From positions 145,795 through 209,794 of the forward strand of contig JAJTFA010000003.1 in the NCBI GenBank assembly GCA_021299635.1: a stretch of 64,000 nucleotides of DNA, given 5' to 3'. Below the pieces are notes generated by a model, which did no database searches, had not been told where the DNA came from, and saw nothing but the letters and a program-made list of their open reading frames with translations. A program made the position numbers and the translations under genes. Of this stretch, positions 1 to 64,000 are shown piece by piece (position 1 is the first letter of the stretch; each line of letters begins with the position of its first letter). The DNA comes from Sphingobacteriales bacterium. Lineage in GTDB: Bacteria > Bacteroidota > Bacteroidia > UKL13-3.

Positions 1-1
1 A

Positions 2-349
2 ATCGAATATGATGCGGAAATTCCTTTAAGGGCAATTACACCCAAATTTTTTAGTGTACTCAAACAATTTTCACCTTTTGGTCCGGGTAATATGAATCCG
101 GTATTTATGAGTAAAAATGTTTGGGATGTTGGTGATGTAATGATTGTGGGCAATAATCATTTAAAAATGAGTTTAACCCAGGAAGAGGGTGGACGTATAT
201 TTAAAGCCATTGCCTTTGGCTTAGGAGAGCACTATGATAAAGTTTCACAAGGCATTTCATTTGATATTTGCTATACCATAGAAGAAAATCATTTCAATGG
301 GCACGTTAATCTTCAAATCAATATTAAGGATATTACTTTCAGGAATTGA
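2..349 (+). CDS. recJ: RecJ-like single-stranded-DNA exonuclease, C-terminal fragment (5' end outside window)
   Basis: Frame 2 is open from base 2. The translation IEYDAEIPLRAITPKFFSVLKQFSPFGPGNMNPVF...ENHFNGHVNLQINIKDI resembles the conserved RecJ C-terminal region (FGxGNxxPxF). A strong terminator hairpin follows. Confidence 0.7.
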   Translation: MEYDAEIPLRAITPKFFSVLKQFSPFGPGNMNPVFMSKNVWDVGDVMIVGNNHLKMSLTQEEGGRIFKAIAFGLGEHYDKVSQGISFDICYTIEENHFNGHVNLQINIKDITFRN

Positions 350-366
350 CGGCATAACCAACTAAA

Positions 367-396
367 CAAAAAACCCCGCACATGCGGGGTTTTTTG
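367..396. terminator. Bidirectional rho-independent terminator between convergent genes
   Basis: GC-rich hairpin ccccgca(374-380)/tgcgggg(383-389), flanked by an A-run upstream and a T-run downstream. It sits between the recJ stop and the stop of the minus-strand DUF2795 gene. Confidence 0.75.
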
Positions 397-618
397 TTAC
401 AATTCGTCTTCGTTGTAAAAATAATCTTCATTGGTTGGATAATCCGGCCAAACCTCTTCAATACTTTCAAAAGGCTCTCCGTCATCTTCAAGCTCCTGCA
501 GGTTTTCAATTACCTCAAGCGGTGCCCCTGAGCGTATTGCATAATCTATTAATTCATCTTTTGTTGCCGGCCAAGGCGCATCATCCAGATAGGAAGCCAA
601 TTCAAGTGTCCAGTACAT
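397..618 (-). CDS. DUF2795-family small acidic protein
   Basis: 73-aa ORF with an ATG start. The segment PATKDELIDYAIRSGAPLEVIENLQEL matches the DUF2795 signature as I remember it. Confidence 0.65.
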   Translation of the reverse strand: MYWTLELASYLDDAPWPATKDELIDYAIRSGAPLEVIENLQELEDDGEPFESIEEVWPDYPTNEDYFYNEDEL

Positions 619-709
619 AGTGTGTATCTTTTTTCTATGCGCGAATATAAAATTATTGATATTTGAACGTATAAAATTTTCGCAATGTGCAAAAGATGTT
701 TAAATGCCT

Positions 710-1780
710 TTAAATGAGGATGTTTTGTACGGTTTGTTGCTTATTGATTTTGTCACCCGGTGTTTTTACAAATGCTTTGGCTACCAAAAACGCTTTTGGA
801 ACAGCATAAGCTGAAATATTTTTATGGATGGCGCCTTTCCATTGTTCAAGGATTTTTTCATCAGGTAAATTACCCTCAAACACGGCAATAATTTTATCGC
901 CCAGTTTTGCATCAGGCACTGCAGTTACAAAAAATTTAACTTGAGGTGCCAGTTGCTCAAGCCATATTTCAATCTCTCTGATATGAAACTTTATGCCTCC
1001 GCTATTCACCACTTCATCTGCTCTGCCAATAATTAAAAAATGTGTTTCATCTATCATTGTTGCCATATCATTTGTAGATAACCATTGGTTATGTGTAGCA
1101 ACATTGCATATACACAAACAATCACGTTCATCGAGTTTAATACGTGTGCCGGGCAAGGTTTGGTATGCGGTATCTTTTATATTTCTGAGCGCAATATGAC
1201 TAATGGTTTCTGTCATTCCATACGTATGCCAAACAGATGCTGTGCATGTGCTTAATATGTTATTGAGCTTACCTGATAACGGTGCACCACCAATGAGTAT
1301 GTGTTTAAACCTGTTTAGCTTTTGCAGCAATGTGTTGCTGTTTTCTTCTATTAGTGTAGCCAGTTGCAAAGGCACAAATGAGGCAAACGTGTAGGTGTGT
1401 TCTGATGGAATTTGATGAAGAATTTGTGCTGAAGGAACCAGCACGGTAATGCGGCAATCCAATACCATGGCTCTTACCAGCATCATGGCACCACCAATCA
1501 TGTGCGGGTTTATACAAAGTAGAATGTGTTCGGTTGAATTGAGATGTAAGGCATCGATGGTATTTTGTGCACTCCACAACATTTGCTCACGACTCACTTC
1601 TATGGCCTTAGGAGTGCCGGTTGAACCCGATGTATGAAAGATAAAACTACTTGTTCCTTTTAACCACTGTTTGCAAAACGTAAGCGCAAAACGGCCTGTT
1701 TCGCCACACGATTCAAAGCGGCTTTCATCAGCAGTTTTTAAATCTTCCCAGCTATAGCATATGTCTTGCACTTGTATCAT
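710..1780 (-). CDS. AMP-dependent synthetase/ligase, short form (O-succinylbenzoate-CoA ligase-like)
   Basis: 356 aa with AMP-binding motif I HTSGSTGTPKAI, YGMTE and a GRADEVVNSGGIK hinge region. The size is typical of short Bacteroidota MenE-type ligases. The substrate is not determinable from sequence. Confidence 0.6.
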   Translation of the reverse strand: MIQVQDICYSWEDLKTADESRFESCGETGRFALTFCKQWLKGTSSFIFHTSGSTGTPKAIEVSREQMLWSAQNTIDALHLNSTEHILLCINPHMIGGAMMLVRAMVLDCRITVLVPSAQILHQIPSEHTYTFASFVPLQLATLIEENSNTLLQKLNRFKHILIGGAPLSGKLNNILSTCTASVWHTYGMTETISHIALRNIKDTAYQTLPGTRIKLDERDCLCICNVATHNQWLSTNDMATMIDETHFLIIGRADEVVNSGGIKFHIREIEIWLEQLAPQVKFFVTAVPDAKLGDKIIAVFEGNLPDEKILEQWKGAIHKNISAYAVPKAFLVAKAFVKTPGDKINKQQTVQNILI

Positions 1781-1872
1781 TCACTGCAAAGTAATGATAA
1801 TTGATATGAATTAATGGATTAACTGCAATGCTTGGAACATTGTTTTCGTTTTAAGTAAATCCATACACTGGT

Positions 1873-2601
1873 TTATTCAGATTCCTTTTTTGCCAATCGT
1901 TTTCGCTCAGCCTCCTGCGCTTCTTCAAATGCAATTCCTTTGGTTATATCAAACGTATCTAATAAAAATTGGGTGTATTTTATTTTTTGCCCTTTGGCCA
2001 TAAACTTTTGTTCGTAATAGGTTTTAATTTCTTTGAGGTAGGCAGATGCATTGGGGTTGTGGTGCACATCATGGTCAATGGCCAGGGGGGTAATACCTAC
2101 TTGCGGCAACATATCTATGGTGAAATGAAACAACTCATCGGAGTCGGTTTTAAAGTTTACCAACCCACCGGGTTTTAAGATTTGCTTGTATAGCGTTAAA
2201 TACCTTGGATGTGTTAAGCGGTGTTTGGCATGGCGCAGTTTGGGAAAAGGATCGGGAAAGGTGATCCAAATTTCATCTACCTCTGCCTGCGCAAACACCT
2301 CTGTAATTTTATACATGAGCAAACGAGCAAATGCCACATTGTGCAAACCTTGTTCTTTTGCAATGCCTGCGCCACGCCACATGCGGTTGCTTTTAATATC
2401 AATGCCAATAAAGTTTTTATCAGGAAAAGTGTCAGCTAACGAAATGGAATATTCGCCCTTGCCGCAACCCAATTCCACTGCAATGGGATTATTGTTTTTA
2501 AATACATCACTTCGCCATTTCCCTTTTAATTCATACGGAAAATCAAAACAATGATCGAACTGCTTAAACTCTGCAAAACGTCTGATTTTATCTTTAGGCA
2601 T
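1873..2601 (-). CDS. trmB: tRNA (guanine-N7)-methyltransferase
   Basis: SAM motif VELGCGKGEYS and a TrmB-like core (FPDPFPKLRHAKHRL). I start at the internal ATG (2599-2601, MPKDKIRRF...). The upstream 36 codons of the maximal ORF run through a low-complexity intergenic repeat. Confidence 0.85.
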   Translation of the reverse strand: MPKDKIRRFAEFKQFDHCFDFPYELKGKWRSDVFKNNNPIAVELGCGKGEYSISLADTFPDKNFIGIDIKSNRMWRGAGIAKEQGLHNVAFARLLMYKITEVFAQAEVDEIWITFPDPFPKLRHAKHRLTHPRYLTLYKQILKPGGLVNFKTDSDELFHFTIDMLPQVGITPLAIDHDVHHNPNASAYLKEIKTYYEQKFMAKGQKIKYTQFLLDTFDITKGIAFEEAQEAERKRLAKKESE

Positions 2602-2630
2602 AAGGCTGCAAAGAAATGAAAAAAAGAATT

Positions 2631-2766
2631 GAGAAGCGAGAGACGAGAAACGAGACAAAAGAAGAAAGACCGCTGTGCTCAAAGAGGAAAGAAGCGAGAT
2701 GTGCGACAAAATTTTCTAATTTTTCAATCTTCTAATAACAAACCCGCAATCACAACCCGCAATCAC
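2631..2766 (+). repeat. Intergenic composite repeat, copy A (purine-rich gagaaacgaga module plus tctaat/caatct short-period module)
   Basis: gcgagagacgagaaacgagac...gaaagaccgctgtgctcaaagaggaaaga...gatgtgcgac followed by ttttctaatttttcaatcttctaataacaaaccc. The reverse complement recurs at 8024-8140. The tctaat module recurs at 11221-11345. Confidence 0.7.
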
Positions 2767-4040
2767 TCTCCTTCTTTTACCGGAAGAATATCACTGAGTT
2801 TTACACTCAATTTAATTTCGCCAGTTAACAGATATTTAAGCATTGGTCCGGCAAGAATAGAAGTAAGCACTGCCATTACCACCAAGGCAACAAACAATGG
2901 CAGGGTAATGAGTCCGGCCTGAAGGGCAAGCAAGCCTAATACAATTTCCATGGCTCCGCGTGCATTCATACCAAAACCAACAGCCAAGGCTTGTTTAACG
3001 GTAAGCTTTCCCCACAGGGCACCAAGTCCTGCACCCAGTAATTTTGTTACAACCGCAATACCGGTTACTATCAATACCAGAACAAGATCAAAGTTGGCTA
3101 TAAAATCAACTTTAAAACCAATGAATACAAAAAACAGCGGTGCAAAAATATTGGTAATAAACTGATGAATAATATCTCTCGTCTTTTCATTTAAGTGAGC
3201 AGAATCGCCAATGGCTATACCCATAATAAATGCACCGAAAATGGCATGAATGCCAATTTTTTCTGTGAAAGCAGCACCTAAAAAAGCAAAGCCCAAGGAG
3301 AAGGCAAGCACCCCACCGGGCCAACTTAAGTTGCGTTGAGCCCAAGGCAGTGATTTGTTGATGAGGATGCGTCCGGCAGTAAGTATCACAACGGCATACA
3401 ACAACGTTAAGCCTAGTGTATTCAAAAATTCATAAGAGCTGGTGCCACTATGCATCATGCCTAAAACTACGGAAAAAAGAATCCAGCCAATTACATCATC
3501 AAACATGGCAGCTGCAATGATTATCATGCCGATTTTGGTTTTAAATAAATCAAGATCCATTAAGGTGCGTGCAATTACCGGAAGCGCGGTAATGGCCATA
3601 GCTGTGGCAAAAAATAAACTAAAAACCAGTTGGCTGCTTTGAGCCCCATCTCCAAAATAGGGGAATAGCATATTGCCCGAAAAATATCCTAAGGTGAGCG
3701 TAGATATTAAACCTACAAAACTTGTTTTAAGGGCTGTTTTACTTTGTTGCCTTATCACAGAAAATTCAACTTCCATACCTGCAGCAAACAGCAGCATAAT
3801 AACAGAAACAGTGCTGATGCCATTTAGCACCAAACCAACATGGCCTTGTGTGGTAAAGACAACTTCATTGAGCTGAGGGAAATATTTACCCAGCAAGCTG
3901 GGTCCGAGGCAAATTCCGGCCAATAACTCGCCCACCACCAAAGGCATTTTAAGTTTTCTGAAAAATTCACCTAACAACCTACCCGCAAGCAGCATGATGC
4001 CAATTGCAACCAGAAGATTGATGGTTTCGTTATGGTTCAT
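2763..4040 (-). CDS. Cation:proton antiporter (CPA2/Kef-like Na+/H+ exchanger family)
   Basis: 425 aa, polytopic and hydrophobic throughout, with an N-terminus typical of this family (LLAGRLLGEFFRKLKMPLVVGELLAGICLGPS). Confidence 0.8.
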   Translation of the reverse strand: MNHNETINLLVAIGIMLLAGRLLGEFFRKLKMPLVVGELLAGICLGPSLLGKYFPQLNEVVFTTQGHVGLVLNGISTVSVIMLLFAAGMEVEFSVIRQQSKTALKTSFVGLISTLTLGYFSGNMLFPYFGDGAQSSQLVFSLFFATAMAITALPVIARTLMDLDLFKTKIGMIIIAAAMFDDVIGWILFSVVLGMMHSGTSSYEFLNTLGLTLLYAVVILTAGRILINKSLPWAQRNLSWPGGVLAFSLGFAFLGAAFTEKIGIHAIFGAFIMGIAIGDSAHLNEKTRDIIHQFITNIFAPLFFVFIGFKVDFIANFDLVLVLIVTGIAVVTKLLGAGLGALWGKLTVKQALAVGFGMNARGAMEIVLGLLALQAGLITLPLFVALVVMAVLTSILAGPMLKYLLTGEIKLSVKLSDILPVKEGE

Positions 4041-4052
4041 TGTGCCGGCTTT

Positions 4053-4928
4053 TTAATCATCTATTCTTGAATGTATAATCATTAAATCGCAAGGCAAATC
4101 GGCCAATGCATATTCAATATCATGAGGGAAAACACGGTCAATAACATTGAGTTTGGTATCCGGTGAGTTAAGCACCAGTAAATCGGCTTTATTATCACGT
4201 GCATATTTGGTAATAACAAATCCGGGTTTGCCTTCAAGCCTTTCTATATTTACTTTCAGATTTCCGCAATCTGTACAACGCAAAATTTCGTCTAGTTTTT
4301 CTTTTTCATGCTTCAGTACTTTCTCGCGGTTGCTATCTGCTTCATTATCGGTAAAAGCATCAGAGCGTATAAGCGCAAGTTTGCCCGGGTCTTCTTCCTG
4401 TATTACATCTACCATGCGTGCATGGGCGGCTTTCGCTACATAAATGGCAGCCTCAATGGTGTTTACGGTTTTGGGATTATCACTTCCTTCTACCACAATG
4501 CGTTCAAATGGCCTCGAGAGTAGATCAGGCTCTCTAAGCATTAGGATGCTGCATTTGGCTTTGCGGCAAAGTTTGCGTGCCACTGACCCCAAAAAATACT
4601 TCAGTAAGCTTTCTTTTTCCAAAGCACCTGCTACCAGTAAATCAACCTGCCGGGCTTTACATACCTCCAGAATTTTATCAACCGGATCGCCTGTTTCCCA
4701 AACCACTTCGTTTCCTAGCCCATTTAACTGAAACCGTTGCAATTGTTCATTCAGGTATGATTCCTGTTGCTGGTCGTGGCTACCCACATGTATAAATAGC
4801 AGCGGGGCTTTAAAAGTATCCTGCAACCTTTTTGATGCAGCTAAAATAGCTTCGGTATTAGGCGAAAACGCTACTGCAACTGCAATTCTTTCAAACGGAT
4901 AAGCAGCTTTTTTCTCAATATTACTCAT
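4053..4928 (-). CDS. Universal stress protein, tandem Usp domains
   Basis: 291 aa with two Usp-like halves (RIAVAVAFSPN...; ADLLVLNS...PCDLMIIH). Adjacent to the antiporter on the same strand. Confidence 0.7.
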   Translation of the reverse strand: MSNIEKKAAYPFERIAVAVAFSPNTEAILAASKRLQDTFKAPLLFIHVGSHDQQQESYLNEQLQRFQLNGLGNEVVWETGDPVDKILEVCKARQVDLLVAGALEKESLLKYFLGSVARKLCRKAKCSILMLREPDLLSRPFERIVVEGSDNPKTVNTIEAAIYVAKAAHARMVDVIQEEDPGKLALIRSDAFTDNEADSNREKVLKHEKEKLDEILRCTDCGNLKVNIERLEGKPGFVITKYARDNKADLLVLNSPDTKLNVIDRVFPHDIEYALADLPCDLMIIHSRIDD

Positions 4929-5019
4929 GCATACAAAAATAGAAATCTCTGCTTACCAAATGCAGATTAATTTTCAGTTATGTAATTGTGCGGAGGTTTA
5001 TTAAACTTGCCACTTTATC

Positions 5020-7071
5020 ATGGTAAAAAAAGATTTATTAATAGAGGCTTACTCCCTAATGTGCACGGCAAGGGCCATGGCAGAAATGTATGATGCCAAC
5101 CGCAATATTTGCAAGTATGTACACTCTACCTCCAAGGGACATGAAGCCATACAGTTGGCCACAGGCATGCAGCTGAAACCGTATGATTATGCCGCACCCT
5201 ACTATCGTGATGAATCCATGCTGCTGGGCATGGGGCTAAGTCCGTATGAGTTAATGTTGCAATTGTTGGGTAAGGCTGATGATCCGTTTTCAGGTGGGCG
5301 CACGTATTATGCACATCCCAGCCTAAATAGAGAAGAGTTCCCGAAAATGCCACACCAAAGCAGTGCCACCGGTATGCAGGCTATTCCGGCCACCGGTATG
5401 GCTCATGGCATAGCTTATAAAGAGCGGGAAGGAATTAATAAAAAAGGAGAATATCCGGTAGTGCTTTGTTCTTTCGGAGATGGCTCAATAACAGAAGGAG
5501 AGGTTGCCGAGGCTTTTCAAATGGCTGTGCTTAAGCAACTGCCCATTATCTATCTGGTGCAGGATAACGAGTGGGGAATTTCGGCCAGTGCAGATGAAAT
5601 GCGTGCCATGGATGCCTATGAATATGCAGCAGGCTTTAAAGGATTAAAACGCATGCGGGTTGATGGAAGTGATTTTGTTGAGGCATATGAAGCCATGACA
5701 GAAGCTATTGATTATGTAAGAAATAACAGAAAGCCCATATTGGTTCATGCGCGTATTCCTTTGCTGGGGCATCATACATCAGGTGTTAGAAAGGAATGGT
5801 ACCGAAGTGAGGATGATTTGGAGAAACACGCCAAAGATGATCCCATTCCCAAAATGCGCAAGCTATTACTTGAGATAGGATTGGAAGAAAAAGAGTTAAT
5901 TGAAATTGAAAAAGACGCTGCCAATAAAGTTGATCAACAATTTAAGCAGGCTGTAGAAGCTGCAGAGCCAGACCCTGCAACGGTTGAAGAGCATGTGTTT
6001 ACACCAAGCGGAGCAACGGAAGAAATGGGCAACCGTAAACCCAATGGAAAAGAACCGGTGGTGATGGTGGATGCGGCATTGCATGCCGTGGATGAGTTGA
6101 TGGCAAGGCATCCGGAGTGTATTTTTTACGGGCAGGATGTGGGTGCACGTTTAGGCGGGGTTTTTCGCGAAGCGGCTACCTTGGCCAAAAAATATGGCGA
6201 TAACCGCGTGTTTAATACACCTATACAAGAAGCATATATTGTAGGCTCTACGGTTGGTATGAGTGCCGTAGGTGTGAAGCCGATTGTAGAAATTCAGTTT
6301 GCCGATTATGTGTGGACCGGAGTAAATCAGCTGGTATGTGAAATAACCAAATCGTGCTACCTAACCATGGGAAAATATCCGGTAAGCGCCATTATTCGCA
6401 TACCCATTGGTGCTTATGGAGGCGGTGGGCCCTACCACAGCGGTAGTATTGAATCCACTTTGCTTACGCTTAAAGGAATAAAAATAGCTTATCCAAGCAA
6501 TGCTGCTGATATGAAGGGCTTGATGAAGGCAGCCTATTATGATGGGAACCCGGTCATTATGTTAGAGCATAAGGGATTGTACTGGAGCAAAAATCCGGGA
6601 ACGGAAGGTGCAAAATGCATTGAGCCGGATGAAGATTATATATTACCTTTTGGCAAGGCACAAATTGTATTGGAGGCAACGGATGATGCGGTGGATAATG
6701 GCCAATCATGTGCTGTAATAACCTGGGGAATGGGGGTATACTGGAGCATGGCGGCAGCTAAGAGATTTAATGGCAGTGTTGAAGTGTTAGACTTGCGCAC
6801 ATTGCAGCCACTGGATGAGGATATGATTATGCAAATGGCAATGAAACATGGCAAGGTAATGATTGTAACAGAGGAGCCATTGCTTAACTCGTTTGCTGAA
6901 TCGCTTGCAGGCCGCATTTCACAGCAGTGCTTCCGATACCTGGATGCACCGGTAGCAACAGTGGGCTCAAAAAATTTACCGGCTGTAGCATTGAATATGG
7001 GTTTAGAGGCAGCCATGCTGCCCAATGCAGACAAGGTAGCAGAGAAAATAGAAGAACTACTGAAATATTGA
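5020..7071 (+). CDS. Thiamine-diphosphate-dependent 2-oxoacid dehydrogenase E1 component, fused alpha+beta subunits
   Basis: 683 aa. The N-terminal half is E1-alpha-like (GDGSITEGEVAEAFQMA, YLVQDNEWGIS). The C-terminal half is E1-beta/transketolase-like (FNTPIQEAYIVGSTVGMS, DLRTLQPLD). Confidence 0.8.
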   Translation: MVKKDLLIEAYSLMCTARAMAEMYDANRNICKYVHSTSKGHEAIQLATGMQLKPYDYAAPYYRDESMLLGMGLSPYELMLQLLGKADDPFSGGRTYYAHPSLNREEFPKMPHQSSATGMQAIPATGMAHGIAYKEREGINKKGEYPVVLCSFGDGSITEGEVAEAFQMAVLKQLPIIYLVQDNEWGISASADEMRAMDAYEYAAGFKGLKRMRVDGSDFVEAYEAMTEAIDYVRNNRKPILVHARIPLLGHHTSGVRKEWYRSEDDLEKHAKDDPIPKMRKLLLEIGLEEKELIEIEKDAANKVDQQFKQAVEAAEPDPATVEEHVFTPSGATEEMGNRKPNGKEPVVMVDAALHAVDELMARHPECIFYGQDVGARLGGVFREAATLAKKYGDNRVFNTPIQEAYIVGSTVGMSAVGVKPIVEIQFADYVWTGVNQLVCEITKSCYLTMGKYPVSAIIRIPIGAYGGGGPYHSGSIESTLLTLKGIKIAYPSNAADMKGLMKAAYYDGNPVIMLEHKGLYWSKNPGTEGAKCIEPDEDYILPFGKAQIVLEATDDAVDNGQSCAVITWGMGVYWSMAAAKRFNGSVEVLDLRTLQPLDEDMIMQMAMKHGKVMIVTEEPLLNSFAESLAGRISQQCFRYLDAPVATVGSKNLPAVALNMGLEAAMLPNADKVAEKIEELLKY

Positions 7072-7125
7072 ACCGGGTTTGATTAATGAGCGAAAAGATA
7101 TATTTTCGCATCCCGTTTTCATTTA

Positions 7126-7199
7126 GGGCCCATAGCTCATTCGGTTAGAGCATCTGACTCATAATCAGGGGGTGCTTGGTTCGATCCCAAGTGGGCCCA
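7126..7199 (+). tRNA. tRNA with CAT anticodon (elongator Met or lysidine-modified Ile2; not initiator-like)
   Basis: Hand-folded cloverleaf: acceptor gggccca/tgggccc, D arm gctc-attcggtta-gagc, anticodon arm tctga-ctCATaa-tcagg, T arm cttgg-ttcgatc-ccaag, discriminator A. The three G-C pairs typical of the initiator anticodon stem are absent. Confidence 0.9.
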
Positions 7200-7208
7200 C
7201 AACGTGGG

Positions 7209-7239
7209 ACCGGGCAGCGCAGGCTGACCCGGTTTTTTT
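7209..7239 (+). terminator. Rho-independent terminator after the tRNA
   Basis: Stem accggg(7209-7214)/cccggt(7228-7233) followed by a T-run. Confidence 0.6.
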
Positions 7240-7364
7240 ATGTAAAAAAACCGTTATTGGGGAAGAAGTTTATCCCGAATTGCGGAGGTAAGATTTTTAG
7301 GGGCAAACATCTTCGGACGACCCCTCAGATAAACTATTCTGCAAACATTAATTTACGCAATACT

Positions 7365-7988
7365 ATGTCAACAATATCTACAGTTATTTTCGATTTGGGT
7401 GGTGTAATTCTGAATCTTAATCAAGACCTTACACTTCGTGCATTTCAGCGCTTAGGTCTGGATTTGTCGCAAGTAAATTTTAACAGTCATATTTTTACCG
7501 ATTTTGAAACAGGTAAAATTTCTGCATCTGACTTCAGAATGGGTATTAGAAGCCATTTAAAACAGAATATTTCTGATGAGGCCATTGATACCGCATGGAA
7601 TGCTATGTTGCTAGATTTGCCTGAGCATAGACTCAAAGCTATTGAGCAACTTAGAAAAACGCACAAGGTATATTTACTAAGCAATACCAATAGCATCCAT
7701 ATCGATGCCTTTAATTCTTACTTTAAACAGCAATATCAGCCTGAAAGGTGGGTTCAGTTATTTGATAAGATTTATTACTCCTATGAAATAGGTCTGCGTA
7801 AACCCAATACCGATATTTATGATTTTGTAACAACCGATATTCAAATACAACCTGAACATTGTTTGTTTATTGACGATAGCTTAGCCAATATCAATGGAGC
7901 TGCTGATGCAGGTTTAAAAACAATACATGCCTTGGAGCCTCTTGGCGAAAAGCTTTGGAGGCAATTAAAAACAGCGCTTACAGAATAG
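7365..7988 (+). CDS. HAD-superfamily hydrolase (subfamily IA-like)
   Basis: Motif I VIFDLGGVIL, motif II LLSNTN, motif IV FIDDSLANINGA. The start is set at ATG 7365. The longer ORF from 7176 overlaps the tRNA and its terminator. Confidence 0.75.
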   Translation: MSTISTVIFDLGGVILNLNQDLTLRAFQRLGLDLSQVNFNSHIFTDFETGKISASDFRMGIRSHLKQNISDEAIDTAWNAMLLDLPEHRLKAIEQLRKTHKVYLLSNTNSIHIDAFNSYFKQQYQPERWVQLFDKIYYSYEIGLRKPNTDIYDFVTTDIQIQPEHCLFIDDSLANINGAADAGLKTIHALEPLGEKLWRQLKTALTE

Positions 7989-8023
7989 GGTTATTAAGTT
8001 TGTTTTTACGGGTTGGTCGCTAA

Positions 8024-8140
8024 AATTATAAGATTGAAAAATTGAAAGATTAGAAGATTGAAAGATTTCATTCTCTCACATCCCATGTCTTTCCTCTTTC
8101 AGCGCAGCGGTCTTTCGTCTCGTTTCTCGTTTCTCGCCTC
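8024..8140 (-). repeat. Intergenic composite repeat, copy B (reverse complement of copy A)
   Basis: The plus strand reads agattgaaaaattgaaagattagaagattgaaagattt then tctctcacatcccatgtctttcctctttcagcgcagcggtctttcgtctcgtttctcgtttctcgcctc. Reverse-complemented, it aligns with 2631-2745. Confidence 0.7.
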
Positions 8141-8399
8141 TTTCATATCATTCAAACCTCCCAATGCCTTATGTGTTACATCTACTAGTAAAAATTTTAC
8201 TCTTTTCCCAGCTGAAAATCAAATTGTATTTCAAAGTACTGAAAACCACATTTATTAATAATTCTCCACAAGCACTGTTGCAGTAAATATAGGATGTGAA
8301 AAACGCAATGGCAATAAAATTAAGGCTTTCAGCCATTGTGCATGAAAAGGTTTTAATTGGACACCACATGGTTTTTAATTTTGCATCTTGTTTTAAATC

Positions 8400-9716
8400 A
8401 TGAATACTTCACAAGAATTTATATCCATACAAAGGCAGGTTTTAAGCACCTTAATTCAGCACCCGCATTTATTTGGGCGGTATGCAGAAAAAATACGTTT
8501 AGTGTATTTTACTGAGCCTGCTTTTAAGCAATTGCTCTTGGTCATGCGTTCTTTAAATCAAGCCTATGCAACATTTGATCTTCACTTGCTGAGAAATGAA
8601 TTGAAGAAAGAATCGGAAGAAGCAAATCTTGTCTTGGTTGATGAAATGGCTAATGAGATTGCGGAGCAAGCAGATTTAGAAATTAAGTTGAATGCTTTAA
8701 AGGAGTATACCACTCGAAAGATGTTTTTTGAGTTGGGCGAAACACTTTTTAATAAAAGCATGGATTCTGATATACCTGTTGCTGATTTGCAAACGACCTT
8801 ATCAAATTGTATGCAAGTATTATCTGGTATGCAATCCGTTGGCAATACCGAAAGCTTGAAAGAAATTTTGAATCGAATTAAAATCTCTTCTGAGTCAGAT
8901 GAGTCTTATACTTGGTTCGACTCCAATCTGCAGGCGCATTTGGGAAGCATTGAGTCGGGAGAATTAATTGTAATTGGTGCTCGACCAGGTATTGGCAAAA
9001 CGGCATTCTTGCATACACAACTGCTTCATTTGGCATCTCATCATCAAGCACCAGTCGGTTATATCAATATTATAGAAAACGAACGTGCGCTGATTGCAAA
9101 GTTGCTTAAGGCTTCAGGTGAAGATTTAACAAAAGCGGAAAACGAGAATTTATCTTTAAACGGCAAAACCTGGCCTATATATCTATGCAGTAATTTAGGA
9201 GGTACCCAATTAAAAGATATCAAAAATGCGGCAAACTTTCTTAAGTATAAATATGATATAAAAGTGTTGGCAATTGACTGTTTTCAGCAAATTACCTATC
9301 AGTCTAAAATGAATTATCGTGATTATGAATTAGGCATGGTTGTCCAGGAATTGAAAAAAATAGCCAAAGAACTTGATATAGCCATCTTACTAACCTCACA
9401 ACTCAACAGATCAGCTGAAAGAAGAGGTTATGTGGCGATTCCAATGCTTTGCGACCTTAAAGAAACCGGTTATTTGGAGGAGGTAGCAGATAAGGTTTTG
9501 CTGCTTCACCGATATGCCTATTATGGTATAAATGTATATGAAGATGGTACGCCTACCGGTAATGACAGCAATGTTTTGATAGCTAAAAATAAGTATGGAA
9601 AATCGGGTAAGGTGTTATTATCATTTGATAGTAAGTTGGGGAAGTTTTTGCCTAAAGCACAACCACTGCCTATGGTGTTTGAGTTTCCGGCAAACAGGCT
9701 AACCGATTTGGAATAA
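8400..9716 (+). CDS. Divergent DnaB-family (RecA-fold, hexameric-type) helicase, candidate retron partner/effector
   Basis: 438 aa with an ATG start. It has a DnaB-N-like helical N-terminus. Motifs are Walker A GARPGIGKT (nt 8976-9002), Walker B-like VLAIDCFQQI, a DnaB-like LTSQLNRSAERRG segment and CDLKETGYLEEVADKVLLLHR (compare DnaB SDLRESGxIEQDAD). It seems shorter than the replicative DnaB of this phylum as I recall it, and I do not see the N-terminal signature I associate with replicative DnaB. A TAATTTTG motif (8376-8383) lies 17 nt upstream. The stop is 18 nt before the retron ncRNA. Confidence 0.75.
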   Translation: MNTSQEFISIQRQVLSTLIQHPHLFGRYAEKIRLVYFTEPAFKQLLLVMRSLNQAYATFDLHLLRNELKKESEEANLVLVDEMANEIAEQADLEIKLNALKEYTTRKMFFELGETLFNKSMDSDIPVADLQTTLSNCMQVLSGMQSVGNTESLKEILNRIKISSESDESYTWFDSNLQAHLGSIESGELIVIGARPGIGKTAFLHTQLLHLASHHQAPVGYINIIENERALIAKLLKASGEDLTKAENENLSLNGKTWPIYLCSNLGGTQLKDIKNAANFLKYKYDIKVLAIDCFQQITYQSKMNYRDYELGMVVQELKKIAKELDIAILLTSQLNRSAERRGYVAIPMLCDLKETGYLEEVADKVLLLHRYAYYGINVYEDGTPTGNDSNVLIAKNKYGKSGKVLLSFDSKLGKFLPKAQPLPMVFEFPANRLTDLE

Positions 9717-9734
9717 ACATATTCGGTGCACCAT

Positions 9735-9880
9735 TACACAAATACAATGAAGACATGCTAAAGTCTTGTAACTGTTGTTTCTGCAGTTGATTTAAAATAG
9801 CAGGTGGCAGCCAACGAACAAGTTTCACTTCGTTCACTTGTTCGTTGCTTCAGGGGGTTAAATAGATTGTATTTGTTGTA
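9735..9880 (+). ncRNA. Retron msr/msd non-coding RNA (template and primer for msDNA)
   Basis: a1 9735-9748 pairs with a2 9866-9880 (11 perfect bp acaaatacaat/attgtatttgt, plus 3 bp after a 1-nt bulge). G9749 directly follows a1, the position of the priming guanosine. Two short msr-like hairpins lie at 9750-9767 and 9770-9788. A perfect 12-bp msd-like stem caacgaacaagt(9812-9823)/acttgttcgttg(9836-9847) has a 12-nt loop. The RNA ends 2 nt before the RT ORF. Confidence 0.8.
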
Positions 9881-9882
9881 AT

Positions 9883-10917
9883 GTGTGCCCGATTTTTAAC
9901 GATGAATTTTTGGTGATGAGATCACTTGAAGAACTTTTAAAAATATTAGCAATTTCTTCGGAGCTTTTGCAACAATTACTTGCAGCACCGGAGTATACGA
10001 TATACCATATTTCCAAAAAAAGCGGAGGCACACGCACCATTCAGGCGCCTCAGGGATTGTTGCGTCAAACACAGGTTCTGCTGGCAAAGTACCTTCAGAC
10101 AGTTTATTCCCGCCATCACTTGCCATGCATACATGGATTTGTTCCATCAGCCGGTTTGCTAAAATATGGAGTTCTGTCAAATGCAGTACCTCATTTAAAT
10201 AAGCCCTTTGTATTAAATATGGATATTAAAAACTTTTTTGAAAGTATAACGGCAAAAAAAGTGAAGAAAAGCTTGTGTGAATTTCCATATTATTTTAATG
10301 AAGAAGTGGCAACAGCTATTGCATTGTTGTGCACGTATCAAAAACAATTGCCTACAGGCGCTCCTACTTCTCCCGTATTATCAAACATGGTATTTTATAT
10401 TCCGGATGTGGCTTTGTTGCAATGGATAACAGATGTGAACGAGACAAAGCAAATTGATGAAACAGGCATTAGTTATACCAGATATGCAGATGATTTAACT
10501 TTTTCAGGATCGGCAAATCTGGTGCTTTCACTGCAGGCTCGCATCATATCATTTTTTGCTACTGAGGGATTTGAAATCAATGCAAAAAAAACAAGGGCAC
10601 AAACACCTCATGGACCTCAATGGGTGACGGGAATAAAGGTGAATGAAAGATTAAACATTAGCAGGTATTATATCAGAAACCTGAGAGCTGTCATACATCA
10701 GATGCGGGTTCATGCTGCAGAAGCTGTTGTGTGCAGGTATTTAAAATTACCGGCTACAACGCAAATAAATACTGCGCATGTAAAAAAGATGTTGAGCAGT
10801 GTACAATCAAAAATAGCATGGGTAGGAATGGTAAGAGGCAAAGCAGACCCGATATATCTGCGTTTACAAACTCAATTTAATGTAGCAAGGGAGGTGATGC
10901 TGGTAAAAGAATCTTGA
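9883..10917 (+). CDS. Retron-type reverse transcriptase
   Basis: 344 aa. RT motifs in order: KKSGGTRTIQAP, HGFVPSAG, NAVPHLNKPFVLNMDIKNFFESI, LPTGAPTSPVLSN, YADD (nt 10483-10494), GFEINAKKTR, and the retron-characteristic VTGIKVN. There is no maturase, endonuclease or other C-terminal domain. The start is GTG 9883, or alternatively ATG 9916. Confidence 0.85.
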   Translation: MCPIFNDEFLVMRSLEELLKILAISSELLQQLLAAPEYTIYHISKKSGGTRTIQAPQGLLRQTQVLLAKYLQTVYSRHHLPCIHGFVPSAGLLKYGVLSNAVPHLNKPFVLNMDIKNFFESITAKKVKKSLCEFPYYFNEEVATAIALLCTYQKQLPTGAPTSPVLSNMVFYIPDVALLQWITDVNETKQIDETGISYTRYADDLTFSGSANLVLSLQARIISFFATEGFEINAKKTRAQTPHGPQWVTGIKVNERLNISRYYIRNLRAVIHQMRVHAAEAVVCRYLKLPATTQINTAHVKKMLSSVQSKIAWVGMVRGKADPIYLRLQTQFNVAREVMLVKES

Positions 10918-10927
10918 AGGGGAATGC

Positions 10928-11200
10928 GGGAATTGGGTATTAGGTTTTGGGGTTTAGGTTTATGCAAGTTAATATTCAACAATGAGTATGCAGCTGTTAG
11001 CTGTTGGCCTTTGGCTGTTTGAGATTTTTTAACGGAGTAGCTAAAACTTGGGAATTGGGTGTTAGGTTTTGGGGTTTAGGTTTATGCAAGTTAATATTCA
11101 ACAATGAGTATGCAGCTTTTGGCTGTTGGCCTCTGGCTGTTTGAAGTTTTTTAACGTAGTGTCTAATGCTTGGGATTTGGGTATTAGGTGTTGATGATTT
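10928..11200 (+). repeat. 122-bp tandem direct repeat, about 2.2 copies
   Basis: gggaattgggtrttaggttttggggtttaggtttatgcaagttaatattcaacaatgagtatgcagc... starts at 10928 and again at 11050, nearly identical. A third truncated, diverged copy starts near 11172. No ORF. Confidence 0.8.
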
Positions 11201-11220
11201 GCGATTAAATTTAAATATCT

Positions 11221-11345
11221 AAATTACTCAATCTCCTAATTTTCTAATCTTTTAATCTTCTAATAACAAACCTTCTAATCTTTCAATCTTCTATTAACAA
11301 ACCTTCTAACCTTCTAATCTTTCAATCTTTTAATCTTCCAATCTT
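11221..11345 (+). repeat. Short-period tctaat/caatct repeat block, copy C of the intergenic repeat family
   Basis: ttctaatcttttaatcttctaataacaaaccttctaatctttcaatcttctattaacaaaccttctaaccttctaatctttcaatctt... has the same orientation as copy A and is inverted relative to copy B. It abuts the pyrF stop codon. Confidence 0.7.
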
Positions 11346-12152
11346 CTAATCTCCTACATACTGCGCCATTTCATCTGCCATTTTTTTAGCTTCGGCTGCA
11401 GCAGCTTCGGCAAAATCTTTACCTGATGAGGCATAGATGATGCTGCGTGAGGCATTGATAAGCAATCCGCAATCCTGATTCATGCCATATTTTACCACAT
11501 CGGCCAGACTGCCTCCTTGCGCACCCACACCGGGTACCAATAGAAAATGATCGGGGATGAGTTTACGAATATGAGCCAATTCCTCTGCTTTGGTTGCACC
11601 AACCACAAACATCAGGTTGCCTGTATTACCAATTTGTGTGGTAGTTGTAATCACATGCTCATATAACTTTCGGTTGCCAATAAGTTGCTGTTCATAGTCG
11701 GCACTGCCCGGATTGGATGTAAGCGCAAGTACAATGCCCCATCTGTTGTCGTAGGCAAAGAATGGTGCAATAGAATCTTTACCCATGTATGGTGCCAGTG
11801 TTACGGAATGAAATGGCAATGTTTCAAAGAATGCGCGTGCATACATATTGCTGGTATTGCCAATATCTCCTCTTTTGGCATCTGCTATGGTAAAGATATT
11901 TTCCGGTATGTGAAACAGGGTGCGCTCCATGCTTTCCCAACCCTTAACGCCATTGGCCTCATAAAATGCAGTGTTGATTTTATAACTAACACAGTAATCT
12001 TTGGTGGCATCAATAATGGCCTTATTAAATTCAAATACAGGATCATCCAGGTGTAATAAGTGTGACGGTATTTTTTTAATATCGGTATCTAGGCCTACAC
12101 ATAAAAAACTTTTTTTTAGTTTAATCTGCTTTATGAGTTCTGTTCTGTTCAT
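11346..12152 (-). CDS. pyrF: Orotidine 5'-phosphate decarboxylase (type 2)
   Basis: FLCVGLDTD, ADAKRGDIGNT and LLVPGVGAQGG motifs. The start is set at ATG 12150-12152 (MNRTELIKQI...). The longer ORF would overlap the upstream gene. Confidence 0.85.
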   Translation of the reverse strand: MNRTELIKQIKLKKSFLCVGLDTDIKKIPSHLLHLDDPVFEFNKAIIDATKDYCVSYKINTAFYEANGVKGWESMERTLFHIPENIFTIADAKRGDIGNTSNMYARAFFETLPFHSVTLAPYMGKDSIAPFFAYDNRWGIVLALTSNPGSADYEQQLIGNRKLYEHVITTTTQIGNTGNLMFVVGATKAEELAHIRKLIPDHFLLVPGVGAQGGSLADVVKYGMNQDCGLLINASRSIIYASSGKDFAEAAAAEAKKMADEMAQYVGD

Positions 12153-12156
12153 GTTT

Positions 12157-12822
12157 TTAAAATATAAAGCTGAATTCAAAAGCCATGTGCTGCAGGTTTT
12201 TGCCCTGATTTGCCGGTCCAACCGCAGGTAACAGGCCTTTATTAGCATCCAGTAATCCGTATTTTACAGCCAATTGAAATCCCACAAAAGGCGTATGAAA
12301 TTGTGCTCCCGCCATCACCATCAAATCATGCTTGTTTAGTGCAGGTGATAGAGACTCCTGAACCTGTGAATTTGTTTTAAACATAATGGAATTAAGCAGG
12401 TTTGCGTATTGAGCACCCACAAATACATTGCTTGTGTTTTTTTCATTGAGTCCGTACATCAGCAATACCGGTATATCAACAAAGTAAGTTCGTATGGTTC
12501 CGTATTCATCTACCTTATTACCAAACTTGCCTCCTCTGATGCTGATATTGGTCTCGGTTTGCAATGCCCAATGTGTGTTAAACCGATAGCGGAAATAGCC
12601 ACCACCAACCAAACCAAAAATAGGATACGGATTGATTGCTTCTTTGCCACCTATCATAAACAAGCCACAGCCTAATTTTACACCTAATTTTATTTTTTCG
12701 TTGATAGGAGGGATGACCAAAACACCCGGATCATCTTCTTCATTAGCCAGGCTGTCGGCTTCCTGGGCAAAGGCAGTCTGCAACAGCAATAAACAGGCGA
12801 TTAAAGCTAACAGGTATTTCAT
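12157..12822 (-). CDS. Outer-membrane beta-barrel (porin-family) protein
   Basis: Signal peptide MKYLLALIACLLLLQTAFA|QE, alternating beta-strand pattern, C-terminal ...FEFSFIF. ATG at 12820-12822. Confidence 0.65.
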   Translation of the reverse strand: MKYLLALIACLLLLQTAFAQEADSLANEEDDPGVLVIPPINEKIKLGVKLGCGLFMIGGKEAINPYPIFGLVGGGYFRYRFNTHWALQTETNISIRGGKFGNKVDEYGTIRTYFVDIPVLLMYGLNEKNTSNVFVGAQYANLLNSIMFKTNSQVQESLSPALNKHDLMVMAGAQFHTPFVGFQLAVKYGLLDANKGLLPAVGPANQGKNLQHMAFEFSFIF

Positions 12823-12869
12823 TATAAGCAAAACTAACTAAAAAAAAGAAGTGTCAACTTAATGTTTTA

Positions 12870-13868
12870 TTAAAAACCTGGAAACAATTCATCCGCATCC
12901 TCCTCTTCTCCGTTTTTACTTGTTTTAAATGCATTGCGGATATTGTTAAATGCAGGGAGCCAAATAATACCAGCCTGAATCAATATGGTTGGATGGGTAT
13001 CGGCACGATAATAAGTTACTCCATCCCTGTTTCCATCTTCGGTAAAAGTAATTCGTTGTTTAGTTATTAGGTAAATACCCGCCTGAAGCCGAAGGTTATT
13101 TTTTGCCTTGTAAATGCCTGCCAATCCTGTTTGTAAAGAGCGTAACCTGTGCACAGCAATGCTTGCATCAGTGCCAGCAAAATAATTTCTGTTCTCAAAA
13201 CGGTTGAAGCCACCATTGGGTCGCATTAACAATACAAGGCTCCATTGCTTGCTTAATGGTTGCCTGTAGGAAAGTTGCATAGGCAATAATACTGATAAGC
13301 GTGAACCACAGGTAAACTGATAACGTGCACCTAACAGGGGCAAGGCAAGTCCTTCGCCAAACTGAAACGTATAGGTGATGCCTGCTTGTGTAAGTAATTT
13401 GGGCGACCATCTATAGGAGTATATAAAAACAGAACTAAAACGCATGGCAGGGTTTGAAATGGTAAATTCATCTTCGTTCCATTGTGGTCTGATTTGTGCC
13501 AGCAGCAGGTGTTTGTTGCCAAAACCTGCATACCCTCCAACTCCTGCACCTGCACTGATGAGCAAACGCGATTGCTGCACAAGGCTGATATCTGCCTTGC
13601 TCAGTTGCAGCATTGGGTTTAAAAAGAATCCTAAGTTGGTGGCATTCTCTGCCCCGGTTACTTTAGACCACACAGGTATTAATGCGCCTACTTGCAAGGT
13701 TTGGTAAGCAAATGTTTGTTCTGAGCTGTCTTTTGCAGCAGCTATGCTGCGGTTGCCATATTCCAGTTGAATGCGGGTAAAGTTAAAACGGCCGGTTACC
13801 TTGCTTTGCGCGGTTACAAAAGCCAGCAACACCGTTTGAAAAAGGATAATTGAGAAAAATTTAAGCAT
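12870..13868 (-). CDS. Hypothetical outer-membrane beta-barrel-like protein
   Basis: Signal peptide ...LLAFVTA|QS, amphipathic strand pattern rich in aromatic/Gly residues, terminal Phe (..ELFPGF). I do not recognise a family. Confidence 0.5.
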   Translation of the reverse strand: MLKFFSIILFQTVLLAFVTAQSKVTGRFNFTRIQLEYGNRSIAAAKDSSEQTFAYQTLQVGALIPVWSKVTGAENATNLGFFLNPMLQLSKADISLVQQSRLLISAGAGVGGYAGFGNKHLLLAQIRPQWNEDEFTISNPAMRFSSVFIYSYRWSPKLLTQAGITYTFQFGEGLALPLLGARYQFTCGSRLSVLLPMQLSYRQPLSKQWSLVLLMRPNGGFNRFENRNYFAGTDASIAVHRLRSLQTGLAGIYKAKNNLRLQAGIYLITKQRITFTEDGNRDGVTYYRADTHPTILIQAGIIWLPAFNNIRNAFKTSKNGEEEDADELFPGF

Positions 13869-13942
13869 TTATTTGATGTGGCAGTGCGAATATTCAAATA
13901 TTTATTTATTAAATTCGGATTTAATTAACAACCACGCTTACT

Positions 13943-16900
13943 ATGAAAAATAACTTACTTATCTTAGCTATTCTTACTATATGCATGCAGCATGCGGGCG
14001 CACAAGTGCATAGCACTCCTGTGCATATAATTAATAACCTGCAGCACCAGCGCGTATGGAATGCACAAACACCAGCCGGTGCTTTTGGTAAAACCAGTAA
14101 TTGCGGGCCCGATACGGTAAACTACACCTTTAACAAAACTACGCAGTTTAACGCCATTGCATTAAACAATACAACCAGTGGAAATACCTTTTATCAGTGG
14201 TATCCTGCACCACAATCCTTAACCATTAATGGGTTTGATTTTTTTGCCTGGCAATCGGCTAGCACCAATGCTGTGGTGCCTGTTACCTGCAGGATTTACA
14301 GTGCAAGTATTATCGACTCTTTGCCCGCATATTCCGGAACACCTCCAACAACTAATCCACCGCTGGCTACGGTCATTGTGAATGTTGATTCAACTTTTGG
14401 TGGCGGGTTGTTATCTAATATGCGCAGAAGAGCAGTATTTAGCGCACCTGTAACAGTAACCGGTCCGTATATCATCAGCATTGAAAATAGCAGTGCAACA
14501 AACGTTTCTGTTATCACAAATAGCTGGACAGCAGGAAACGGTGCAAGTGAGTGGCTAAGTTCAGTTAGAATTGGAACTAATATTATCAGAAGTTATAATG
14601 TGAATGTAGGTGGTCCGGTTTTCAATGCCGATTTTATTTTCTGCCCCTACACCAGCTATTCACTCACGTCTGACTTTACGGTATCACCGGTATGTAATCA
14701 GGGAGGAAACCTTATGACCTATACCAATACTTCATCTCCAATAAATTTTAGCAGATTCTATAGCTTAAGGGCATTTCAAAATTTACCTCAATTCATGTTC
14801 ACCTGGGATTATGGTGATTCATCGGGAACCTTTTTTACAGTAAACGGTTCTCGCACGTATAATTATCGTGTGCCATATACAGTAAGTTTAAAAGATTCAA
14901 TTATTGGCTGGACAAGAGGCTGTGTTGATACGAGAACCAGGCTAATCAATCCGGCTCCGTCAACGCCAAATGCAAACAATAATGGCCCTTTATGTCAGGG
15001 CGCAACTTTACAACTTACAGCAGACTCAATTCCAGGCGCAACATATTACTGGACCGGTCCTAATAATTTTACATCCACGCTTCGCAATCCAGGTATTGCA
15101 GGGGTAACTTCTTTGCAGGTGGGTACATATAATGTAAGAGCCATCTCCGGTCAGTGCTCATCTATGGTGGCCAGTACCAATTTTAATATCATAGCTACAC
15201 CTAATGTGCAAAGCAACTCTCCACTATGTGTTGGCCAAACACTTAATCTGGCTGCTACTGCAATAACCGGTGCCGTGTATGCATGGAGTGGCCCCAATGG
15301 TTTTAGCTCGTCTCTCTCAAATCCTACCAAAGCAAATATGCAACAATCCGATACAGGCACTTACAGCGTTACCATGACGGTTCCAGGTTGTGGCGTAATC
15401 GGTCCATATACGGCTTATGTTGCGGTTAATCCGGTGCCACCAACCCCAACAGCAAGCAATAACGGGCCCTTATGTGCAGGTGATAATCTAAATTTAACGG
15501 CAAGTAGTTTTGCCGGAGGCAGCTATGCATGGACAGGACCTAATGGTTTCAGCTCTACACAGCAAAATCCAAGCAGACCAAATGTAACGACTCTTATGGC
15601 AGGATCATATTCGGTTACCTTAACGGCCAACGGATGTTCATCCCCTTCGGTATCAACCACAGTTAGTATTAATAATATTCCATCTCCGCCAACTGCAGGT
15701 AGCAACGGACCTTTATGCGCAGGACAGTCGTTGAGCTTAACGGCCACTTCCATTCCCGGAGCAACGTATACCTGGAGCGGCCCCAATAATTTCAGTTCCA
15801 CTTCTCAAAATCCTACCCGCACCAATGTGGGAACAATTGATGGGGGTGTATACAGCGTTTTTGCAACAGTAAATGGTTGTCCATCCACGACAGCAACCAT
15901 CAGTGTTAATATTACCAACAATACGCCAACTCCGGTGGCGGGTAGCAATGCTCCGCTTTGCCCCGGTCAGAATTTACAATTAACGGCTTCCAATATTACA
16001 GGAGCTACATATAGCTGGACTGGCCCAAATAGTTTCACATCAAACCTGCAAAATCCGGTTATTAATAATGTAACTGCTGGTCAGGCGGGGTTATATAGTG
16101 TTACGGCCACTACATCAGGTTGCGGAACATCTAGCCCTGGAACGGTAAATATTGCAGTTAATACATTACCGGCAGCACCAACAGCTTCTAACAATGGTAC
16201 ATTGTGTGATGGACAAAATATTAATCTTACCGCTTCAAATGTTACAGGAGGAACTTACAGCTGGACTGGCCCGAACGGTTTTACATCAACTGCCCAGAAT
16301 CCTGTTATAACCAATGCGAGTGCTTTAAAAGCGGGTAATTATTCTGTATCGGTAACAGTTGCAGGTTGCGGCACATCACCAGTTGGCAATACCAATGTTA
16401 TTGTTAGAAGAAATCCTGCCCAGCCTGCAATTACCGCCAATAATCAGGTTTGCTCAGGCGATACCTTACGCTTTTCTGCTTTAAGTAACGCTGTCGGTCC
16501 CAATGCAACATATGCATGGAGTGGTCCTGGTGGATATTCTTCCAGCAATAGAACCAATGAAATTGCAAATGTTTCAGCAGCTGCCAATGCAGGTACGTAT
16601 AGTGTTATTGCATCTGATTCTGGCTGTAGCTCACCACCGGCTTCGGTAACGGTTTCTGTAAAAGCCCTGCCTGCAACGCCTGTTGCCAGCAACGGTGGTA
16701 ATGTGTGTGAGGGAGCCAATATCAATTTATTTTCAACAACCATTGCAGGTGCAACCTATAAATGGATTGGTCCGAATGGATTTAGTTCAGGTGCCGAAGA
16801 TCCAATCATCATTGGCGTTACACCTGCTGCATCCGGTTCTTACACCGTTCAATCAATTGTAAATGGTTGTGCATCTGCTCCTGCAAGCACATCCGTTTTG

Positions 16901-17941
16901 GTTAATCCCAAACCTGCATCACCAACTGCAGGGAATAACGGGCCAAAGTGCACCGGTGATAATCTTTCGCTTACTGCCTCTGCAGTAGCCGGTGCAAGCT
17001 ATAGTTGGAGTGGCCCCGGAGGTTATTCATCAAGTCAGCAAAATCCTGTATTAACAAATATCACTACTGCCATGGCCGGCACATACAGTGTAGTAGCAAT
17101 TGTAAGTGGTTGCGTTTCCGGTGCATCAACAACAGATATTGTGGTAGGTACACCGCTGCCTGCTCCAACCCTTAGTAATGATAAAGGCTCACAATTAATT
17201 TGTGCCGGAGACAGCATACAGTTTTTTGCAACATTTGTAAGCGGTGCAACTTATGAATGGACTGGCCCTGCAGGTTTTCAGTCCGCACTTAATAATCCTA
17301 AAATTACCAATTTAACTCCGGCTAATTCAGGAACATACAATGCAGTAGTGAACAAAAACGGATGTGCTTCTGCACAGGGCAGTATTGCCATTAACGTAAA
17401 CAGCAAACCAAACACCAGTGCAATCTCCGGTCCGGATACGGTAAGAAATTTTGAAACACAAACAACCTTCTCCGTAACACCAACAACAGGTTCCATTTAC
17501 CAATGGAGTGTTACAGGAGGCGGAGTTATTTTCAGCGGCCAAAATACCAGTCAGATAAAAGTAAATTGGGGTGCAGTAAACAACGCTCAGGTGAAGGTTA
17601 CAGAAACAAATATTGGTGGCTGTAAGGGAACAGAAAAAGTTCAGAACGTGCGGGTGAAATCAACTGTGGGTGTGGCTGAGTTGAAGAAAACCACACAGCC
17701 TAAAATTTATCCTAACCCTGCAAATAATGATTTGTATGTGGAGATAGAGGCAAAACAAAAAACAACATTAAGCATTAACATCCTCAATCTGGTTGGACAA
17801 GTGGTAGAAAACCTGGATGTAGTTTCGGTTCAGGGATTAAATAAATTACATCTCGATACGCAAAAACTGAAGGCAGGAATTTATTTCGTGCAGATGGTGT
17901 TGGGAGATGAAACCTTTACGCAAAAAATAACCATTCAGTAA
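13943..17941 (+). CDS. Large secreted cell-surface protein: PKD-like domain, ten Ig-like repeats, T9SS C-terminal sorting domain
   Basis: 1332 aa. Signal peptide ...QHAGA|QV. PKD-like FTWDYGDSSG...YTVSL. Ten ~80-aa repeats of NNGPLCxGxxLxLTAxxxxGATYxWxGPNGFSSxxQNPxIxNxxxxxxGxYSVxxxxxGC (nt ~14950-17400). The C-terminal KIYPNPANNDLYVEIE...GIYFVQMVLGDETFTQKITIQ is a type A T9SS sorting domain. Confidence 0.8.
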   Translation: MKNNLLILAILTICMQHAGAQVHSTPVHIINNLQHQRVWNAQTPAGAFGKTSNCGPDTVNYTFNKTTQFNAIALNNTTSGNTFYQWYPAPQSLTINGFDFFAWQSASTNAVVPVTCRIYSASIIDSLPAYSGTPPTTNPPLATVIVNVDSTFGGGLLSNMRRRAVFSAPVTVTGPYIISIENSSATNVSVITNSWTAGNGASEWLSSVRIGTNIIRSYNVNVGGPVFNADFIFCPYTSYSLTSDFTVSPVCNQGGNLMTYTNTSSPINFSRFYSLRAFQNLPQFMFTWDYGDSSGTFFTVNGSRTYNYRVPYTVSLKDSIIGWTRGCVDTRTRLINPAPSTPNANNNGPLCQGATLQLTADSIPGATYYWTGPNNFTSTLRNPGIAGVTSLQVGTYNVRAISGQCSSMVASTNFNIIATPNVQSNSPLCVGQTLNLAATAITGAVYAWSGPNGFSSSLSNPTKANMQQSDTGTYSVTMTVPGCGVIGPYTAYVAVNPVPPTPTASNNGPLCAGDNLNLTASSFAGGSYAWTGPNGFSSTQQNPSRPNVTTLMAGSYSVTLTANGCSSPSVSTTVSINNIPSPPTAGSNGPLCAGQSLSLTATSIPGATYTWSGPNNFSSTSQNPTRTNVGTIDGGVYSVFATVNGCPSTTATISVNITNNTPTPVAGSNAPLCPGQNLQLTASNITGATYSWTGPNSFTSNLQNPVINNVTAGQAGLYSVTATTSGCGTSSPGTVNIAVNTLPAAPTASNNGTLCDGQNINLTASNVTGGTYSWTGPNGFTSTAQNPVITNASALKAGNYSVSVTVAGCGTSPVGNTNVIVRRNPAQPAITANNQVCSGDTLRFSALSNAVGPNATYAWSGPGGYSSSNRTNEIANVSAAANAGTYSVIASDSGCSSPPASVTVSVKALPATPVASNGGNVCEGANINLFSTTIAGATYKWIGPNGFSSGAEDPIIIGVTPAASGSYTVQSIVNGCASAPASTSVLVNPKPASPTAGNNGPKCTGDNLSLTASAVAGASYSWSGPGGYSSSQQNPVLTNITTAMAGTYSVVAIVSGCVSGASTTDIVVGTPLPAPTLSNDKGSQLICAGDSIQFFATFVSGATYEWTGPAGFQSALNNPKITNLTPANSGTYNAVVNKNGCASAQGSIAINVNSKPNTSAISGPDTVRNFETQTTFSVTPTTGSIYQWSVTGGGVIFSGQNTSQIKVNWGAVNNAQVKVTETNIGGCKGTEKVQNVRVKSTVGVAELKKTTQPKIYPNPANNDLYVEIEAKQKTTLSINILNLVGQVVENLDVVSVQGLNKLHLDTQKLKAGIYFVQMVLGDETFTQKITIQ

Positions 17942-17961
17942 GCATTCTGATTGGATTCATT

Positions 17962-17994
17962 AAAGGAGGATTGTATTACAGTCCTCCTTTTTTA
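17962..17994 (+). terminator. Rho-independent terminator
   Basis: Stem aaaggagga(17962-17970)/tcctccttt(17982-17990) followed by a T-run, 20 nt after the stop of the adhesin gene. Confidence 0.7.
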
Positions 17995-18037
17995 TTTCGC
18001 TCCAATTTTATATGTTTACGAACTAAGATTATTTACA

Positions 18038-18682
18038 GTGAGCAGCTTTTGGGATTTATTTAAACCACAGGAATTAATTGAGTACGGAGGGCTAGCTCTT
18101 GTTCTCATCATTATTTTTCTGGAAAACGGGGTATTCTTTGGTTTTTTTCTTCCTGGAGATTCGCTGCTGTTCACAGCAGGCTTGCTTTGTTTCCCGGGTG
18201 ATAGCCAGTTATTGCATACAGCGTTAAGCGCATTGATAATAGGTATAGCGGTGAGCGCTTTATTGGGCTACTACTTTGGTTATTTTTTTGGATACAAAAC
18301 CGGGCAAGCCTTTTACAAAAGAAAAGACTCCTTATTTTTTAAGAAACAATACATCATCACAGCTGAGAAATTTTACCAAAAATACGGTGGTTTTGCCCTG
18401 ATATTGGGTCGCTTCTTACCCATCGTTCGCACCTTTGCGCCTATACTTGCCGGAGTGGTGCGGGTTAATCATGCTACCTTCTTTTTATACAATTTGGCTG
18501 GTGCAATACTTTGGCCTCTTACCATAGTAAGTGCAGGATACTACGTAGGAAGCGTTTTCCCTGGCGCTTTGCATTATCTGGATTATATCGTGATAGGATT
18601 TATTGTAGTAACAAGCATACCCATCATTAACAACATCAGGCAGCAACGCAAGGAAAAGAAGGAAAGTGAAAGAGAGGTTTAA
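18038..18682 (+). CDS. DedA/VTT-family membrane protein
   Basis: ENGVFFGFFLPGDSLLFTAG and GRFLPIVRTFAPILAG motifs. I start at in-frame GTG 18038 ((M)SSFWDLFKPQELIEYGG). The listed TTG start at 17951 reads through the upstream terminator hairpin. Confidence 0.7.
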   Translation: MSSFWDLFKPQELIEYGGLALVLIIIFLENGVFFGFFLPGDSLLFTAGLLCFPGDSQLLHTALSALIIGIAVSALLGYYFGYFFGYKTGQAFYKRKDSLFFKKQYIITAEKFYQKYGGFALILGRFLPIVRTFAPILAGVVRVNHATFFLYNLAGAILWPLTIVSAGYYVGSVFPGALHYLDYIVIGFIVVTSIPIINNIRQQRKEKKESEREV

Positions 18683-18683
18683 G

Positions 18684-19484
18684 TTATTTCCAGGCCTTTA
18701 CAATTAAACCGGTTCCGGTTTTATGATTGCCAAAGGTATCCATCCAGTTTAGCACATAGGCAACTGGATAAGTAATGATATAATACAAAGGCAACAACAC
18801 AAAAAACAACTTGGTTGCATTAAGCATTTGCATCGGGTATTTCATACTTAGTTTCCATGCAATTTTACCCGGAGTTCCGTAGCTGTATTTGATATCTATT
18901 TTTTCAAATCCGGCTTTTATCAACTTTTCACGCATTTCTTCAACCGGATATCCATCACGCACATGCTCACCAATAAAAGATTCGCCATGTTCATCGGCAT
19001 TGCTGCCACCCTGGTCGCTGGGGGTGGAAATGAGAAGCATGGCACCGGGTTTCATACTTTTATTAAAATGTGTAAATACATCTACATCTTCTAAAATATG
19101 CTCCATTACATCTACGCACAAAATCAAATCATATTTATTGGTTGCATGCGGTTTGGTTAAATCGCCAAAAGCAAAGGTTACATTATTTAAACCACATTTG
19201 CTGAAGAATGCATTACAATCTTTAATCTGCTCTTCTTTTACATCTACTGCGTCAATGGTGCACTGACGATTGCGATTGGCAATGTAAAAGGAATATTGAC
19301 CAAAGCCGCTGCCCGCATCCATCATGGTAAATGCCTGTTTAAATATTGGCCAGGCTTTCAATTCTTTATGCACGTGCCAGGTGCGAAGCAATAATAAGTC
19401 AAGTAGCTTATAAAATAACTTGCGTAATGCCACTGATTGATTAAACACTTTACCAAGGTCGTTTTTTATAGGATCGTATTCCAT
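18684..19484 (-). CDS. Class I SAM-dependent methyltransferase
   Basis: 266 aa with motif I MMDAGSGFGQYS and post-I/II pattern DLILCVDVMEHI. Confidence 0.7.
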   Translation of the reverse strand: MEYDPIKNDLGKVFNQSVALRKLFYKLLDLLLLRTWHVHKELKAWPIFKQAFTMMDAGSGFGQYSFYIANRNRQCTIDAVDVKEEQIKDCNAFFSKCGLNNVTFAFGDLTKPHATNKYDLILCVDVMEHILEDVDVFTHFNKSMKPGAMLLISTPSDQGGSNADEHGESFIGEHVRDGYPVEEMREKLIKAGFEKIDIKYSYGTPGKIAWKLSMKYPMQMLNATKLFFVLLPLYYIITYPVAYVLNWMDTFGNHKTGTGLIVKAWK

Positions 19485-19625
19485 GTAGGTTCAATAAATT
19501 TTGGGCAATATAAGGCTACAGGTTGATAATTGAAAAATACAGCCCATAATCCACAACTGCCCATAACTTGTGTTTTTACACAAAAGGTTTTTGTGTTACC
19601 ATTGAATCATCATAATTCTTAACAC

Positions 19626-21059
19626 ATGGCATTAAGTAGATTTTGGTCATATATAATTGTTTGCAGCGTGGTATACATTTTTTATCTGCTGGCAACCGAT
19701 CAATTATATCAACTGGGTCAATTGGTAAATGGCAAACAAAACGATGCACTGGTTATAGCAGAAGTGCAAAGCAGCACTATTGAACAAGTTGATAGTACAT
19801 TGTATAATAATTTGGCTGCGGCAAAGGCCAGTGGCTATCAGAACGGTGATACCCTGTACCGCTTGCTGGATAATGGAATTGTAGAGGTTTGCAGGGGCAA
19901 ACAACCTGCCGATGGTATTTTTGCTACCTGTAAAAATACCATGACCGATTTATGGTTGCCGCTTATTGGTTACCTTACTTTTTTTTGCGGATTGCTAAAC
20001 CTGCTTAACGACTCGAACGCCATAACCAAACTGGCTGGGGTTCTCACCCCATTTTTTGTGCGTATTTTTCCTGAGTTACCCAAAGGCCACAATGCCTATG
20101 GTTTTATGACCATGAATTTTGCCGCCAATTTTTTAGGGCTGGATAATGCTGCAACACCTTTTGGTCTCAAAGCCATGGAAAGTATGCAGGAGGTAAACCC
20201 AAACAAAGAAAAAGCAAGCAATAGCCAGATTATGTTTTTGTGTTTGCATGCAGCCGGGCTCACCCTTATTCCAACATCCATTATTGGCTATCGTGCTGCA
20301 CAAGGAGCAGCCAATCCTTCTGATATAATGTTGCCTTGTATCATTACCTCTTTTGTAGGCACATTAGCTGCGCTGATTTTTGTAAGTATCAAGCAGCGTA
20401 TTAATTTGGTTAATGCTGCCGTGCTGGGTTTTGTAGGAGTGGTGAGTGCCATTATTGGTGTGCTTATGTACTATATAACCAAACTGGATGGTATTGATAA
20501 AATGCATTTTACAGGCAACCTAAGTAACAGTGTATTGCTTGTTATTATTTTACTGATTGTATTATACAGCATACTCAACGAGAAAATATTTAAGCTAAAC
20601 AACACCAACCTGTTTGATTCATTTGTGCATGGAGCAAAGGATGGATTTACCACAGGTGTGCGCGTATTACCCTATATGATAGCCATGTTGGTGGCATTGA
20701 GCATTTTTCGCAACTCAGGGCTCATGCATATTGTCATGGGAGGGCTATCCTCGGTGTTGGCCGCTTTTGGTGTAAATGAGCAAATTATTCAGGCCATTCC
20801 GGTGGCCCTGATGCGACCGTTTAGTGCAGGTGGCTCACGCGGGTTTATGCTGGATGCCATGAAAACTTATGGTGCAGATAGCTTAGCCGGACAACTTTCC
20901 TGCCTGTTTCAGGGTGCTGCTGAAACCACCTTCTACGTGCTGGCCTTGTATTTTGGATCCATTAATGTTAAAGACAGTCGTTATACCCTTGGCATCATGC
21001 TGATGGTTGATTTGGTGTGCATAATAACCGCTATAACGGTTTGCATCCTTTATTTTTAA
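19626..21059 (+). CDS. Nucleoside-recognition (Gate) domain membrane protein, fused SpmA/SpmB-like
   Basis: 477 aa, polytopic. NFAANFLGLDNAATPFGLKAME is typical of SpmA-like proteins, and the C-terminal half is SpmB-like. Confidence 0.6.
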   Translation: MALSRFWSYIIVCSVVYIFYLLATDQLYQLGQLVNGKQNDALVIAEVQSSTIEQVDSTLYNNLAAAKASGYQNGDTLYRLLDNGIVEVCRGKQPADGIFATCKNTMTDLWLPLIGYLTFFCGLLNLLNDSNAITKLAGVLTPFFVRIFPELPKGHNAYGFMTMNFAANFLGLDNAATPFGLKAMESMQEVNPNKEKASNSQIMFLCLHAAGLTLIPTSIIGYRAAQGAANPSDIMLPCIITSFVGTLAALIFVSIKQRINLVNAAVLGFVGVVSAIIGVLMYYITKLDGIDKMHFTGNLSNSVLLVIILLIVLYSILNEKIFKLNNTNLFDSFVHGAKDGFTTGVRVLPYMIAMLVALSIFRNSGLMHIVMGGLSSVLAAFGVNEQIIQAIPVALMRPFSAGGSRGFMLDAMKTYGADSLAGQLSCLFQGAAETTFYVLALYFGSINVKDSRYTLGIMLMVDLVCIITAITVCILYF

Positions 21060-21153
21060 AGGCGGAGCAGCTTTTTTTCAACTAATTTGTTTGGTTTTGG
21101 GCATTTGTGTAAGTTTGAGGCTCAATACATTTTTAAACGTATAATTTAATTTT

Positions 21154-21537
21154 ATGGCACTAGATATATCAGGAAAAATTGTTCAGAAAATGAACAAAAC
21201 AGAAGGAATCAGTAAAGCAGGAAAACCTTGGAGCAAGCAGGAGTTTGTTATTGAAACATTTGATACCTATCCGCGTAAAGTTTGCTTAAGCGTAATGAAT
21301 GACAAGGTAAACGAGTTGGAACGTTATAACGTAGGAGATACCATCAACGCATCTCTTAATATCGAATCTCGTGAGTATAATGGCCGCTGGTACACTGATG
21401 TGCGCGCATGGAAATTAAACTCGGCACAGGCTGCCTCAGGAGGCAATACATCACAAAATGGTCCGTCAGAAACCTTTCAGGGCGGATCAGATCCGGGATT
21501 TAGCAATGATGCCACCTCAGACGATTTACCTTTTTAA
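21154..21537 (+). CDS. DUF3127-family protein
   Basis: 127 aa. The N-terminus MALDISGKIVQK...GKPWSKQEFVIETFDTYPRKVCLSV matches my memory of DUF3127 (OB-fold-like), with a low-complexity acidic tail. Confidence 0.6.
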   Translation: MALDISGKIVQKMNKTEGISKAGKPWSKQEFVIETFDTYPRKVCLSVMNDKVNELERYNVGDTINASLNIESREYNGRWYTDVRAWKLNSAQAASGGNTSQNGPSETFQGGSDPGFSNDATSDDLPF

Positions 21538-21623
21538 TTAGATAATTTTATTGTTTGCATGAAATGGGTAAATCTGATTTGCCCATTTTTTATTTTATAA
21601 ACAGTGCAGTTTTATCAATTACC

Positions 21624-23090
21624 ATGAACCACTCCTTAAGCATATACAATACATTAACACGCAAGAACGAAACATTTACACCGCTTCATAAAGGCTTGGT
21701 GGGTATGTATGTTTGTGGGCCTACCGTTTACAGCAATGCGCATTTAGGCAATGCCCGTACGTTCATTTCTTTTGATGTGGTGTTTCGCTACCTGCAGCAT
21801 TTGGGCTATAAGGTGCGTTACGTGCGCAATATTACAGATGCCGGACATTTAGAAAGCGATGCAGATGTCGGTGAAGACAAGGTGAGTAAAAAAGCAAAAC
21901 TGGAGCAGCTGGAGCCTATGGAAATTGTGCAACGCTATACACTCGATTTTCATGATGTGATGCGCGCTTTCAATACCTTGCCTCCAAGCATTGAGCCTAC
22001 AGCTACAGGACATATCATTGAGCAAATTGAAATGACCAGGCAAATTATTGCCAATGGGTTTGCTTATGAAGTAAATGGTTCGGTTTATTTTGATGTAACC
22101 AAATTTGCCCAAACCTATCCCTACACTGCTTTATCCAATAGAAATTTAGATGAACTGTTAAATAATACACGCGAGCTGGATGGACAGGATGAAAAACATG
22201 GCCGGTTGGATTTTGCACTTTGGATTAAGGCAAACCCTGAACACCTTATGCGCTGGAGTAGTCCGTGGGGTGAAGGTTTTCCTGGCTGGCACCTGGAGTG
22301 CTCTGCCATGAGCAGAAAATATTTGGGAGATGCTTTTGATATTCATGGAGGGGGTATGGATTTAATACCTACCCATCACACCAATGAAGTGGCACAAAAC
22401 GTTGCTTGCACAGGCCAGCATCATCCGGTAAAATATTGGATGCACACCAATATGCTAACGGTAAATGGGCAAAAAATGAGTAAGAGTTTGGGTAATTCAT
22501 TCCTGCCTTTAGAATTGTTTACCGGCAGTCATGCATTGCTAGATAAGGGCTACAGTCCAATGACTGTAAGATTTTTCATGCTTCAGGCGCACTATCGCAG
22601 TACGCTCGATTTTAGTAATGAAGCCCTTCTGGCAGCTGAAAAAGGATTTGCACGATTAATGAATGCCATACGTTTAATAGATAGTTTAAAAACCGGTGCT
22701 GCAACCACATCCAATATTGAGCTGCTTAAGCAAAACGTATACGCAGCTATGAATGATGATTTCAACACACCCATTGCACTCGCACATTTATTTGAAGCCG
22801 TGCGCATCATCAACAGCGTGAATGATGGTAAAGAAACGCTGAGTGAAGCAGATAAGCAAACGCTTAAAAAATTGATGCATGAGATGGTATTCGATGTGCT
22901 GGGATTACGTGAGGAGCAAGCGATAAATACTGATAAAATAGACGGACTGATGCAGATGATTTTAGACCAGCGCAAAGACGCTAAGGCCAGAAAAGATTTT
23001 GCATCTTCTGATTTAATCAGAGATAAATTAAAAGAGCTGGGCTTTGAGATTAAGGATGGTAAAGACGGAACAACCTATAGTATTGTTTAA
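21624..23090 (+). CDS. cysS: Cysteine--tRNA ligase
   Basis: HIGH-type motif AHLGNARTF, KMSKS present, CysRS-like WHLECSAM zinc region. The start is set at ATG 21624 (MNHSLSIYNTLTRK). Confidence 0.9.
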   Translation: MNHSLSIYNTLTRKNETFTPLHKGLVGMYVCGPTVYSNAHLGNARTFISFDVVFRYLQHLGYKVRYVRNITDAGHLESDADVGEDKVSKKAKLEQLEPMEIVQRYTLDFHDVMRAFNTLPPSIEPTATGHIIEQIEMTRQIIANGFAYEVNGSVYFDVTKFAQTYPYTALSNRNLDELLNNTRELDGQDEKHGRLDFALWIKANPEHLMRWSSPWGEGFPGWHLECSAMSRKYLGDAFDIHGGGMDLIPTHHTNEVAQNVACTGQHHPVKYWMHTNMLTVNGQKMSKSLGNSFLPLELFTGSHALLDKGYSPMTVRFFMLQAHYRSTLDFSNEALLAAEKGFARLMNAIRLIDSLKTGAATTSNIELLKQNVYAAMNDDFNTPIALAHLFEAVRIINSVNDGKETLSEADKQTLKKLMHEMVFDVLGLREEQAINTDKIDGLMQMILDQRKDAKARKDFASSDLIRDKLKELGFEIKDGKDGTTYSIV

Positions 23091-23092
23091 GT

Positions 23093-24091
23093 ATGCAATT
23101 GTATAATTTGTTTAAAGCATTAACTTTTTTAGCATTGCTAATGCTTGCTGCATGCGGTGGTGGCGGGCAATCAGGTAAAACAGCACAAACCACGCAGCAA
23201 ACAGCTGAACAGCCAAAAGCCTATAAACAAGTATCACCAAATTTTAATGCCGATAGTGCCTACTACTTTGTAGATAAACAGGTTTCGTTCGGCCCGCGTG
23301 TAACCAATTCTGAGCCGCATAAAAAATGCGGAGATTGGCTGGTTGCTGAGTTAAGAAAAATGAGTGATAATGTGATCGAGCAAAAAACCACACTTACCAA
23401 TTATGACGGTAGGCAATTAAACATCAGAAATATCATTGCAGAAATAAATCCAAAAGCTGATAAGCGTATTTTACTTTGTGCCCACTGGGATAGCAGGCCC
23501 TTTGCTGATGAAGATACCAAAGATACCAATAAACCTATTTTAGGAGCCAATGATGGAGGCAGCGGAGTAGGGGTATTGATGGAAATTGCTCGTATCATTA
23601 AAAACAATCCTCTTTCGGTTGGAATAGATATTGTGTTATTTGACGCAGAAGATTTAGGAAAATCGGAGCATAACAACTCTTATTGTTTAGGCTCACAATA
23701 TTGGAGTACCAATTTGCACAAGCCAGGCTACAAAGCTGAGTATGGAATTTTACTGGATATGGTTGGAGCAGCCAATGCCAAATTTGCATGGGAGGAAGTT
23801 TCGGTTACTTATGCAAGACTAGTATTGGAAAAAGTTTGGGGTACCGCACAGGTATTGGGTTATCCGCATTTTGTGTATTACAACAAAGGAGGTATTATTG
23901 ATGATCATGCCTATGTAAATAAAAATGCAGGTATCCCAACCATTGATATCATACATTTTGACACGCAAACTCAAAGTGGTTTTCCTGAGCACTGGCACAC
24001 GCACAGAGACAATATGTATGCGATAGACAGAACTACGTTAAAGGCTGTTGGCCAAACCTTGCTGGAAGTGATTTATTCTGAAAAATTCTAA
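23093..24091 (+). CDS. Glutaminyl-peptide cyclotransferase-like M28-family lipoprotein
   Basis: Lipobox LLMLAAC. M28/QC-type metal-site motifs CAHWDSRPFAD, ANDGGSGVGVLMEIAR, FDAEDLG. Confidence 0.7.
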   Translation: MQLYNLFKALTFLALLMLAACGGGGQSGKTAQTTQQTAEQPKAYKQVSPNFNADSAYYFVDKQVSFGPRVTNSEPHKKCGDWLVAELRKMSDNVIEQKTTLTNYDGRQLNIRNIIAEINPKADKRILLCAHWDSRPFADEDTKDTNKPILGANDGGSGVGVLMEIARIIKNNPLSVGIDIVLFDAEDLGKSEHNNSYCLGSQYWSTNLHKPGYKAEYGILLDMVGAANAKFAWEEVSVTYARLVLEKVWGTAQVLGYPHFVYYNKGGIIDDHAYVNKNAGIPTIDIIHFDTQTQSGFPEHWHTHRDNMYAIDRTTLKAVGQTLLEVIYSEKF

Positions 24092-24909
24092 TCGGCATCT
24101 GTTTTAAACGCCAAGATTGGCACACCAACTTTTGCTGCCAGTCCATTAATAATACTTTTGCGTAGTACTCTATAAGTTGAATCTCTTGTATGCGATAAAA
24201 TTGCCAGTAAATCTGGATGATGTTCTGCCACAAACTCTGCAATAGCTGATTCCGGATTATTGCTCATTACAGCATCAAAGGTGATGGCTTTATAATTAAA
24301 ACTTCGTTGAAGGTCTTGTGCTATCAGTTCAGGGCTAAAGTTAGTTGCATTTATTACCTCAGGAAATATATGCAGAAACCTAATCTGTGCCCCATAAATT
24401 TTAGCCAATGCAACCAGCGCCTGTCCCTCCAGATTGGTATCTGAGAAATCGGTAGCATACACAATATTTTTTATGCCATTAAATATTACATGTTGCGGTA
24501 CTGAGATGATAGGCCTGATGGAGGTGGTTATCATAACTGAGGTATGGCCTCCCCAAAGAATATGGTTATTATCTGATGCTCCTGTTGATGCCATGATGAT
24601 GATATCTGCTTTGCTCTTTTCGGCATAAACATTAATAACCTCGGCAATTTGCATACCGTGAGCAGAATGGTAATGAATAGATGGCGGGATGCTTCCTCTT
24701 TGCTTTCTAATCTGCTCGAGGGTTTTATCAAATTGCTGCTTTATCTCTTGCTGTAGCTCTTTTCCAAAGGAATCAGCAGTATCTGAATCTTGGTAGCAGG
24801 TTACATGAAGCAAATCATACGATGTATCCTGCTTAAACATATCAAATGCATAGCATATCGCATTAATTGATGCAGTAGAAAAATCGATTGGAATCAGTAC
24901 ACTGAGCAT
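24088..24909 (-). CDS. Universal stress protein, tandem Usp domains
   Basis: Two Usp halves (VLIPIDFSTAS...; IVYATDFSD...VPILAFK). The ATG at 24907-24909 is preferred over the TTG at 24927. Confidence 0.7.
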   Translation of the reverse strand: MLSVLIPIDFSTASINAICYAFDMFKQDTSYDLLHVTCYQDSDTADSFGKELQQEIKQQFDKTLEQIRKQRGSIPPSIHYHSAHGMQIAEVINVYAEKSKADIIIMASTGASDNNHILWGGHTSVMITTSIRPIISVPQHVIFNGIKNIVYATDFSDTNLEGQALVALAKIYGAQIRFLHIFPEVINATNFSPELIAQDLQRSFNYKAITFDAVMSNNPESAIAEFVAEHHPDLLAILSHTRDSTYRVLRKSIINGLAAKVGVPILAFKTDAD

Positions 24910-24963
24910 TTTAAAAATAACATGCAAAGGTATCTTGGCAAAAAACTAAAAAAATGACTGTGA

Positions 24964-26022
24964 TCAGTTTCTCATTTTCTGAAGTTTTTCTATATTAAGT
25001 ATGGTAATTAGTCTGGCTTTGATGTCAATCAGCTTCTCATCTTTAAAATCAGATAATGTTCTGATTACTGTTTCTGTTGAGGTGCCAACCAGGTTGGCAA
25101 GGTCTTCCCGGTTTACAGCCATTGTAAAGGGTACCTTTTTTTCTTTGTTATATTTTTTTTCAAGCGTAAGCAATCCTTCAGCAACCCTTTTCCGAACAGA
25201 GTTATAAGCCAGTTTAAGCATTCTGTCTTCCATTTCCAGAATATTGTTGCTAAGCATTTTTATAAATCGGTTGGCTACATTCCTGTTTTTAGCAATCAAT
25301 TCATGAAAATCTTCATTGGGTATAAAATAAATCTGAGATTCTTCCATTGTCATTGCAGATTCTTGATAAGACCGATCTTCCATTAATGAAAGGTATCCGA
25401 AAAAGTCTCCTGTATTGTATAGCCCAACAATAATATCTTTACCATCTTCATTGGATTTAAATGCCTTTACTTTACCCTGCTGTATAAAGTAAATACCCCT
25501 AGGAAAATTACCTGCATGGTAAATATGCTCTTTCTTTTTAAACTGATGCATGGTTCGATTTTTCGAAATTTTATTTAGGTCTTCAAGCGTTTTAGCTTGG
25601 GCAATAAAGCTTTCTATTCCATCTGCCGACCTTTGAAATTCAGTCTTGAGCAATTCATTGCGCTTTAGCCTGGCTTCTATGGCGTCAATAATATCCGTTT
25701 CATCAAATGGCTTGGTTATATAATCATCTGCACCTAAAGCCATGCCTTTTCTGATGTCAGTTCGCTCAGTTTTGGCAGTTAGGAATATGAATGGAATGGC
25801 AGCTGTTTCAGGATTATTGGATAAATCCTCCAGCACGGCATACCCATCCATTTCGGGCATCATAATATCGCAAATAATAAGATCTGGCTTTTCTGTTCTT
25901 GCCTGTTTAACTCCATCTGCACCATGCGCAGATTTGCTAACCTTATATCCGGAGAGCTCGAGTAGTTCTGCAGTGTTCTCCCTTACATCTTTATTATCTT
26001 CTATAATTAATATGTGTTTCAT
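24964..26022 (-). CDS. Hybrid response regulator: REC domain fused to a cNMP-binding/Crp-type HTH module
   Basis: REC (ILIIEDN..., DLIICDIMMPEMDGY, FLTAK), then a cNMP-binding-like barrel (GDFFGYLSL) and a Crp-type HTH (REDLANLVGTSTETVIRTLSDF). Confidence 0.8.
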   Translation of the reverse strand: MKHILIIEDNKDVRENTAELLELSGYKVSKSAHGADGVKQARTEKPDLIICDIMMPEMDGYAVLEDLSNNPETAAIPFIFLTAKTERTDIRKGMALGADDYITKPFDETDIIDAIEARLKRNELLKTEFQRSADGIESFIAQAKTLEDLNKISKNRTMHQFKKKEHIYHAGNFPRGIYFIQQGKVKAFKSNEDGKDIIVGLYNTGDFFGYLSLMEDRSYQESAMTMEESQIYFIPNEDFHELIAKNRNVANRFIKMLSNNILEMEDRMLKLAYNSVRKRVAEGLLTLEKKYNKEKKVPFTMAVNREDLANLVGTSTETVIRTLSDFKDEKLIDIKARLITILNIEKLQKMRN

Positions 26023-26026
26023 AAAA

Positions 26027-27646
26027 TTAAGATTTAATGGGTATGCTGATATGAAAAGAAGTTCCTTTACCTAATGTGCTTTTAAATGAGATTTGCCCGC
26101 CAAGCAACTCAACATATTTTTTAATGATGTTGAGCCCCAACCCGGTTCCCTGAATATTTGATGCATTGGTTGCACGATAAAATCGCTCAAACAAATGCCG
26201 CTGGTCTTCCTCAGGTATACCCAAACCTTCATCACTGATGATGATTAGGAGTTGTTGCTGGTTGGTTTGTAATTCAATATTTATGTGGCCACCTTTAGGC
26301 GAATATTTGATGGCATTGGAAATGAGGTTTTGAATAATGGTTCGGTAAGCCTTTTTGTCCATCATCATTTCCTTATGAATAAGGTTCGATGTAAATTGAA
26401 TGTGAAGGTTATCATCTATGATATCACGCATTACGGCCACAAAATCAAGTGTAAAATTCTCTATATCCATTAGGCCATATTCCATTTTTACCTCACCGCT
26501 TTCAAGTTTCTCAACTGATAAAAAGTACTCCAGTATTTCTGTTAGATTGGCAATTGATGCTTTTATCTTCTTAGCGTGTAGCTTAACCTTTTCAGTTTGC
26601 TGTGATTCATGATATCGAAGCAACAGGTTAAGTGATGAAAGAATGGTACTAAGCGGTGTTCTAAATTCATGAGATGCTAAGGATATAAACCTGGACTTCA
26701 TTTCGTTTAGCTGATTAGCCTGATCCAGCGCATGCTTCATCCTTTCTTCTGCCTCTTTCATGGCCGAAACATTGTGTACTAAAGCCACCATTCGGTTTAT
26801 TTCACCGCTATCTTCAAGAATAGGTGTAGTATTCATTAAGTAACTTTGTCCGGCAAAACCTATTTCATAAGAAATCTCTTCTCCGGCAATGGTTCTTTTA
26901 AAATAATATTCATGAATTGATGCATTCTCATGTCCGGCAAAGGATTCAGTAATTTTTTTTCCAAGAAAATCTTCCCTGGTTAATCCAATCCGCTCCAACT
27001 CTTTACCTTCAACAAACTCACAAACCATATCACGGTTAAAAATACAGATGGCACCGTTGGGATAATTTTTGGCAATGCTGGAAAACAACAACTGGTTGGT
27101 AAGCAATTCCTGTTCTGCCCTTTTGGTTTCCTTATACTGGTTTTCCAAACTTTGGTTGGTTAACTCAAGCGCTCTTACCACGCCTCGAATCTCTTGGGTT
27201 CTTTCTTCAACCACCCTTTCCAGTTGTTGGGTATACTGGTTGGCTTTCTCTCGCGCATCGGTCAAATCACTTACATCGCGCATTACCCCGGCAAATACCT
27301 TGCGACCTTCGGGCAAAAAAACTTCGCTAACACTAAGGAAAATCGGGAATATGGAACCATCTTTCCTCTTTCCGCTTACCTCTCGGCCAATACCAATTAC
27401 TTTTTTCTCTCCCGTCTGATGGTAATTGTTTAAAAATTTATCGTGCTGGCCATGATAGGGTTCGGGCATAAGCATGGCAATATTTTTGCCAAGCATTTCT
27501 TCTTTGTTATACCCAAACAACCTGATAACTGACGGATTTAACTGTTCGATGAACCCACGCTCATTAATAATGATCATGGCATCAATAGCATCATTGAAGA
27601 TTGCCCGTAAAGAGATTTCATCAATATAGGGTTCTTGCTGATTCAT
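26027..27646 (-). CDS. PAS-domain sensor histidine kinase
   Basis: Two PAS-like segments, H-box LASHEFRTPL, N/G boxes NLISNAIKYSP and DEGLGIP...GTGLGLNI. It lies 4 nt upstream of the REC-Crp gene. Confidence 0.85.
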   Translation of the reverse strand: MNQQEPYIDEISLRAIFNDAIDAMIIINERGFIEQLNPSVIRLFGYNKEEMLGKNIAMLMPEPYHGQHDKFLNNYHQTGEKKVIGIGREVSGKRKDGSIFPIFLSVSEVFLPEGRKVFAGVMRDVSDLTDAREKANQYTQQLERVVEERTQEIRGVVRALELTNQSLENQYKETKRAEQELLTNQLLFSSIAKNYPNGAICIFNRDMVCEFVEGKELERIGLTREDFLGKKITESFAGHENASIHEYYFKRTIAGEEISYEIGFAGQSYLMNTTPILEDSGEINRMVALVHNVSAMKEAEERMKHALDQANQLNEMKSRFISLASHEFRTPLSTILSSLNLLLRYHESQQTEKVKLHAKKIKASIANLTEILEYFLSVEKLESGEVKMEYGLMDIENFTLDFVAVMRDIIDDNLHIQFTSNLIHKEMMMDKKAYRTIIQNLISNAIKYSPKGGHINIELQTNQQQLLIIISDEGLGIPEEDQRHLFERFYRATNASNIQGTGLGLNIIKKYVELLGGQISFKSTLGKGTSFHISIPIKS

Positions 27647-27764
27647 TGCTCAAAAACCGAATATAAGAAAACCCCGATAAAATAAAAAGCAATTTTGGAT
27701 AATTGATATTGCAAGAGGTTATACCCTAATCCCTCATTTATCAAAGCACCACAGGTTTACTTAA

Positions 27765-28505
27765 TTACTGAATAGCCGCTTTTAGCGAAGGAATAAGTTC
27801 AGGATTTTTTTCAATGGCATTCCCAACCACCACTATATCTGCACCTGCCATACATGCTGCTTTTGCCTGCTCCGGGGTGCGTATGCCACCACCTACAAAC
27901 AGCGGCACCGAAATGTTTTGTTTTACCGCTTGTATCATTTCTGTTGAAATGGGTTGCAGGGCACCACTTCCTGCATCCATATAAATACTTTGAAGGCCCA
28001 GCATTTCGCCTGCCAGCGCTGTAGTAGCTGCAATGGCTGCTTTATCAGAAGGAATGGGAGTGGTATTGCTCATGTAAGATACCGAAGTAATGCGGCCGCC
28101 ATCTACAATGATGTAACCGGTTGGAATCACTTCTATACCGCTCTTTTTAAGAACCGGTGCGGCTAGCACATGTTTGCCAATCAATAAATCCGGATTACGG
28201 CCCGAAATCAGCGAAAGGAAGAGGATGGCATCAGCTTCAGGGTTTACCTGCATGATATTACCGGGAAATATAATAACAGGTAATGAGCTGTGTTTTTTTA
28301 TGATTGAAATGCATTTATCAAAAAAACCATTTGTAATGAGGCTGCCTCCAACTAAAATCAAGTCGGCTCCAGATTTGTTACAAGCTTCGCAGGTGTTTAC
28401 TAAATCCTGCTCGCTGCTCACGCTGTCGGGGTCTATCAATACTGCCAACTGCTTTTTGCCTGCGGCAGCATTTGCAAGAATGTGGTTTATAAGGTTTCTT
28501 TTCAA
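27765..28505 (-). CDS. Geranylgeranylglyceryl/heptaprenylglyceryl phosphate synthase family (PcrB/GGGPS) protein
   Basis: TIM-barrel family motifs LAVLIDPD, ADLILVGGS, IYMDAGSGA, VGGGIRTPEQA, IVVVGNAIE. The maximal ORF starts at TTG 28589. I prefer in-frame TTG 28503-28505 ((M)KRNLINHIL..., 246 aa) because its length fits the family. The start is uncertain. Confidence 0.7.
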   Translation of the reverse strand: MKRNLINHILANAAAGKKQLAVLIDPDSVSSEQDLVNTCEACNKSGADLILVGGSLITNGFFDKCISIIKKHSSLPVIIFPGNIMQVNPEADAILFLSLISGRNPDLLIGKHVLAAPVLKKSGIEVIPTGYIIVDGGRITSVSYMSNTTPIPSDKAAIAATTALAGEMLGLQSIYMDAGSGALQPISTEMIQAVKQNISVPLFVGGGIRTPEQAKAACMAGADIVVVGNAIEKNPELIPSLKAAIQ

Positions 28506-28937
28506 GGTGGTTTTTGCTATGGGCGAGGTTAACCCCTCAACAAATAAAAGATTTTTAAATGAATATTTTTGAAAACAGCAGCAAATCAAGCCCCACGGAT
28601 CGTAACAAAAAAATGCGTTATTTTCATTCCTGACGAGCCAAACATTTGTAAGTAGCTGATTTGAAGAATCCTGTCCTTAAATCAAGACAACCAATATCGA
28701 TTATCAGTTAGAAAACAAAATTCACAACTCAACAAAATCAGGCCTTTTCATGTGAATAAATTACCTTATGCACATACTTATTTCAAGTAAAATCGGGGCG
28801 TGGGCTGTGGGTTATTTTTTGCTGTGGAAAATGAAAATTGATTGATGTTGTTCTGAATTAGATTTTTGGATTAAAACTCCGTAAAAAATCGGTGACCATA
28901 AAACAAAGATATATTAACCTGTAAACCTGACTAAAAA

Positions 28938-31900
28938 ATGAGCAGCAAACCAAACAAAAAATCTCAGCAAAGCGGCCTGCGCTTTGAGCGCAACTTCACC
29001 AAAGATGGTGTAAGTCCTTACGACATGTTTGACTATGATTACCGCACATCGGTAATTAAAAATCCAAACGGAACAAAAGTATTTGAAATGACCAACGTGG
29101 AAGTTCCCAAACAATGGAGTCAGGTTGCCACGGATGTGTTGGCTCAAAAATATTTCCGCAAGGCAGGGGTGCCGCAACCGGATGGCAGCACAGGAAGCGA
29201 AACTTCTATTAAACAAGTTGCACACCGTATGGCCGATTGCTGGAGGCAGTGGGGTGAAAAGTACGGTTACTTCGATTCTGCAAATGATGCTCAGGTATTT
29301 TATGATGAGTTGGTGTATATGATTATTGGTCAGTATGCCGCACCTAACTCACCACAATGGTTTAATACAGGTTTGGCTACTGCTTATGGAATTAAAGGTA
29401 AACCGCAAGGACATTATTATGTAGATCCTATTACCAAAAAACTGGAAAAATCTACTTCGGCTTATGAGCGTCCGCAACCGCACGCTTGCTTTATCTTGTC
29501 AGTTGATGATGATTTGGTTAATGAAGGCGGCATCATGGATCTTTGGGTTCGTGAGGCTCGTATTTTTAAATATGGTTCAGGTGTTGGCACTAACTTCTCA
29601 CGCATTCGAGGTTCCAATGAAAAACTTTCAGGTGGTGGCTCATCATCAGGTTTAATGAGCTTCCTTAAAATTGGCGACCGTGCTGCCGGTGCCATCAAAT
29701 CGGGTGGAACCACCAGACGTGCGGCTAAAATGGTTTGTCTGGACTTAGATCATCCGGAAATAGTGGAGTTCATCAACTGGAAAAAAGATGAAGAGAAAAA
29801 AGTAGCTGCGCTTATCGCTGCGGGTTATCCAAGCGACTATGAAGGCGAAGCATATGCAACCGTATCGGGTCAAAATTCCAATAACTCTGTGCGCATCCCG
29901 CATGAATTTTTTACCGCACTCAACGAAGGAAAAGATTGGGAACTAAAAGCACGCACAGACGGCCGCGTAATGAAATCCATTCCTTCTAAAGAAATGTGGG
30001 ATATGATAGGTGATGCTGCTTGGGCATGCGCTGATCCGGGTGTGCAATATGATACCACCATTAATGAGTGGCACACTTGCCCTGAAGGTGGACGCATCAA
30101 CGCATCCAATCCGTGCTCAGAGTACATGTTTTTAGATAATACTGCCTGTAACCTCGCATCACTCAACCTCATTAAATTCTTCAATACCGACACCCTCGAT
30201 TTTGATGTAAAAGCTTATGAGCAGGCTACACGTGTATGGACTGTAGTGCTTGAAATATCTGTACTCATGGCTCAGTTCCCTTCAAAAGAAGTTGCTCAGC
30301 TTTCTTATGAATACCGCACGCTTGGTTTAGGTTATGCCAACTTAGGTACTGTATTAATGGTTGCCGGCATTCCTTACGACTCACCAAAAGCATTTGCTAT
30401 TTGCGGAGCTGTAACGGCTATTCTTAATGGTGTTGCTTATCAGACTTCTGCTGAGATGGCCAAATACCTCGGTGCATTTGAGCGATATGAAGAAAACAAG
30501 AAACACATGTTGCGTGTAATGCGCAACCACCGCTATGCAGCATACAATGCAACGGATGCCTATGAAGGCTTATCTATTCAACCGGTAGGTATAGATCCAA
30601 AATATTGTCCTGATTATTTGTTAAAAGCTGCATGTAATGCATGGGATGTAGCTGTGCAAATGGGCGAACAATATGGCTACCGTAACGCACAGGCAACAGT
30701 AATTGCACCAACCGGAACCATAGGATTGGTAATGGATTGCGATACCACCGGTATTGAGCCCGACTTTGCATTGGTTAAGTTTAAGAAACTTTCCGGTGGC
30801 GGTTATTTCAAAATCATTAACTCATCTGTTCCGCTTGCGCTTAAAAACCTTGGTTATACCGAGACAGAAATTGATGGTATCATAAAATATGCTATCGGAC
30901 ACGCCACACTTGAAGGCGCACCGCATATCAATTTTGAATCGTTAAAATTCCGTGGTTTTACGGAGGAAGAAATTCAGAAATTAGATAAAGCTGCTGCCGG
31001 AGCGTTTGAAATTGGTTTTGCATTTAACCAATGGACACTTGGCGAAGAGTGCATGCAGCGCATGGGCTTTACAGCTGATGAATACAATAGCCACAACTTT
31101 AATCTGCTGCGCAAATTAGGCTTTACCAAAAAAGAAATTGAAGAAGCAAACGATTACGTATGTGGAACCATGACTGTAGAAGGTGCACCGGCTCTTAAAG
31201 ACGAGCACCTCCCTGTGTTTGATTGTGCCAACAAATGCGGAACCAAAGGCGAGCGATACATCGCTGCACAAGGCCACATCCGCATGATGGCATCTGCACA
31301 ACCTTTCTTATCTGGTGCCATTTCTAAAACCATTAACCTGCCAAATGAAGCCAGTGTAGATGATATTAAAGATTGCTATTACTTAAGCTGGAGCCTTGGA
31401 TTAAAAGCCAACGCCCTGTATCGTGACGGATGTAAATTGTCTCAGCCACTCAGCAATAAGTCTGATGTGAAAGATGAAGAGGATGTTCAAGAAGCAGTGG
31501 AAGCTGTATTGGGTGAAGATGCCAACAAACCTGTTGGAGAGCTAAGCCCTGAGCAAGTGCTGGAAGCAGCAACGGCTATCTTAAACAAAACACACGACAC
31601 GGCATTTAAACACAAACTTGCAGGTGTGGTTGCACGTAAAGCATTGCCTGCTAAACGCGGAGGCTTTACACAAAAAGCAACTGTTGGCGGACAAACTATT
31701 TTTGTGCGCACAGGCGAGCATGAAGACGGAACATTGGGTGAAATTTTTGTTGACCTGCACAAAGAAGGTGCTACACTGCGCTCCCTGATGAATTGTTTCT
31801 CTATAGCTGTTTCTTTAGGCCTGCAATATGGTGTGCCTCTGGAAGAGTATGTAGATAAATTTACGTTCACCCGCTTTGAGCCGGCAGGTATGGTAACCGG

Positions 31901-32318
31901 TCACGAAAACATAAAGAATGCCACTTCTATTATTGATTATATGTTCCGCATGCTTGGCTTTGAATATTTGGGCAGAGAAGATTTTGTACAAGTGCCTCCA
32001 ACCGAAACTCAACGTGCACACCTCGCAGTTAATCAGCACAAAGTTGTTGCTCCAGTTGTAAGTTCTGTGGCTCACCAATCGGCTTTGGGCGCTGAAGTTG
32101 CCCCACAACCCATAGGTTTTTACAAACCTGTAGCTCCCGTTGAAGATAAGGTAAGCAGCACCAGCATGGAAGCTGCAGCCAATACAGGAGACCAGGTTAG
32201 CACCTACCTGAAGAGTTTTGGTGACAGCCCTGCCTGCCCCAGCTGCGGACACCTAACCATTCGCAGTGGCGCATGCTATAAGTGCATGAACTGTGGAACG
32301 CAAACAGGTTGTAGTTAA
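28938..32318 (+). CDS. nrdJ: Class II (adenosylcobalamin-dependent) ribonucleoside-diphosphate/triphosphate reductase
   Basis: 1126 aa. The N-terminal [21 protein letters not shown] region, catalytic [38 protein letters not shown] and a C-terminal Cys-rich tail CPSCGH...CYKCMNCG are typical of long NrdJ proteins. Confidence 0.85.
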
Positions 32319-32366
32319 GCCACGTATTTCCCTCCGCACGTGGGGAGGAACATTACCCTATAAAAT

Positions 32367-32402
32367 AAAAATCCTCCATCGGTTTCCGGTGGGGGATTTT
32401 TT
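32367..32402 (+). terminator. Rho-independent terminator after nrdJ
   Basis: Stem aaaatcctccatcgg/ccggtgggggatttt (two G-U pairs) followed by a T-run. Confidence 0.65.
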
Positions 32403-32459
32403 ATGCATGCTCTAAATGTTCTTTATGTAGATGAGCAAAAATAGTCGCAAAAGCTATTG

Positions 32460-33248
32460 TTACAACTCCATCGCGTTGGCTACCAACTCGGCAAGATCCT
32501 TTACTTCAATTTCATGTTCTTTGTTATGATGTTTTACACCATCACGCAACATGGTCATACAAAAAGGGCATGCTGCAGCAACTACTTTGGGTTGGGTTTC
32601 CAACATGTCATCTGCACGTTCCAGATTCACTTCCTTTTTCCCATTTTCGGCATCTTTAAACATTTGTGCACCACCGGCACCGCAGCACAAGCCGTTGGTG
32701 CGGCTGCGCTTCATTTCAACCAAAGCGGCATCCAGTTTTTCAATAATTTCTCTGGGTGCTTCATAAATATCATTGGCACGACCCAGATAGCAACTATCAT
32801 GGTAAGTAATACGCTGCCCTTTAAAGGCCCCGCCCCTTATACTAAGTTTACCTGTTTGTAATAATTGATTAATAAGAGTGGTGTGATGCAACACTTCGTA
32901 GTTTCCGCCCAACTCAGGGTATTCATTTTTAAGTGTGTTAAAGCAATGCGGACATCCCGTAACAATCTTTTTTATGCCATACATATTAAGCGTGGTGATA
33001 TTTTGCATGGCCATCATTTGAAAAAGAAATTCATTACCTGCCCGTTTAGCCGGATCACCGGTGCAGGCTTCTTCGGTACCAAGTATGGCAAATTTTATTC
33101 CTGCATGATGCAAAATTTTTGCAATGGCCTTGGTTATTTTTTGTGCACGTTCATCAAAGCTTCCTGCGCAGCCTACCCAAAATAGTATTTCGGCTTCTTC
33201 GCCTGAGGCAGCAACTTCAGCCATGGTTTTTACCCTAAAATCACTCAT
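32460..33248 (-). CDS. (Fe-S)-binding oxidoreductase subunit with CCG (cysteine-rich) domains, HdrD/GlpC-like
   Basis: 262 aa with two CCG-type motifs (GCAGSF.., TGCPHCFNTL and CCGAGG..., AACPFCMTML). Confidence 0.7.
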   Translation of the reverse strand: MSDFRVKTMAEVAASGEEAEILFWVGCAGSFDERAQKITKAIAKILHHAGIKFAILGTEEACTGDPAKRAGNEFLFQMMAMQNITTLNMYGIKKIVTGCPHCFNTLKNEYPELGGNYEVLHHTTLINQLLQTGKLSIRGGAFKGQRITYHDSCYLGRANDIYEAPREIIEKLDAALVEMKRSRTNGLCCGAGGAQMFKDAENGKKEVNLERADDMLETQPKVVAAACPFCMTMLRDGVKHHNKEHEIEVKDLAELVANAMEL

Positions 33249-33280
33249 ATGGTTTTATTATAGGTTTTTTGTTTTTATCA

Positions 33281-34588
33281 TTAGCCCTCTAGAGTCCAGT
33301 TTGCCCTGTCCATAGGGCTAAACTGCCATGGAGCCTGATTGTTCTCAAGGTTATTAAACATATTATTGAGAGATGTTGGTGCAGATGATTGCTCCATCAC
33401 CTTATATCTTCTCATTTCCACAATTATTTCCATTGGGTTAATGTTAATAGGGCAGGCCTCAACACATGCATTGCAGGTATTGCATGCCCATAATTCTTCT
33501 TCTGATATATAACTGTGCAGGTTTTTGCCATCATCTGCAAAAGAGCCATTGTTGGCATCTATATTTTTGCCTACCTCTTCCAGCCTATCTCTTACATCCA
33601 TTACAATTTTACGAGGTGATAGTAACTTACCGGTAATGTTTTGCGGACAGCTGCTGGTGCAACGGCCGCACTCGGTGCAAGTGTAAGCATCTAGTAAGTT
33701 TTTCCAGGTTAAATCCTGCACATCCTTAACCCCAAAACTGGTAGGAGGAGCATATCCTTCAGGCGTTGATGTAGTGGGGTCCAGCATTAGTTTAACTTCC
33801 TGTGTAACGCTTGCCATATTATTCAATTCACCTTTAGCTTTCAGGTTTGAGTAGAAGGTATTAGGAAATGCCATGATGATGTGGAAGTGTTTACTAAAAG
33901 GCAAATAATTCATAAAGGCAAATATGCCTATGATATGAAACCACCATGAGGCACGCTCAATGAGTACCAGCGTATCATTATTAAACGAAACAAATAAAGG
34001 TGCAGCCAACCAACTGCTTATTGGGAATGCGCCTGCGTTTATGTAATGCTCGGCACCACGACTTTGTAAGAGCTGATCGGCAGCATTCATTGTTAACAAA
34101 GCTGCCATTAAGATGATTTCAACCAATAAAATGGTTGCTGCATCTTTGTTGGGTTTCCCTGACAACTCCGGACTTTGAAAGCGTGCAATTTTAAGAATAT
34201 ACCTGCGGGCCAGGAATAGAATACAGGCCACTAGCACGCCAAACGCAAGTATTTCAAAAAATCCGATAGCCATATGATAAACAGGGCCTAAAAACGAAAG
34301 CACCCGATGGGTTCCGAAAAGGCCGTCAATGAGAATTTCAAGAACTTCAATATTAATGAGCACAAAACCCACATAAACAATTAGATGCAATATAAATGGA
34401 ACAGGCCTAACTGCCATTTTGGATTGTCCGAAGGCCACCTTTATCATGGTTTGCCAGCGTTTAGCCTTGTTATCATTGAGTTGAATATCTTTTCCCAGCA
34501 GAATATTGCGTCTGATTTTTGCGAGGTTTTTGGCAAAAACATAGATGGCAACTGAGGTTAAAAGCAGAAAAAATAGTTGTGAAATCAT
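33281..34588 (-). CDS. Membrane-anchored 4Fe-4S dicluster protein (partner of the CCG-domain subunit)
   Basis: Polytopic N-terminal half, then two ferredoxin-type motifs CTECGRCTSSCP and CNTCNACVEACP. The ATG at 34586-34588 is preferred over the GTG at 34630. Confidence 0.7.
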   Translation of the reverse strand: MISQLFFLLLTSVAIYVFAKNLAKIRRNILLGKDIQLNDNKAKRWQTMIKVAFGQSKMAVRPVPFILHLIVYVGFVLINIEVLEILIDGLFGTHRVLSFLGPVYHMAIGFFEILAFGVLVACILFLARRYILKIARFQSPELSGKPNKDAATILLVEIILMAALLTMNAADQLLQSRGAEHYINAGAFPISSWLAAPLFVSFNNDTLVLIERASWWFHIIGIFAFMNYLPFSKHFHIIMAFPNTFYSNLKAKGELNNMASVTQEVKLMLDPTTSTPEGYAPPTSFGVKDVQDLTWKNLLDAYTCTECGRCTSSCPQNITGKLLSPRKIVMDVRDRLEEVGKNIDANNGSFADDGKNLHSYISEEELWACNTCNACVEACPININPMEIIVEMRRYKVMEQSSAPTSLNNMFNNLENNQAPWQFSPMDRANWTLEG

Positions 34589-34719
34589 GGGTATAAATGC
34601 TTGGATACAATAATAGAAAAAAGTTGCCACTTGCCATCAAGTATAAGAGCAATAGCTTATTTCTGATATTTTTTTTGGACAGAAAAGGAAAAAGTTTAGA
34701 TTTGCACCCCGCTATAAAT

Positions 34720-34847
34720 GGTGCGGTAGCTCAGTTGCTCCGAAAAATTGCAAATCTCCGATTTGCTCATATTTCGAGAGTCCTCGAAACAAAAGCAAAA
34801 TCAAAGATTTTGATTGTTTCGGGAGTAGAGCAAAGGACTGAAATAAT
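34720..34847 (+). pseudogene. Truncated 5' copy of tRNA-Phe (positions ~1-36) interrupted in the D-loop by an 87-nt structured insertion
   Basis: ggtgcggtagctcagttg (34720-34737) and gtagagcaaaggactgaaa (34825-34843) are identical to the 5' half of the intact tRNA. The 87 nt at 34738-34824 has pairing termini (ctccgaaa/tttcgggag) and three 7-bp hairpins. There is no 3' half. A TAGATTTG promoter-like motif lies at 34697-34704. Confidence 0.75.
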
Positions 34848-34920
34848 GGTGCGGTAGCTCAGTTGGTAGAGCAAAGGACTGAAAATCCTTGTGTCGGGGG
34901 TTCGATTCCCTCCCACACCA
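34848..34920 (+). tRNA. tRNA-Phe (GAA)
   Basis: Hand-folded: acceptor ggtgcgg/ccacacc (one C5-A68 mismatch), D arm gctc-agttggta-gagc, anticodon arm aagga-ctGAAaa-tcctt, variable gtgtc, T arm ggggg-ttcgatt-ccctc, discriminator A. Confidence 0.9.
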
Positions 34921-35287
34921 CATAAAGCCCTGTAAACATATTGTTTATGGGGTTTTTTAGTTTTTGATATGATGTCGGGGGTTCCCCCGAGCACTCGGGG
35001 CTCCCACACCACATAAAGCCCTGTAAACATATTGTTTATGGGGCTTTTTTAGTTTTTGATATGATGTCGGGGGTTCCCCCGAGCACTCGGGGCTCCCACA
35101 CCACATAAAGCCCTGTAAACATATTGTTTATGGGGTTTTTTTAGTTTTTGATATGATGTCGGGGGTTCCCCCGAGCACTCGGGGCTCCCACACCACATAA
35201 AGCCCTGTAAACATATTGTTTATGGGTTTTTTTTAGTTTTTGATATGATGTCGGGGGTTCCCCCGAGCACTCGGGGCTCCCACACCC
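34921..35287 (+). repeat. Four tandem 91-92-bp units, each a terminator hairpin plus a tRNA-Phe-3'-end-like segment
   Basis: cataaagccctgtaaacatattgtttatgggg(c)ttttttagtttttgatatgatgtcgggggttcccccgagcactcggggctcccacacca starts at 34921, 35012, 35104 and 35196. The units differ mainly in T-run length. They share gtcgggggttc and ctcccacacca with the tRNA 3' portion. Confidence 0.85.
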
Positions 35288-35497
35288 AAAAGCATGCTAA
35301 TTATTTATTAATAGTAATACTGATTGTTGCTTCCGGTTTCATCAATTTCATTTCTGATGGAGCTGGTAAATAGTCTTAGCCTATATGTTTGTTCAGATCT
35401 ATATTATTAATTTAATTTAAATAAGTAGCTTCAAACTAAGCGTTCATTTTACATATAATCTTGCCTATTCCTTAAGCGGTTTTCCTATATTTGATAG

Positions 35498-38200
35498 ATG
35501 AGAAAATTGTTGGTATTTATAATGCTAGCATTATTTGCGTTGCAATTACTTGCGCAAAAAGATATCAGGGAGGAGAGTATTTACTTTTTACTTACCACTC
35601 GTTTTTTTGACGGGGATCCTGCCAATAACCGACCAACCGAATGGTGTTCGCATTTTCCGGGCAACCCCAATAACGGTAATTATGCAGGTGCTGATGATGT
35701 AACTTGGAAGGGTGATTTTAAAGGGTTGATACAGAAGCTGGATTATATAAAAGATATGGGCTTTACCGCTATCTGGATAACACCTATTGTGCAAAACAGG
35801 AGTCCGCTTGATTATCACGGTTATCACGCATGGGATTTTACTAAAGTAGACCCAAGGCTTGAATCGCCCGGTTACACATTTAAAAACCTAATTGATTCTG
35901 CCCATGCAAAAGGTATAAAGATTTTTCTGGATGTGGTATTAAATCATGCAGGGCGATTTGGCATTAAAGGTCGTGCAGAAATGAAATATAATACTGATCC
36001 CAACCAGCCATGGGGTAAAAACCTATTGGGACAACCGCTGCAAGACAACCCAAACTGGCAGTATGATGGTTTGACGCCTAATCCATTGGATGGAAAAATC
36101 TGGAGCCGTTCTAATCTGGCAAAAATGCCTCCGCCATACAACCAAAATTTGGCAGCGTTTAATTGGCCAAGTATGGAAAGTTATATCAATACCAGCGATG
36201 CTGCCTGGTATAATAAGTCGGGCAATGGCTTTGCCCAAGGTTATGATGATACAACCAATCTTTTTTACCGTGCTCTTGCAGGCGATACACCTGATTTACT
36301 AACAGGGGGTGATAGTGTTCGAAATTACTTATTCAATGCCTATAAAACATATATTGATATGGGTATAGACGGTATGCGCCTTGATGCAGTAAAGCACATG
36401 CCAAAAAGAGATGTATTGTATTTTGTTGATCGTTTCAGGCAGGTTAATCCCAATCTGATGGTGTTTGCAGAAGTTGCACAGAAAAGGCACGAGCTGCATC
36501 AGATAGAAGAAATCAATCCGCATTGGTATACATGGCGTGGGCAGCCTAAAAATTCAGCGTCAAGTAATGTAGCTGTATTAGATTTTTTTGCAATGGGCAC
36601 TTTTCATCTGTTTGGCAAAGGCGAAGCGCTTGCCAACGTAAAAGCAGCAGCACGCTATGATGATTTATATGCCGATCCTTCTACAAATGTGATGTTCCTA
36701 GATAATCATGATTTTGGTCCGAACAATGATTGGAATAAGCGTTATGATGGAGATGCGCAGAATCTTGCGGCAGCTCTTAATTTTATGTTTTTTTGGAGGG
36801 GTTTGCCATGCGTGTATTATGGCACGGAAATTCAGTTTAAAAAGGGCGTTTATGCTGATATTCATTCTTCAAATGATATCAATTTTTCTATAGACAAGAC
36901 CGGGCGAGCATACTTTGGTAATGAAATAGCCAATGCTCCCAATCATCAACTATATAAGCATATTAGAAAACTGAATGCCATACGAAAAGCAGTGCCTGCA
37001 CTTCAAAAAGGTTCATGGCGCTGGGATGGCACCAATCATGCAAACGGTGTTGGTTTTGTAAGGAAATTGGGTTTAAGTGAGGTTGCCGTAGGTCTGGCAA
37101 AAGATGCAGCAGTTTCATTTACTTTTTCCGGCTTAACCAATGGCATTTATCGCGATGCAGTTACAGGCAATGCAGTTACTGTTAGCAATGGTAGTCTAAG
37201 TTTCTCAGTGCAACCTTCAAGTGCGGGTGTTTATGTGCTAAACGGTCCAGGAATAATTGGTGCATTGGGCGATGGTTTTTTCCAAAGTAGCAGCACCGGT
37301 GGCGGGGGTAATGCTGCAGTCATTTTCCAGCCCGTTAATCCGGCACAAGGCCAAACGCTCAATATAACTTATACAGGTAGCCTTGCATCACAATCACAGG
37401 TAGTCATGCATTACAGCTGGGATAATTGGACGGTTGGCGGTGTTCAGGATAAAGCAATGATAAAATCAGGCAATACATGGACTACGAGTGTTACAGTTCC
37501 GGCAAATGCTACCAATAATTTTTGTGCTGCTTTTCATAATGGCAATGGTAGTTGGGATAACAACAGCACTCAGGATTATAAAACTCCTTTAGGGAATGGT
37601 CAGTCTGATACGCAGCCCCCTGTAGTTAGTTCTCTCAATCCGTCAAAAGGTGCCATCAACATCAGTTCCACTCAGCCAATCAGTATCGTTTTTTCTGAAA
37701 TAGTTTTTAAGGGTGTCGGCAACGTGCGCATTTATGAAAATAATATACTTAAATACTCCTACCCGATAAGCAACAGCAATCTGGTAGTATCAGGAAATAC
37801 TGTTACCATTTACCATGGCGGCTTTGTTAGCGGAAGTAATATTTATGTGCTAATAGATCCGGGTGTGTTTAAAGATGGGGTCAATAATCCTTTTGATGGG
37901 ATCACCGATCCGGCAGAATGGCTTTTTTCAATAGGTTTAAATAATGCAACAGAGGAGCAACTGTTCAATAATATTGTTCTTTATCCTAATCCTTTCAGTC
38001 ATTCAATTCATATTTTAGATGTGCCCGACTATGCGCAAATAACCCTTTATGATTGTTTAGGAAAAATTGTTTGCACAACTATACACGTAGAAGGCAGTAA
38101 TCGGATAGTGGAAGCACCGCAGCTGATTCAGGGGATTTACATGCTGGAGTTGGTATTGCCCAACAGAAAAGTTTTCAGACGCAAGATTCAAAGGCAATAA
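35498..38200 (+). CDS. Secreted GH13 alpha-amylase with Ig-like/starch-binding-like modules and a T9SS C-terminal sorting domain
   Basis: Signal peptide ...LQLLA|QK. GH13 regions GFTAIWITP, DVVLNHAG, GMRLDAVKHM, FAEVAQ, FLDNHD. C-terminal VLYPNPFSHSIHI...GIYMLELVL sorting domain. Confidence 0.85.
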   Translation: MRKLLVFIMLALFALQLLAQKDIREESIYFLLTTRFFDGDPANNRPTEWCSHFPGNPNNGNYAGADDVTWKGDFKGLIQKLDYIKDMGFTAIWITPIVQNRSPLDYHGYHAWDFTKVDPRLESPGYTFKNLIDSAHAKGIKIFLDVVLNHAGRFGIKGRAEMKYNTDPNQPWGKNLLGQPLQDNPNWQYDGLTPNPLDGKIWSRSNLAKMPPPYNQNLAAFNWPSMESYINTSDAAWYNKSGNGFAQGYDDTTNLFYRALAGDTPDLLTGGDSVRNYLFNAYKTYIDMGIDGMRLDAVKHMPKRDVLYFVDRFRQVNPNLMVFAEVAQKRHELHQIEEINPHWYTWRGQPKNSASSNVAVLDFFAMGTFHLFGKGEALANVKAAARYDDLYADPSTNVMFLDNHDFGPNNDWNKRYDGDAQNLAAALNFMFFWRGLPCVYYGTEIQFKKGVYADIHSSNDINFSIDKTGRAYFGNEIANAPNHQLYKHIRKLNAIRKAVPALQKGSWRWDGTNHANGVGFVRKLGLSEVAVGLAKDAAVSFTFSGLTNGIYRDAVTGNAVTVSNGSLSFSVQPSSAGVYVLNGPGIIGALGDGFFQSSSTGGGGNAAVIFQPVNPAQGQTLNITYTGSLASQSQVVMHYSWDNWTVGGVQDKAMIKSGNTWTTSVTVPANATNNFCAAFHNGNGSWDNNSTQDYKTPLGNGQSDTQPPVVSSLNPSKGAINISSTQPISIVFSEIVFKGVGNVRIYENNILKYSYPISNSNLVVSGNTVTIYHGGFVSGSNIYVLIDPGVFKDGVNNPFDGITDPAEWLFSIGLNNATEEQLFNNIVLYPNPFSHSIHILDVPDYAQITLYDCLGKIVCTTIHVEGSNRIVEAPQLIQGIYMLELVLPNRKVFRRKIQRQ

Positions 38201-38395
38201 TTTTTAATTGCCTTAACTATATAAGCTTATAGATAGTTAATGTATAGGTGCTACAAGTAATATGTTTAACGTTGGGTGAACAATTCCTAATTTGGTAAAT
38301 TTTATCATTAAAAAAATCAATAGATTGCAATGTAATTAGGTTATAATACAATAAGTGTTATTTTTACACTTTATCATCTTATTTATAAATAAATT

Positions 38396-41188
38396 ATGAA
38401 GTTTAAAGTTTTAATAAGTTTACTATTGTTCGCTGGAGTTGAAAAAATGGCTGCCCAACTTGTTACCATTAACCCGCCATTTGCTACAGCTAATGATAAT
38501 GGTGTAGTAATTACATACGATGCATCTCAGGGTAGTGGCGGATTGCTCGGAGAGAATGCCATATATGCGCATACAGGTGTTATCACTTCAGCAAGCACGT
38601 CTGGTTCTGATTGGAGATATGTGATTGCAACATGGACAACCAATTTGCCAAAAGCACTACTCACCCGCATTGGCTCTTCTAATTTATATTCACTCAACAT
38701 CGGGAATATTAGGTCATTTTATGGCATACCTGCGGGAGAAACCGTATTAAGACTTGCCTTTGTGTTTAGAAATACAGATGGTACAAAAACCGGTAAAACA
38801 ACATCCGGTGGCGATATTTTTATTGACATCAATCAGGGGACTTTTCAGGCAAAAATTAATGCACCTCAGAAAGGTGGTTTTTATAATCCGACAGATTCTT
38901 TTACTGTGTCAGCAACTTCTTCTTCCCCGGCTAATTTAGTTCTTTATGCCAATGGTGCGCAGGTTGCTCAGGCTACCAATGCTACTTCCTTAGCCTACAA
39001 AAATACCTTGGCTGCTTTTGGAAATAAGAGGCTTAATCTGGTGCTGGAAGGTAATTCTAATGGCACAAAATCATATGATACCAGTTATATCATGCCCCGC
39101 CTAAATCCGGTAACAGCCTCGGCACCAGCCGGCATAATGGATGGGATAAATTATATCAATGATTCAACAGTAACGCTGCAATTGTTTGCCCCATCCAAAA
39201 GTTTTGTTTATGTGGTTGGCGATTTTAACAACTGGGAGTTTGATACTGACTATTTGATGAGAAAAACGCCTGACCAAAACAGATATTGGTTAACAATAAC
39301 AGGATTAAAAAAAGGTGTGGAGTACGGGTTTCAATATAGTATTGATGACGTGCAGATGAAGGTAGCTGATGTGTATGCAGAGAAATTACTGGACCCTTGG
39401 AATGACCCTTGGATCAGCGCTGAAACATATCCCAATCTAAAGCCATATCCAACAGGTAAAACCACTGAAGTGGTTTCCGTTTTACAAATTGGCCAACCTG
39501 CCTATGATTGGAAAGTGACAAGTTTTAAAAAGCCTACCAATGATCAACTTGTTATTTATGAATTGCTGGTAAGAGATTTTATTGGCAAACATGATTTTAA
39601 GACATTGATTGATACCATAAGTTATTTGAAAAGGGTTGGTGCAAACTGTGTGAAGCTTATGCCAATTATGGAGTTTGAGGGCAATGAAAGTTGGGGTTAT
39701 AACCCTATGTTTTATTTTGCTATTGATAAATACTACGGAACAAAAAATGATTTTAAAGCATTTGTGGATGCTTGTCATGCCAATGGCATTGCCGTGGTAC
39801 TGGATGTGGTACTTAATCATTCCTTCGGCCAGAATCCGCAGGTAAGGATGTACTTTAACCCGGCTGCCGGTCAGTACGGTCAGCCAACTCCACAAAATCC
39901 ATGGTTTAACGAAGTTGATAAGCACCCCTATGGTGTGGGGTATGATTACAACCATGAGGCGCAGACTGTACAACAGTTTACAGACAGGGTTCTGAAATTT
40001 TGGTTAACGGAATATAAAATAGATGGATACCGTTTCGATCTTTCCAAGGGCTTTACTCAAAAAAATACACTTGGAGATGTTGGCGCCTGGGGGGCATACG
40101 ATCAGTCGCGTATTAATATTTGGAATAGAATCAGAGGTGAAATTATCAAATATGCGCCAGATGCCTATTTAATTTTAGAGCACCTAAGTGATAATTCGGA
40201 AGAAACGGTGTTGGCCAATATGGGCTTTATGATGTGGGGTAAATTAACTGAAGCTTATGCTGAGGCTATGATGGGTTATAACAATTCTAAAGCGAATCTA
40301 AGCTGGGGAAATTACAAAATCAGAGGTTGGAATTTTCCAAATCTGGTAACCTATGCCGAGAGCCATGATGAAGAACGCGTAATGTATTTTGCATTGAATT
40401 TTGGAAATGCCAGTGGCTCATACAGCACAAAAAATTTAAGTAATGCACTAAAACGGGTAGCTGCCTACCATGCTTTGTTGCTTCCGTTAAAAGGTCCTAA
40501 AATGTTATGGCAGGGTGGTGAGTTGGGCTATGAAGTTTCTATTAATACAAATGGAAGAACCGGAAATAAACCCTTTAAGTGGGAATACCTCGATATTCCT
40601 GAAAGGGTTGCTACGCTTAATCAGATTGGTTTACTTGCCAGGCTAAAACAACATGTTTCATTTTCATCCGATAATTATGACTATAATGTAGCAGGTACCG
40701 GCAAGATTTTGAAAGTAAATCATGACAGCATGAATACGCTCATTGCAGGAAATTTTGATGTGGTTGCGTTGAATCTCAACCCGGGTTTTCAGCATACAGG
40801 TTGGTGGTATAACTACATTACAGGAGATTCGGTTAACATAGCCAATGTCTCACAAACGGTTTCTTTGCAGCCGGGTGATTATGTGGTTTATACAGATAAG
40901 AGAATGAACCCTAAAGTAACTAATCCGGTTGGCCTGAATCAAATATCAATGAATGGGTTAAGTAGTGTTTTTCCGAATCCGGCCAATAGTAAGCTATATA
41001 TTCAATCCTTGAAGCAACCCATTACAGGTATTACGCTGATTGATTATGCAGGTAAAATTGTTCTTCAGAAGGAAGTGAGTTGCAGCGAAGCAGAATTATC
41101 AATTGATTCATTTGCTGATGGGATTTACTTGTTAAAAGTAATATACGACCAATTAACCGAGACTAAAAAGATTATCATCAAACATTAA
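38396..41188 (+). CDS. Secreted GH13-family glycosidase (CBM48/early-set plus catalytic domain, pullulanase/amylase-like) with a T9SS sorting domain
   Basis: Signal peptide ...KMAA|QL. LQLFAPSKSFVYVVGDFNNWEF (E-set/CBM48-like). GH13 regions DVVLNHS, GYRFDLSKGF, LILEHL, YAESHDEER. C-terminal VFPNPANSKLYIQ...GIYLLKVIY. Confidence 0.8.
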   Translation: MKFKVLISLLLFAGVEKMAAQLVTINPPFATANDNGVVITYDASQGSGGLLGENAIYAHTGVITSASTSGSDWRYVIATWTTNLPKALLTRIGSSNLYSLNIGNIRSFYGIPAGETVLRLAFVFRNTDGTKTGKTTSGGDIFIDINQGTFQAKINAPQKGGFYNPTDSFTVSATSSSPANLVLYANGAQVAQATNATSLAYKNTLAAFGNKRLNLVLEGNSNGTKSYDTSYIMPRLNPVTASAPAGIMDGINYINDSTVTLQLFAPSKSFVYVVGDFNNWEFDTDYLMRKTPDQNRYWLTITGLKKGVEYGFQYSIDDVQMKVADVYAEKLLDPWNDPWISAETYPNLKPYPTGKTTEVVSVLQIGQPAYDWKVTSFKKPTNDQLVIYELLVRDFIGKHDFKTLIDTISYLKRVGANCVKLMPIMEFEGNESWGYNPMFYFAIDKYYGTKNDFKAFVDACHANGIAVVLDVVLNHSFGQNPQVRMYFNPAAGQYGQPTPQNPWFNEVDKHPYGVGYDYNHEAQTVQQFTDRVLKFWLTEYKIDGYRFDLSKGFTQKNTLGDVGAWGAYDQSRINIWNRIRGEIIKYAPDAYLILEHLSDNSEETVLANMGFMMWGKLTEAYAEAMMGYNNSKANLSWGNYKIRGWNFPNLVTYAESHDEERVMYFALNFGNASGSYSTKNLSNALKRVAAYHALLLPLKGPKMLWQGGELGYEVSINTNGRTGNKPFKWEYLDIPERVATLNQIGLLARLKQHVSFSSDNYDYNVAGTGKILKVNHDSMNTLIAGNFDVVALNLNPGFQHTGWWYNYITGDSVNIANVSQTVSLQPGDYVVYTDKRMNPKVTNPVGLNQISMNGLSSVFPNPANSKLYIQSLKQPITGITLIDYAGKIVLQKEVSCSEAELSIDSFADGIYLLKVIYDQLTETKKIIIKH

Positions 41189-41197
41189 GTCAATCCT

Positions 41198-43285
41198 ATG
41201 AAAAAAATTATTTTATCCGTATTGATTTTGACCATTCATGCAATCCCGGTAATTGCCCAAAATATTTTTGTAGGCGAGCCCGTTCAGATAACCGGAACCA
41301 TGAACGGTTTTAGCACGGCATCAACTGCCAATTGCACTTACCGAAGAATATCAACCACAGCGGGCGCACCAGCTGATGGCAGAGGGCAATGGATTAAAAC
41401 ATATAACGCACAGGTAACTGGCGGAGATGTAACGAATATAAATATGCCCGGAGGAGGCAGTGGAGGATTTTTATTTATTTCAGGACCGATTACGAACAGG
41501 TTTCAAAATAAGTGGGTTTTTACATCCGTCATGCAAGCCAGAATAGATTCGGTTAATGAATTAAGTGCATATAATACCGGACAAGATATGGGATTAAATA
41601 TGAGTGCACCCGGAAGATATACTTTTGTTTTTAACGATTGCGGTTATACCAACATTGGTGCAAGATATTATGTAGGCTATACTGCCAATAACCCAGTGCT
41701 TTTGAATAATGTTACACAAAGTGTGCAGGCAAATAATAGCGTAGTATTAAATATCACTACATCAGCTGCACCATCTCCTGGAGAAAGAGTATTTGTTCGT
41801 TACACCTCTGCAGCCGGTTTTGCATCTACAAGTAACACAACTATTTTAGAGGCAACGGCCACTAATTCGCCAACCAATACCAACTGGCAGCTAACCATAC
41901 CTGCACAGCCAATGGGTAGTACCATCAGGTATTATGCGTTCACATCTACATTAACCTTATCAAAATTAAATCAGCTTACTGAGTCCGACAGGACTATATG
42001 CTGTCTGCAGGTAAATGATAACTCAGGAAGTAATTATACTGTAACATTCACACCTAAATATAATATCACATTTTCTGTGAATATGGCTAATAGTAACTGC
42101 TTCGGTATAGACTCAGTAACCATTTCAGGCGCTATTGCACCGCTGACAAACTGGACGGGTGGCATTTTGATGAACAGGGTTGGGACAACAAGTGTGTATA
42201 ATAGAACTTTTTTGATTGATTCTGGAGCAACGCTTCAATACAAGTTTCGCTTTCATAGGAACGGAGCTATTAACTGGGAAGGTACTTTTGCAACGTCATC
42301 GGGTAACCGAGAGTTGTCTCTCATCAAGGATAGTATATTAAGCACATTTTGTTTCGGCACAACGGCAGCATGTGCTGCAGTCCCCGCGCCATCTACCATC
42401 ACTTTTGCCGTTAATTTAACAGGCCAGTCACCCGATCCTCAGGGCAGGATTTATGTAGTTGGTAATTTTACTACCGCTTCATGGATTAGTGGTGCTATAC
42501 GCATGACACCTATTCCTGGTTTAGCGAATCATTTTCAGGCTGTGGTTAATAATGTTTGTCCTGCTACTTTTGAATATCGTTTTGTTAACGGAGATAGTTC
42601 AATAGTTGCTAATCAAGAGAGTTTTCCAAATCCTGCACAACGTACATGTACGGTTAGTAATGGCTTTGGCGGATTTAATCGCGCTTATACCAGGGTTAAT
42701 ACCAATCCGGTGCTTCTAGGTTTTGTATTTAATGCATGTAATACAGCACTCCCTGTAGAGTTTTTAAGTATATCGGCAAATCGCAAGGGCTATGGAGCAA
42801 TTATTCATTGGTCAACTGCTTCCGAAACCAATAATAGAGGCTTCTTTGTTCAGAAGTCAATCAACGGTGTTGATTTCGAAGACATAGGATTTGTTGAAGG
42901 TTCGGGTGAAAGTAAGACTCAAAGAAACTACTCTTTCTATGATAAGGATGCCAATCAGATTGGTTATTACAGAATTAAGCAGGTAGATTTTAATGAAACC
43001 TACGCTTATTCAAAGATTGTAACATTAGAAGCGCTTACTTCGGATTTAAATTTAGGTGTATACCCAATTCCTTTTAAGGACAATGTGACAATTCACTTCA
43101 GTGAGGAGATTGATGGTGATATTTCATGGAGTCTGTATAATACCAGTGGTATGCTGCTGCAGGAAGGTGAGCAGACAAAAACAAATTCATTTGAGTTGAG
43201 CGGCCTGGATAACTATCAGGCGGGAGTCTACTATCTGAAAGTAACGTGCAACAATATTGCTAAAACAGTTAAGTTAATTAAATAA
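41198..43285 (+). CDS. Secreted protein with two starch-binding-like (CBM20-type) modules and a T9SS-type C-terminal domain
   Basis: Signal peptide ...IPVIA|QN. ITFSVNM...ISGAIAPLTNWTG...LQYKFRF and ITFAVNL...VVGNFTTASW...FEYRFVNGD resemble CBM20-like modules. C-terminal LGVYPIPFKDNVTIHF...GVYYLKVTCNNIAKTVKLIK. No catalytic motif recognised. Confidence 0.6.
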   Translation: MKKIILSVLILTIHAIPVIAQNIFVGEPVQITGTMNGFSTASTANCTYRRISTTAGAPADGRGQWIKTYNAQVTGGDVTNINMPGGGSGGFLFISGPITNRFQNKWVFTSVMQARIDSVNELSAYNTGQDMGLNMSAPGRYTFVFNDCGYTNIGARYYVGYTANNPVLLNNVTQSVQANNSVVLNITTSAAPSPGERVFVRYTSAAGFASTSNTTILEATATNSPTNTNWQLTIPAQPMGSTIRYYAFTSTLTLSKLNQLTESDRTICCLQVNDNSGSNYTVTFTPKYNITFSVNMANSNCFGIDSVTISGAIAPLTNWTGGILMNRVGTTSVYNRTFLIDSGATLQYKFRFHRNGAINWEGTFATSSGNRELSLIKDSILSTFCFGTTAACAAVPAPSTITFAVNLTGQSPDPQGRIYVVGNFTTASWISGAIRMTPIPGLANHFQAVVNNVCPATFEYRFVNGDSSIVANQESFPNPAQRTCTVSNGFGGFNRAYTRVNTNPVLLGFVFNACNTALPVEFLSISANRKGYGAIIHWSTASETNNRGFFVQKSINGVDFEDIGFVEGSGESKTQRNYSFYDKDANQIGYYRIKQVDFNETYAYSKIVTLEALTSDLNLGVYPIPFKDNVTIHFSEEIDGDISWSLYNTSGMLLQEGEQTKTNSFELSGLDNYQAGVYYLKVTCNNIAKTVKLIK

Positions 43286-43438
43286 GAATTTATAAGTTTT
43301 AATATTTAACGAACAACACCTGGCTGATTCAGTCAGCTGTTGATTGTTTGAAGGTAGAGTGAATTTAAATCTATGAAAAATAAGCGTAATTTTATTTTTT
43401 AATTTGTAAAGGTATTCACTGGGATAAGCTTCATCCTC

Positions 43439-44524
43439 TTAAAACTTGTATACAAAATCAAGATAAGGAAGTGTTACATTTCTGGTATCAGGATCAGGAG
43501 CAATGTTAACTACTGCAAAATCAATGCTGATGGCATTACTTGGCATAAAGCGTAAGCCAAGGGATAAAGCAGTTGAGTAAAAATTCTTTTTTTCGTATAC
43601 GGTTTCCATCCATTCACTCCCAGTTTCACTTTTTTTCAATACCTCTTTATCATAGCCTGCTCGAGGTATCATCCAATTTTCTGTGACCAAAGAAATTTTC
43701 TTTGATACCCTTGTCATGCCATTTACAGTAGCAATGGGCCCTGGTGTAGCACTGTATTTGTTATCAAAGCTGGCAAAGCCATAACCTGCGCCAAGGGTAA
43801 TATTGTGCTCGGAAGAGCCATAGGTAGTGAGGCCATAGGCAACCCCTGCACTTAGTCCCATTTCACTCAGAAAGGATTGGGTAAATAATATTCCTGCACC
43901 GGCATAAAAGCGTTCGGTTAGTTTAAGTGATACTTTCGGAGTGATATAAAACAGAAAAGGGATTACAACACCTCCTCCAACAGTGAGGTTATTGGTTATA
44001 CCCACGTTAACCGAGTTACCTATGATATAGGCATTTTGAAAATAGCCTTCTTTCTTTTTTAAAGGAATAGCGCTGGGTGCAAAAAAGTAGCGGGTTGCAT
44101 TGGGGTTGGCAAACCAGATACTACCTTTTCTGCTTGCAAATAATGAGTAAGATGTAATTTTACTTATCATATTTGCCTGGAAGGAAATGATACCAGCAGA
44201 GCCTGTGTTAAGAATTACAAGACCACCGTTTAAACCAATCATTTCCCCTATATAGGTTTTCCCATTGGCAGCCTCGATCACTATTTTGCCCTCAAGTTGC
44301 TTAATATCTATTTCTTTCACTTCTTTCACAGCAATCGAAATCCTGCCTAAATTGAAATCATAAAGAGCAACAGAGTCTGATTTCTGGTAATCAAGCATAC
44401 CAAAAATTGCAGAGCCATCTTTGAGTAATAAAGTGGCTATGGAAAATCTTGCAGTATCGGCAGATTGTGCCTTAGCTGCACAGGTTAAAATAATGAGTGA
44501 AAATAAAGTAAACAACAGACGCAT
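43439..44524 (-). CDS. Hypothetical secreted/outer-membrane protein
   Basis: 361 aa, signal peptide ...CAAKA|QS, Gly/aromatic-rich C-terminal half ending ...DFVYKF. No family recognised. Confidence 0.5.
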   Translation of the reverse strand: MRLLFTLFSLIILTCAAKAQSADTARFSIATLLLKDGSAIFGMLDYQKSDSVALYDFNLGRISIAVKEVKEIDIKQLEGKIVIEAANGKTYIGEMIGLNGGLVILNTGSAGIISFQANMISKITSYSLFASRKGSIWFANPNATRYFFAPSAIPLKKKEGYFQNAYIIGNSVNVGITNNLTVGGGVVIPFLFYITPKVSLKLTERFYAGAGILFTQSFLSEMGLSAGVAYGLTTYGSSEHNITLGAGYGFASFDNKYSATPGPIATVNGMTRVSKKISLVTENWMIPRAGYDKEVLKKSETGSEWMETVYEKKNFYSTALSLGLRFMPSNAISIDFAVVNIAPDPDTRNVTLPYLDFVYKF

Positions 44525-44703
44525 ATATTTTTATTAATAAATTATACTGATAAAACCAATATAGGTTTAATTTATCAAAAGTATGCACACCTTATGTTCA
44601 ATTTCATGATTTGCATCAGCAAATTAATCCTACGATACTTATGAAAAATATCCATCCATAAGGCCCTGCAAACAGCTTATTGATTTATTATTTTTGATAA
44701 ATA

Positions 44704-45915
44704 ATGAAGGAAGAGCTCTTACATTTTATATGGCAAAGCAAGTTACTTACAGGCAGTAAACTGTATACTACCGATGGTGAGCCCATTCATATTATTAAAT
44801 ATGGATTATATAACAAGGATGCAGGACCTGATTTCATGAATGTTCGAATCAAAATCGGTAAGACGGAATGGGCGGGTAATATGGAGATGCACATAAATTC
44901 ATCTGAATGGATGCAACACCGGCATCAATTAGACAGGGCTTATGGTAACGTTATTTTACATGTTGTATATCATCACGACAAACCTGTAGCAAACATACAC
45001 GGACAGGAAATACCAACTTTAGAACTAAAAAATCTACTTCCTCCTTCATTGCTTATAAAATACGCCTATATACTCAGGAACAAACATACCATTGCCTGTG
45101 AGCCTATATTTAAACTTCCGGAACAGGATAAAGTTCATTTATGGCTGGAGCGTTTGCTGATAGAGCGTTTGGAGAGAAAATGCAATAATCTGAATGATTT
45201 ATTAATTAGAACAAACCACAATTGGGAGCATAGCTTTTATCTTTTTACTGCACGATATTTTGGGATGAAAACCAATGCCCAACCTTTTGAATGGCTTGCT
45301 GAGCGCATTCCGCTCATTACCCTTGCAAAACATAAGAACAATACCACCCAAATATTAGCACTGCTTATGGGAACCGCAGGCCTGTTAAATGCGAAAGAAC
45401 AGCCCGAATTATATAATGAATTTCTATTCCTGCAAAAGAAATATGCTATCGAGGCTTTACCTAAGCATATTTGGAAGTTTTCACAAACTCGGCCTTCTAA
45501 TTTTCCTACTGTACGTATAAAGCAGTTTGCTGCACTCATAAATCAGTCATCACATCTTTTTTCAAAGGTGTTGCAAGCAAAATCAATAACTGAGCTGCAA
45601 GCATTGTATGCATTGACCGGTGAAGCTATGCTAAGCAATCAGGCTATTCAGCTTATACTCATTAATGCAAGTGTACCTGCGCTTTTCCTTTATGGAAAAA
45701 AAATGAATCAGCCTGAACTAGGAGAAAGGGCATTGCTATTTATTGAGCAACTTAAAGCAGAGCCAAACAGCAATACAAAATTTTGGGCACTAAAGGGCAT
45801 TAAGGCACAAAATGCAGCACAAAGTCAGGCTTTATTGCAACTTAAACAGTATTATTGTGATGAATTAGCTTGCCTACGTTGTAATTTCGGTCAATATATT
45901 TTACTCCATGAATAG
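44704..45915 (+). CDS. DUF2851-family protein
   Basis: 403 aa. The N-terminal EELLHFIWQ...GPDF...A.I.I...W.GNVE(M)H pattern and C-terminal Cys pair (CDELACLRC) match my memory of DUF2851. Confidence 0.65.
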   Translation: MKEELLHFIWQSKLLTGSKLYTTDGEPIHIIKYGLYNKDAGPDFMNVRIKIGKTEWAGNMEMHINSSEWMQHRHQLDRAYGNVILHVVYHHDKPVANIHGQEIPTLELKNLLPPSLLIKYAYILRNKHTIACEPIFKLPEQDKVHLWLERLLIERLERKCNNLNDLLIRTNHNWEHSFYLFTARYFGMKTNAQPFEWLAERIPLITLAKHKNNTTQILALLMGTAGLLNAKEQPELYNEFLFLQKKYAIEALPKHIWKFSQTRPSNFPTVRIKQFAALINQSSHLFSKVLQAKSITELQALYALTGEAMLSNQAIQLILINASVPALFLYGKKMNQPELGERALLFIEQLKAEPNSNTKFWALKGIKAQNAAQSQALLQLKQYYCDELACLRCNFGQYILLHE

Positions 45916-46474
45916 AATTATTTTATCTGTATTGTTTCTTTTGCCTCTGTTGGGTCTGAGTCAGCCAGCCCTTTATTTTTATAATGCCCAAACCAATGAA
46001 TTGATAACGGCTAAGGCGGGGCAGCAGTTAGTGGTACTATACAAAGGCTATAATGGACAGACAGAGTTTTATAAAGAAATTATAACAGAAATTACTGATA
46101 GCACCGTTACGCTTGGGCATGATTTTACCAAAACAAATAACTTCGTTTCTATCAGTCAGCGTAAAAAGGCGCATAAAAAGGGTCCTGCCTGTAAAGTAAT
46201 TGCTATTCAGGATATCATGGCATTTAGGCGCATAAGCCCGACCAGAATTTTATCCAAAGCAGGATTGCAGATAGGATCAGTTGTTGGATTGCTTTTTCTG
46301 GTTGAAGATATTTATGAATCGCCAGATATCAGTTCTTCCAATGCGTTCTTTCTTTCCTTTGGTTTAGGAATTGCTTCCAGAACGATAATTAATATCATTT
46401 TCCCTGAAGATGTAAAATATTATATGAGTGAAGGGTGGAAGGCAACTAATGTTTATCCGCGATTGGCTAAGTAG
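45908..46474 (+). CDS. Hypothetical membrane-associated protein
   Basis: 188 aa, signal peptide ...LLGLS|QP, hydrophobic C-terminal segments. It overlaps the upstream stop by 8 nt, suggesting an operon. Confidence 0.45.
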   Translation: MNRIILSVLFLLPLLGLSQPALYFYNAQTNELITAKAGQQLVVLYKGYNGQTEFYKEIITEITDSTVTLGHDFTKTNNFVSISQRKKAHKKGPACKVIAIQDIMAFRRISPTRILSKAGLQIGSVVGLLFLVEDIYESPDISSSNAFFLSFGLGIASRTIINIIFPEDVKYYMSEGWKATNVYPRLAK

Positions 46475-46511
46475 TTTTTTTAGTGCTTTAATAAAATAAC
46501 TTACATTTGTT

Positions 46512-46730
46512 ATGATGGGAAAAATCAAATACTTCTTCGAAAAACATGCCTTTGGGGTGTGTACCTATATTGGAGAAAAATTTGGTATTTCTGTTTCTCG
46601 TATTCGATTATACTTTATTTATACATCCTTTATCACTATGGGTTCTCCTGTTATTATTTATTTGATTGCAGCTTTTTGGCTGAACTTAAGAAAATACATA
46701 CGCAGCAATAAAACCAGTTGGGATTTATAA
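46512..46730 (+). CDS. PspC-domain membrane protein
   Basis: 72 aa. GVCTYIGEKFGISVSRIRLYFIY followed by a TM segment is a typical PspC domain. Confidence 0.65.
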   Translation: MMGKIKYFFEKHAFGVCTYIGEKFGISVSRIRLYFIYTSFITMGSPVIIYLIAAFWLNLRKYIRSNKTSWDL

Positions 46731-46761
46731 AATATCAAAGAAGCCTTAGCCTTATTAATTT

Positions 46762-47868
46762 ATGAAGAAGCCGGAAATCATTTTTACTTTCTTATCGGTT
46801 TATATCATTGTTGCTTTCAGCTGGTGGACTTACTCGCATATCAATTCGGCAAATAACCTATCTGATATGCATAGGCAGCGGTTGGAATTACTATGCCATA
46901 AAGCCACACTTGAGTGCAACGGAGCTGTTGCACAGGAAATGATTAAAGATACCTCAGACTTGAAGAAGTTCTTTTATGCCAATTGGCCTGAACTGGAGAT
47001 TATTTTTGATGAAAATCTTAACCCGCTCGAAAACTATATGATAAGGCCTAGGCAGGATTCATACACTGCCATCGATAAAAAATTAAATCGTAAAATAAAT
47101 ATGTACCTGATGGAGGGTGTGGTAATGGCTCTTATATTGTTCTGGGGAATCATCTGGATATACCGCTCACTGCTTTTAAGGTTGCAGTTTAACCGCTCAC
47201 AGAATAATTTTTTACTCTCCATAACACATGAGCTAAAAACACCGCTGGCTTCTATTAAACTGTATCTTGAAACATTAATGAAGCGTGAATTAAGTAAGGA
47301 GCAATCACAGGTTATCATTACCAACTCTATAAGCGATGTAAATAGACTGAAGGATTTGGTTGATAATATACTCATGGCTACACAACTAGATAGCAAGAAA
47401 TACATCCTGAATAATACCAATCTGAAAGTTAGTGAGACAATAACCAATTGTATTGAGAAGTATGCCTTACCCAGAAATTTAAAATCAAGGCTTATTTGCA
47501 ATATTCAGGATGAAATTTATCTGTTAACTGATCAGCTGGCATTGGAAACTGTACTGGTAAACTTAATTAGCAATGCTGAAAAATATAGTCCTGCCGATGG
47601 TAAAATATTTATTGACCTGCGCATAAATAGTCAAAAGGATAGATTGCTACTAACTGTAACCGATGAGGGCAATGGCATTAGTGAATCGGATAAGAAAAAT
47701 CTCTTTGGTAAATTTTTTAGGGTAGGTGATGAGAGTGTCAGAAGAACAAAGGGTACGGGCCTTGGCCTCTTTATTGTAAAAAATCTGTTAAACCTTATGA
47801 AAGCTGAAATAACGGTGAAAGATAACTACCCCAAAGGGACTATATTCGAACTTTCATTCCTTATTTAA
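46762..47868 (+). CDS. Sensor histidine kinase
   Basis: Two TM segments, H-box SITHELKTPL, N box LISNAEKYSP, G boxes DEGNGIS and GTGLGLFIV. Confidence 0.85.
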   Translation: MKKPEIIFTFLSVYIIVAFSWWTYSHINSANNLSDMHRQRLELLCHKATLECNGAVAQEMIKDTSDLKKFFYANWPELEIIFDENLNPLENYMIRPRQDSYTAIDKKLNRKINMYLMEGVVMALILFWGIIWIYRSLLLRLQFNRSQNNFLLSITHELKTPLASIKLYLETLMKRELSKEQSQVIITNSISDVNRLKDLVDNILMATQLDSKKYILNNTNLKVSETITNCIEKYALPRNLKSRLICNIQDEIYLLTDQLALETVLVNLISNAEKYSPADGKIFIDLRINSQKDRLLLTVTDEGNGISESDKKNLFGKFFRVGDESVRRTKGTGLGLFIVKNLLNLMKAEITVKDNYPKGTIFELSFLI

Positions 47869-47870
47869 CC

Positions 47871-48566
47871 ATGATTAGAATTTTATTAGTAGAAGATGAA
47901 GAGCATCTCTACCACGCCTTAAAACTCAATCTCGAACTCGAAGGATATACAGTTGTGTTAGCCACCGATGGCAATGCTGCAGTTAAGACATTCAGAGAAC
48001 AGAAATTTGATTTGGTTCTTCTTGATATTATGTTGCCTGAAATGAACGGACTCATGGTGTGCGAGCATATTCGTCTGCATGATGCTGATGTTCCGGTTCT
48101 TTTTCTTTCAGCAAAAAACACAAGTGTCGATCGCATTCAAGGTTTGCGTAAGGGTGCCGATGACTACCTTACCAAGCCCTTCGAGTTGGAAGAGCTGTTA
48201 TTGAGGGTAAGTAAATTATTAGAGAAGAGTCAAAAATTTAGAAATGTTGAATCGGGGAAAGTACATTCAGTTTACACATTTGGCAATAACAAAATTAACT
48301 TTGAAAGTTACGAAGCTTTTGGTGTACTTGGTAAGGTGGATTTAACCAAGAAAGAAATCTTACTGATGAAATTGCTAATTGAAAATAAGAATCAGGTGGT
48401 GAGCAGGGAGCATATATTAAAAGTAGTATGGGATTATAATGTTATCCCTAACACCCGAACCATTGATAATTTTATTCTTGCTCTTAGGAAATATTTTGAA
48501 GATGATCCTAAAAGTCCCCGATATATTTTATCACAGCGCGGGGTTGGATACAAATTCGTTGATTAA
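47871..48566 (+). CDS. OmpR/PhoB-type response regulator
   Basis: REC (ILLVEDE, DLVLLDIMLPEMNG, LSAK) plus a winged-helix output domain (...RGVGYKFV). Confidence 0.85.
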   Translation: MIRILLVEDEEHLYHALKLNLELEGYTVVLATDGNAAVKTFREQKFDLVLLDIMLPEMNGLMVCEHIRLHDADVPVLFLSAKNTSVDRIQGLRKGADDYLTKPFELEELLLRVSKLLEKSQKFRNVESGKVHSVYTFGNNKINFESYEAFGVLGKVDLTKKEILLMKLLIENKNQVVSREHILKVVWDYNVIPNTRTIDNFILALRKYFEDDPKSPRYILSQRGVGYKFVD

Positions 48567-48568
48567 AC

Positions 48569-48925
48569 TTAAAAGGGCCACCATCGAGGCTTATCAGATT
48601 TTAAACCAACGTATACTCCGTCATTTCTTAATTCTGTGGGGTAGGTTTCTACAAAATCACCCTGCAGGCCTTTGCCTGTTTTTACATCATATTTGTAGCG
48701 GTGCACCGGACAAACCACAAGGCCCATATCACACCAGCCACCCATACCAAAACGTGCACCAGCATGTGGGCACTTATCATCAATTGCAAAATACCCTTCT
48801 TCTGTTCTTGTGAGGCATAAGCGCTTTCCTTCAATATCAATGGTGCGTGCAGAATTAATCTGCTGCGGTTCTTCACCGTGCCGGCTAAAATCATAAACCT
48901 TATACCAAATTATTTTCTTACTCAT
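48569..48925 (-). CDS. Rieske [2Fe-2S] domain protein (NirD-like small ferredoxin subunit)
   Basis: CPHAG...17 aa...CPVHRYKY is the Rieske CxH...CxxH pattern. 118 aa. Confidence 0.75.
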   Translation of the reverse strand: MSKKIIWYKVYDFSRHGEEPQQINSARTIDIEGKRLCLTRTEEGYFAIDDKCPHAGARFGMGGWCDMGLVVCPVHRYKYDVKTGKGLQGDFVETYPTELRNDGVYVGLKSDKPRWWPF

Positions 48926-48927
48926 CG

Positions 48928-49374
48928 TTATTGTTGAAGTGGGGTCAATATCAGTTTCATTTGCATGCTCGACTGATCATTTTTCATAAGCAGAATCAGC
49001 GTATCTTTTAGCAGTTTCTCAATGGGTATAATCTTATCTGTTTTTTTACCTTCTTTCTCGGTGATGAACCGAATAGATTTCCCCTCAAGCTCCCACTTGC
49101 CTTCGGTCTTGGCTACTGCATTTCCTGTTAGGTAAGTGCCATCATCGTTAAATACATGTATGTTTTTTTTCAGCACATCGGTTATCAAAGTTTTAGTAAC
49201 CTCTTGCATATTCCCCTGCAGGGTATCGCTTTGCACCAATGATTGCGATTCATTTACAAAAACAACATCATTTACTTGCCAAGCTTTACAAAGCATTTTC
49301 TCCTGTTCATTGCTGCATGAAACAAGACAGACGCCTGTAAGGCAACATAACCATACTGTTATCTTCTTTAACAT
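48928..49374 (-). CDS. Hypothetical lipoprotein (lipocalin-like size)
   Basis: 148 aa with lipobox-containing signal peptide ...GVCLVSC. The Rieske gene starts 3 nt after its stop. Confidence 0.55.
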   Translation of the reverse strand: MLKKITVWLCCLTGVCLVSCSNEQEKMLCKAWQVNDVVFVNESQSLVQSDTLQGNMQEVTKTLITDVLKKNIHVFNDDGTYLTGNAVAKTEGKWELEGKSIRFITEKEGKKTDKIIPIEKLLKDTLILLMKNDQSSMQMKLILTPLQQ

Positions 49375-49446
49375 ATTTATAAGCGAATATTAAATCTCCT
49401 CAAAAAAAGTATTTTTGCCCCACTTTTACATTAACAAAATTTAATC

Positions 49447-50664
49447 ATGCAAACTGTTGATCATATTTCATTTGCAGGCAAAAAAGCCCTTATTCGTGTG
49501 GATTTTAATGTTCCGCTGGATAAAAAGACTTTCGAAATTACAGATGATGCACGAATAAGAGCTACTATACCAACACTTAAGAAGATTTTAGCCGATGGCG
49601 GTTCCTGTATTCTCATGTCTCATTTGGGTCGTCCGCTAAAGAAATTAAAAGAAGATGGCACTGTTGATTATGAAAAGCATACATTAAAGCATACGGTTAA
49701 ACGTACCTCTGAACTATTGGGAGTACAAGTGAAATTTGCAGGCGATTGCATAGGTGCAGAGGCAGCGCAAATGACCGTTAACCTTAAATCTGGTGAGGTC
49801 TTATTATTGGAGAATCTGCGTTTTTATAAAGAAGAAGAAAAAGGGGATATTTCTTTTGCCCAAAAATTGGCAGTGTATGGCGATGTGTATGTAAACGATG
49901 CATTTGGTACAGCTCATCGAGCTCATGCATCTACTGCTATAATTGCACAGTTTTTCCCAAAGGCAAAATGTTTTGGTTATGTAATGGCCAGAGAAATTGA
50001 GAATGCAGAAAAAGTAATGAAAAATGCTGCGCGTCCGTTTACAGCCATTACAGGTGGTGCAAAGGTTTCTGATAAACTCTTGATTCTGGAAAACCTCCTT
50101 GAGCGTGTAGATAATCTAATAATAGGGGGAGGTATGGCTTATACTTTTTTGAAAGCAATGGGTTATGAAATTGGCTCTTCACTGTGCGAAGACGACCGTT
50201 TGGATTTGTGTATTCAATTAATGAAAAAAGCCGAAGCAAAAGGTGTGAGACTTTTGTTGCCTCAGGATTCAGTAGTGGCTGATGCTTTTTCCAATGAAGC
50301 CAATCATAAAGTGTGCGATAATAAGATGATTGAAAAGGGCTGGATGGGATTGGATATTGGTCCTGAAGCTATTGCAGCAAATGATGAAGTAATAAAAAAT
50401 TCGAAAACCATTTTATGGAATGGCCCGATGGGTGTCTTTGAGATGAGCCATTATGAGGCAGGTACCAAAGCGGCAGCTATTGCCGTTGCAGAGGCGACAG
50501 AAAAAGGAGCTTTCTCGCTTATTGGCGGTGGAGATAGCGCAGCAGCTGTTGCTAAATTCGGTTTTGAAAAAAAGGTGAGTTATGTTTCTACCGGTGGAGG
50601 AGCATTGCTTGAATATTTTGAAGGCAAGGAGCTTCCGGGTATTAAAGCAATTAATCAAGAATAA
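49447..50664 (+). CDS. pgk: Phosphoglycerate kinase
   Basis: [34 protein letters not shown] and STGGGA motifs. Confidence 0.92.
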
Positions 50665-50670
50665 TATTTT

Positions 50671-51030
50671 ATGATGTCAACGTTGCTTAGATATAAGTAT
50701 GCCATACTTTGGGCAATGTTCATTCTGTTTGCAACCATTGCCAATACCGGCACCCTTGAGCAACTGAGTTTAGATAGTTTGTTTGCTTTCGATAAACCTA
50801 TTCACCTACTTTTGTTTGCAACGCAATCCTTTCTGCTTATTAAGGCGGCAATAGTTCCTGGCCTTGCTCATTTCCGAATATCTGCAATTAGTGCAGCGGT
50901 TTATGGTGTGCTCACAGAAGTTATGCAAGGATGGCTCACCACTAGCCGCAACTTTGATTATTTTGATATGCTAGCCGATTTTGCCGGATGTTTGCTGGTT
51001 TATATTTGGTTTACGCAAATAAGAAAGTAA
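50671..51030 (+). CDS. VanZ-like family membrane protein
   Basis: 119 aa, four hydrophobic segments, DKPIHLLLF and NFDYFDMLADFAG pattern as in VanZ-like proteins. Confidence 0.5.
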   Translation: MMSTLLRYKYAILWAMFILFATIANTGTLEQLSLDSLFAFDKPIHLLLFATQSFLLIKAAIVPGLAHFRISAISAAVYGVLTEVMQGWLTTSRNFDYFDMLADFAGCLLVYIWFTQIRK

Positions 51031-51032
51031 CC

Positions 51033-51677
51033 ATGCAAATTCACTACCTTACTGTAAAGAAAACAGCCCGCTTTTTCACTTTGGGAACGTTGAATCCCCA
51101 AACAAAAGAAGTTTGGTTTGTATTGCATGGCTATGCACAACTTGGTTCTGATTTTATCAAACAATTTGAAATGCTTGTCAACGATGAGCGATTCATTATT
51201 GCGCCTGAAGGCTTGAATAAATTCTATACCAGAGGCTTTGGAGGCAATCCGGCTGCTTCATGGATGACAAGCGAAGACCGCCTGCATGAAATAGCAGATT
51301 ATATGGAATATTTGCAGCAGCTGTATGAATCCCTTCAGATAAATGCAGATAGGGTTAAAGTGATACTGTTGGGCTTTTCACAGGGCGTTGCAACAGCCTC
51401 CAGATGGCTTGCAGCAAGCAAGATTATGTTTAACCATTTTGTTGTTTGCTCGGGTGAAATTGCTGCAGAAATGCAACATCCCATTCATCCTGCATTGACA
51501 AAAACTCCTGTAACGTATATTACAGGTAATGCGGATAAATTAATATCATCAGAAAAACTTCAGGCATATGTTCAGCTTATGCAGTCCATCAAAGCCCGCA
51601 TGATTACTTTTGAAGGTGGCCATATTATTGATCCGCAGAGTGTGCTGCAGGCTGCTAATATTGAATTTGCACAATAG
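51033..51677 (+). CDS. Alpha/beta hydrolase (phospholipase/carboxylesterase-type esterase)
   Basis: VWFVLHGY, nucleophile elbow GFSQG, C-terminal GGHII. The start is set at ATG 51033. The longer ORF overlaps the upstream gene. Confidence 0.6.
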   Translation: MQIHYLTVKKTARFFTLGTLNPQTKEVWFVLHGYAQLGSDFIKQFEMLVNDERFIIAPEGLNKFYTRGFGGNPAASWMTSEDRLHEIADYMEYLQQLYESLQINADRVKVILLGFSQGVATASRWLAASKIMFNHFVVCSGEIAAEMQHPIHPALTKTPVTYITGNADKLISSEKLQAYVQLMQSIKARMITFEGGHIIDPQSVLQAANIEFAQ

Positions 51678-51718
51678 CTTTCACTAGCTTACTTTTACGC
51701 CTGATAATTTAATTACGC

Positions 51719-52465
51719 ATGACACTTTTAACAGGAAAAACTGCATTGGTTACCGGTGCCACCAGAGGCATAGGAAAAGGTATAGCATTAAAACTTGCAC
51801 AACATGGAGCCAATATCGCTTTCACATTTGTGAGCTCCGTAGAAAAAGCAAAAGCCTTTGAGGCAGAATTAGCTGCTCTTGGTATAAAAGCCAAAGGTTT
51901 TCAAAGCAATGCTGCTGAGTTTGCAGAAGCAGATAAAATTGTAGATGAAATTATAAAGGATTTTGGCTCACTGGATATTTTGGTAAATAATGCCGGTATT
52001 ACCCGTGACGGTTTACTTATGCGAATGACAGAGCAGCAATGGGATGAGGTGATGGATACCAACTTGAAATCAGCCTTTGCTTTAACAAAGTCTGCTATGC
52101 GACCCATGATGAAAGCCAAATCTGGTTCTATCATCAATATTACTTCTGTTGTGGGAATTACAGGTAATGCAGGTCAGGCAAATTATGCTGCATCAAAGGC
52201 GGGTATGATTGGTTTTACAAAGTCGGTTGCAAAAGAATTGGGCTCACGCAATATTCGCTGCAATGCAATTGCTCCCGGTTTTATTGAAACCGAAATGACA
52301 GAAGCATTATCGGAAGAGGTGCGTGCAGAGTGGACCAAAGGTATTGCACTTAAACGAGGGGGTTCTCCTGAAGATGTAGCCAACTGCGTACTCTTCCTTG
52401 CATCAGATATGTCAGCTTATATAAGCGGCCAAACCATCAATGTTTGCGGTGGTATGGTAATGTAA
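51719..52465 (+). CDS. fabG: 3-oxoacyl-[ACP] reductase
   Basis: SDR motifs TGATRGIGKG, NNAG, YAASKAG. 248 aa, typical FabG length and C-terminus (GQTINVCGGMVM). Confidence 0.85.
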   Translation: MTLLTGKTALVTGATRGIGKGIALKLAQHGANIAFTFVSSVEKAKAFEAELAALGIKAKGFQSNAAEFAEADKIVDEIIKDFGSLDILVNNAGITRDGLLMRMTEQQWDEVMDTNLKSAFALTKSAMRPMMKAKSGSIINITSVVGITGNAGQANYAASKAGMIGFTKSVAKELGSRNIRCNAIAPGFIETEMTEALSEEVRAEWTKGIALKRGGSPEDVANCVLFLASDMSAYISGQTINVCGGMVM

Positions 52466-52483
52466 TTTTTCAGAAGCAAATTT

Positions 52484-54577
52484 ATGTTTCTAAGCACTGA
52501 ATTATCTGCATGGCTTATTATTCCTTCATTGCTGGTTGCAATAACCGGTGCGTGGCTTTTATACCGTAATCATAAACTTGAATTTACGGGCAGGTTCTCG
52601 CGCTGGATGAACAGGCTGATGCTATTCATCAGATTCGCTGCTATTTTTATTATTTGCCTGCTCATTCTTGGCCCCTTGTTTAAATGGATTTCTTCTAAAA
52701 CAGAAAAGCCATACATCATCATTGCTTTGGATAACTCCCAATCTGTGTTGGCTGTAAAAGATTCGGCAGGTGTAAAGAAGGCAATTATAAATTGGCTTGA
52801 TGAGTTAACGAATGAGCTAGGAGATAATTTTGAGTTGCGCACTTATGTATTTGGGAAAAAAATGAATGCAGGCAGCGTACTTGATTTTAATGATAAGCAA
52901 ACAGATATAGCCAATGTTTTTAAAGAGTTAAATCAAACGTTCGACTGGAAAAATACCGGTGCTATTGTTATCGCATCAGACGGAGTATATAATGAAGGCA
53001 GTAACCCATTGTATGCAGCAGCCGAGATGCGCTCGCCAGTTTATACAGTTGCATTGGGTGATACCATGCAGCAGAAAGATCTCATCATACAACAGGTAAG
53101 GCACAACCAATTGGTTTATACCGGCAATACCTTTCCTTTAAGTATTGATATACGTGCCTTTGGTTACCAAGGGGAAGCAGCAACCCTAAGTGTTACAAAC
53201 AATGAGCAATTGATTCATCGCAAAGCCATTCGTATTGACCGTACACAATTTTTTAATACCATACAACTGGATATAGAGGCAGGGAAAGAGGGTACGCAAC
53301 ATTTTGTGATTAGCGTTGCACCGCTGCGAGGTGAGGCATCTCCAGCCAATAACCGCTTTGATGTTTTTATACAAGTTATAAATGGAAAGCAAAAGATTAA
53401 AATTGTGGCATTGGCTCCTCATCCGGATATAGCTGCGCTGCGCAACAGTATGATGGATAATGAGAATTATGAAGTAAGTGTTCAGTTTATCAATGGAAAC
53501 GAATCGGCAAATTTAACCAAGGAGATTAGTTTGATGGTTTTGCATCAACTTCCGGGTCCGCGTGGGGAAGGTGCTATGCTCATGCGCCAAATCAATGATC
53601 AGAAAATTCCTGCTTTGCATATACTGGGATCGGAAACCAATCTTTCCATATGGAATCAAACACAAAATGATTTGCTTGTTCATTCAGGCCGCATAGCTAG
53701 TAATGACGCCCAGCCTATTGTTCAAAATACATTTGCATCATTTATACTAACAAATGAAGATGCAGATCGGATCTCAAAGTTCCCACCATTGCTCGCACCT
53801 TACGGAAATTATATTATTCGCTCGGAGGCAGACATTATACTCAAACAGCAAATAGGATATGTAAAAACGGATTATCCTTTGTGGTTTTTTACCAGAAGCG
53901 AAGGTGTGAGAAAAGGGTTTATTTGCGGAGAGGGACTTTGGAAATGGCGGTTGTGGGATTATCAGCAAAGTAAACAGCAAACATTTAATGTACTTATAGG
54001 CAAAACTATACAATATCTTGCTGTGAAAGAAGATAAAGGACGTTTCAGAATAAATTACCAGAAAAGATTTAGTGAAGCAGAACCTATCATATTTGATGCC
54101 GAAGTTTATAATGAAAGTTATGAACTCATTAACACATCAGATGTGCAGATGATTATGGCCGATAGTAAAAACAAGCAATTTCAGTATACATTTAGCAAAA
54201 ACGGAAAAGGTTATCAGTTAAATGCAGGGTTAATGCCTCCAGGTAGCTATAGTTTCACAGCAAAAACCATTGCAGGCAATAAAAATGAAATAGTAAAAGG
54301 TCAGTTTATTGTCGCACCACTTCAGGCAGAATTCTTGCAAACTAAAGCCGATCATCAGTTATTGCGTGAGCTTTCCTTACAATCAGGTGCCTCGTTATTT
54401 TATCTCAATGAGCCTCATCAATTGGCAAAAGCCATAAGGGATAATGAAAATATTAAACCTGTTGTTTACAATCAGGAGGAAATAATAAGCTGGATTAATT
54501 TGAAATGGATTTTCTTTTTAATTATCGCACTATTTAGTTTGGAATGGTTTATCAGGAAATGGAACGGAGCTGTATAA
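52484..54577 (+). CDS. Large membrane-anchored protein with a possible vWA-like N-terminal domain
   Basis: 697 aa, two N-terminal TM segments and one C-terminal TM segment. IIIALDNSQSV resembles a MIDAS DxSxS motif. Otherwise unrecognised. Confidence 0.45.
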   Translation: MFLSTELSAWLIIPSLLVAITGAWLLYRNHKLEFTGRFSRWMNRLMLFIRFAAIFIICLLILGPLFKWISSKTEKPYIIIALDNSQSVLAVKDSAGVKKAIINWLDELTNELGDNFELRTYVFGKKMNAGSVLDFNDKQTDIANVFKELNQTFDWKNTGAIVIASDGVYNEGSNPLYAAAEMRSPVYTVALGDTMQQKDLIIQQVRHNQLVYTGNTFPLSIDIRAFGYQGEAATLSVTNNEQLIHRKAIRIDRTQFFNTIQLDIEAGKEGTQHFVISVAPLRGEASPANNRFDVFIQVINGKQKIKIVALAPHPDIAALRNSMMDNENYEVSVQFINGNESANLTKEISLMVLHQLPGPRGEGAMLMRQINDQKIPALHILGSETNLSIWNQTQNDLLVHSGRIASNDAQPIVQNTFASFILTNEDADRISKFPPLLAPYGNYIIRSEADIILKQQIGYVKTDYPLWFFTRSEGVRKGFICGEGLWKWRLWDYQQSKQQTFNVLIGKTIQYLAVKEDKGRFRINYQKRFSEAEPIIFDAEVYNESYELINTSDVQMIMADSKNKQFQYTFSKNGKGYQLNAGLMPPGSYSFTAKTIAGNKNEIVKGQFIVAPLQAEFLQTKADHQLLRELSLQSGASLFYLNEPHQLAKAIRDNENIKPVVYNQEEIISWINLKWIFFLIIALFSLEWFIRKWNGAV

Positions 54578-54583
54578 CAGCCT

Positions 54584-55306
54584 CTATAAACTCATCATTT
54601 CTTTAAATTTTACTGATTGCCTCCGCGAAACCTCAACTTTGGTTCCGTCTTTCATAATAATAATAAAGCCCGCATTAAAAAACGGCTCAATCTTGTCGAT
54701 ATAGCGCAGGTTAATAATCTGCTGGCGGTTGGCTCTGAAAAACATACTTGGCGATAATCTTTCGTCAAGCGCATGGAGTGTTTTATGAATAAGCGGATGG
54801 TATTCATCGAAATAAATTTTTGCATAGTTACCAGCAGATTCTATCATTCTGATGTCTTCCATTTTTACAAACCAGCATTTTTCACCATCCCTTATGAATA
54901 CCTGATCTTTATCTCCTAACTGATTTTTTTGGCTATCGGCCGAAATGTCGGCAATTTCTTTTTTTACCCGTGCAATGCCTTGTCTTAATCGTTCAGTTTG
55001 TATCGGTTTCAGCAAATAATCCAATGCATTTACCTCAAATGCTTTGATGGCAAACTCATTATAAGCAGTTGTAAAGATTACACATGGTGTATCAATAAGG
55101 TCTTCTAACAGCGCAAAACCGTTTTTGCCCGGCATCTCAACATCCAGAAAAAGTAATTGAGGTTTAAGCCTATCTACTAACTCTGATGCTTCATCAGCAT
55201 TTCCCGCTTCACCTATAATGTTTATTTCAGGAAAATCCTTGAGCAGATTTTTCAGGCCTTCACGGGCCAGTCTTTCATCGTCTACAATGATTGTTTTAAT
55301 ACTCAT
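54584..55306 (-). CDS. LytTR-family response regulator
   Basis: REC (IIVDDE, LLFLDVEMPGKNG) plus a LytTR DNA-binding domain (IESAGNYAKIYF..., FFRANRQQIINL). Confidence 0.85.
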   Translation of the reverse strand: MSIKTIIVDDERLAREGLKNLLKDFPEINIIGEAGNADEASELVDRLKPQLLFLDVEMPGKNGFALLEDLIDTPCVIFTTAYNEFAIKAFEVNALDYLLKPIQTERLRQGIARVKKEIADISADSQKNQLGDKDQVFIRDGEKCWFVKMEDIRMIESAGNYAKIYFDEYHPLIHKTLHALDERLSPSMFFRANRQQIINLRYIDKIEPFFNAGFIIIMKDGTKVEVSRRQSVKFKEMMSL

Positions 55307-56331
55307 GCAGGTAAAATTATTTCAGTTAAAACTGTATTGTTAGTTGTATTTGTAATGCCAAAACTTGCTTTTTCATCAAATAAAATATTTAATCTTTCAA
55401 TGGTATTGGCTACACCAACACCCTGATGAAGTGCTTTAGGCTGATAGATCCCTGTGTTTTCAATACTGATGTGTAAATGATTACCAAGTCGTTTTGCCGA
55501 TAGGTTGATCGTTCCTCCTACTTTACTAGCTGAGATGCCATGTTTAACCGCATTTTCAACCAGTGTCTGCAGCATCAATGGCGGAACCATACATAGCATG
55601 GCTTCTTCTGTAGTTTGTAATACAAAATTTAGTCTTGTGTCAAAACGTATGGTTTCTATAGCGATATAATCTTTAACGGTTTGCAATTCAACTGCAAGTG
55701 ATACTGTTTTTTGGTTGCCTTTCTGAAGTGAACTGCGCAACAGACCTGAAAGTTGATTTATGGCATTTTTAGCCATCTCCGGATTTAAATCAACCAAGGT
55801 TCGGATACTGTTTAATGAATTGAATAGAAAATGCGGATTAAGTTGTGTTTTTAAGTTATTGTACTGTGTTTCTTTTACTGAAGCCTCCAGCTGATAAAAA
55901 TCTCGCTCTGCTTTAAGGGAGCGTTCCCAATATTGAAAAAGGTGATAGATGAGAACCCATAGCAGCACATATTTACCAAAATTGAAAAAGTATGGCATAA
56001 CCAGTTCAAACGAAAGGGGTATTCCCTGGAATTCGGGTAGCAAGAAACGATCTAAACCAATATTACTGATTGATAATACAACCGTCATTACCGCAATAGC
56101 ACAGATTAGTCTGGGTATTAGTTTATACAGTGGCAGTGCCAGCCAGTTTGTTTTAAGTAGAAAATTGCGATATAAATGGGTGATGGCAACACCTAAAATT
56201 AAATTGATGGCACCGTTGATAAAGAGATTTGAATGGTAGCCAAGTATGTTACCATAGCTAATGATTTCAATAACGTTAAAAAGTGTCCATCCACCCAATT
56301 GGCAATACCAGTATAATCGAGCCTTGTTCAT
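55303..56331 (-). CDS. LytS/YehU-type sensor histidine kinase
   Basis: Polytopic N-terminus, LNPHFLFNSLNSI histidine region, ATPase region LVENAVKHG. It overlaps the regulator gene by 4 nt. Confidence 0.8.
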   Translation of the reverse strand: MNKARLYWYCQLGGWTLFNVIEIISYGNILGYHSNLFINGAINLILGVAITHLYRNFLLKTNWLALPLYKLIPRLICAIAVMTVVLSISNIGLDRFLLPEFQGIPLSFELVMPYFFNFGKYVLLWVLIYHLFQYWERSLKAERDFYQLEASVKETQYNNLKTQLNPHFLFNSLNSIRTLVDLNPEMAKNAINQLSGLLRSSLQKGNQKTVSLAVELQTVKDYIAIETIRFDTRLNFVLQTTEEAMLCMVPPLMLQTLVENAVKHGISASKVGGTINLSAKRLGNHLHISIENTGIYQPKALHQGVGVANTIERLNILFDEKASFGITNTTNNTVLTEIILPA

Positions 56332-56332
56332 C

Positions 56333-56521
56333 CTAAATTAAGGCTTTTTTCTTTTCAGAAGATATATGGAATCGCTTAAGGGATCCGCCCAGTGGCAATT
56401 CCGCTGAGCAATTCTGCTCTTTAACCGTGCTGTCTATTTTTTCTTGCTTTTTTATTTTGGTGCATGTCTTAACTTGGAACACTCCAAATCCCAGCATAAT
56501 AATTGCGCTAATCCATTTCAT
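56333..56521 (-). CDS. Possible small secreted/lipoprotein-like ORF upstream of the kinase
   Basis: 62 aa, N-terminal hydrophobic segment MKWISAIIMLGFGVFQVKTC. It ends 1 nt before the kinase start. There is no homology I recognise, so it could be spurious. Confidence 0.3.
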   Translation of the reverse strand: MKWISAIIMLGFGVFQVKTCTKIKKQEKIDSTVKEQNCSAELPLGGSLKRFHISSEKKKALI

Positions 56522-56586
56522 AGGTCTGGTGTTTTATGGTGTGGTAATTGATTTCGAAGCTAACAGATAATTTTTATTTTTTAGTC

Positions 56587-56628
56587 GTTTTTCCGTTTGC
56601 GGCAACATAATCGGATAAACGGAAAAAC
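56587..56628. promoter_or_regulatory. Perfect 12-bp inverted repeat in a divergent promoter region (candidate operator)
   Basis: gtttttccgttt (56587-56598) and aaacggaaaaac (56617-56628) are exact reverse complements separated by 18 nt. They sit about 95 nt upstream of the MFS transporter start. Confidence 0.3.
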
Positions 56629-56721
56629 CCCTGCCTTTATTTTAGGTCAATTCTTTTACCATGTGGAGAATAGTACTTGTCCCGATTGGCATTATCTCTC
56701 ATTTTTGAAAGAAAAGATCCA

Positions 56722-58137
56722 ATGCAAAACAAACAATCGCAACTGTATAGCATCATCATTGTATTTTTTTTCTGGGGATTCATTGCATCATCGAACGGAA
56801 TCTTTATTCCCTTTTGCAAATCACATTTCCTATTAAATCAATTTCAGTCTCAGTTAATTGATATGACATTTTATGGAGGATACTTTGCAGGCTCACTGTT
56901 TTTATATTTATATGGGCTAATAAGCGGCAAAGATTTGTTGAATAAAATTGGTCTTAAAAAGGGTATTGTATATGGTTTACTGCTTTCTGCATTGGGTGCC
57001 CTGGCTATTATCCCATCGGTAAATGCGGGTTCATACCCCATGATATTATCTTCTTACTTTGTTATTGCACTTGGCTTTTCACTTCAGCAAACCTGTGCTC
57101 AGCCATTTGTGGTCGCATTGGGAGAGGCACAAACAGGGGCACATCGCTTAAACCTTGCAGGCGGCATCAATTCACTTGGTACAACCATCGGACCGGTAGT
57201 GGTGAGTTATTTTTTGTTCGGAGCCATTGATTCTCCAGCCTCAACTGCCTCTATTTCTTCCATTAGTGGATTGTATACGGGAGTAGCGGTGCTCTTTGCA
57301 GCTATGGCAGCATACTTTGGTTTATCATCATTACCCTCATTAACCAATGATGCGAAAATGGAAAAAGGTTCAGGCGCTCTTGCCTATCCACATTTGGTTT
57401 TAGGTATGGTAGCCATTTTTATTTATGTAGGTGTTGAGGTGAGTATTCAAAGTAATATGGGTGCTTTGCTGGCATTGCCTGAGTTTGGCGGATTAACAGA
57501 ATCAGGCATATCACCTTTTATCTCTTTGTATTGGGGTAGTTTAATGATAGGCAGGTGGACCGGTAGCATTACTATTTTTAATCTCAGTGGCTTTAAAAAG
57601 ATATTGGCTCAAGTTATTATTCCGCTGTTGGCATTTGCTGTTGTGTTGGGTGCCAATGCATTGCATGGCTATCAGGTATCGGGTATGCTCATGTACATAC
57701 CTGCCATTGCCTGCCTCATCGTTATCAATATAATTTGGGGTGATAACCAGTTTAAATCACTAACTGCCTGTGCCGTTCTGGGCATAGCTGGCATGATAAT
57801 CGGTTTATTCAGCACAGGTACTTTGGCTATGTATGCTTTTGTAAGCGGTGGTTTGGCCTGCTCAGTGCTTTGGCCCTGTATTTTTAGTATTGCTATTGCA
57901 GGTTTAGGAAAATATACTTCGCAGGGATCTGCATTCTTAATCATGATGATAGTGGGCGGTGCCGTTATTCCCCCTATTCAGGGTCTGCTGGCCGATATGC
58001 CTTCAGTGGGCATTCATGCCTCGTATTGGGTTGCCGTATTGTGCTTTATGTATTTGGCATGGTATGGTATAAAGGCTAAACAGTTGCTTGATAAGCAAGG
58101 TATTTCTTTAGACATGGGTTCGGCCTCCGGCCATTAA
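56722..58137 (+). CDS. MFS sugar transporter, FucP/GluP (fucose or glucose/galactose:H+ symporter) family
   Basis: 12-TM-like profile. The N-terminal IIIVFFFWGFIASSNGIFIPFCKSHF..QSQLIDMTFYGGYF is typical of this family. The start is set at ATG 56722. Confidence 0.75.
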   Translation: MQNKQSQLYSIIIVFFFWGFIASSNGIFIPFCKSHFLLNQFQSQLIDMTFYGGYFAGSLFLYLYGLISGKDLLNKIGLKKGIVYGLLLSALGALAIIPSVNAGSYPMILSSYFVIALGFSLQQTCAQPFVVALGEAQTGAHRLNLAGGINSLGTTIGPVVVSYFLFGAIDSPASTASISSISGLYTGVAVLFAAMAAYFGLSSLPSLTNDAKMEKGSGALAYPHLVLGMVAIFIYVGVEVSIQSNMGALLALPEFGGLTESGISPFISLYWGSLMIGRWTGSITIFNLSGFKKILAQVIIPLLAFAVVLGANALHGYQVSGMLMYIPAIACLIVINIIWGDNQFKSLTACAVLGIAGMIIGLFSTGTLAMYAFVSGGLACSVLWPCIFSIAIAGLGKYTSQGSAFLIMMIVGGAVIPPIQGLLADMPSVGIHASYWVAVLCFMYLAWYGIKAKQLLDKQGISLDMGSASGH

Positions 58138-58204
58138 TTTTAACTTAATCAGGTAAAAACAAAAGTATTGCCTACCTTTGCGCCTCAATTTTTTTAAGGC
58201 GCTC

Positions 58205-60016
58205 ATGCAACAAAACATTAGAAACATAGCCATCATTGCCCACGTTGACCATGGTAAAACTACATTGGTTGACAAGATTTTACATCAAACTAAACTTTTC
58301 CGTGAAAATCAGGAAACAGGGGAACTTATTTTAGATAATAACGATCTGGAGCGCGAACGGGGGATTACTATTTTGGCTAAAAATGTATCGGTTAGATACA
58401 AAGACGTAAAAATCAATATTATCGACACACCCGGCCACGCGGATTTTGGCGGTGAGGTAGAGCGTGTTTTAAATATGGCTGATGGCGTATTGCTGCTGGT
58501 AGACGCGTTTGAGGGACCTATGCCCCAAACCCGTTTTGTGCTGCACAAAGCCCTTTCATTGGGTAAAAAACCTATCGTGGTTATTAATAAAGTAGATAAA
58601 CCTAACTGCAGACCGGATGAGGTGCATGATGCCGTTTTTGATTTATTTTTTAACCTGGATGCCACAGAAGAGCAATTAAATTTTCATACCATCTACGGAA
58701 GCTCAAAGATGGGCTGGATGGGTAGAGACTGGAAAACACCTACTGAAGATTTTACGGCATTGCTTGACGATATTATTGAACAAATACCGCCTCCTGAAGT
58801 ACATGAAGGTACGTTGCAAATGCAAATAACCTCTCTTGATTATTCTTCATTCACCGGTCGTATTGCAGTAGGCCGTTTGTTAAGAGGTTCACTAAAAGTA
58901 AATCAGCCGGTTTCTCTGGTTAAGCGTGATGGCTCTATACAGAAAAGCCGTGTGAAGGAGTTATATACATTTGAAGGATTGGGCCGTGCCAAAGTTGAAG
59001 AAGTAAAGGCTGGTGACATTTGTGCGGTTTTTGGTATTGAAGGTTTTGAAATAGGCGATACCATTGCTGATTTTGAAAACCCTGAAGGCTTAAAACCAAT
59101 TGCTATAGATGAGCCAACTATGAGCATGTTGTTTACCATTAATAACTCTCCGTTTTTTGGCAAAGAAGGCAAGTTTGTTACCAGTCGTCACCTGAGAGAT
59201 CGTTTAGAGAAAGAAACTGAAAAGAATCTGGCATTAAAACTGGAAGATACCGACTCGCCTGATGCTATTTTGGTTTATGGCCGCGGTATTCTACACTTGT
59301 CTATTTTGATTGAAACAATGAGGCGCGAAGGGTATGAATTACAGGTTGGCCAGCCTCGCGTAATTGTAAAAGAAATAGATGGGGTAAAGTGTGAACCTAT
59401 AGAAACTTTAACCGTTGATACACCGGAAGAGTCTGCAGGTAAAGTGATAGAGTTGGTAAGTCAGCGTAAAGGAGAGTTACTGGTTATGGAGCCGAAAGGC
59501 GATTTACAGCATCTTGAATTTAGCATACCTTCAAGAGGAATTATCGGTTTAAGAAATAATATACTAACTGCAACAGCCGGAGAAGCTATTATGGCTCACC
59601 GCTTAAAAGGCTATGAATCATGGAAAGGTCAAATACCTTCGCGTTTGGCAGGTGTATTGATTAGTGGAGATAAAGGTACCGCAACCGCATATGCAATAGA
59701 CAAGTTGCAAGACAGGGGTCGTTTTTTTATTGAGCCCGGAGATGAAGTATACGAAGGACAGGTAGTTGGCGAAAATATCAGACCAGATGATATGGTTTTA
59801 AATATTATACGCGCTAAGCAACTTACCAATTTTCGTGCGGCCGGTAGCGATGATAATGTGAAAATTGCTCCTAAAATTAATTTTTCATTAGAGGAGTGCA
59901 TGGAGTATATCCAGGAAGATGAATACGTAGAGATTACCCCAAAATCTTTAAGGTTAAGAAAAATTCTGTTGAATGAAAACGACCGGAAGCGTGCTAAGAA
60001 TGCTGCAATGGCTTAA
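58205..60016 (+). CDS. typA: Translational GTPase TypA/BipA
   Basis: IRNIAIIAHVDHGKTTLVD, DTPGHADFGGEV, NKVD, then BipA-type C-terminal domains. The start is set at ATG 58205. Confidence 0.92.
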   Translation: MQQNIRNIAIIAHVDHGKTTLVDKILHQTKLFRENQETGELILDNNDLERERGITILAKNVSVRYKDVKINIIDTPGHADFGGEVERVLNMADGVLLLVDAFEGPMPQTRFVLHKALSLGKKPIVVINKVDKPNCRPDEVHDAVFDLFFNLDATEEQLNFHTIYGSSKMGWMGRDWKTPTEDFTALLDDIIEQIPPPEVHEGTLQMQITSLDYSSFTGRIAVGRLLRGSLKVNQPVSLVKRDGSIQKSRVKELYTFEGLGRAKVEEVKAGDICAVFGIEGFEIGDTIADFENPEGLKPIAIDEPTMSMLFTINNSPFFGKEGKFVTSRHLRDRLEKETEKNLALKLEDTDSPDAILVYGRGILHLSILIETMRREGYELQVGQPRVIVKEIDGVKCEPIETLTVDTPEESAGKVIELVSQRKGELLVMEPKGDLQHLEFSIPSRGIIGLRNNILTATAGEAIMAHRLKGYESWKGQIPSRLAGVLISGDKGTATAYAIDKLQDRGRFFIEPGDEVYEGQVVGENIRPDDMVLNIIRAKQLTNFRAAGSDDNVKIAPKINFSLEECMEYIQEDEYVEITPKSLRLRKILLNENDRKRAKNAAMA

Positions 60017-60043
60017 TTCAAGATTTCAATTTATTATATAAAA

Positions 60044-60080
60044 AAGAACCCCGGCAAAGTTAATGCCGGGGTTTCTTTTT
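60044..60080 (+). terminator. Rho-independent terminator after typA
   Basis: Stem agaaccccggc/gccggggtttct followed by a T-run. Confidence 0.7.
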
Positions 60081-60193
60081 CTTGGTTGTTACACCAAAAC
60101 CCACAATTATGAAAAGAATTAACTCTTATCAGGCATCGAACATAGGGTAAAAAATTTTTAGCAAAAACAGTTATTGATTTTTTACATTCGTTT

Positions 60194-61087
60194 ATGCAGC
60201 ACACAATAAAATTAAAAAGTAACCACGGCTTTGAATGGATTGATTTGGTTGAGCCTACCGATGAAGAACTCCATGCTATGGCAACTTCATATCAACTGCA
60301 TCCGGCAGCTGTGCAGGATTGTTTGCAACCGGAGCATTTACCAAAGTATGAGTTAATAGAGGATGTGCAGTTTATGATTTGCCGCTACTATGATAGTGAG
60401 TGCCCCAAAAATGCAGATTCCATTCGGCTGATAAGTCGTAAATTGGCCATTTTCTGGGGCAAGGATTTTATCATAACCGTTCACCGTAAATCTTTTGAAG
60501 CATTTGATGAGGTGGCTGGTCGTGCATCTGCGATTGACCAACCTTATGTGCTCATTTGTAAACTGGTTAAAGCCTGCCTTCAAACCTATGAAGAGCCACT
60601 GCAAAAACTAGATGCTGAGATAGATTTTTATGAAAGCCGAATTTTTCTCAAAAAGCGCATACCTGATTTACTTAAAAACCTTTATTTCATTAAACGCAAA
60701 ACATATGTTATCAGGCGTATATCTAATCTAAGCAAAGAGATTCCGGAAAAACTTGGTGTCAACAATAAACGCATACCTGCTTATCAGGATTTGAAAGACT
60801 ATTACATCAAACTGGATACAGTAATTGAAGAGGTATATGACAGCATTAACAGTTTAATGAATATTTATATTTCACTCTCGTCTCAACGCACCAATGAGGT
60901 GATGCGCACTCTAACTGTCTTTACTGCGTTTTTTCTGCCACTAACCTTTATCGTGGGTGTTTATGGAATGAACTTTCATTACATGCCAGAACTCAATCAC
61001 CCATCCGGTTATCCAATGGTTCTGGGCCTTATGCTGTTTATCACGCTTTTTATCTGGATTTGGTTTAAAAGAAAAGGCTGGATGTGA
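60194..61087 (+). CDS. corA: CorA-family magnesium/cobalt transporter
   Basis: 297 aa. The GMN signature lies in VYGMNF between two C-terminal TM segments. Confidence 0.8.
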   Translation: MQHTIKLKSNHGFEWIDLVEPTDEELHAMATSYQLHPAAVQDCLQPEHLPKYELIEDVQFMICRYYDSECPKNADSIRLISRKLAIFWGKDFIITVHRKSFEAFDEVAGRASAIDQPYVLICKLVKACLQTYEEPLQKLDAEIDFYESRIFLKKRIPDLLKNLYFIKRKTYVIRRISNLSKEIPEKLGVNNKRIPAYQDLKDYYIKLDTVIEEVYDSINSLMNIYISLSSQRTNEVMRTLTVFTAFFLPLTFIVGVYGMNFHYMPELNHPSGYPMVLGLMLFITLFIWIWFKRKGWM

Positions 61088-61198
61088 GTTGTTTAGGTTG
61101 GGTTGAACAAAACAATCTGCTTGAAATTAAACTAATAAATGCTTTGGTTTTATCCGAGAGATAACTTTATTTTCGCCTCCTGATAATTTTTTTATCCT

Positions 61199-62338
61199 AT
61201 GAATTTTGAATTAACAGAAGAACAACTAGCCGTGCAGCAGGCAGCAAGAGATTTTGCCCAAACCGAATTATTACCTGGTGTAATTGAGCGTGATGATAAA
61301 CAGGAGTTCCCGTATGAGCAGGTAAAAAAGCTTGGTGAACTTGGCTTTATGGGTATGATGGTAGATCCGAAGTATGGAGGTTCAGGTATGGATACAATTT
61401 CATATGTGTTAGCCATGGAGGAACTTTCAAAAGTTGATGCATCTGCCTCAGTAGTGGTATCGGTTAATAATTCATTGGTTTGCTGGGGGCTGGAAACCTA
61501 TGGAACCGAAGAACAAAAACAAAAATACTTGGTACCAATGGCAAGCGGCAAGGTGCATGGGGCATTCTTGCTGTCAGAGCCTGAGGCCGGAAGTGATGCT
61601 ACTTCTCAACGCACAACAGCAGAAGATAAAGGAGAATACTATTTATTAAACGGAACCAAAAACTGGATCACCAATGGCAATACCGCTTCCTATTATCTGG
61701 TAATAGCACAAACCGATGTAGATAAAAAACACAAAGGCATCAATGCATTTATAGTAGAGAAAAATTGGCCGGGAGTTACAATAGGAAAAAAAGAAGATAA
61801 AATGGGTATTCGCGGAAGCGATACACATTCTATTATGTTCACCGATGTAAAGGTGCCAAAGGAAAACAGAATTGGCGAAGATGGGTTTGGATTTAAGTTT
61901 GCCATGAAAGTTTTAACAGGTGGCCGAATTGGCATAGCTGCGCAAGCCTTGGGTATTGCCAGTGGTGCATATGAGCTGGCATTAAAATATTCTAAAGAGC
62001 GCAAGGCTTTTGGTAAAGAAATTATGCATCACCAGGCTATACAATTTAAGTTGGCCGATATGGCTACACAAATTGAAGCCGCACGTTTATTGTGCTTAAA
62101 AGCTGCCGCATTGAAAGATGCAGACCAAGATTATGCATTAGCCAGTTCTATGGCTAAGGTATTTGCATCAGAAACAGCTATGTGGGTAACCACAGAAGCC
62201 GTGCAGGTGCATGGTGGCTATGGTTATGTGAAAGAGTACCATGTTGAGCGTTTGATGCGCGATGCAAAAATTACACAGATATATGAAGGCACATCAGAGG
62301 TGCAACGTATTGTGATATCTCGAGAGATACTTAAGTAG
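61199..62338 (+). CDS. Acyl-CoA dehydrogenase (short/branched-chain type)
   Basis: 379 aa. LSEPEAGSD, WITNG, catalytic-base region IYEGTSEVQR near the C-terminus. Confidence 0.85.
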   Translation: MNFELTEEQLAVQQAARDFAQTELLPGVIERDDKQEFPYEQVKKLGELGFMGMMVDPKYGGSGMDTISYVLAMEELSKVDASASVVVSVNNSLVCWGLETYGTEEQKQKYLVPMASGKVHGAFLLSEPEAGSDATSQRTTAEDKGEYYLLNGTKNWITNGNTASYYLVIAQTDVDKKHKGINAFIVEKNWPGVTIGKKEDKMGIRGSDTHSIMFTDVKVPKENRIGEDGFGFKFAMKVLTGGRIGIAAQALGIASGAYELALKYSKERKAFGKEIMHHQAIQFKLADMATQIEAARLLCLKAAALKDADQDYALASSMAKVFASETAMWVTTEAVQVHGGYGYVKEYHVERLMRDAKITQIYEGTSEVQRIVISREILK

Positions 62339-62445
62339 TTAAGGTTAATTAATCAAATATGAAATCACCACACACCAACAATGTTTCCACTTTCTTTCAT
62401 TTTCCTAAACCACATAAGTTCCTAAAATTACCATCTTCTTAAGGA

Positions 62446-64000
62446 TTGGTAACGTTACTTATTTTAATCAGCATTTTAAGCTCCTGCAGTTCAATTCTTA
62501 TCCCCAGAAAACAAACTGTTATCTTCCAAACAGATAACAAGGATTCAAAAGTTTTTTTGCGAAACGAGTTGGTTGGTAAAGGCAAATCATTTACTGCCAA
62601 AGTAGAAAAAGATGGAGCCCAGCAGGTAATTATTAGAACCCCGGAACATAAAGATGCCTATGATGTAATTGTCCCTGTTAAAAGAACAGTGGCAAGACCA
62701 TTATTGGTTTTAATGAGTTTTGGCTTCTTTGTGTATCCCGGCCTTGTGGATATGTATATAGAAAGTACTAAGTTTTTCCCGTATAGTAAAAATATACCAT
62801 TGAAATCAGGTAATCTGCTTGAGAAAAGAAGCAATAACCAAAAGTATGTAAAGCTGGAGGCAATCAAACTTAAGATTGATGATAAGAATAAAGATATCAG
62901 ATATATAGATGATGTAGACTATACCACTCATCCTAATATCATCAAGGATATTGAAGCAAGAGAGCTTGAGTTCTTTTCAGATGAGCGGAAAAGAGAACAA
63001 AAAGAGGCTGCTAAAGCTGCTAAAAGGAAGAAAACTGCGAAAGAACAACTCGTGTCAGAATCAGACAAAAATGAAGTTCACTATGACGATACCAAATTTT
63101 CAGAAATGGTATTCAATACTTTGAAAACTACCGGTTATATTGATACAGTTAACAAGGTTTTTCAGGACAATAACAACACCGTTTACCTTGAAGGCGTGAT
63201 AAAAAAATCTCATTTGTATGAAATAGAAACAAACTTCGCTTCTTTCTATAAAACCAAACTAAATATTACCTGGTATATTTTGAATAGTTATGGAGAGAAA
63301 CTTGATTCGCAAAATTTTTGGAGCTATTCAGGTAATTTCCCTGGCTTATTTCTTGCTAAGGATAAAAGCTATCAAATGTATGCAGATGCTGTTGACTTTT
63401 CTTACTTTACCTTATTAAAGAGCGAACAATTTCAAAAATATCTTGCAGCTGATTCCAATTATTCAATCAACGATAAGGTGCTTACTTTAAAAAAACCTAC
63501 CAAAGTTGTTAAAGAGATTGGTGATGCAACGGCTGCTGCAGTTTCAATAAAGCGCAGTGACAAAGGACATGGATCGGGCTTTGCCATCACGCATGATGGT
63601 TATATTTTAACAAACTACCATGTTATTGCTGGAGATTATGCCGGCAGACCGGATGATATTAAGGTTGTGCTGTCTGATGGCGAAGAAATTCCTGTTAACG
63701 TGGTGAGGTATAACAAGGCAAGAGATTTAGCCTTACTTAAAGTTGAGAAAAATTTTGATGTTGTTTTTGAATTGAAAGGTGAGAAAAGTTATAAAAAGCT
63801 ATCAGAGATTTATGCAGTTGGAACTCCTAAATCACTTGAGTTGGGCCAATCGGTTAGTTTAGGAATTCTGTCCAATGAGCGCAAGGTAAACAGTGGAAGC
63901 ATGCTGCAGGTAAATATGAGTATCAATCCCGGAAACAGTGGTGGTGCGCTATTTGATAAGTCAGGTGCTCTGCATGGGGTAGTTACTTCTAAGTTGGTCG
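62446..64000 (+). CDS. Lipoprotein-like protein with a C-terminal trypsin-like (S1C/DegP-type) serine protease domain, 3' end outside window
   Basis: Not in the ORF track because it has no ATG and no stop in the window. Frame 1 is open from 62443 to the end. Catalytic-triad contexts are GFAITHDGYILTNYHV (His), ARDLALLKV (Asp), NPGNSGGALFD (Ser). The candidate start TTG 62446 gives (M)VTLLILISILSSC. The start is uncertain. Confidence 0.65.
   Translation, partial: MVTLLILISILSSCSSILIPRKQTVIFQTDNKDSKVFLRNELVGKGKSFTAKVEKDGAQQVIIRTPEHKDAYDVIVPVKRTVARPLLVLMSFGFFVYPGLVDMYIESTKFFPYSKNIPLKSGNLLEKRSNNQKYVKLEAIKLKIDDKNKDIRYIDDVDYTTHPNIIKDIEARELEFFSDERKREQKEAAKAAKRKKTAKEQLVSESDKNEVHYDDTKFSEMVFNTLKTTGYIDTVNKVFQDNNNTVYLEGVIKKSHLYEIETNFASFYKTKLNITWYILNSYGEKLDSQNFWSYSGNFPGLFLAKDKSYQMYADAVDFSYFTLLKSEQFQKYLAADSNYSINDKVLTLKKPTKVVKEIGDATAAAVSIKRSDKGHGSGFAITHDGYILTNYHVIAGDYAGRPDDIKVVLSDGEEIPVNVVRYNKARDLALLKVEKNFDVVFELKGEKSYKKLSEIYAVGTPKSLELGQSVSLGILSNERKVNSGSMLQVNMSINPGNSGGALFDKSGALHGVVTSKLV

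Follow-up and report, generated by a model that had tools for sequence, protein, structure and literature searches.

A Bacteroidota retron whose sole partner gene is a diverged copy of DnaB

Organization of the locus

The window, the 64,000-nucleotide stretch of DNA analysed here, carries a genuine compact retron, consisting of a reverse transcriptase (RT) and a structured RNA, whose sole partner gene is a diverged copy of DnaB. All three elements lie on the + strand and form a single operon, in which a promoter-like box is followed by the DnaB-like gene, the msr/msd non-coding RNA (ncRNA) and the RT (Table 1). The ORF of 438 aa described in an earlier note on this DNA is present and has the DnaB domains in Pfam, and the upstream box could be read in the sequence where that note had placed it. 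No other candidate effector was found in the window, as no domain is fused to the RT and the gene 3' of it is a convergent pyrF.

Table 1. Features of the retron locus, in positions of the window.
Feature	Position	Strand	Basis or remark
Promoter-like Bacteroidota -7 box, TAATTTTG	8376..8383	+	17 nt 5' of the DnaB-like ATG; read in sequence
DnaB-family protein, 438 aa: N-terminal helical domain, linker, RecA-like C-terminal domain	8400..9716	+	Pfam, TIGR00665, PDB profiles, AF2/Foldseek
Walker A, GARPGIGKT, residues 193-201, intact	8976..9002	+	invariant in clade
I225-E226 at the catalytic-Glu site	9072..9077	+	HMMER alignment to 2vye/4nmn; MAFFT
K398 at the trans-acting Arg finger site (Bst R420, 'AKQRNG')	9591..9593	+	alignments
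C-terminal tail past the DnaB fold, conserved F-E-F-P-x-N-R-L-x-D-L-E	9654..9713	+	alignments
Recombination tract	9555..10934		1,380 nt, 2 differences from L003
Retron ncRNA (msr-msd)	9721..9893	+	fold, inverted repeats, covariance model
ncRNA parts	5' arm 9724-9748; msr hairpins 9750-9767 and 9769-9789; msd hairpin 9812-9847; 3' arm 9866-9891	+	fold, alignments
Candidate branching G	9749	+	first base past the 5' arm
Stand-alone retron RT, 333 aa from ATG 9916; ORF open from GTG 9883	9916..10917	+	PADLOC and NCBIfam models, motifs

The neighbours of the retron in the window are housekeeping genes and not a defence island. The locus had been taken for a ~3.3-kb insert between such genes; the flanks are as described, but the insert is putative, as the retron occupies the same site in 3/3 of the closest syntenic genomes, with no empty site found. 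Octamer arrays at 8030-8067 (+) and 11246-11345 (-) were considered as insertion boundaries and rejected, because a third array (2718-2731) follows an unrelated gene and all three lie just 3' of stop codons. A tRNA-Met is located at 7126-7200, and it was the only match in an Rfam scan of positions 7000-12500 (E<=10), which returned no family for the ncRNA.

The box is the sole occurrence of TAnnTTTG on the + strand from 7995 to 15505, and boxes of this type are also found at -24/-27 in the related loci L001-L003, with a near-match in L004-L007. The motif is not enriched across the window (70 found, 88 expected), and a scan for sigma-70 promoters and terminators was uninformative (12 found, 11.3 expected). 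This amounts to weak evidence that the box may act as the promoter of the DnaB-like gene.

Between the two genes, a retron-type ncRNA is indeed found where it had been reported (9735-9880), but its extent is larger, about 173 nt by a covariance model that scores it at 113 bits. The segment 9717-9890 folds at -56 kcal/mol (z=-4.7), a stability equalled by 0 of 200 shuffles, and contains two exact inverted repeats (9738-9748/9866-9876 and 9812-9823/9836-9847). The 5' and 3' arms pair as the outer stem, giving the layout of a retron ncRNA with terminal inverted repeats (a1/a2) around msr hairpins and an msd stem-loop. This layout is conserved with covariation in all six helices: across 14 homologues 95.5% of cells are paired, compared with 34-51% in slid controls, and changes have occurred on both sides in 39 of 45 pairs, which none of 500 shuffles reached. 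The covariance model was seeded from L004-L008 only, with the remaining ncRNAs aligned by the model, because MAFFT of the trimmed ncRNAs misaligned the 3' arm of window-type sequences. It also matches the gap between the DnaB-like gene and the RT in distant members, and an ncRNA homologue was present in this gap at every locus searched for one. The ncRNA is more conserved than the genes that flank it. The first base beyond the 5' arm is G in the window and in the majority of homologues. L006, L008 and L013 have A there and their next G 3 nt further on, which leaves G9749 a candidate branching nucleotide.

The RT has the motifs claimed for it, namely NAVPH (10180-10194; NAxxH of region X), YADD (10483-10494; YxDD) and VTGIKVN (VTG of region Y at 10624-10632). 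The earlier note gave it 344 aa from 9883; although the ORF is open from there, the GTG at this position falls within the ncRNA's 3' arm and homologues align from the ATG at 9916, making it more likely that the protein has 333 aa and starts after a 22-nt gap. Its assignment to the retron RTs was borne out by PADLOC retron RT models (1e-82 to 1e-40) and by matches to NCBIfam retron models. The top PADLOC models, of which the RT portion alone was matched, are RT-Protease_XI (276 bits), RT-TIR_XII (255) and RT-Toprim_I-C (239), which places the RT closest to Mestre clade 8 (types XI, XII and I-C). RVT_1 is its only domain (333-344 aa), and it covers positions 5-321 of the 510-position RT-Protease_XI model.

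Divergence of the DnaB-like protein and its linkage to the RT

The N-terminal helical domain, linker and RecA-like C-terminal domain of the DnaB family are all present in the 438-aa protein according to Pfam (DnaB_C, 1.6e-38; DnaB N-terminal domain, 4.5e-5), PDB profiles and Foldseek. A profile of the family can be aligned over its whole length with solved structures of DnaB (4nmn, E=2e-42), and an AF2 model (pLDDT 79) matches full-length DnaB chains at TM 0.75-0.79. The match to TIGR00665, the replicative-helicase equivalog, spans positions 6-432 of 435, yet its score of 156 bits is far short of the cutoff (385). Close homologues form 14 clusters of 432-443 aa, after which identity falls to about 28% (canonical Bacteroidota DnaB, 510-530 aa); the top non-retron matches are Bacteroidota DnaB. 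The C-terminal tail, of low pLDDT in the model, aligns with that of canonical Bacteroidota DnaB minus its terminal 'PF'. Compared with the replicative helicase (TIGR00665; PDB 4esv, 4nmn, 7t21), the two-tier architecture and fold are alike, and Walker A, Walker B, the sensor Gln, the Lys finger and the ssDNA-loop region are recognisable, whereas the protein is only 21-28% identical to it and about 80 residues shorter than Bacteroidota DnaB.

The largest departures from DnaB are in the ATPase site. The clade of the window retains Walker A, Walker B, the sensor 'SQLSR' and the Lys finger but has substitutions at the catalytic Glu and the Arg finger. In both HMMER and MAFFT alignments Ile225 falls on the catalytic Glu (Bst DnaB E241, 'SLEMS'), with a Glu one residue later; throughout the clade this position is Ile or Leu followed by Glu at +1 (INLIENE versus the canonical FSLEMS in MAFFT tables). 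The Arg-finger position, which with K418 forms the stimulating fingers of Bst DnaB (K418/R420; PMC8421360), is occupied by Lys in 8 clusters and by Thr in 6, and the ssDNA-loop Gly is Ser in most members. With Lys or Thr in place of the Arg finger and a displaced catalytic Glu, processive helicase activity appears doubtful for this clade; the term DnaB-family helicase, as used in the earlier note, is thus right as to family and fold and questionable as to helicase. Some hydrolysis might still be possible with the Lys at the finger and the Glu that follows the catalytic position by one residue. In the wider family, most members retain the Arg finger together with an acidic catalytic residue, Asp or Glu, and many have no N-terminal domain at all, leaving the RecA tier only.

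The adjacency of a DnaB-like gene and an RT is conserved across many Bacteroidota. It recurs on the same strand in 25 independent loci, with the DnaB-like gene 84-222 nt 5' of a gene of the RT clade (471 nt in one), L183 and L184 among them. Searches starting from either gene agree: from the DnaB-like protein, an RT lies ~150-190 nt downstream in 8/8 informative genome loci, and from the RT, a DnaB_C gene is directly upstream in 6/6 sampled relatives at 36-41% identity. Among metagenome RTs scoring at least 380 bits and having upstream DNA, 7/7 are preceded by a DnaB-like gene, while about 150 lower-scoring, fused metagenome RTs have none, bar three. More than 100 RT clusters have at least 35% identity; all are stand-alone, and a DnaB-like gene accompanies each one sampled. 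Across loci, the pairwise identity of the DnaB-like protein is correlated with that of the RT (r=0.91; Mantel, 0/5000 permutations). The ncRNA-linked arrangement recurs in all informative related loci, in agreement with the earlier proposal that the DnaB-like gene is the third module of the retron. These loci define a Bacteroidota-wide retron family in which a clade-8-related stand-alone RT is always preceded by a DnaB-derived protein, and we regard an obligate DnaB-like partner as nearly certain. Every test run was in favour of the third-module proposal, and none of the three observations named in the earlier note as refuting it was made.

Comparison with a close relative reveals that the locus is a mosaic, modularly recombined and hypervariable within conserved synteny. 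The DnaB-like protein is 51% identical to that of L003, where the neighbouring E1 dehydrogenase and pyrF are 99-100% identical. A tract comprising the last 60 DnaB-like codons, the ncRNA and the RT is 99.9% identical to L003, compared with 85-93% in its flanks and 45-68% in the remainder of the DnaB-like gene, which instead matches a different relative. The RT, the ncRNA and the tail of the helicase have been swapped as one block, which points to where the partners may touch.

The possibility that the ordinary dnaB of this genome merely happens to lie beside a retron draws on the full DnaB domain architecture, but the RT linkage in all 25 loci and their differing genomic contexts, the low identity to L003 among near-identical neighbours, the score far under the equivalog cutoff and the loss of the Arg finger all argue against it, as does a canonical, unrelated DnaB from the same scan (L010) that has no RT nearby. 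As judged from these comparisons, chance adjacency is effectively refuted, and the gene is best described as a divergent paralogue rather than the replicative helicase.

Possible functions of the DnaB-like partner

We favour, with a probability of roughly one half, the reading that this is an anti-phage retron whose RT-msDNA would restrain a replication-interfering mimic of DnaB. On the model of the tripartite retron toxin/antitoxin systems, msDNA would be made from the ncRNA by the RT, and the RT-msDNA complex would bind the DnaB-like ring protein and hold it inert, probably through the ssDNA-binding channel of the RecA-fold tier. A phage that degrades, modifies or sequesters the msDNA would free the DnaB-like protein, which would then poison or compete with the replicative helicase and its partners, stalling phage replication and possibly that of the host. 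The idea of a mimic derives from the full DnaB fold, the tail common to canonical Bacteroidota DnaB and the substituted Arg finger and catalytic Glu. Since the ATPase site looks crippled while the whole DnaB architecture is kept, the toxic act would most likely be interference and not unwinding. An ATPase-dead full-length mimic cannot be the mechanism of the whole family, given that most of its wider membership keeps the finger and acidic residue and much of it lacks the N-terminal domain. A role in defence is probable, and replisome interference as the mechanism is a tentative proposal with the odds somewhat against it. Defence-related genes accompany some relatives, including Type I R-M in L184, WYL-WCX, an AAA_15/21 ATPase and an integrase in L103, and WYL, PDDEXK, UvrD and Abi_2/Fic in the six relatives sampled from the RT. 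The DnaB-like protein is not a known defence component by a PADLOC scan, the only match being a weak, Walker-A-level one to mad8 (3e-4), and searching the literature for decoys of DnaB type in phage defence turned up no relevant work.

The earlier note had speculatively envisaged an active helicase, which the msDNA holds back, as its decoy or loading substrate, until phage interference releases it onto replication forks. A catalytically competent ring helicase freed in this way would unwind or translocate wrongly on forks or ssDNA, with toxic effect. The conserved Walker motifs, sensor and Lys finger, the fold of a translocating DnaB and the intact Arg finger and acidic catalytic residue in most distant members are consistent with this; in the clade of the window, however, the alternation of Lys and Thr at the finger implies no selection to stay Arg, and the Ile or Leu at the catalytic position and the Ser in the ssDNA loop likewise make an active helicase unlikely. 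An equally improbable formulation is that of an msDNA-loaded or tethered, ATPase-impaired DnaB mimic that either guards the replisome, with phage DnaB hijackers or inhibitors as the trigger, or poisons it once the msDNA is attacked. If true, this would be the first retron, and among very few defence systems, with a copy of a core replication protein as effector or sensor, and it would provide a natural ring helicase having a branched RNA-DNA molecule as its substrate.

Alternatively, the protein may be a guard or decoy: the binding of a phage helicase loader or DnaB inhibitor to it would change the RT-msDNA complex, and the response would be delivered by the RT, through altered or excess cDNA synthesis, or by an additional gene further downstream in some relatives. 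Its apparent origin from host-type DnaB (best non-retron matches, tail motif), an allele that is hypervariable among near-identical genomes, as for an arms-race surface, and the further ORFs past the RT in L103 and L013 fit such a sensor. We nevertheless consider it quite unlikely, as the clade of the window has neither a third protein nor an RT effector domain and the many relatives with a RecA tier only have lost the primase-bound N-terminal surfaces. Least probable among these functional readings is a role outside defence, either as a cofactor of msDNA biogenesis or processivity (for example in strand displacement of the RNA-DNA hybrid) or as part of a replication module of a mobile element. 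Strict co-inheritance and the fixed gene order with the ncRNA in between would suit it, and one member, L103, is part of an IMG/VR-listed element that carries an integrase. On the other hand, no integrase, Rep or other mobile-element gene was found near the pair in the window, L001-L003 or L183, the degenerate ATPase site speaks against a motor role, the allelic shuffling in conserved synteny resembles that of defence loci and, to our knowledge, other retron RTs need no helicase.

Comparison with known retrons

A retron type is defined by its effector, and all characterised effectors that we know of are overt toxins, be they nucleases, NADases, proteases, membrane proteins or nucleotide-modifying enzymes. 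A DnaB-derived partner without a toxic domain implies either another output, namely replication interference, or another input, in which phage factors directed against DnaB are sensed. The family is large, has clear limits and a well-defined ncRNA, and its natural variants with and without the N-terminal domain or the Arg finger make this question directly testable. Among the closest known systems are the tripartite retron toxin/antitoxin systems reported by Millman 2020 and Bobonis 2022 (Retron-Sen2/RcaT; type I-A with its PtuAB-like ATPase+HNH). The logic of RT, msDNA and one accessory protein is common to these and the present locus, and some tripartite types also have a P-loop ATPase partner, but at this locus the partner derives from DnaB, has a RecA fold, carries neither a nuclease nor another obvious toxic domain, and is at most a putative toxin.

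As the earlier note had supposed, the partner is not a characterised effector: it matches none of the PADLOC retron effectors, and the 13-type classification never mentions a helicase (Mestre et al. 2020). Within that classification, the RT domain is most similar to types XI (RT-protease), XII (RT-TIR) and I-C (RT-Toprim) by PADLOC and by NCBIfam (Retron_TIR, Ec67), with all NCBIfam scores under their cutoffs. In those types the effector is a C-terminal fusion on the RT, whereas here the RT stops after the RT/thumb region and the DnaB-like gene is separate. For type XI no ncRNA was found by Mestre et al., in contrast to the clear ncRNA at this locus.

In the literature, the pairing of RT and DnaB is listed only in one computational preprint from May 2026 (Toro, bioRxiv 10.64898/2026.05.14.725207), which already catalogues RT/DnaB_C pairings and so reduces the novelty of our observation. 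Its candidate type XI-like lineage TXI_noncan_h, described computationally only, comprises 29 mostly gut-associated loci from Bacillota and Bacteroidota, with DnaB_C in 69%, mostly at offset +1; CRISPR-Cas and Zeta toxin are among the neighbours it reports. Aquatic Bacteroidota RTs with DnaB_C neighbours appear in its Table S2 as low-confidence 'type1-C3' and are not highlighted. Compared by description only, the present locus fits TXI_noncan_h in having a protease-less, stand-alone RT of the type XI-like/clade 8 group, a DnaB_C protein as a separate adjoining ORF and a conserved a1/a2-flanked ncRNA just 5' of the RT, and in belonging to Bacteroidota. It differs in that the partner is upstream and on the same strand at every locus, is a full-length DnaB with its N-terminal domain, and occurs in freshwater Bacteroidota. 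Degeneration of the ATPase site, homology of the tail and mosaicism are found here and are absent from the preprint's description, and the locus supplies an msr/msd model for type XI-like retrons, of which there was none before 2026.

Operon anatomy and the structured RNA

The DnaB-like gene, the ncRNA and the reverse transcriptase (RT) all lie on the + strand where the earlier note had placed them, and the locus combines a compact operon anatomy with an obligate pairing of the two proteins and a conserved ncRNA. Assignment of the first protein to the DnaB family is confirmed by Pfam (DnaB_C, 1.6e-38; DnaB N-terminal domain weaker, 4.5e-5). The RT is of retron type, as its NAVPH and YADD motifs had suggested: PADLOC retron RT models match it at 1e-82 to 1e-40, led by RT-Protease_XI, RT-TIR_XII and RT-Toprim_I-C with the match confined to each model's RT portion, and every NCBIfam retron model scores it under the respective cutoff. 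Protease, TIR and Toprim fusions have been assigned to RT clade 8 (Mestre et al. 2020). The start previously proposed for the RT is probably not the true one. The GTG at 9883 falls within the 3' arm of the ncRNA, and because homologues begin aligning at the ATG at 9916, a 333-aa RT starting there is more likely.

Features of the DnaB-like retron locus in the window
Feature	Position	Strand	Basis or remark
Bacteroidota-type -7 box TAATTTTG	8376-8383	+	upstream of DnaB-like gene; conserved in L001-L003
DnaB-like gene	8400-9716	+	438 aa; Pfam, TIGR00665, structure profile, AlphaFold2 model
Near-identical tract versus L003	9555-10934		two base differences
Retron ncRNA	9721-9893	+	covariance model
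ncRNA outer stem	9724-9748 with 9866-9891	+	part of the ncRNA
RT ORF	9883-10917	+	PADLOC retron RT models; motifs
NAVPH	10180-10194	+	in RT
YADD	10483-10494	+	in RT
VTG	10624-10632	+	in RT

The earlier identification of a structured, retron-type element between the two genes stands, with its bounds redrawn to those of the covariance model and its outer stem. The intergenic RNA folds at -56 kcal/mol (z=-4.7) and contains exact inverted repeats at 9738-9748/9866-9876 and 9812-9823/9836-9847. Within the close clade the ncRNA is more conserved than either protein, and RNAalifold predicted 39 pairs with compensatory changes in 7. A covariance model trained on five loci found the element in the window (113 bits) and gave weaker matches in six distant loci, every one in the gap between the DnaB-like gene and the RT. 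When 14 sequences were aligned, 95.5% of cells were paired and 39 of 45 pairs had changes on both sides, counts that are somewhat inflated by the model-fitted alignment; none of 500 shuffles equalled this pairing, and slid controls reached 34-51%. The element consists of a long stem formed by a1 and a2, an msd hairpin and a pair of msr hairpins, of which the second is capped by a conserved GTTYCTG loop. Immediately after the 5' arm most sequences have G and three have A, so the candidate branch point is not fixed. The sole two differences from L003, one of the closest syntenic relatives (L001-L003), within a 1,380-nt identical tract are at 9793 and 9802, both in the unpaired linker that joins the second msr hairpin to the msd stem.

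The putative promoter sequence noted earlier is indeed present as a -7 box, and because it precedes the DnaB-like gene and none was found on the + strand between 8400 and the RT, the sequence is weakly consistent with one transcript carrying the DnaB-like gene, ncRNA and RT. A GGACAC/GTACAC motif that could be an operator or promoter element occurs ~35-45 nt 5' of the DnaB-like start (~8355-8366 in the window), as it does in other close and distant loci (L001-L007, L012, L013).

Conservation and genomic setting of the pairing

Scanning 185,579 species genomes with the DnaB-like protein alignment returned nine loci, all in Bacteroidota MAGs, and a retron RT lay ~150-190 nt downstream on the same strand in 8 of the 8 with enough downstream DNA; a tenth was an ordinary Bryobacteraceae DnaB with no RT nearby. 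Searching with the RT recovered the close clade at 52-94% identity, then more than 100 stand-alone RTs at 35-43%, with a DnaB_C gene directly upstream in all six sampled from this second group. Profiles of both proteins were also applied to 160 loci drawn from metagenome and viral-contig scans. A DnaB-like gene lay 84-203 nt upstream of all seven RTs that reached 380 bits and had upstream sequence, and the ~150 below 380 bits were long fused proteins lacking one, with the exceptions of L035, L063 and L103. Two more close-clade loci carry the same pair. Across 19 loci, the pairwise identity of one protein correlates with that of the other (r=0.91; Mantel, 0/5000 permutations; r=0.73 when limited to distant pairs). 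Chance adjacency is excluded, since the pairing recurs from both search directions and the identities correlate. The adjacency described in the earlier note extends to other genomes, and the locus is a real retron variant, conserved and with a partner of an unusual kind.

The neighbours in the window are housekeeping genes, as had been stated: E1 dehydrogenase, tRNA-Met, HAD hydrolase, pyrF and an outer-membrane beta-barrel protein. Elsewhere the pair adjoins a type I R-M system (L184) or, in L103 (an IMG/VR contig), lies within an element that carries an integrase, a WYL-WCX regulator and an AAA_15/21 ATPase, and WYL, PDDEXK, UvrD and Abi_2/Fic genes are found near other loci. In L103, a 252-aa ORF (6909-7667, +) without a Pfam match follows the DnaB_C-only gene and the RT, its start overlapping the RT stop; it is possibly a third protein of that sub-lineage and has no counterpart in the window. 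L005, another homologous locus, has a second and divergent RT (1068-2081, -; 30% identical to the window RT) on the opposite strand, ~1.7 kb upstream of its DnaB-like gene. Tandem octamer arrays (AAGATTRA)n at 8030-8067 (+), 11246-11345 (-) and 2718-2731 (-) directly follow, in gene orientation, the stop codons of the HAD hydrolase, pyrF and Na/H exchanger genes, which are unrelated to one another; they total 11 matches where 0.11 would be expected, and may represent a 3'-end or terminator element specific to this lineage. A mechanical ORF at 7176-7988 (TTG start) overlaps tRNA-Met (7126-7200); the HAD hydrolase gene truly starts at 7365 (207 aa), as in public assemblies.

A mosaic locus and a probably host-derived partner

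The flanks of L001-L003 are 83-93% identical to the window at the nucleotide level. Between the window and L003, protein identity is 99% for E1 dehydrogenase and 100% for pyrF; in the DnaB-like protein it falls to 51% over residues 1-378 and returns to 100% over residues 379-438, and it is 100% for the RT. L001 and L002 present the opposite pattern (88% for the N-terminal 378 residues, 55-59% for the RT). These reversed patterns show the locus to be a hypervariable island that recombines in modules at one fixed place in the chromosome, with the helicase tail, ncRNA and RT swapped as a single block. Such recombination is typical of defence loci, unlike an essential replicative helicase, and on this pattern we conclude that the DnaB-like gene is not the housekeeping one. 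The breakpoint falls immediately after a conserved LEEVADKV patch, a site that may reflect available homology, not function. In L003, the closest syntenic MAG, the E1 dehydrogenase/tRNA-Met/HAD segment is inverted (212-5700 versus 2653-8004 in the window), with one endpoint adjoining the retron locus. Directly 3' of the RT stop is a 122-nt tandem repeat (10928-11193; 2.2 copies, 90% match), which has one copy fewer in L003 and whose unit is absent elsewhere in the window.

The DnaB-like protein aligns over its full length to TIGR00665, the replicative-helicase equivalog, at 156 bits against a cutoff of 385. Its family profile matches solved DnaB structures end to end (4nmn, 2e-42), and an AlphaFold2 model (pLDDT 79) reaches a TM of at most 0.79 against full-length DnaB chains. 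Close relatives form only ~14 clusters in the protein database (48-85% identity, all 432-443 aa), after which matches fall to ~28%, these being canonical Bacteroidota DnaB of 510-530 aa. An additional C-terminal tail, FEFPxNRLxDLE, aligns with that of canonical Bacteroidota DnaB. This tail homology, together with the finding that the best matches outside retrons are Bacteroidota DnaB, suggests that the partner is a captured copy of the host dnaB. The canonical tails (P0037, P0060, P0031, P0018) terminate in an acidic stretch and 'PF', a terminus present in distant retron-linked DnaB_C proteins (L012, L013, L015, L016, L023-L030) and lost in the window clade. This acidic, 'PF' end resembles the SSB C-terminal tip.

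When the family is aligned with Bst/Gka DnaB and with canonical Bacteroidota DnaB, the window clade still has Walker A (GxRPGxGKT), the Asp of Walker B, the Lys finger and the sensor SQLSR. In place of the catalytic Glu (E241 of 'SLEMS') it has Ile or Leu, with Glu at the next residue, and the Arg-finger position (R420) is Lys in 8 clusters and Thr in 6; K418 and R420 are the stimulating fingers (PMC8421360). 'Helicase' is safe as a family name for the window clade but, given these two substitutions, doubtful as an activity. In most distant retron-linked DnaB proteins the Arg is retained and the catalytic residue is Asp or Glu; many of these proteins consist of the RecA tier alone (270-360 aa).

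Proposed mechanism and comparison with known retrons

By analogy with tripartite retron systems, RT-msDNA would restrain the DnaB-like partner, and phage perturbation of the msDNA would free it. The freed window-clade protein could then interfere with the replisome through partner competition or mixed-ring poisoning. For this clade we favour such interference over unscheduled unwinding, because the full DnaB architecture is present but the trans Arg finger is absent; the active-helicase effector of the earlier note is more plausible for relatives that have this finger. Rival readings cast the DnaB-like protein as a sensor of phage helicase loaders, acting as guard or decoy, or as a biogenesis cofactor.

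The 13-type retron classification nowhere mentions a helicase (Mestre et al. 2020). A single-author preprint of May 2026 surveyed SPIRE genomes (Toro, bioRxiv 10.64898/2026.05.14.725207). We found no description in it of a partner placed strictly upstream, a full-length DnaB, a degenerate ATPase site, a tail like that of the host protein, or mosaicism. Five Bacteroidota RTs of aquatic or anthropogenic origin with DnaB_C neighbours appear in its Table S2 under the low-confidence label 'type1-C3', and its author considers the significance of the RT/DnaB_C association unclear and experiments needed. The pairing is therefore catalogued but uncharacterised: experimentally untouched, and since May 2026 not unprecedented among retrons.

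Follow-up and report, generated by a model that had tools for sequence, protein, structure and literature searches.

A diverged DnaB-like protein as the likely partner of a retron in Bacteroidota

In the 64-kb stretch of DNA analysed here, hereafter the window, the gene at positions 8400-9716 (+) encodes a 438-aa protein with the full DnaB fold, which is likely a far-diverged paralog of Bacteroidota DnaB, dedicated to its role as the protein partner of a retron. It is followed on the same strand by a retron non-coding RNA (msr/msd) and a retron reverse transcriptase (RT), and the locus resembles the DnaB_C-associated, type XI-like retrons. It is well supported that the three parts form one conserved module, which changes chromosomal site and recombines across lineages. 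Well supported as well is that the protein keeps the whole protomer fold along with the residues that bind nucleotide (Lys/Thr of Walker A, Asp of Walker B), and that residues of hydrolysis and translocation carry fixed changes (arginine finger to Lys or Thr, DNA-loop Arg to Lys and, as aligned, catalytic Glu displaced by one). The locus probably points to a little-studied retron type in which a modified helicase ring is the working protein and the function is anti-phage.

Retron classes rest on partner proteins, and a DnaB-like partner is found in none of the 13 established types. An association with DnaB was flagged by a single 2026 preprint from genome surveys, where its meaning is left open (bioRxiv 10.64898/2026.05.14.725207). 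The locus described here is minimal, with two genes, one RNA and no other candidate effector, and it offers a well-defined RNA and a natural allele series. The protein is also a biochemical lead, being a helicase copy in which the nucleotide-binding site is kept and the arginine finger lost. If it acts on the replisome or mimics DnaB, retron immunity would be tied directly to DNA replication, and the protein would be a new kind of effector or sensor. Moreover, the compact RT and RNA could be of interest for retron-based genome editing in Bacteroidota.

Linkage of the DnaB-like gene to a retron RT

The locus is ordered dnaB-like gene, msr/msd RNA, RT. The original prediction paired the gene with an RT, and a retron RT does lie directly downstream (9916-10917, +), encoding 333 aa from a conserved ATG with no fused effector domain. 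The mechanically called RT ORF begins before this ATG, at GTG 9883. The best RT profile is RT-Protease_XI of PADLOC (1.2e-82, 276 bits, profile positions 5-321 of 510), followed by RT-TIR_XII and then RT-Toprim_I-C, and all NCBIfam retron models stay under cut-off for this RT. The RT motifs are NAVPH at aa 89-93 (NAxxH), YADD at aa 190 and VTG at aa 237. Pfam detects RVT_1 only, the C-terminal trypsin-like protease of type XI being absent.

The RT is located about 200 bp downstream of the dnaB-like gene in each of the 11 family loci with downstream DNA, and the interval holds a conserved msr/msd RNA that shows covariation. A DnaB_C gene is also found directly upstream of all six of the more distant RT relatives (36-40% identity), compared with only one of 80 still more distant retron RT loci used as a control, and the RT of that single locus is the closest to that of the window. 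Three short or odd DnaB_C proteins (P0095, P0115 and P0045) do not adjoin an RT (0/3); the linkage follows the RT clade and not every non-canonical DnaB_C. The RT-linked proteins include C-domain-only relatives of 271-363 aa, and because these have no N-domain, a mechanism based on primase binding is unlikely to be general. The sites of the module differ, with pyrF adjoining here and urocanase in locus L007, so that at least two unrelated chromosomal sites are occupied.

The msr/msd RNA

The predicted retron non-coding RNA (9724-9891, +) is closed by a stem of the inverted repeats a1 (9724-9748) and a2 (9866-9891) and contains two msr hairpins (9750-9767 and 9769-9789) and an msd hairpin (9812-9847). 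Its minimum free energy is -57.4 kcal/mol (z -5.06), its 37 consensus pairs are 97% paired, and compensatory changes are seen at 8 pairs, compared with 0-1 in slid controls. With a covariance model trained on the family, a homologous element is detected upstream of the RT in two more distant loci, L047 (E 2e-4) and L049 (E 0.03). Position 9749 (+) holds a candidate branching G, but this priming G is uncertain because the position is an A in L013 and L015. The Rfam search returned two tRNAs only, with no retron RNA family at gathering score.

Domains and predicted fold of the DnaB-like protein

The ORF of 438 aa and the motif strings first quoted for it are present on the forward strand. DnaB_C is detected by Pfam at 1.6e-38, and the DnaB N-domain match is weak (4.5e-5). 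The AlphaFold model (pLDDT 81) predicts a two-tier protomer consisting of an N-domain head, a helical hairpin, a linker helix and a RecA domain, and full-length DnaB protomers (4esv, 9dls, 7t21) are matched at TM 0.75-0.82 (Foldseek). From Pfam and the model, the N-terminal domain comprises aa 1-145 (8400-8834, +), a helical head and helical hairpin with helices predicted at aa 4-84, 90-120 and 127-144. It is followed by a predicted linker helix at aa 153-163 (8856-8888, +), as suggested by the model and its match to the DnaB protomer fold, and by the RecA-like C-terminal domain at aa 176-416 (8925-9647, +), delimited by the PF03796 match and alignment to 4nmn and 2vye. The C-terminal tail (9648-9713, +) carries the conserved motif FEFPxNRLxDLE and is modelled at low confidence (pLDDT 56-59). 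A related motif, Px[NS]Rxx[DE][LF], is common to the other RT-adjacent DnaB-like proteins.

The N-domain is present in the predicted DnaB protomer fold, and the linker, originally described as shortened, is not obviously missing. Two initial impressions were accurate: the protein is shorter than Bacteroidota replicative DnaB (438 vs 509-530 aa), and its N-terminus is only loosely canonical ('QRQVLSTL' vs 'EEAVLGA'). By reading of the sequences, the length deficit would mostly correspond to a missing N-terminal extension and a shorter C-tail. Within the family, the N-domain is the most variable part, with 48-56% identity compared with 65% in the C-domain. PADLOC assigns the protein to no known defence family, its sole match being a weak one to mad8 (3e-4, 48 residues); PADLOC has no model for a DnaB-like retron partner.

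Active-site residues

The motifs of an active helicase were initially thought to be intact, which holds for Walker A and the Walker B Asp but not for the arginine finger. Walker A (GARPGIGKT; 8976-9002, +) contains K200 and T201, both invariant in the family, as is Asp293 of Walker B (9276-9278, +), found in IDCFQQ where the canonical sequence is DYLQL. In Bst/Gk DnaB, R420 of the beta-hairpin AKQR420NG serves as the arginine finger (R439 in Vc). It aligns with Lys398 (9591-9593, +), in AKNKYG of the 438-aa protein, and the trans-acting arginine finger is therefore absent by alignment to Bst/Gk DnaB. Across the family this position is occupied by K in 8 of 14 members and by T in the other 6. 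The string LTSQLNRSAERRG, previously taken for the arginine-finger region, is motif H3, which contains the sensor Gln334. In the sequence alignment, the canonical catalytic Glu of SLE(M), where strand 2 ends, corresponds to I225, and an invariant E226 lies one residue on. The DNA-loop Arg of DLRESG is replaced by an invariant Lys354, and the beta-hairpin Lys is retained (K396, equivalent to K418).

In GkDnaC, the substitution R420A abolishes both ATPase and unwinding (PMC3236778). Loss of the arginine finger is recurrent in the wider clade, and four RT-linked relatives (L047, L049, L050 and L051) keep the finger and the canonical motifs, so that loss of hydrolysis is no general requirement of the class. 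RecA uses lysines, and Lys can partly stand in for an arginine finger. Given the Lys at the finger position, the protein of the window may still hydrolyse ATP.

Compared with replicative DnaB (TIGR00665; 4esv, 2vye, 4nmn, 7t21), the protein has the same two-domain protomer fold, and Walker A and B, the H3 motif SQLxR and the beta-hairpin Lys are present. However, identity is 19-24%, under the family cut-off, and the finger is K/T, DLRESG has become DLK[EDG]T, DYLQL has become DCFQQ, 'GxPTGF' has become 'TWFD' and the catalytic Glu, as aligned, appears shifted by one. In addition, the protein has neither an N-terminal extension nor the PF tip seen in the Bacteroidota tail, and the family is patchy and RT-linked.

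Family relationships and exchange between lineages

The DnaB-like family is tiny, with about 15 clusters at 47-100% identity, and its source is uncultured freshwater Bacteroidia MAGs. It has three representatives among 1.84 billion representative proteins, and the tight family was detected in just 9 among 185,579 genomes of species representatives. Bit scores fall from 315 to 127 between the family and the 509-530 aa replicative DnaBs of Bacteroidota. In a small neighbour-joining tree, with bootstrap values computed on unrooted splits, the family forms its own clade (100%) apart from that of the Bacteroidota replicative DnaBs (99%), and all RT-adjacent DnaB-like proteins are grouped together with moderate support (67%). 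Viral contigs yielded no close relative of either the DnaB-like protein or the RT.

Over a tract at 9540-10919, the DNA matches L005, a locus from a different lineage, at about 100% identity. The match is 100% across the RT, the RNA and the last part (3') of the dnaB-like gene, compared with 85-93% for the flanks and only 45-79% for the 5' 1.1 kb of the gene, and the two DnaB-like alleles are 58% identical. Judged from this identity pattern, the tract is a recent exchange comprising the dnaB-like 3' end, the RNA and the RT. Such a mosaic is not the behaviour of an essential single-copy helicase.

If the gene were the chromosomal replicative DnaB, merely short and fast-evolving, with the RT a coincidental neighbour, one would expect the full DnaB fold with Walker motifs and no second dnaB nearby, and none is present within the 64-kb window. 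We nevertheless give this explanation next to no credence, since the protein reaches 155.8 bits with the replicative DnaB equivalog TIGR00665, whose cut-off is 385.25 (NCBIfam), and stays far under the cut-offs of all other replicative-DnaB models of NCBIfam. It also stands outside the Bacteroidota DnaB clade, at 22-24% identity to it, and has lost the finger whose mutation is fatal to GkDnaC. Replicative status is further at odds with the rarity of the tight family, with an RT and a retron RNA that always adjoin at different chromosomal sites, and with alleles 58% identical where the flanking DNA is 85-93% identical. A remnant of a replication module from a phage, plasmid or ICE, whose DnaB-like or P4-type helicase came to lie beside the RT, is very improbable; a phage or ICE remnant was also considered in the original prediction. 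The flanking genes are housekeeping (HAD hydrolase, pyrF), mobile-element genes were not seen, and the gaps at 7990-8399 and 10918-11345 hold only short ORFs, none notable and none an extra effector candidate. Eleven loci retain the two genes as a unit, and the tail motif is common to Bacteroidota chromosomal DnaB. What speaks for a leftover module is that DnaB_C proteins at 26-33% identity do occur in phage-like or mobile contexts (L133 beside an N6/N4 methylase, L134 among small ORFs, and phage contigs L045 and L046) and that GC is slightly low; against it, the best relative in IMG/VR is 26% identical, with none close, and the scores with phage_DnaB (TIGR03600, 121.7 vs a cut-off of 498.65) and the SPI-7 type (NF040583, 90.2 vs 655) are far under their cut-offs. 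Altogether, the sub-cut-off score, the separate clade, the RT linkage in 11/11 loci and the L005 mosaic agree with the proposal first made for this gene, namely an accessory paralog acquired with the RT and not the replicative helicase.

Comparison with known retrons

TXI_noncan_h, a candidate lineage of type XI-like retrons whose accessory proteins are DnaB_C, is described from genome surveys only (bioRxiv 10.64898/2026.05.14.725207, May 2026). Set beside that lineage by its description, the locus is alike in having a protease-less RT nearest to type XI, an adjacent and separate DnaB_C protein, Bacteroidota among the hosts and an a1/a2-flanked predicted RNA, which lies 22-104 bp upstream of the RT in the preprint and has its a2 end 25 nt before the ATG here. 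However, the DnaB_C gene of the preprint is mostly downstream (+1 in 14/20 loci), whereas it is upstream here and in every sampled relative, and the preprint hosts are mainly gut-associated Bacillota and Bacteroidota as opposed to the freshwater Bacteroidia MAGs of the present family. The active site of DnaB_C is analysed here and not in the preprint. Table S2 of the preprint also contains five aquatic/anthropogenic Bacteroidota RTs with DnaB_C neighbours, labelled low-confidence 'type1-C3' and left undiscussed (bioRxiv 10.64898/2026.05.14.725207), and these are probably the group studied here.

As the classification is cited in the preprint, type XI retrons carry a trypsin-like protease as a fusion to the RT (Mestre et al. 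2020, cited in bioRxiv 10.64898/2026.05.14.725207). RT-Protease_XI is the best RT profile here, but the RT ends at 333 aa with no protease domain, and its partner is a separate DnaB-like ATPase. The locus also resembles the three-part retron defence systems in which the effector is a separate ATPase or nuclease (types I-A and I-B, for instance), which are operons of RNA, RT and one accessory protein, although the partner here is a hexameric-helicase homolog without a nuclease, transmembrane, NAD-consuming or protease domain. In Ec86/Sen2-like retrons, the toxin is controlled by RT-msDNA.

Proposed function and its alternatives

Our best guess is a DnaB-like ring under msDNA control, with slow or no hydrolysis, that stops replication when a phage attacks. 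The RT would reverse-transcribe the msd segment of the RNA to give msDNA, and the DnaB-like protein would form a ring or spiral binding ATP and single-stranded msDNA. With ATP hydrolysed slowly or not at all, this ring would act as a switch or clamp and not as a motor. By analogy with the retrons studied so far, the RT-msDNA complex would hold the DnaB-like partner inactive until phage infection leaves the msDNA damaged, modified or titrated. Once free, the protein could block the DNA replication of both cell and phage, through co-assembly with the replicative helicase, trapping of its loader or trapping of single-stranded DNA at the fork, and the infection would be aborted. A more specific and rather doubtful idea is that the retrons of this clade captured a copy of the host replicative helicase as an immune component, used either as a decoy for phage hijacking or as an msDNA-gated, dominant-negative ring that stalls forks. 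If true, the output of the retron would do without nuclease, membrane or NAD-depleting activity, and a core replisome protein would for the first time be the basis of a defence system.

Because it has no recognisable killing domain, the DnaB-like protein could be a sensor rather than an effector. The same retron would then expose it as a decoy of the host helicase, bound by phage helicase loaders or DnaB inhibitors, and this binding would make the RT or msDNA toxic. Several features suit a decoy: a recognisable killing domain is absent from the whole module, the full DnaB surface is kept while the motor residues are crippled, variation is greatest in the N-domain and hairpin and entire alleles are exchanged, as expected of a surface in an arms race, and many phages hijack DnaB by their own loaders, such as lambda P (6bbm, 9oa1). 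We regard such a sensor as unlikely, however, since the C-domain-only relatives (271-363 aa) would mimic just part of DnaB and no toxic output of this RT is known. To our knowledge, retrons examined to date have the non-RT protein as their effector, which also counts against a sensor. It is improbable that the protein serves the retron itself, by unwinding or chaperoning the RNA/DNA template or in msDNA synthesis or copy number, with no role as a defence effector. By its order the gene shares a transcription unit with the RNA and RT, the msr-msd duplex is a possible substrate for a helicase fold, and a replication-related or structural role of DnaB_C is suggested by the preprint (bioRxiv 10.64898/2026.05.14.725207). 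However, the motor residues are degraded instead of preserved, and allele swapping with a patchy distribution is defence-gene-like. We also know of no helicase used by the known retron RTs in making msDNA, which is a further argument against a helper.

Base composition, repeats and promoter

The dnaB-like gene and the RT were initially described as AT-rich. Their GC is indeed lower than in the immediate flanks, but neither is an outlier among the 40 ORFs of the window, with 0.371 for the dnaB-like gene (z -1.2) and 0.388 for the RT (z -0.5) compared with 0.402 +/- 0.026, and GC, GC3 and codon usage of both genes are within the 40-ORF spread. Composition was therefore dropped as a sign of foreign origin. 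Arrays of an 8-nt repeat that bracket the module were considered as element ends and rejected, as they are absent from the family loci of other lineages; the same arrays also border a neighbouring invertible block, and are thus a feature of the genome and not of the retron. A scan for sigma-70 promoters and terminators gave nothing above chance. TAnnTTTG is the promoter consensus of Bacteroidota, and a pattern search located a possible -7 box of this type, TAATTTTG, at 8376-8383 (+), 17 nt before the start codon of the dnaB-like gene and with a TTG about 19 nt upstream.

Gene content and conservation of the module

The DnaB-like gene (8400-9716, + strand) encodes a protein of 438 aa, and its translation bore out both the ORF and the motif strings quoted in the original prediction. 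In Pfam, the match to DnaB_C is strong (1.6e-38, aa 176-416) and that to the DnaB N-domain is marginal (4.5e-5, aa 9-93). The protein scores 155.8 bits against TIGR00665, the curated replicative-DnaB model, below its cut-off of 385, and falls far under the cut-offs of the phage_DnaB and SPI-7 island models. The next gene encodes a retron RT (mechanical ORF 9883-10917; 333 aa from the conserved start, ATG 9916) with the motifs NAVPH, YADD, and VTG. In PADLOC it best matches RT-Protease_XI (1.2e-82), RT-TIR_XII, and RT-Toprim_I-C, and in these fusion profiles the matched part is the RT portion only. Both genes had been described as AT-rich, which holds against their immediate neighbors only: GC is 0.371 for the DnaB-like gene (z -1.2) and 0.388 for the RT (z -0.5), compared with 0.402 +/- 0.026 in 40 window ORFs, codon usage of both is unremarkable, and neither measure sets the DnaB-like gene apart.

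The 200-nt spacer between the two genes is predicted to adopt a textbook retron RNA fold, with a long closing stem formed by the a1 and a2 inverted repeats (9724-9748 and 9866-9891), two small msr hairpins (9750-9767 and 9769-9789), and a long msd hairpin (9812-9847). Its minimum free energy is -57.4 kcal/mol (z = -5.06 vs shuffles). The consensus structure from nine related loci contains 37 pairs, with 97% of cells paired; compensatory double changes occur in 8 pairs, compared with 0-1 when partners are slid by 1-3 columns, and the observed covariation score was reached by no shuffle. No Rfam family matches the spacer RNA. A candidate priming G lies at 9749, directly after a1 (column 38 of ncRNA alignment A2), but because two family members (L013 and L015) have an A at this position, the branching G may be elsewhere.

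Of 5.8 billion protein clusters searched, only about 15 are close relatives of the DnaB-like protein (47-100% identity, 432-443 aa), referred to here as the window family, and the score then drops from 315 to 127 bits at ordinary Bacteroidota replicative DnaB. The latter are 509-530 aa long and about 25-34% identical to the DnaB-like protein, which is indeed the shorter one, as had been proposed. When 1.84 billion representatives were searched exhaustively with HMMER, three window-family representatives exceeded 430 bits and the next tier scored 219-259 bits. Family loci were drawn from collections of genomes, metagenomes, and assemblies, and in 11/11 that reach far enough the DnaB-like gene is followed by the RT at a distance of 195-215 bp; two further loci, ending at contig edges, are outside this count. 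The pair neighbors pyrF both in the window and in L005, a locus of a different lineage, but urocanase in L007. Altogether, the view that the DnaB-like gene, the msr/msd RNA, and the RT constitute one conserved module is supported. The tight family occurs in only 9 of 185,579 species-representative genomes, all uncultured Bacteroidia or Chitinophaga-like MAGs, several of them from lakes and reservoirs, and no member was found in IMG/VR. One locus, L012, also carries a second retron-like RT (1068-2081, - strand; 30% identical to the window RT), which lies shortly before its DnaB-like gene and is encoded on the other strand.

Fold and active site

In an AlphaFold model built from a 68-sequence alignment (pLDDT 81), a helical head at the N-terminus is followed by a helical hairpin, a linker helix (aa 153-163), and a RecA-like domain. 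With Foldseek, the entire model aligns to the DnaB protomers 4esv, 9dls, 7t21, and 8a3v (TM 0.75-0.82); the modeled protein therefore has both the N-domain and the linker, the latter suspected earlier to be shortened. Read from the sequences, the termini account for about two thirds of the shortfall in length relative to Bacteroidota DnaB, through a missing N-terminal extension and a shorter tail.

The helicase motifs had been considered intact, and this stands for Walker A (invariant GxRPGxGKT in the family, conserved in canonical DnaB) and for the invariant Asp293 of Walker B (IDCFQQ vs canonical DYLQL). It does not stand for the DNA-loop arginine of canonical DLRESG, replaced by invariant Lys354, nor for the arginine finger; the segment so named is motif H3. 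The actual finger, R420 in canonical AKQR420NG, corresponds to K398 in AKNKYG and is K in 8/14 and T in 6/14 family members. The sensor glutamine (Bst Q362) is Q334, with H or N in 3/14 members, and the catalytic glutamate of canonical SLE is aligned to I225, an invariant E226 lying one residue further. Lysine can partially substitute for an arginine finger, as in RecA. In Bst and Gk DnaB, R420 is the arginine finger, located on a beta-hairpin and paired with K418 (bioRxiv 10.1101/2024.11.09.622779), and the R420A mutation abolishes ATPase activity and unwinding (PMC3236778). The equivalent of K418, K396, is invariant across the window family. The finger is present in four more distant RT-linked relatives (L047, L049, L050, and L051), is N in a fifth (L048), and in next-tier representatives is frequently K, T, N, or S. 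Together, these residues suggest that nucleotide binding is preserved and that fast trans-activated hydrolysis probably is not.

Wider RT relatives and origin of the DnaB-like protein

Stand-alone relatives of the window RT at 35-43% identity are numerous, and in 6/6 looked up the RT is directly preceded by a DnaB_C gene in the same orientation. Of the six encoded proteins, three are full length (449-461 aa) and three are without the N-domain (271, 350, and 363 aa). In a control set of 80 more distant retron RT loci on viral contigs, only one had a DnaB-like gene within 3.5 kb, and its RT is the one nearest to the window RT. No RT was found beside three unusual DnaB_C proteins that the initial search had returned and that are not near the window's RT clade; their contexts are GmrSD plus an AAA ATPase, a methylase, and small ORFs. 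One of them, P0095 (277 aa, DnaB_C only), lies between the GmrSD_N protein and the AAA ATPase (L132, 293-5068) and may represent another defense-island use of the domain.

In a small, distance-based neighbor-joining tree, the window family (monophyletic, 100%) is set apart from the Bacteroidota replicative DnaBs (monophyletic, 99%), in line with the dedicated paralog first proposed. All RT-adjacent DnaB-like proteins group with moderate support (67%; 83% without L050). The motif Px[NS]Rxx[DE][LF] is common to their C-termini, and many of them end in the PF of Bacteroidota chromosomal DnaB, which suggests that a copy of a host dnaB was captured and not a phage helicase. A canonical dnaB is presumably present elsewhere in the source genome. 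The replicative C-termini (P0016-P0060) run from S[KR]MND through an acidic stretch to PF, like the SSB C-terminal tip; RT-linked copies (L047, L049, and L051) keep a related motif, often with PF, and PF is gone in the window family.

Full-text literature searches returned one relevant paper, a May 2026 preprint describing TXI_noncan_h, a candidate lineage of protease-less type XI-like retron RTs (10.64898/2026.05.14.725207). A separate DnaB_C gene, its role called unclear, accompanies 20/29 of these loci, and an RNA flanked by a1/a2 is predicted to precede the RT by 22-104 bp; Table S2 further lists, without discussion, five Bacteroidota RTs of aquatic or anthropogenic origin that neighbor DnaB_C, typed low-confidence 'type1-C3' (10.64898/2026.05.14.725207). 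These five probably belong to the group of the window RT. Genome surveys had thus already documented the DnaB_C-retron association. However, the DnaB_C gene of TXI_noncan_h is mostly downstream of the RT (10.64898/2026.05.14.725207), whereas that of the window is upstream. New here are this upstream order, the far wider spread among RT relatives, the likely Bacteroidota-DnaB origin, the degradation of motor residues, and allele swapping within the module.

Possible mode of action

In studied retrons, the RT makes msDNA, RT-msDNA holds a partner protein in check, and phage interference with the msDNA releases it. By analogy, the window RT would synthesize msDNA, RT-msDNA would restrain the DnaB-like partner, and phage interference with the msDNA would free it. 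Judged from its sequence, the partner would form rings and bind ATP and ssDNA, its hydrolysis being weakened. A block of replication is the most plausible outcome, for which rings mixed with replicative helicase subunits, trapping of the loader, and clamping of ssDNA are candidate routes; primase capture is unlikely as a general mode because some relatives lack the N-domain. A serious alternative to such a block is that the DnaB-like protein serves as a decoy sensor for phage proteins targeting DnaB. msDNA production, toxicity, and defense are predicted functions of the module.

Exchange within the module and local rearrangements

The flanks of L005 are 85-93% identical in DNA to the window, and identity rises to about 100% in a tract at about 9540-10919 that takes in the 3'-most 60 codons of the DnaB-like gene together with the RNA and the complete RT. 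Over the 5' 1.1 kb of the DnaB-like gene, identity is only 45-79% in DNA (58% in protein), a divergence far greater than that of the flanks. The pattern is reversed in another family locus, L009 (DnaB-like protein 85% identical, RT 59%). These mosaics indicate recent exchange and allele swapping, by which the module recombines internally and moves between lineages; such behavior fits an accessory, probably defense-related element rather than an essential helicase.

A 122-nt tandem repeat (10928-11193; 2.2 copies, 91% identical) directly 3' of the RT stop codon is mostly divergent or missing in L005 and suggests no function. Arrays of 8-nt tandem repeats (AGATTGAA-like) flank the module in inverted orientation (8022-8068, +; 11207-11358, -), with one more unit at 2718-2730 (-). 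The window contains 18 matches, compared with 3.8 expected, and the repeats are absent from window-family loci of other lineages. A 5.3-kb block (c. 2720-8020), holding genes for a Na/H exchanger, Usp, an E1 dehydrogenase, tRNA-Met, and a HAD hydrolase, is inverted in L005 (242-5730); the 8-nt repeat arrays lie at its borders, and the retron is at one border in both genomes. Within this block, the mechanical ORF 7176-7988 overlaps tRNA-Met (CAT) (7126-7200), and calls in matching public contigs place the true start of the HAD hydrolase gene at ATG 7365 (207 aa).

Follow-up and report, generated by a model that had tools for sequence, protein, structure and literature searches.

The 64,000-nucleotide stretch of DNA analysed here, referred to throughout as the window, carries an element of about 170 nt lodged between a DnaB-like gene and a reverse transcriptase (RT) gene, raising the question of whether this element is the template RNA of a retron and what the flanking genes would contribute to such a system. 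The reading developed below, which we consider very probable, is that a three-part retron is present, in which plus-strand positions 9722–9893 encode the msr-msd ncRNA, flanked on one side by the gene for a DnaB-like ATPase and on the other by a stand-alone RT belonging to the type XI / XII / I-C clade. The predicted parts are arranged as follows.

8400–9716, plus strand: DnaB-like gene (438 aa), the conserved partner of the RT and presumed accessory or effector
9722–9893, plus strand: predicted msr-msd ncRNA, between the DnaB-like gene and the RT gene
9722–9748, plus strand: a1, the 5′ arm of the closing helix, with outer blocks TCGG, GCAC and CATTACA and inner block CAAATACAAT (RNAfold)
9749, plus strand: junction G 3′ of a1, candidate 2′-OH branching (priming) guanosine
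9750–9767, plus strand: msr hairpin 1, AAGAC / 8-nt loop / GTCTT
9769–9789, plus strand: msr hairpin 2, TAACTGT / TGTTTCT / GCAGTTG
9790–9811, plus strand: linker and predicted reverse-transcription stop zone, marked by conserved alignment columns
9812–9847, plus strand: msd hairpin, a perfect 12-bp stem with a 12-nt loop (repeat search)
9848–9865, plus strand: 3′ single-stranded part of the msd, with a G-run, ending at G9865, the predicted first templated base
9866–9892, plus strand: a2, the 3′ arm of the closing helix (RNAfold, repeat search and pair changes in homologues)
9893–9897, plus strand: T-run after a2, present at the same place in essentially all close and distant homologues
9913–10917, plus strand: stand-alone retron-type RT, whose longest ORF starts at GTG 9883

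The downstream ORF encodes a retron-clade RT. Retron RT profiles of PADLOC match it in the range from 1e-82 to 1e-40, led by RT-Protease_XI (1.2e-82, 276 bits), RT-TIR_XII (4.6e-76) and RT-Toprim_I-C (2.2e-71). The RT-Protease_XI match spans positions 5–321 of 510, corresponding to the RT part only, and Pfam recognizes RVT_1 alone in an ORF of at most 344 aa, with no fused protease. The window and 17 homologues, 18 sequences in all, carry the retron motifs NAxxH (NAVPH), VTG (QWVTG) and YADD without variation, and the closest solved relatives in a PDB search are the retron RTs Ec86 (5e-28), followed by Ec67, Kva2, Ec83 and Ec78. In the alignment, homologous RTs begin at the position of GTG 9913 or ATG 9916, which makes one of these codons the most likely start of the window RT, 21–24 nt after the closing helix and not within a2. 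The earlier note had let a2 end 2 nt before the RT ORF, a spacing that rests on GTG 9883, a codon lying inside a2, and that is given up with it.

A convergent pyrF gene lies downstream of the RT and a HAD hydrolase gene occupies the other flank, as judged from Pfam and gene layout, and because the module is flanked by these two genes its assignment to a prophage is rejected. The interval between the RT stop codon and pyrF is rich in repeats, comprising a 122-nt direct repeat in 2.2 tandem copies that are 91% identical (10928–11193), of which the relative L166 carries extra copies, and an array of about 18 units with an 8-nt period (AATCTTCT-like; 11207–11358). A 1332-aa ORF at 13943–17941 consists of many tandem repeats of about 80 aa and ends at its C-terminus in what we take, by eye, to resemble a type IX secretion sorting signal, which would fit a Bacteroidota host.

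Homologues of the RT fall into tiers of amino acid identity, with one at 94%, a clade at 52–58%, one at 43% and hundreds at 35–41%. Loci of the close clade were fetched singly by exact protein look-up because the protein patterns YTRYADDL and QWVTG[IV]KV proved too generic, retrieving retron RTs of all kinds and zero close-clade members in metagenome_contigs. In every close-clade locus with enough upstream DNA, a DnaB_C gene of 434–443 aa lies directly upstream on the same strand, and the gap of about 170–220 nt between the two genes holds the RNA. About 18 loci at 34–41% RT identity also have a DnaB_C gene directly upstream, with DnaB_C identities of 28–35%, extending the linkage from 94% RT identity down to about 34% across differing genomic neighbourhoods. 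The neighbours of close-clade loci vary among WYL genes, a second RT, a secreted protease and pyrF; the DnaB-like gene, the RNA and the RT therefore constitute a conserved unit, and gene order shows these three predicted components to travel as one. A WYL/WCX gene adjoins the module in some relatives (L168/L169 1–1763; L167 1–714), and in L168 a second, divergently oriented RT gene also adjoins it. Such neighbours suggest that these copies lie in a defence island, a setting that the window lacks.

Folding of 9715–9895 with RNAfold yields −60.8 kcal/mol (z = −5.4), a stability reached by 0/200 dinucleotide shuffles, and the predicted structure consists of a closing helix, hairpins at 9750–9767 and 9769–9789, and the 12-bp hairpin, thereby reproducing every element listed in the earlier note. 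A repeat search of 9650–9950 returns two inverted repeats only, 9812–9823/9836–9847 and 9738–9748/9866–9876. In the second of these, ACAAATACAAT (9738–9748) pairs with ATTGTATTTGT (9866–9876) over 11 nt at 100%, so that the a1/a2 repeat described from the sequence is exact. The arms of the closing helix lie where they had been placed, but the helix does not end at 14 bp as had been proposed; it runs to about 25 bp, pairing 9723–9748 with 9866–9892 through three 1-nt bulges and the successive blocks TCGG/CCGA, GCAC/GTGC and CATTACA/TGTAATG, then CAAATACAAT/ATTGTATTTG. A covariance-model scan, proposed at the same time, was carried out with Rfam 15 over 8000–12000 at E <= 10 and returned no match to curated RNA families within 9700–9900, which is weak negative evidence because retron ncRNAs are very diverse.

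Comparison across relatives carries the structural model further. Each of 14 distinct close-clade RNAs folds separately into the same plan. RNAalifold applied to a plain MAFFT alignment, made without reference to a structure, recovers both msr hairpins, the outer stem and the msd stem (9/11 compensated), while the inner a1/a2 helix is missed because MAFFT mis-registers a2 through indels. For this reason a block-wise structural alignment of the 14 sequences was built by hand with N padding, which MAFFT returned unchanged. Standard pairs fill 94.4% of its 660 cells, versus 32–44% when partner columns are slid, and double-sided changes affect 27/51 pairs, a level reached by 0/500 shuffles, with these covariation counts to be read as upper bounds because the structure guided the alignment and the divergent L173 supplies many of the changes. 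Specifically, double-sided changes are found in 10/17 pairs of the outer a1/a2 helix and 8/10 of the inner (together 18/27), and in 9/12 pairs of the msd stem. The comparison of orthologues that the earlier note had recommended thus finds both a1/a2 and the msd stem retaining their pairing through many compensatory changes, and the combined data show all five predicted helices to be kept by compensatory evolution.

The same architecture extends to more distant relatives. A DNA scan with a 19-mer taken from hairpin 2 gave 29 genome matches, of which 7 are real ncRNAs, adding Bacteroidota MAG loci, and the others coding-sequence coincidences; the single match on a viral contig is unrelated. A search with nhmmer using the close-clade RNA profile found nothing in the loci at 34–41% identity, and the RNAs of distant loci were recognized by architecture and short motifs only. 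These distant DnaB_C–RT loci present the same plan in other sequences, with outer a1 GAGCCGTTG and a2 CAACGGCTC, the motif '...TAT-G-(A/T)GTC', a hairpin 2 of the form GGTTG-TGTTCCT-GCAACC and a long hairpin in the msd; a2 is preceded by 'AAG|ATAA' and followed by a T-run. On this comparative evidence the element of about 170 nt is a structured RNA, conserved in evolution, that has every part expected of a retron template RNA, and the msr/msd interpretation of 9722–9893 is supported as far as sequence analysis goes.

Two short msr hairpins are enclosed by the closing helix. Their cores, AAGAC 9750–9754 with GTCTT 9763–9767 and AACTG 9770–9774 with CAGTT 9784–9788, had both been picked out by eye, are present at these positions and covary in distant loci. 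Hairpin 1 is invariant or changes only to G.U pairs in the close clade (14-sequence structural alignment), and across 24 sequences it is 100% paired with 5/6 pairs compensated. Hairpin 2 is the most conserved element of the RNA and the likely RT recognition site: its 19-mer AACTGTTGTTTCTGCAGTT, found once in the whole window, is identical in 13/14 close-clade sequences, the exception being an A-to-G change that gives a G.U pair. In distant loci the stem of hairpin 2 covaries (GGTTG/CAACC, GATTG/CAATC, GGCTG/CAGCC), and both msr hairpins taken over 24 distinct sequences have 100% of cells paired and 8/11 pairs compensated. Moreover, hairpin 2 holds two invariant U.G pairs; G.U pairs form on the plus strand only and the minus-strand fold loses hairpin 2, which places the RNA on the strand of the RT gene.

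The G at 9749, singled out earlier for its position directly after a1, is both present and conserved. The base directly following a1 is G in 22/24 distinct family sequences, including all 15 distant loci, in which it always follows the last a1 pair directly, and A in two lineages. A branching G immediately 3′ of a1 is the rule for retrons (PMC7736814, PMC10849725), and the position of G9749 matches it. On the opposite side of the enclosed region, the base just 5′ of a2 is G in 22/24, the same sequences that carry the junction G, and within the close clade the only exceptions are the two lineages whose junction base is not G either. Both conserved Gs are as the census rules require of the branching nucleotide and of the position where templating begins (PMC10849725), from which we infer that priming would occur at the 2′-OH of G9749.

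The two exceptional lineages, L168 (= L169/L170/L187) and L199 (= L206), carry A after a1 and A just 5′ of a2, in the following RNAs.

L168, 3267–3480: A/A-junction RNA
L199, 3421–3634: A/A-junction RNA

Their RT and DnaB-like ORFs are intact and occur in several samples, with the RT on 8 contigs, which lends some weight to the alternative that the element is a retron ncRNA primed elsewhere than at G9749, for example from G9752 in hairpin 1, or tolerant of a non-G primer. We regard this alternative as unlikely, since the junction G is retained in 22/24 sequences, among them every distant locus, and occupies the canonical position, and the two exceptions may represent one inherited event or decaying copies. 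The A/A lineages may be inactive, may branch from a different nucleotide, or may prime from a base other than G. They lower confidence in the exact branch site and not in the RNA itself, so that the assignment of the priming site is less secure than the structure.

Reverse transcription from G9749 would use the msd as its template. The msd arms CAACGAACAAGT (9812–9823) and ACTTGTTCGTTG (9836–9847) pair over 12 nt at 100%, and the perfect 12-bp stem with its 12-nt loop, as read from the sequence beforehand, is borne out by the repeat search and by covariation; as DNA, the hairpin also folds well (z = −5.2). The alternative pairing of AACGAA 9813–9818 with TTCGTT 9829–9834, which had likewise been pointed out, exists in the window, goes back to a duplication of part of the 3′ arm and is confined to window-like and L171-like sequences. 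Other members, close and distant, share a fairly conserved …CGCTGCGCT… / GCTCCGC in the loop corresponding to window 9824–9835, homologues with the conserved loop motif including L007, L089, L093, L095 and L097. The window group has replaced this motif by a partial duplicate of the 3′ stem arm.

On the two sides of the hairpin, short motifs are maintained. The GGGG and ATAG motifs of the msd 3′ part are conserved in the close clade, and the linker contains an AT-rich motif, (G/T)TTTAAAA(A)T(A/G)G at about 9789–9800, conserved in close-clade alignments. In the retron census termination usually precedes an AT-rich region (PMC10849725), a rule that the linker motif fits. The resulting msDNA would measure about 65 nt and keep the 12-bp hairpin, in agreement with the previous estimate of 60–70 nt.

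Beyond a2, the T-run may be where transcripts end, or it may dampen read-through ahead of the RT gene. Its recurrence after a2 in nearly all homologues, together with the placement of the element between two co-oriented genes, is what speaks for a mainly cis-regulatory leader or attenuator, in which the stem and U-tract would control read-through from the DnaB-like gene to the RT gene and no msDNA would be made. We consider this quite improbable: a terminator would need neither a plan of five helices nor a conserved junction G nor msr hairpins of invariant sequence, an intrinsic terminator does not have the shape of a 117-nt multi-branch loop closed by a 25-bp helix, and the RT carries all the retron hallmarks. 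A terminator scan also found nothing there, the sigma-70 promoter and terminator scan giving counts equal to those of shuffles with a model that does not cover Bacteroidota promoters. The attenuator and retron RNA roles are, in addition, not mutually exclusive.

The weakest reading, a functionless chance occurrence of inverted repeats in an AT-rich intergenic region, has next to no probability left, for although perfect repeats of at least 11 nt (1.35%) and at least 12 nt (0.25%) arise in 2000 shuffles of the 301-nt region and perfect 11–12-nt repeats occur in about 3% of real 301-nt segments here, so that the nested 11-nt and 12-nt repeats of the element are alone unusual and not decisive, it is refuted by the comparative sequence data, namely conservation and compensatory changes in >20 independent loci with the element always between DnaB_C and RT.

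The third component, the product of 8400–9716, is predicted to be a full-length, diverged DnaB-family ATPase. Pfam identifies DnaB_C (1.6e-38) together with a weak match to the DnaB N-terminal domain, and residues 9–416 align to Aquifex DnaB (4nmn). The protein resembles replicative DnaB in combining an N-terminal domain with a RecA-like C-terminal domain, and it keeps Walker A (GARPGIGKT), Walker B (LAIDCFQQ) and SQLNR intact. It is unlike replicative DnaB in its low equivalog score, its DLKETG finger, its constant linkage to an RT and its varied neighbourhoods. Specifically, the arginine finger DLRESG near residue 360 is changed to DLKETG, with Lys replacing the canonical Arg, and the motif reads DLKET(G/S) or DLKDT(S/G) in all ten aligned DnaB-like proteins. 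The NCBIfam model for replicative DnaB (TIGR00665) scores 155.8 bits, far under its cut-off of 385.25, and the identity of a housekeeping helicase is rejected because of this score. The DnaB-like protein displays no obvious toxic domain, which, like the Lys in its finger motif, speaks against the three-part retron reading.

The N-terminal 260 aa of the DnaB-like proteins are hypervariable between near-identical RT loci, and the gene of the window is itself a chimera, as seen in a comparison that took in L171, L001 and L166. Residues 1 to about 395 share 94–100% identity with L171, the RTs of the two loci sharing only 58%; beyond them the match is to L001, at 100% / 99.7% for the final ~45 aa, the ncRNA and the RT, placing the breakpoint near 9580–9600. 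The DnaB-like protein of L001 is only 57.7% identical overall, falling to 22–50% over the N-terminal 260 aa. At the nucleotide level, the window and L001/L201 (CANGVA010000003.1, a deposited MAG contig distinct from the window), whose RTs are near-identical to that of the window, share 93–95% identity over 9171–15049, and nothing upstream of 9171 aligns; since the RT protein differs from theirs by one residue, the nucleotide differences in the RT gene are almost all synonymous. L171 and L207 occupy the chromosomal site of the window, L171 with both flanks (HAD hydrolase and pyrF) and L207 on the pyrF side only. The chimeric gene and the shared chromosomal site together imply that the helicase body and the RT-RNA module have been swapped in place.

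Placed among known systems, the RNA resembles canonical msr-msd RNAs such as Ec86 (type II-A) in its a1/a2 arms, the G directly after a1, the order of msr before msd hairpins, the RT downstream on the same strand, a G as first templated base and an AT-rich stretch at the expected stop, and the Ec86 RT is also the best solved relative (5e-28). It differs from canonical retron RNAs in its lack of sequence or covariance-model similarity to curated families, its closing helix of about 25 bp and the T-run after a2, and in place of a nucleoside deoxyribosyltransferase-like effector it has a DnaB-like ATPase. The classification of Mestre et al. (2020, PMC7736814) comprises 13 retron types, and the word 'Helicase' is absent from that paper. 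In it, type XI denotes an RT-protease fusion (trypsin-like) of RT clade 8 without a recognizable ncRNA as of 2020 (Mestre et al. 2020, PMC7736814); some type XI ncRNAs were validated experimentally in the 2024 census (PMC10849725), in whose supplements the hairpin-2 motif was not found. The RT domain of type XI gives the best PADLOC match here, but the present locus has a separate DnaB-like gene and no protease domain, and with RVT_1 as the only Pfam domain of the ORF, membership in canonical type XI, which is defined by the fusion, is rejected.

The closest counterpart is TXI_noncan_h, a set of 29 candidate loci from Bacillota and Bacteroidota in which a protease-less type XI-like RT is combined with DnaB_C (Toro 2026, bioRxiv 10.64898/2026.05.14.725207). 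The RNA of that set is a prediction, flanked by a1/a2 and located 22–104 bp upstream of the RT, in a purely computational study (bioRxiv 10.64898/2026.05.14.725207). The present locus combines a protease-less type XI-like RT with an adjacent DnaB_C gene at offset −1, and shares with TXI_noncan_h the stand-alone RT that best matches type XI, the adjacent DnaB_C, the conserved a1/a2 ncRNA just upstream of the RT and an occurrence that includes Bacteroidota. By these sequence features it joins the DnaB-associated retron group already proposed computationally. Several properties set the two apart: DnaB_C is mostly downstream in TXI_noncan_h (14/20 loci) and always upstream in the present family; the hosts of the former are largely gut Bacteroidota and Bacillota, those of the latter aquatic or environmental Bacteroidota; and a 'compact double stem-loop' of 23 bp contrasts with a closing helix plus three hairpins amounting to 51 pairs. 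The supplement of the same study lists five RT + DnaB_C loci from aquatic or wastewater Bacteroidota as low-confidence 'type I-C3', unanalysed (bioRxiv 10.64898/2026.05.14.725207), and because similar loci were binned in this way, the present clade may lie outside the named TXI_noncan_h lineage.

A working model follows the established retron mechanism. The RT would bind the invariant msr hairpins, prime from the 2′-OH of G9749 and copy the template from G9865 leftwards through the 12-bp hairpin, stopping at the AT-rich linker near 9800 and thereby generating a branched msDNA of about 65 nt with a 12-bp DNA hairpin. More speculatively, the RT-msDNA complex might restrain the DnaB-like ATPase until phage infection disturbs the complex, which would cast the DnaB-like protein, again speculatively, as an effector or sensor under RT-msDNA control. 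Taken jointly, a broader proposal holds that the DnaB-like homologue represents a new class of retron effector or sensor that is not a nuclease, NADase or membrane protein and is restrained by or loaded onto msDNA, that the system diversifies by swapping the helicase body against a module of C-terminal tail, ncRNA and RT at a fixed chromosomal site, and that some junction-A lineages may prime from a non-guanosine. This combination is offered tentatively, being in our judgement possible although somewhat doubtful as a whole.

For the family, the finding provides a base-resolved, covariation-supported msr/msd model for a type XI-like clade (RT clade 8) whose RNAs were long unknown, and because the model commits to a particular branch G, a first templated position and a region for the stop, it is directly checkable. 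The chimeric helicase with its mapped breakpoint and the two lineages without the junction G constitute natural variants for experiments, and the compact RT of about 335 aa, together with the simple 12-bp msd hairpin, forms a candidate scaffold for retron editing. Finally, the linkage of a DnaB-like ATPase, an ncRNA and an RT in environmental Bacteroidota strengthens the computational proposal of helicase-associated retrons.
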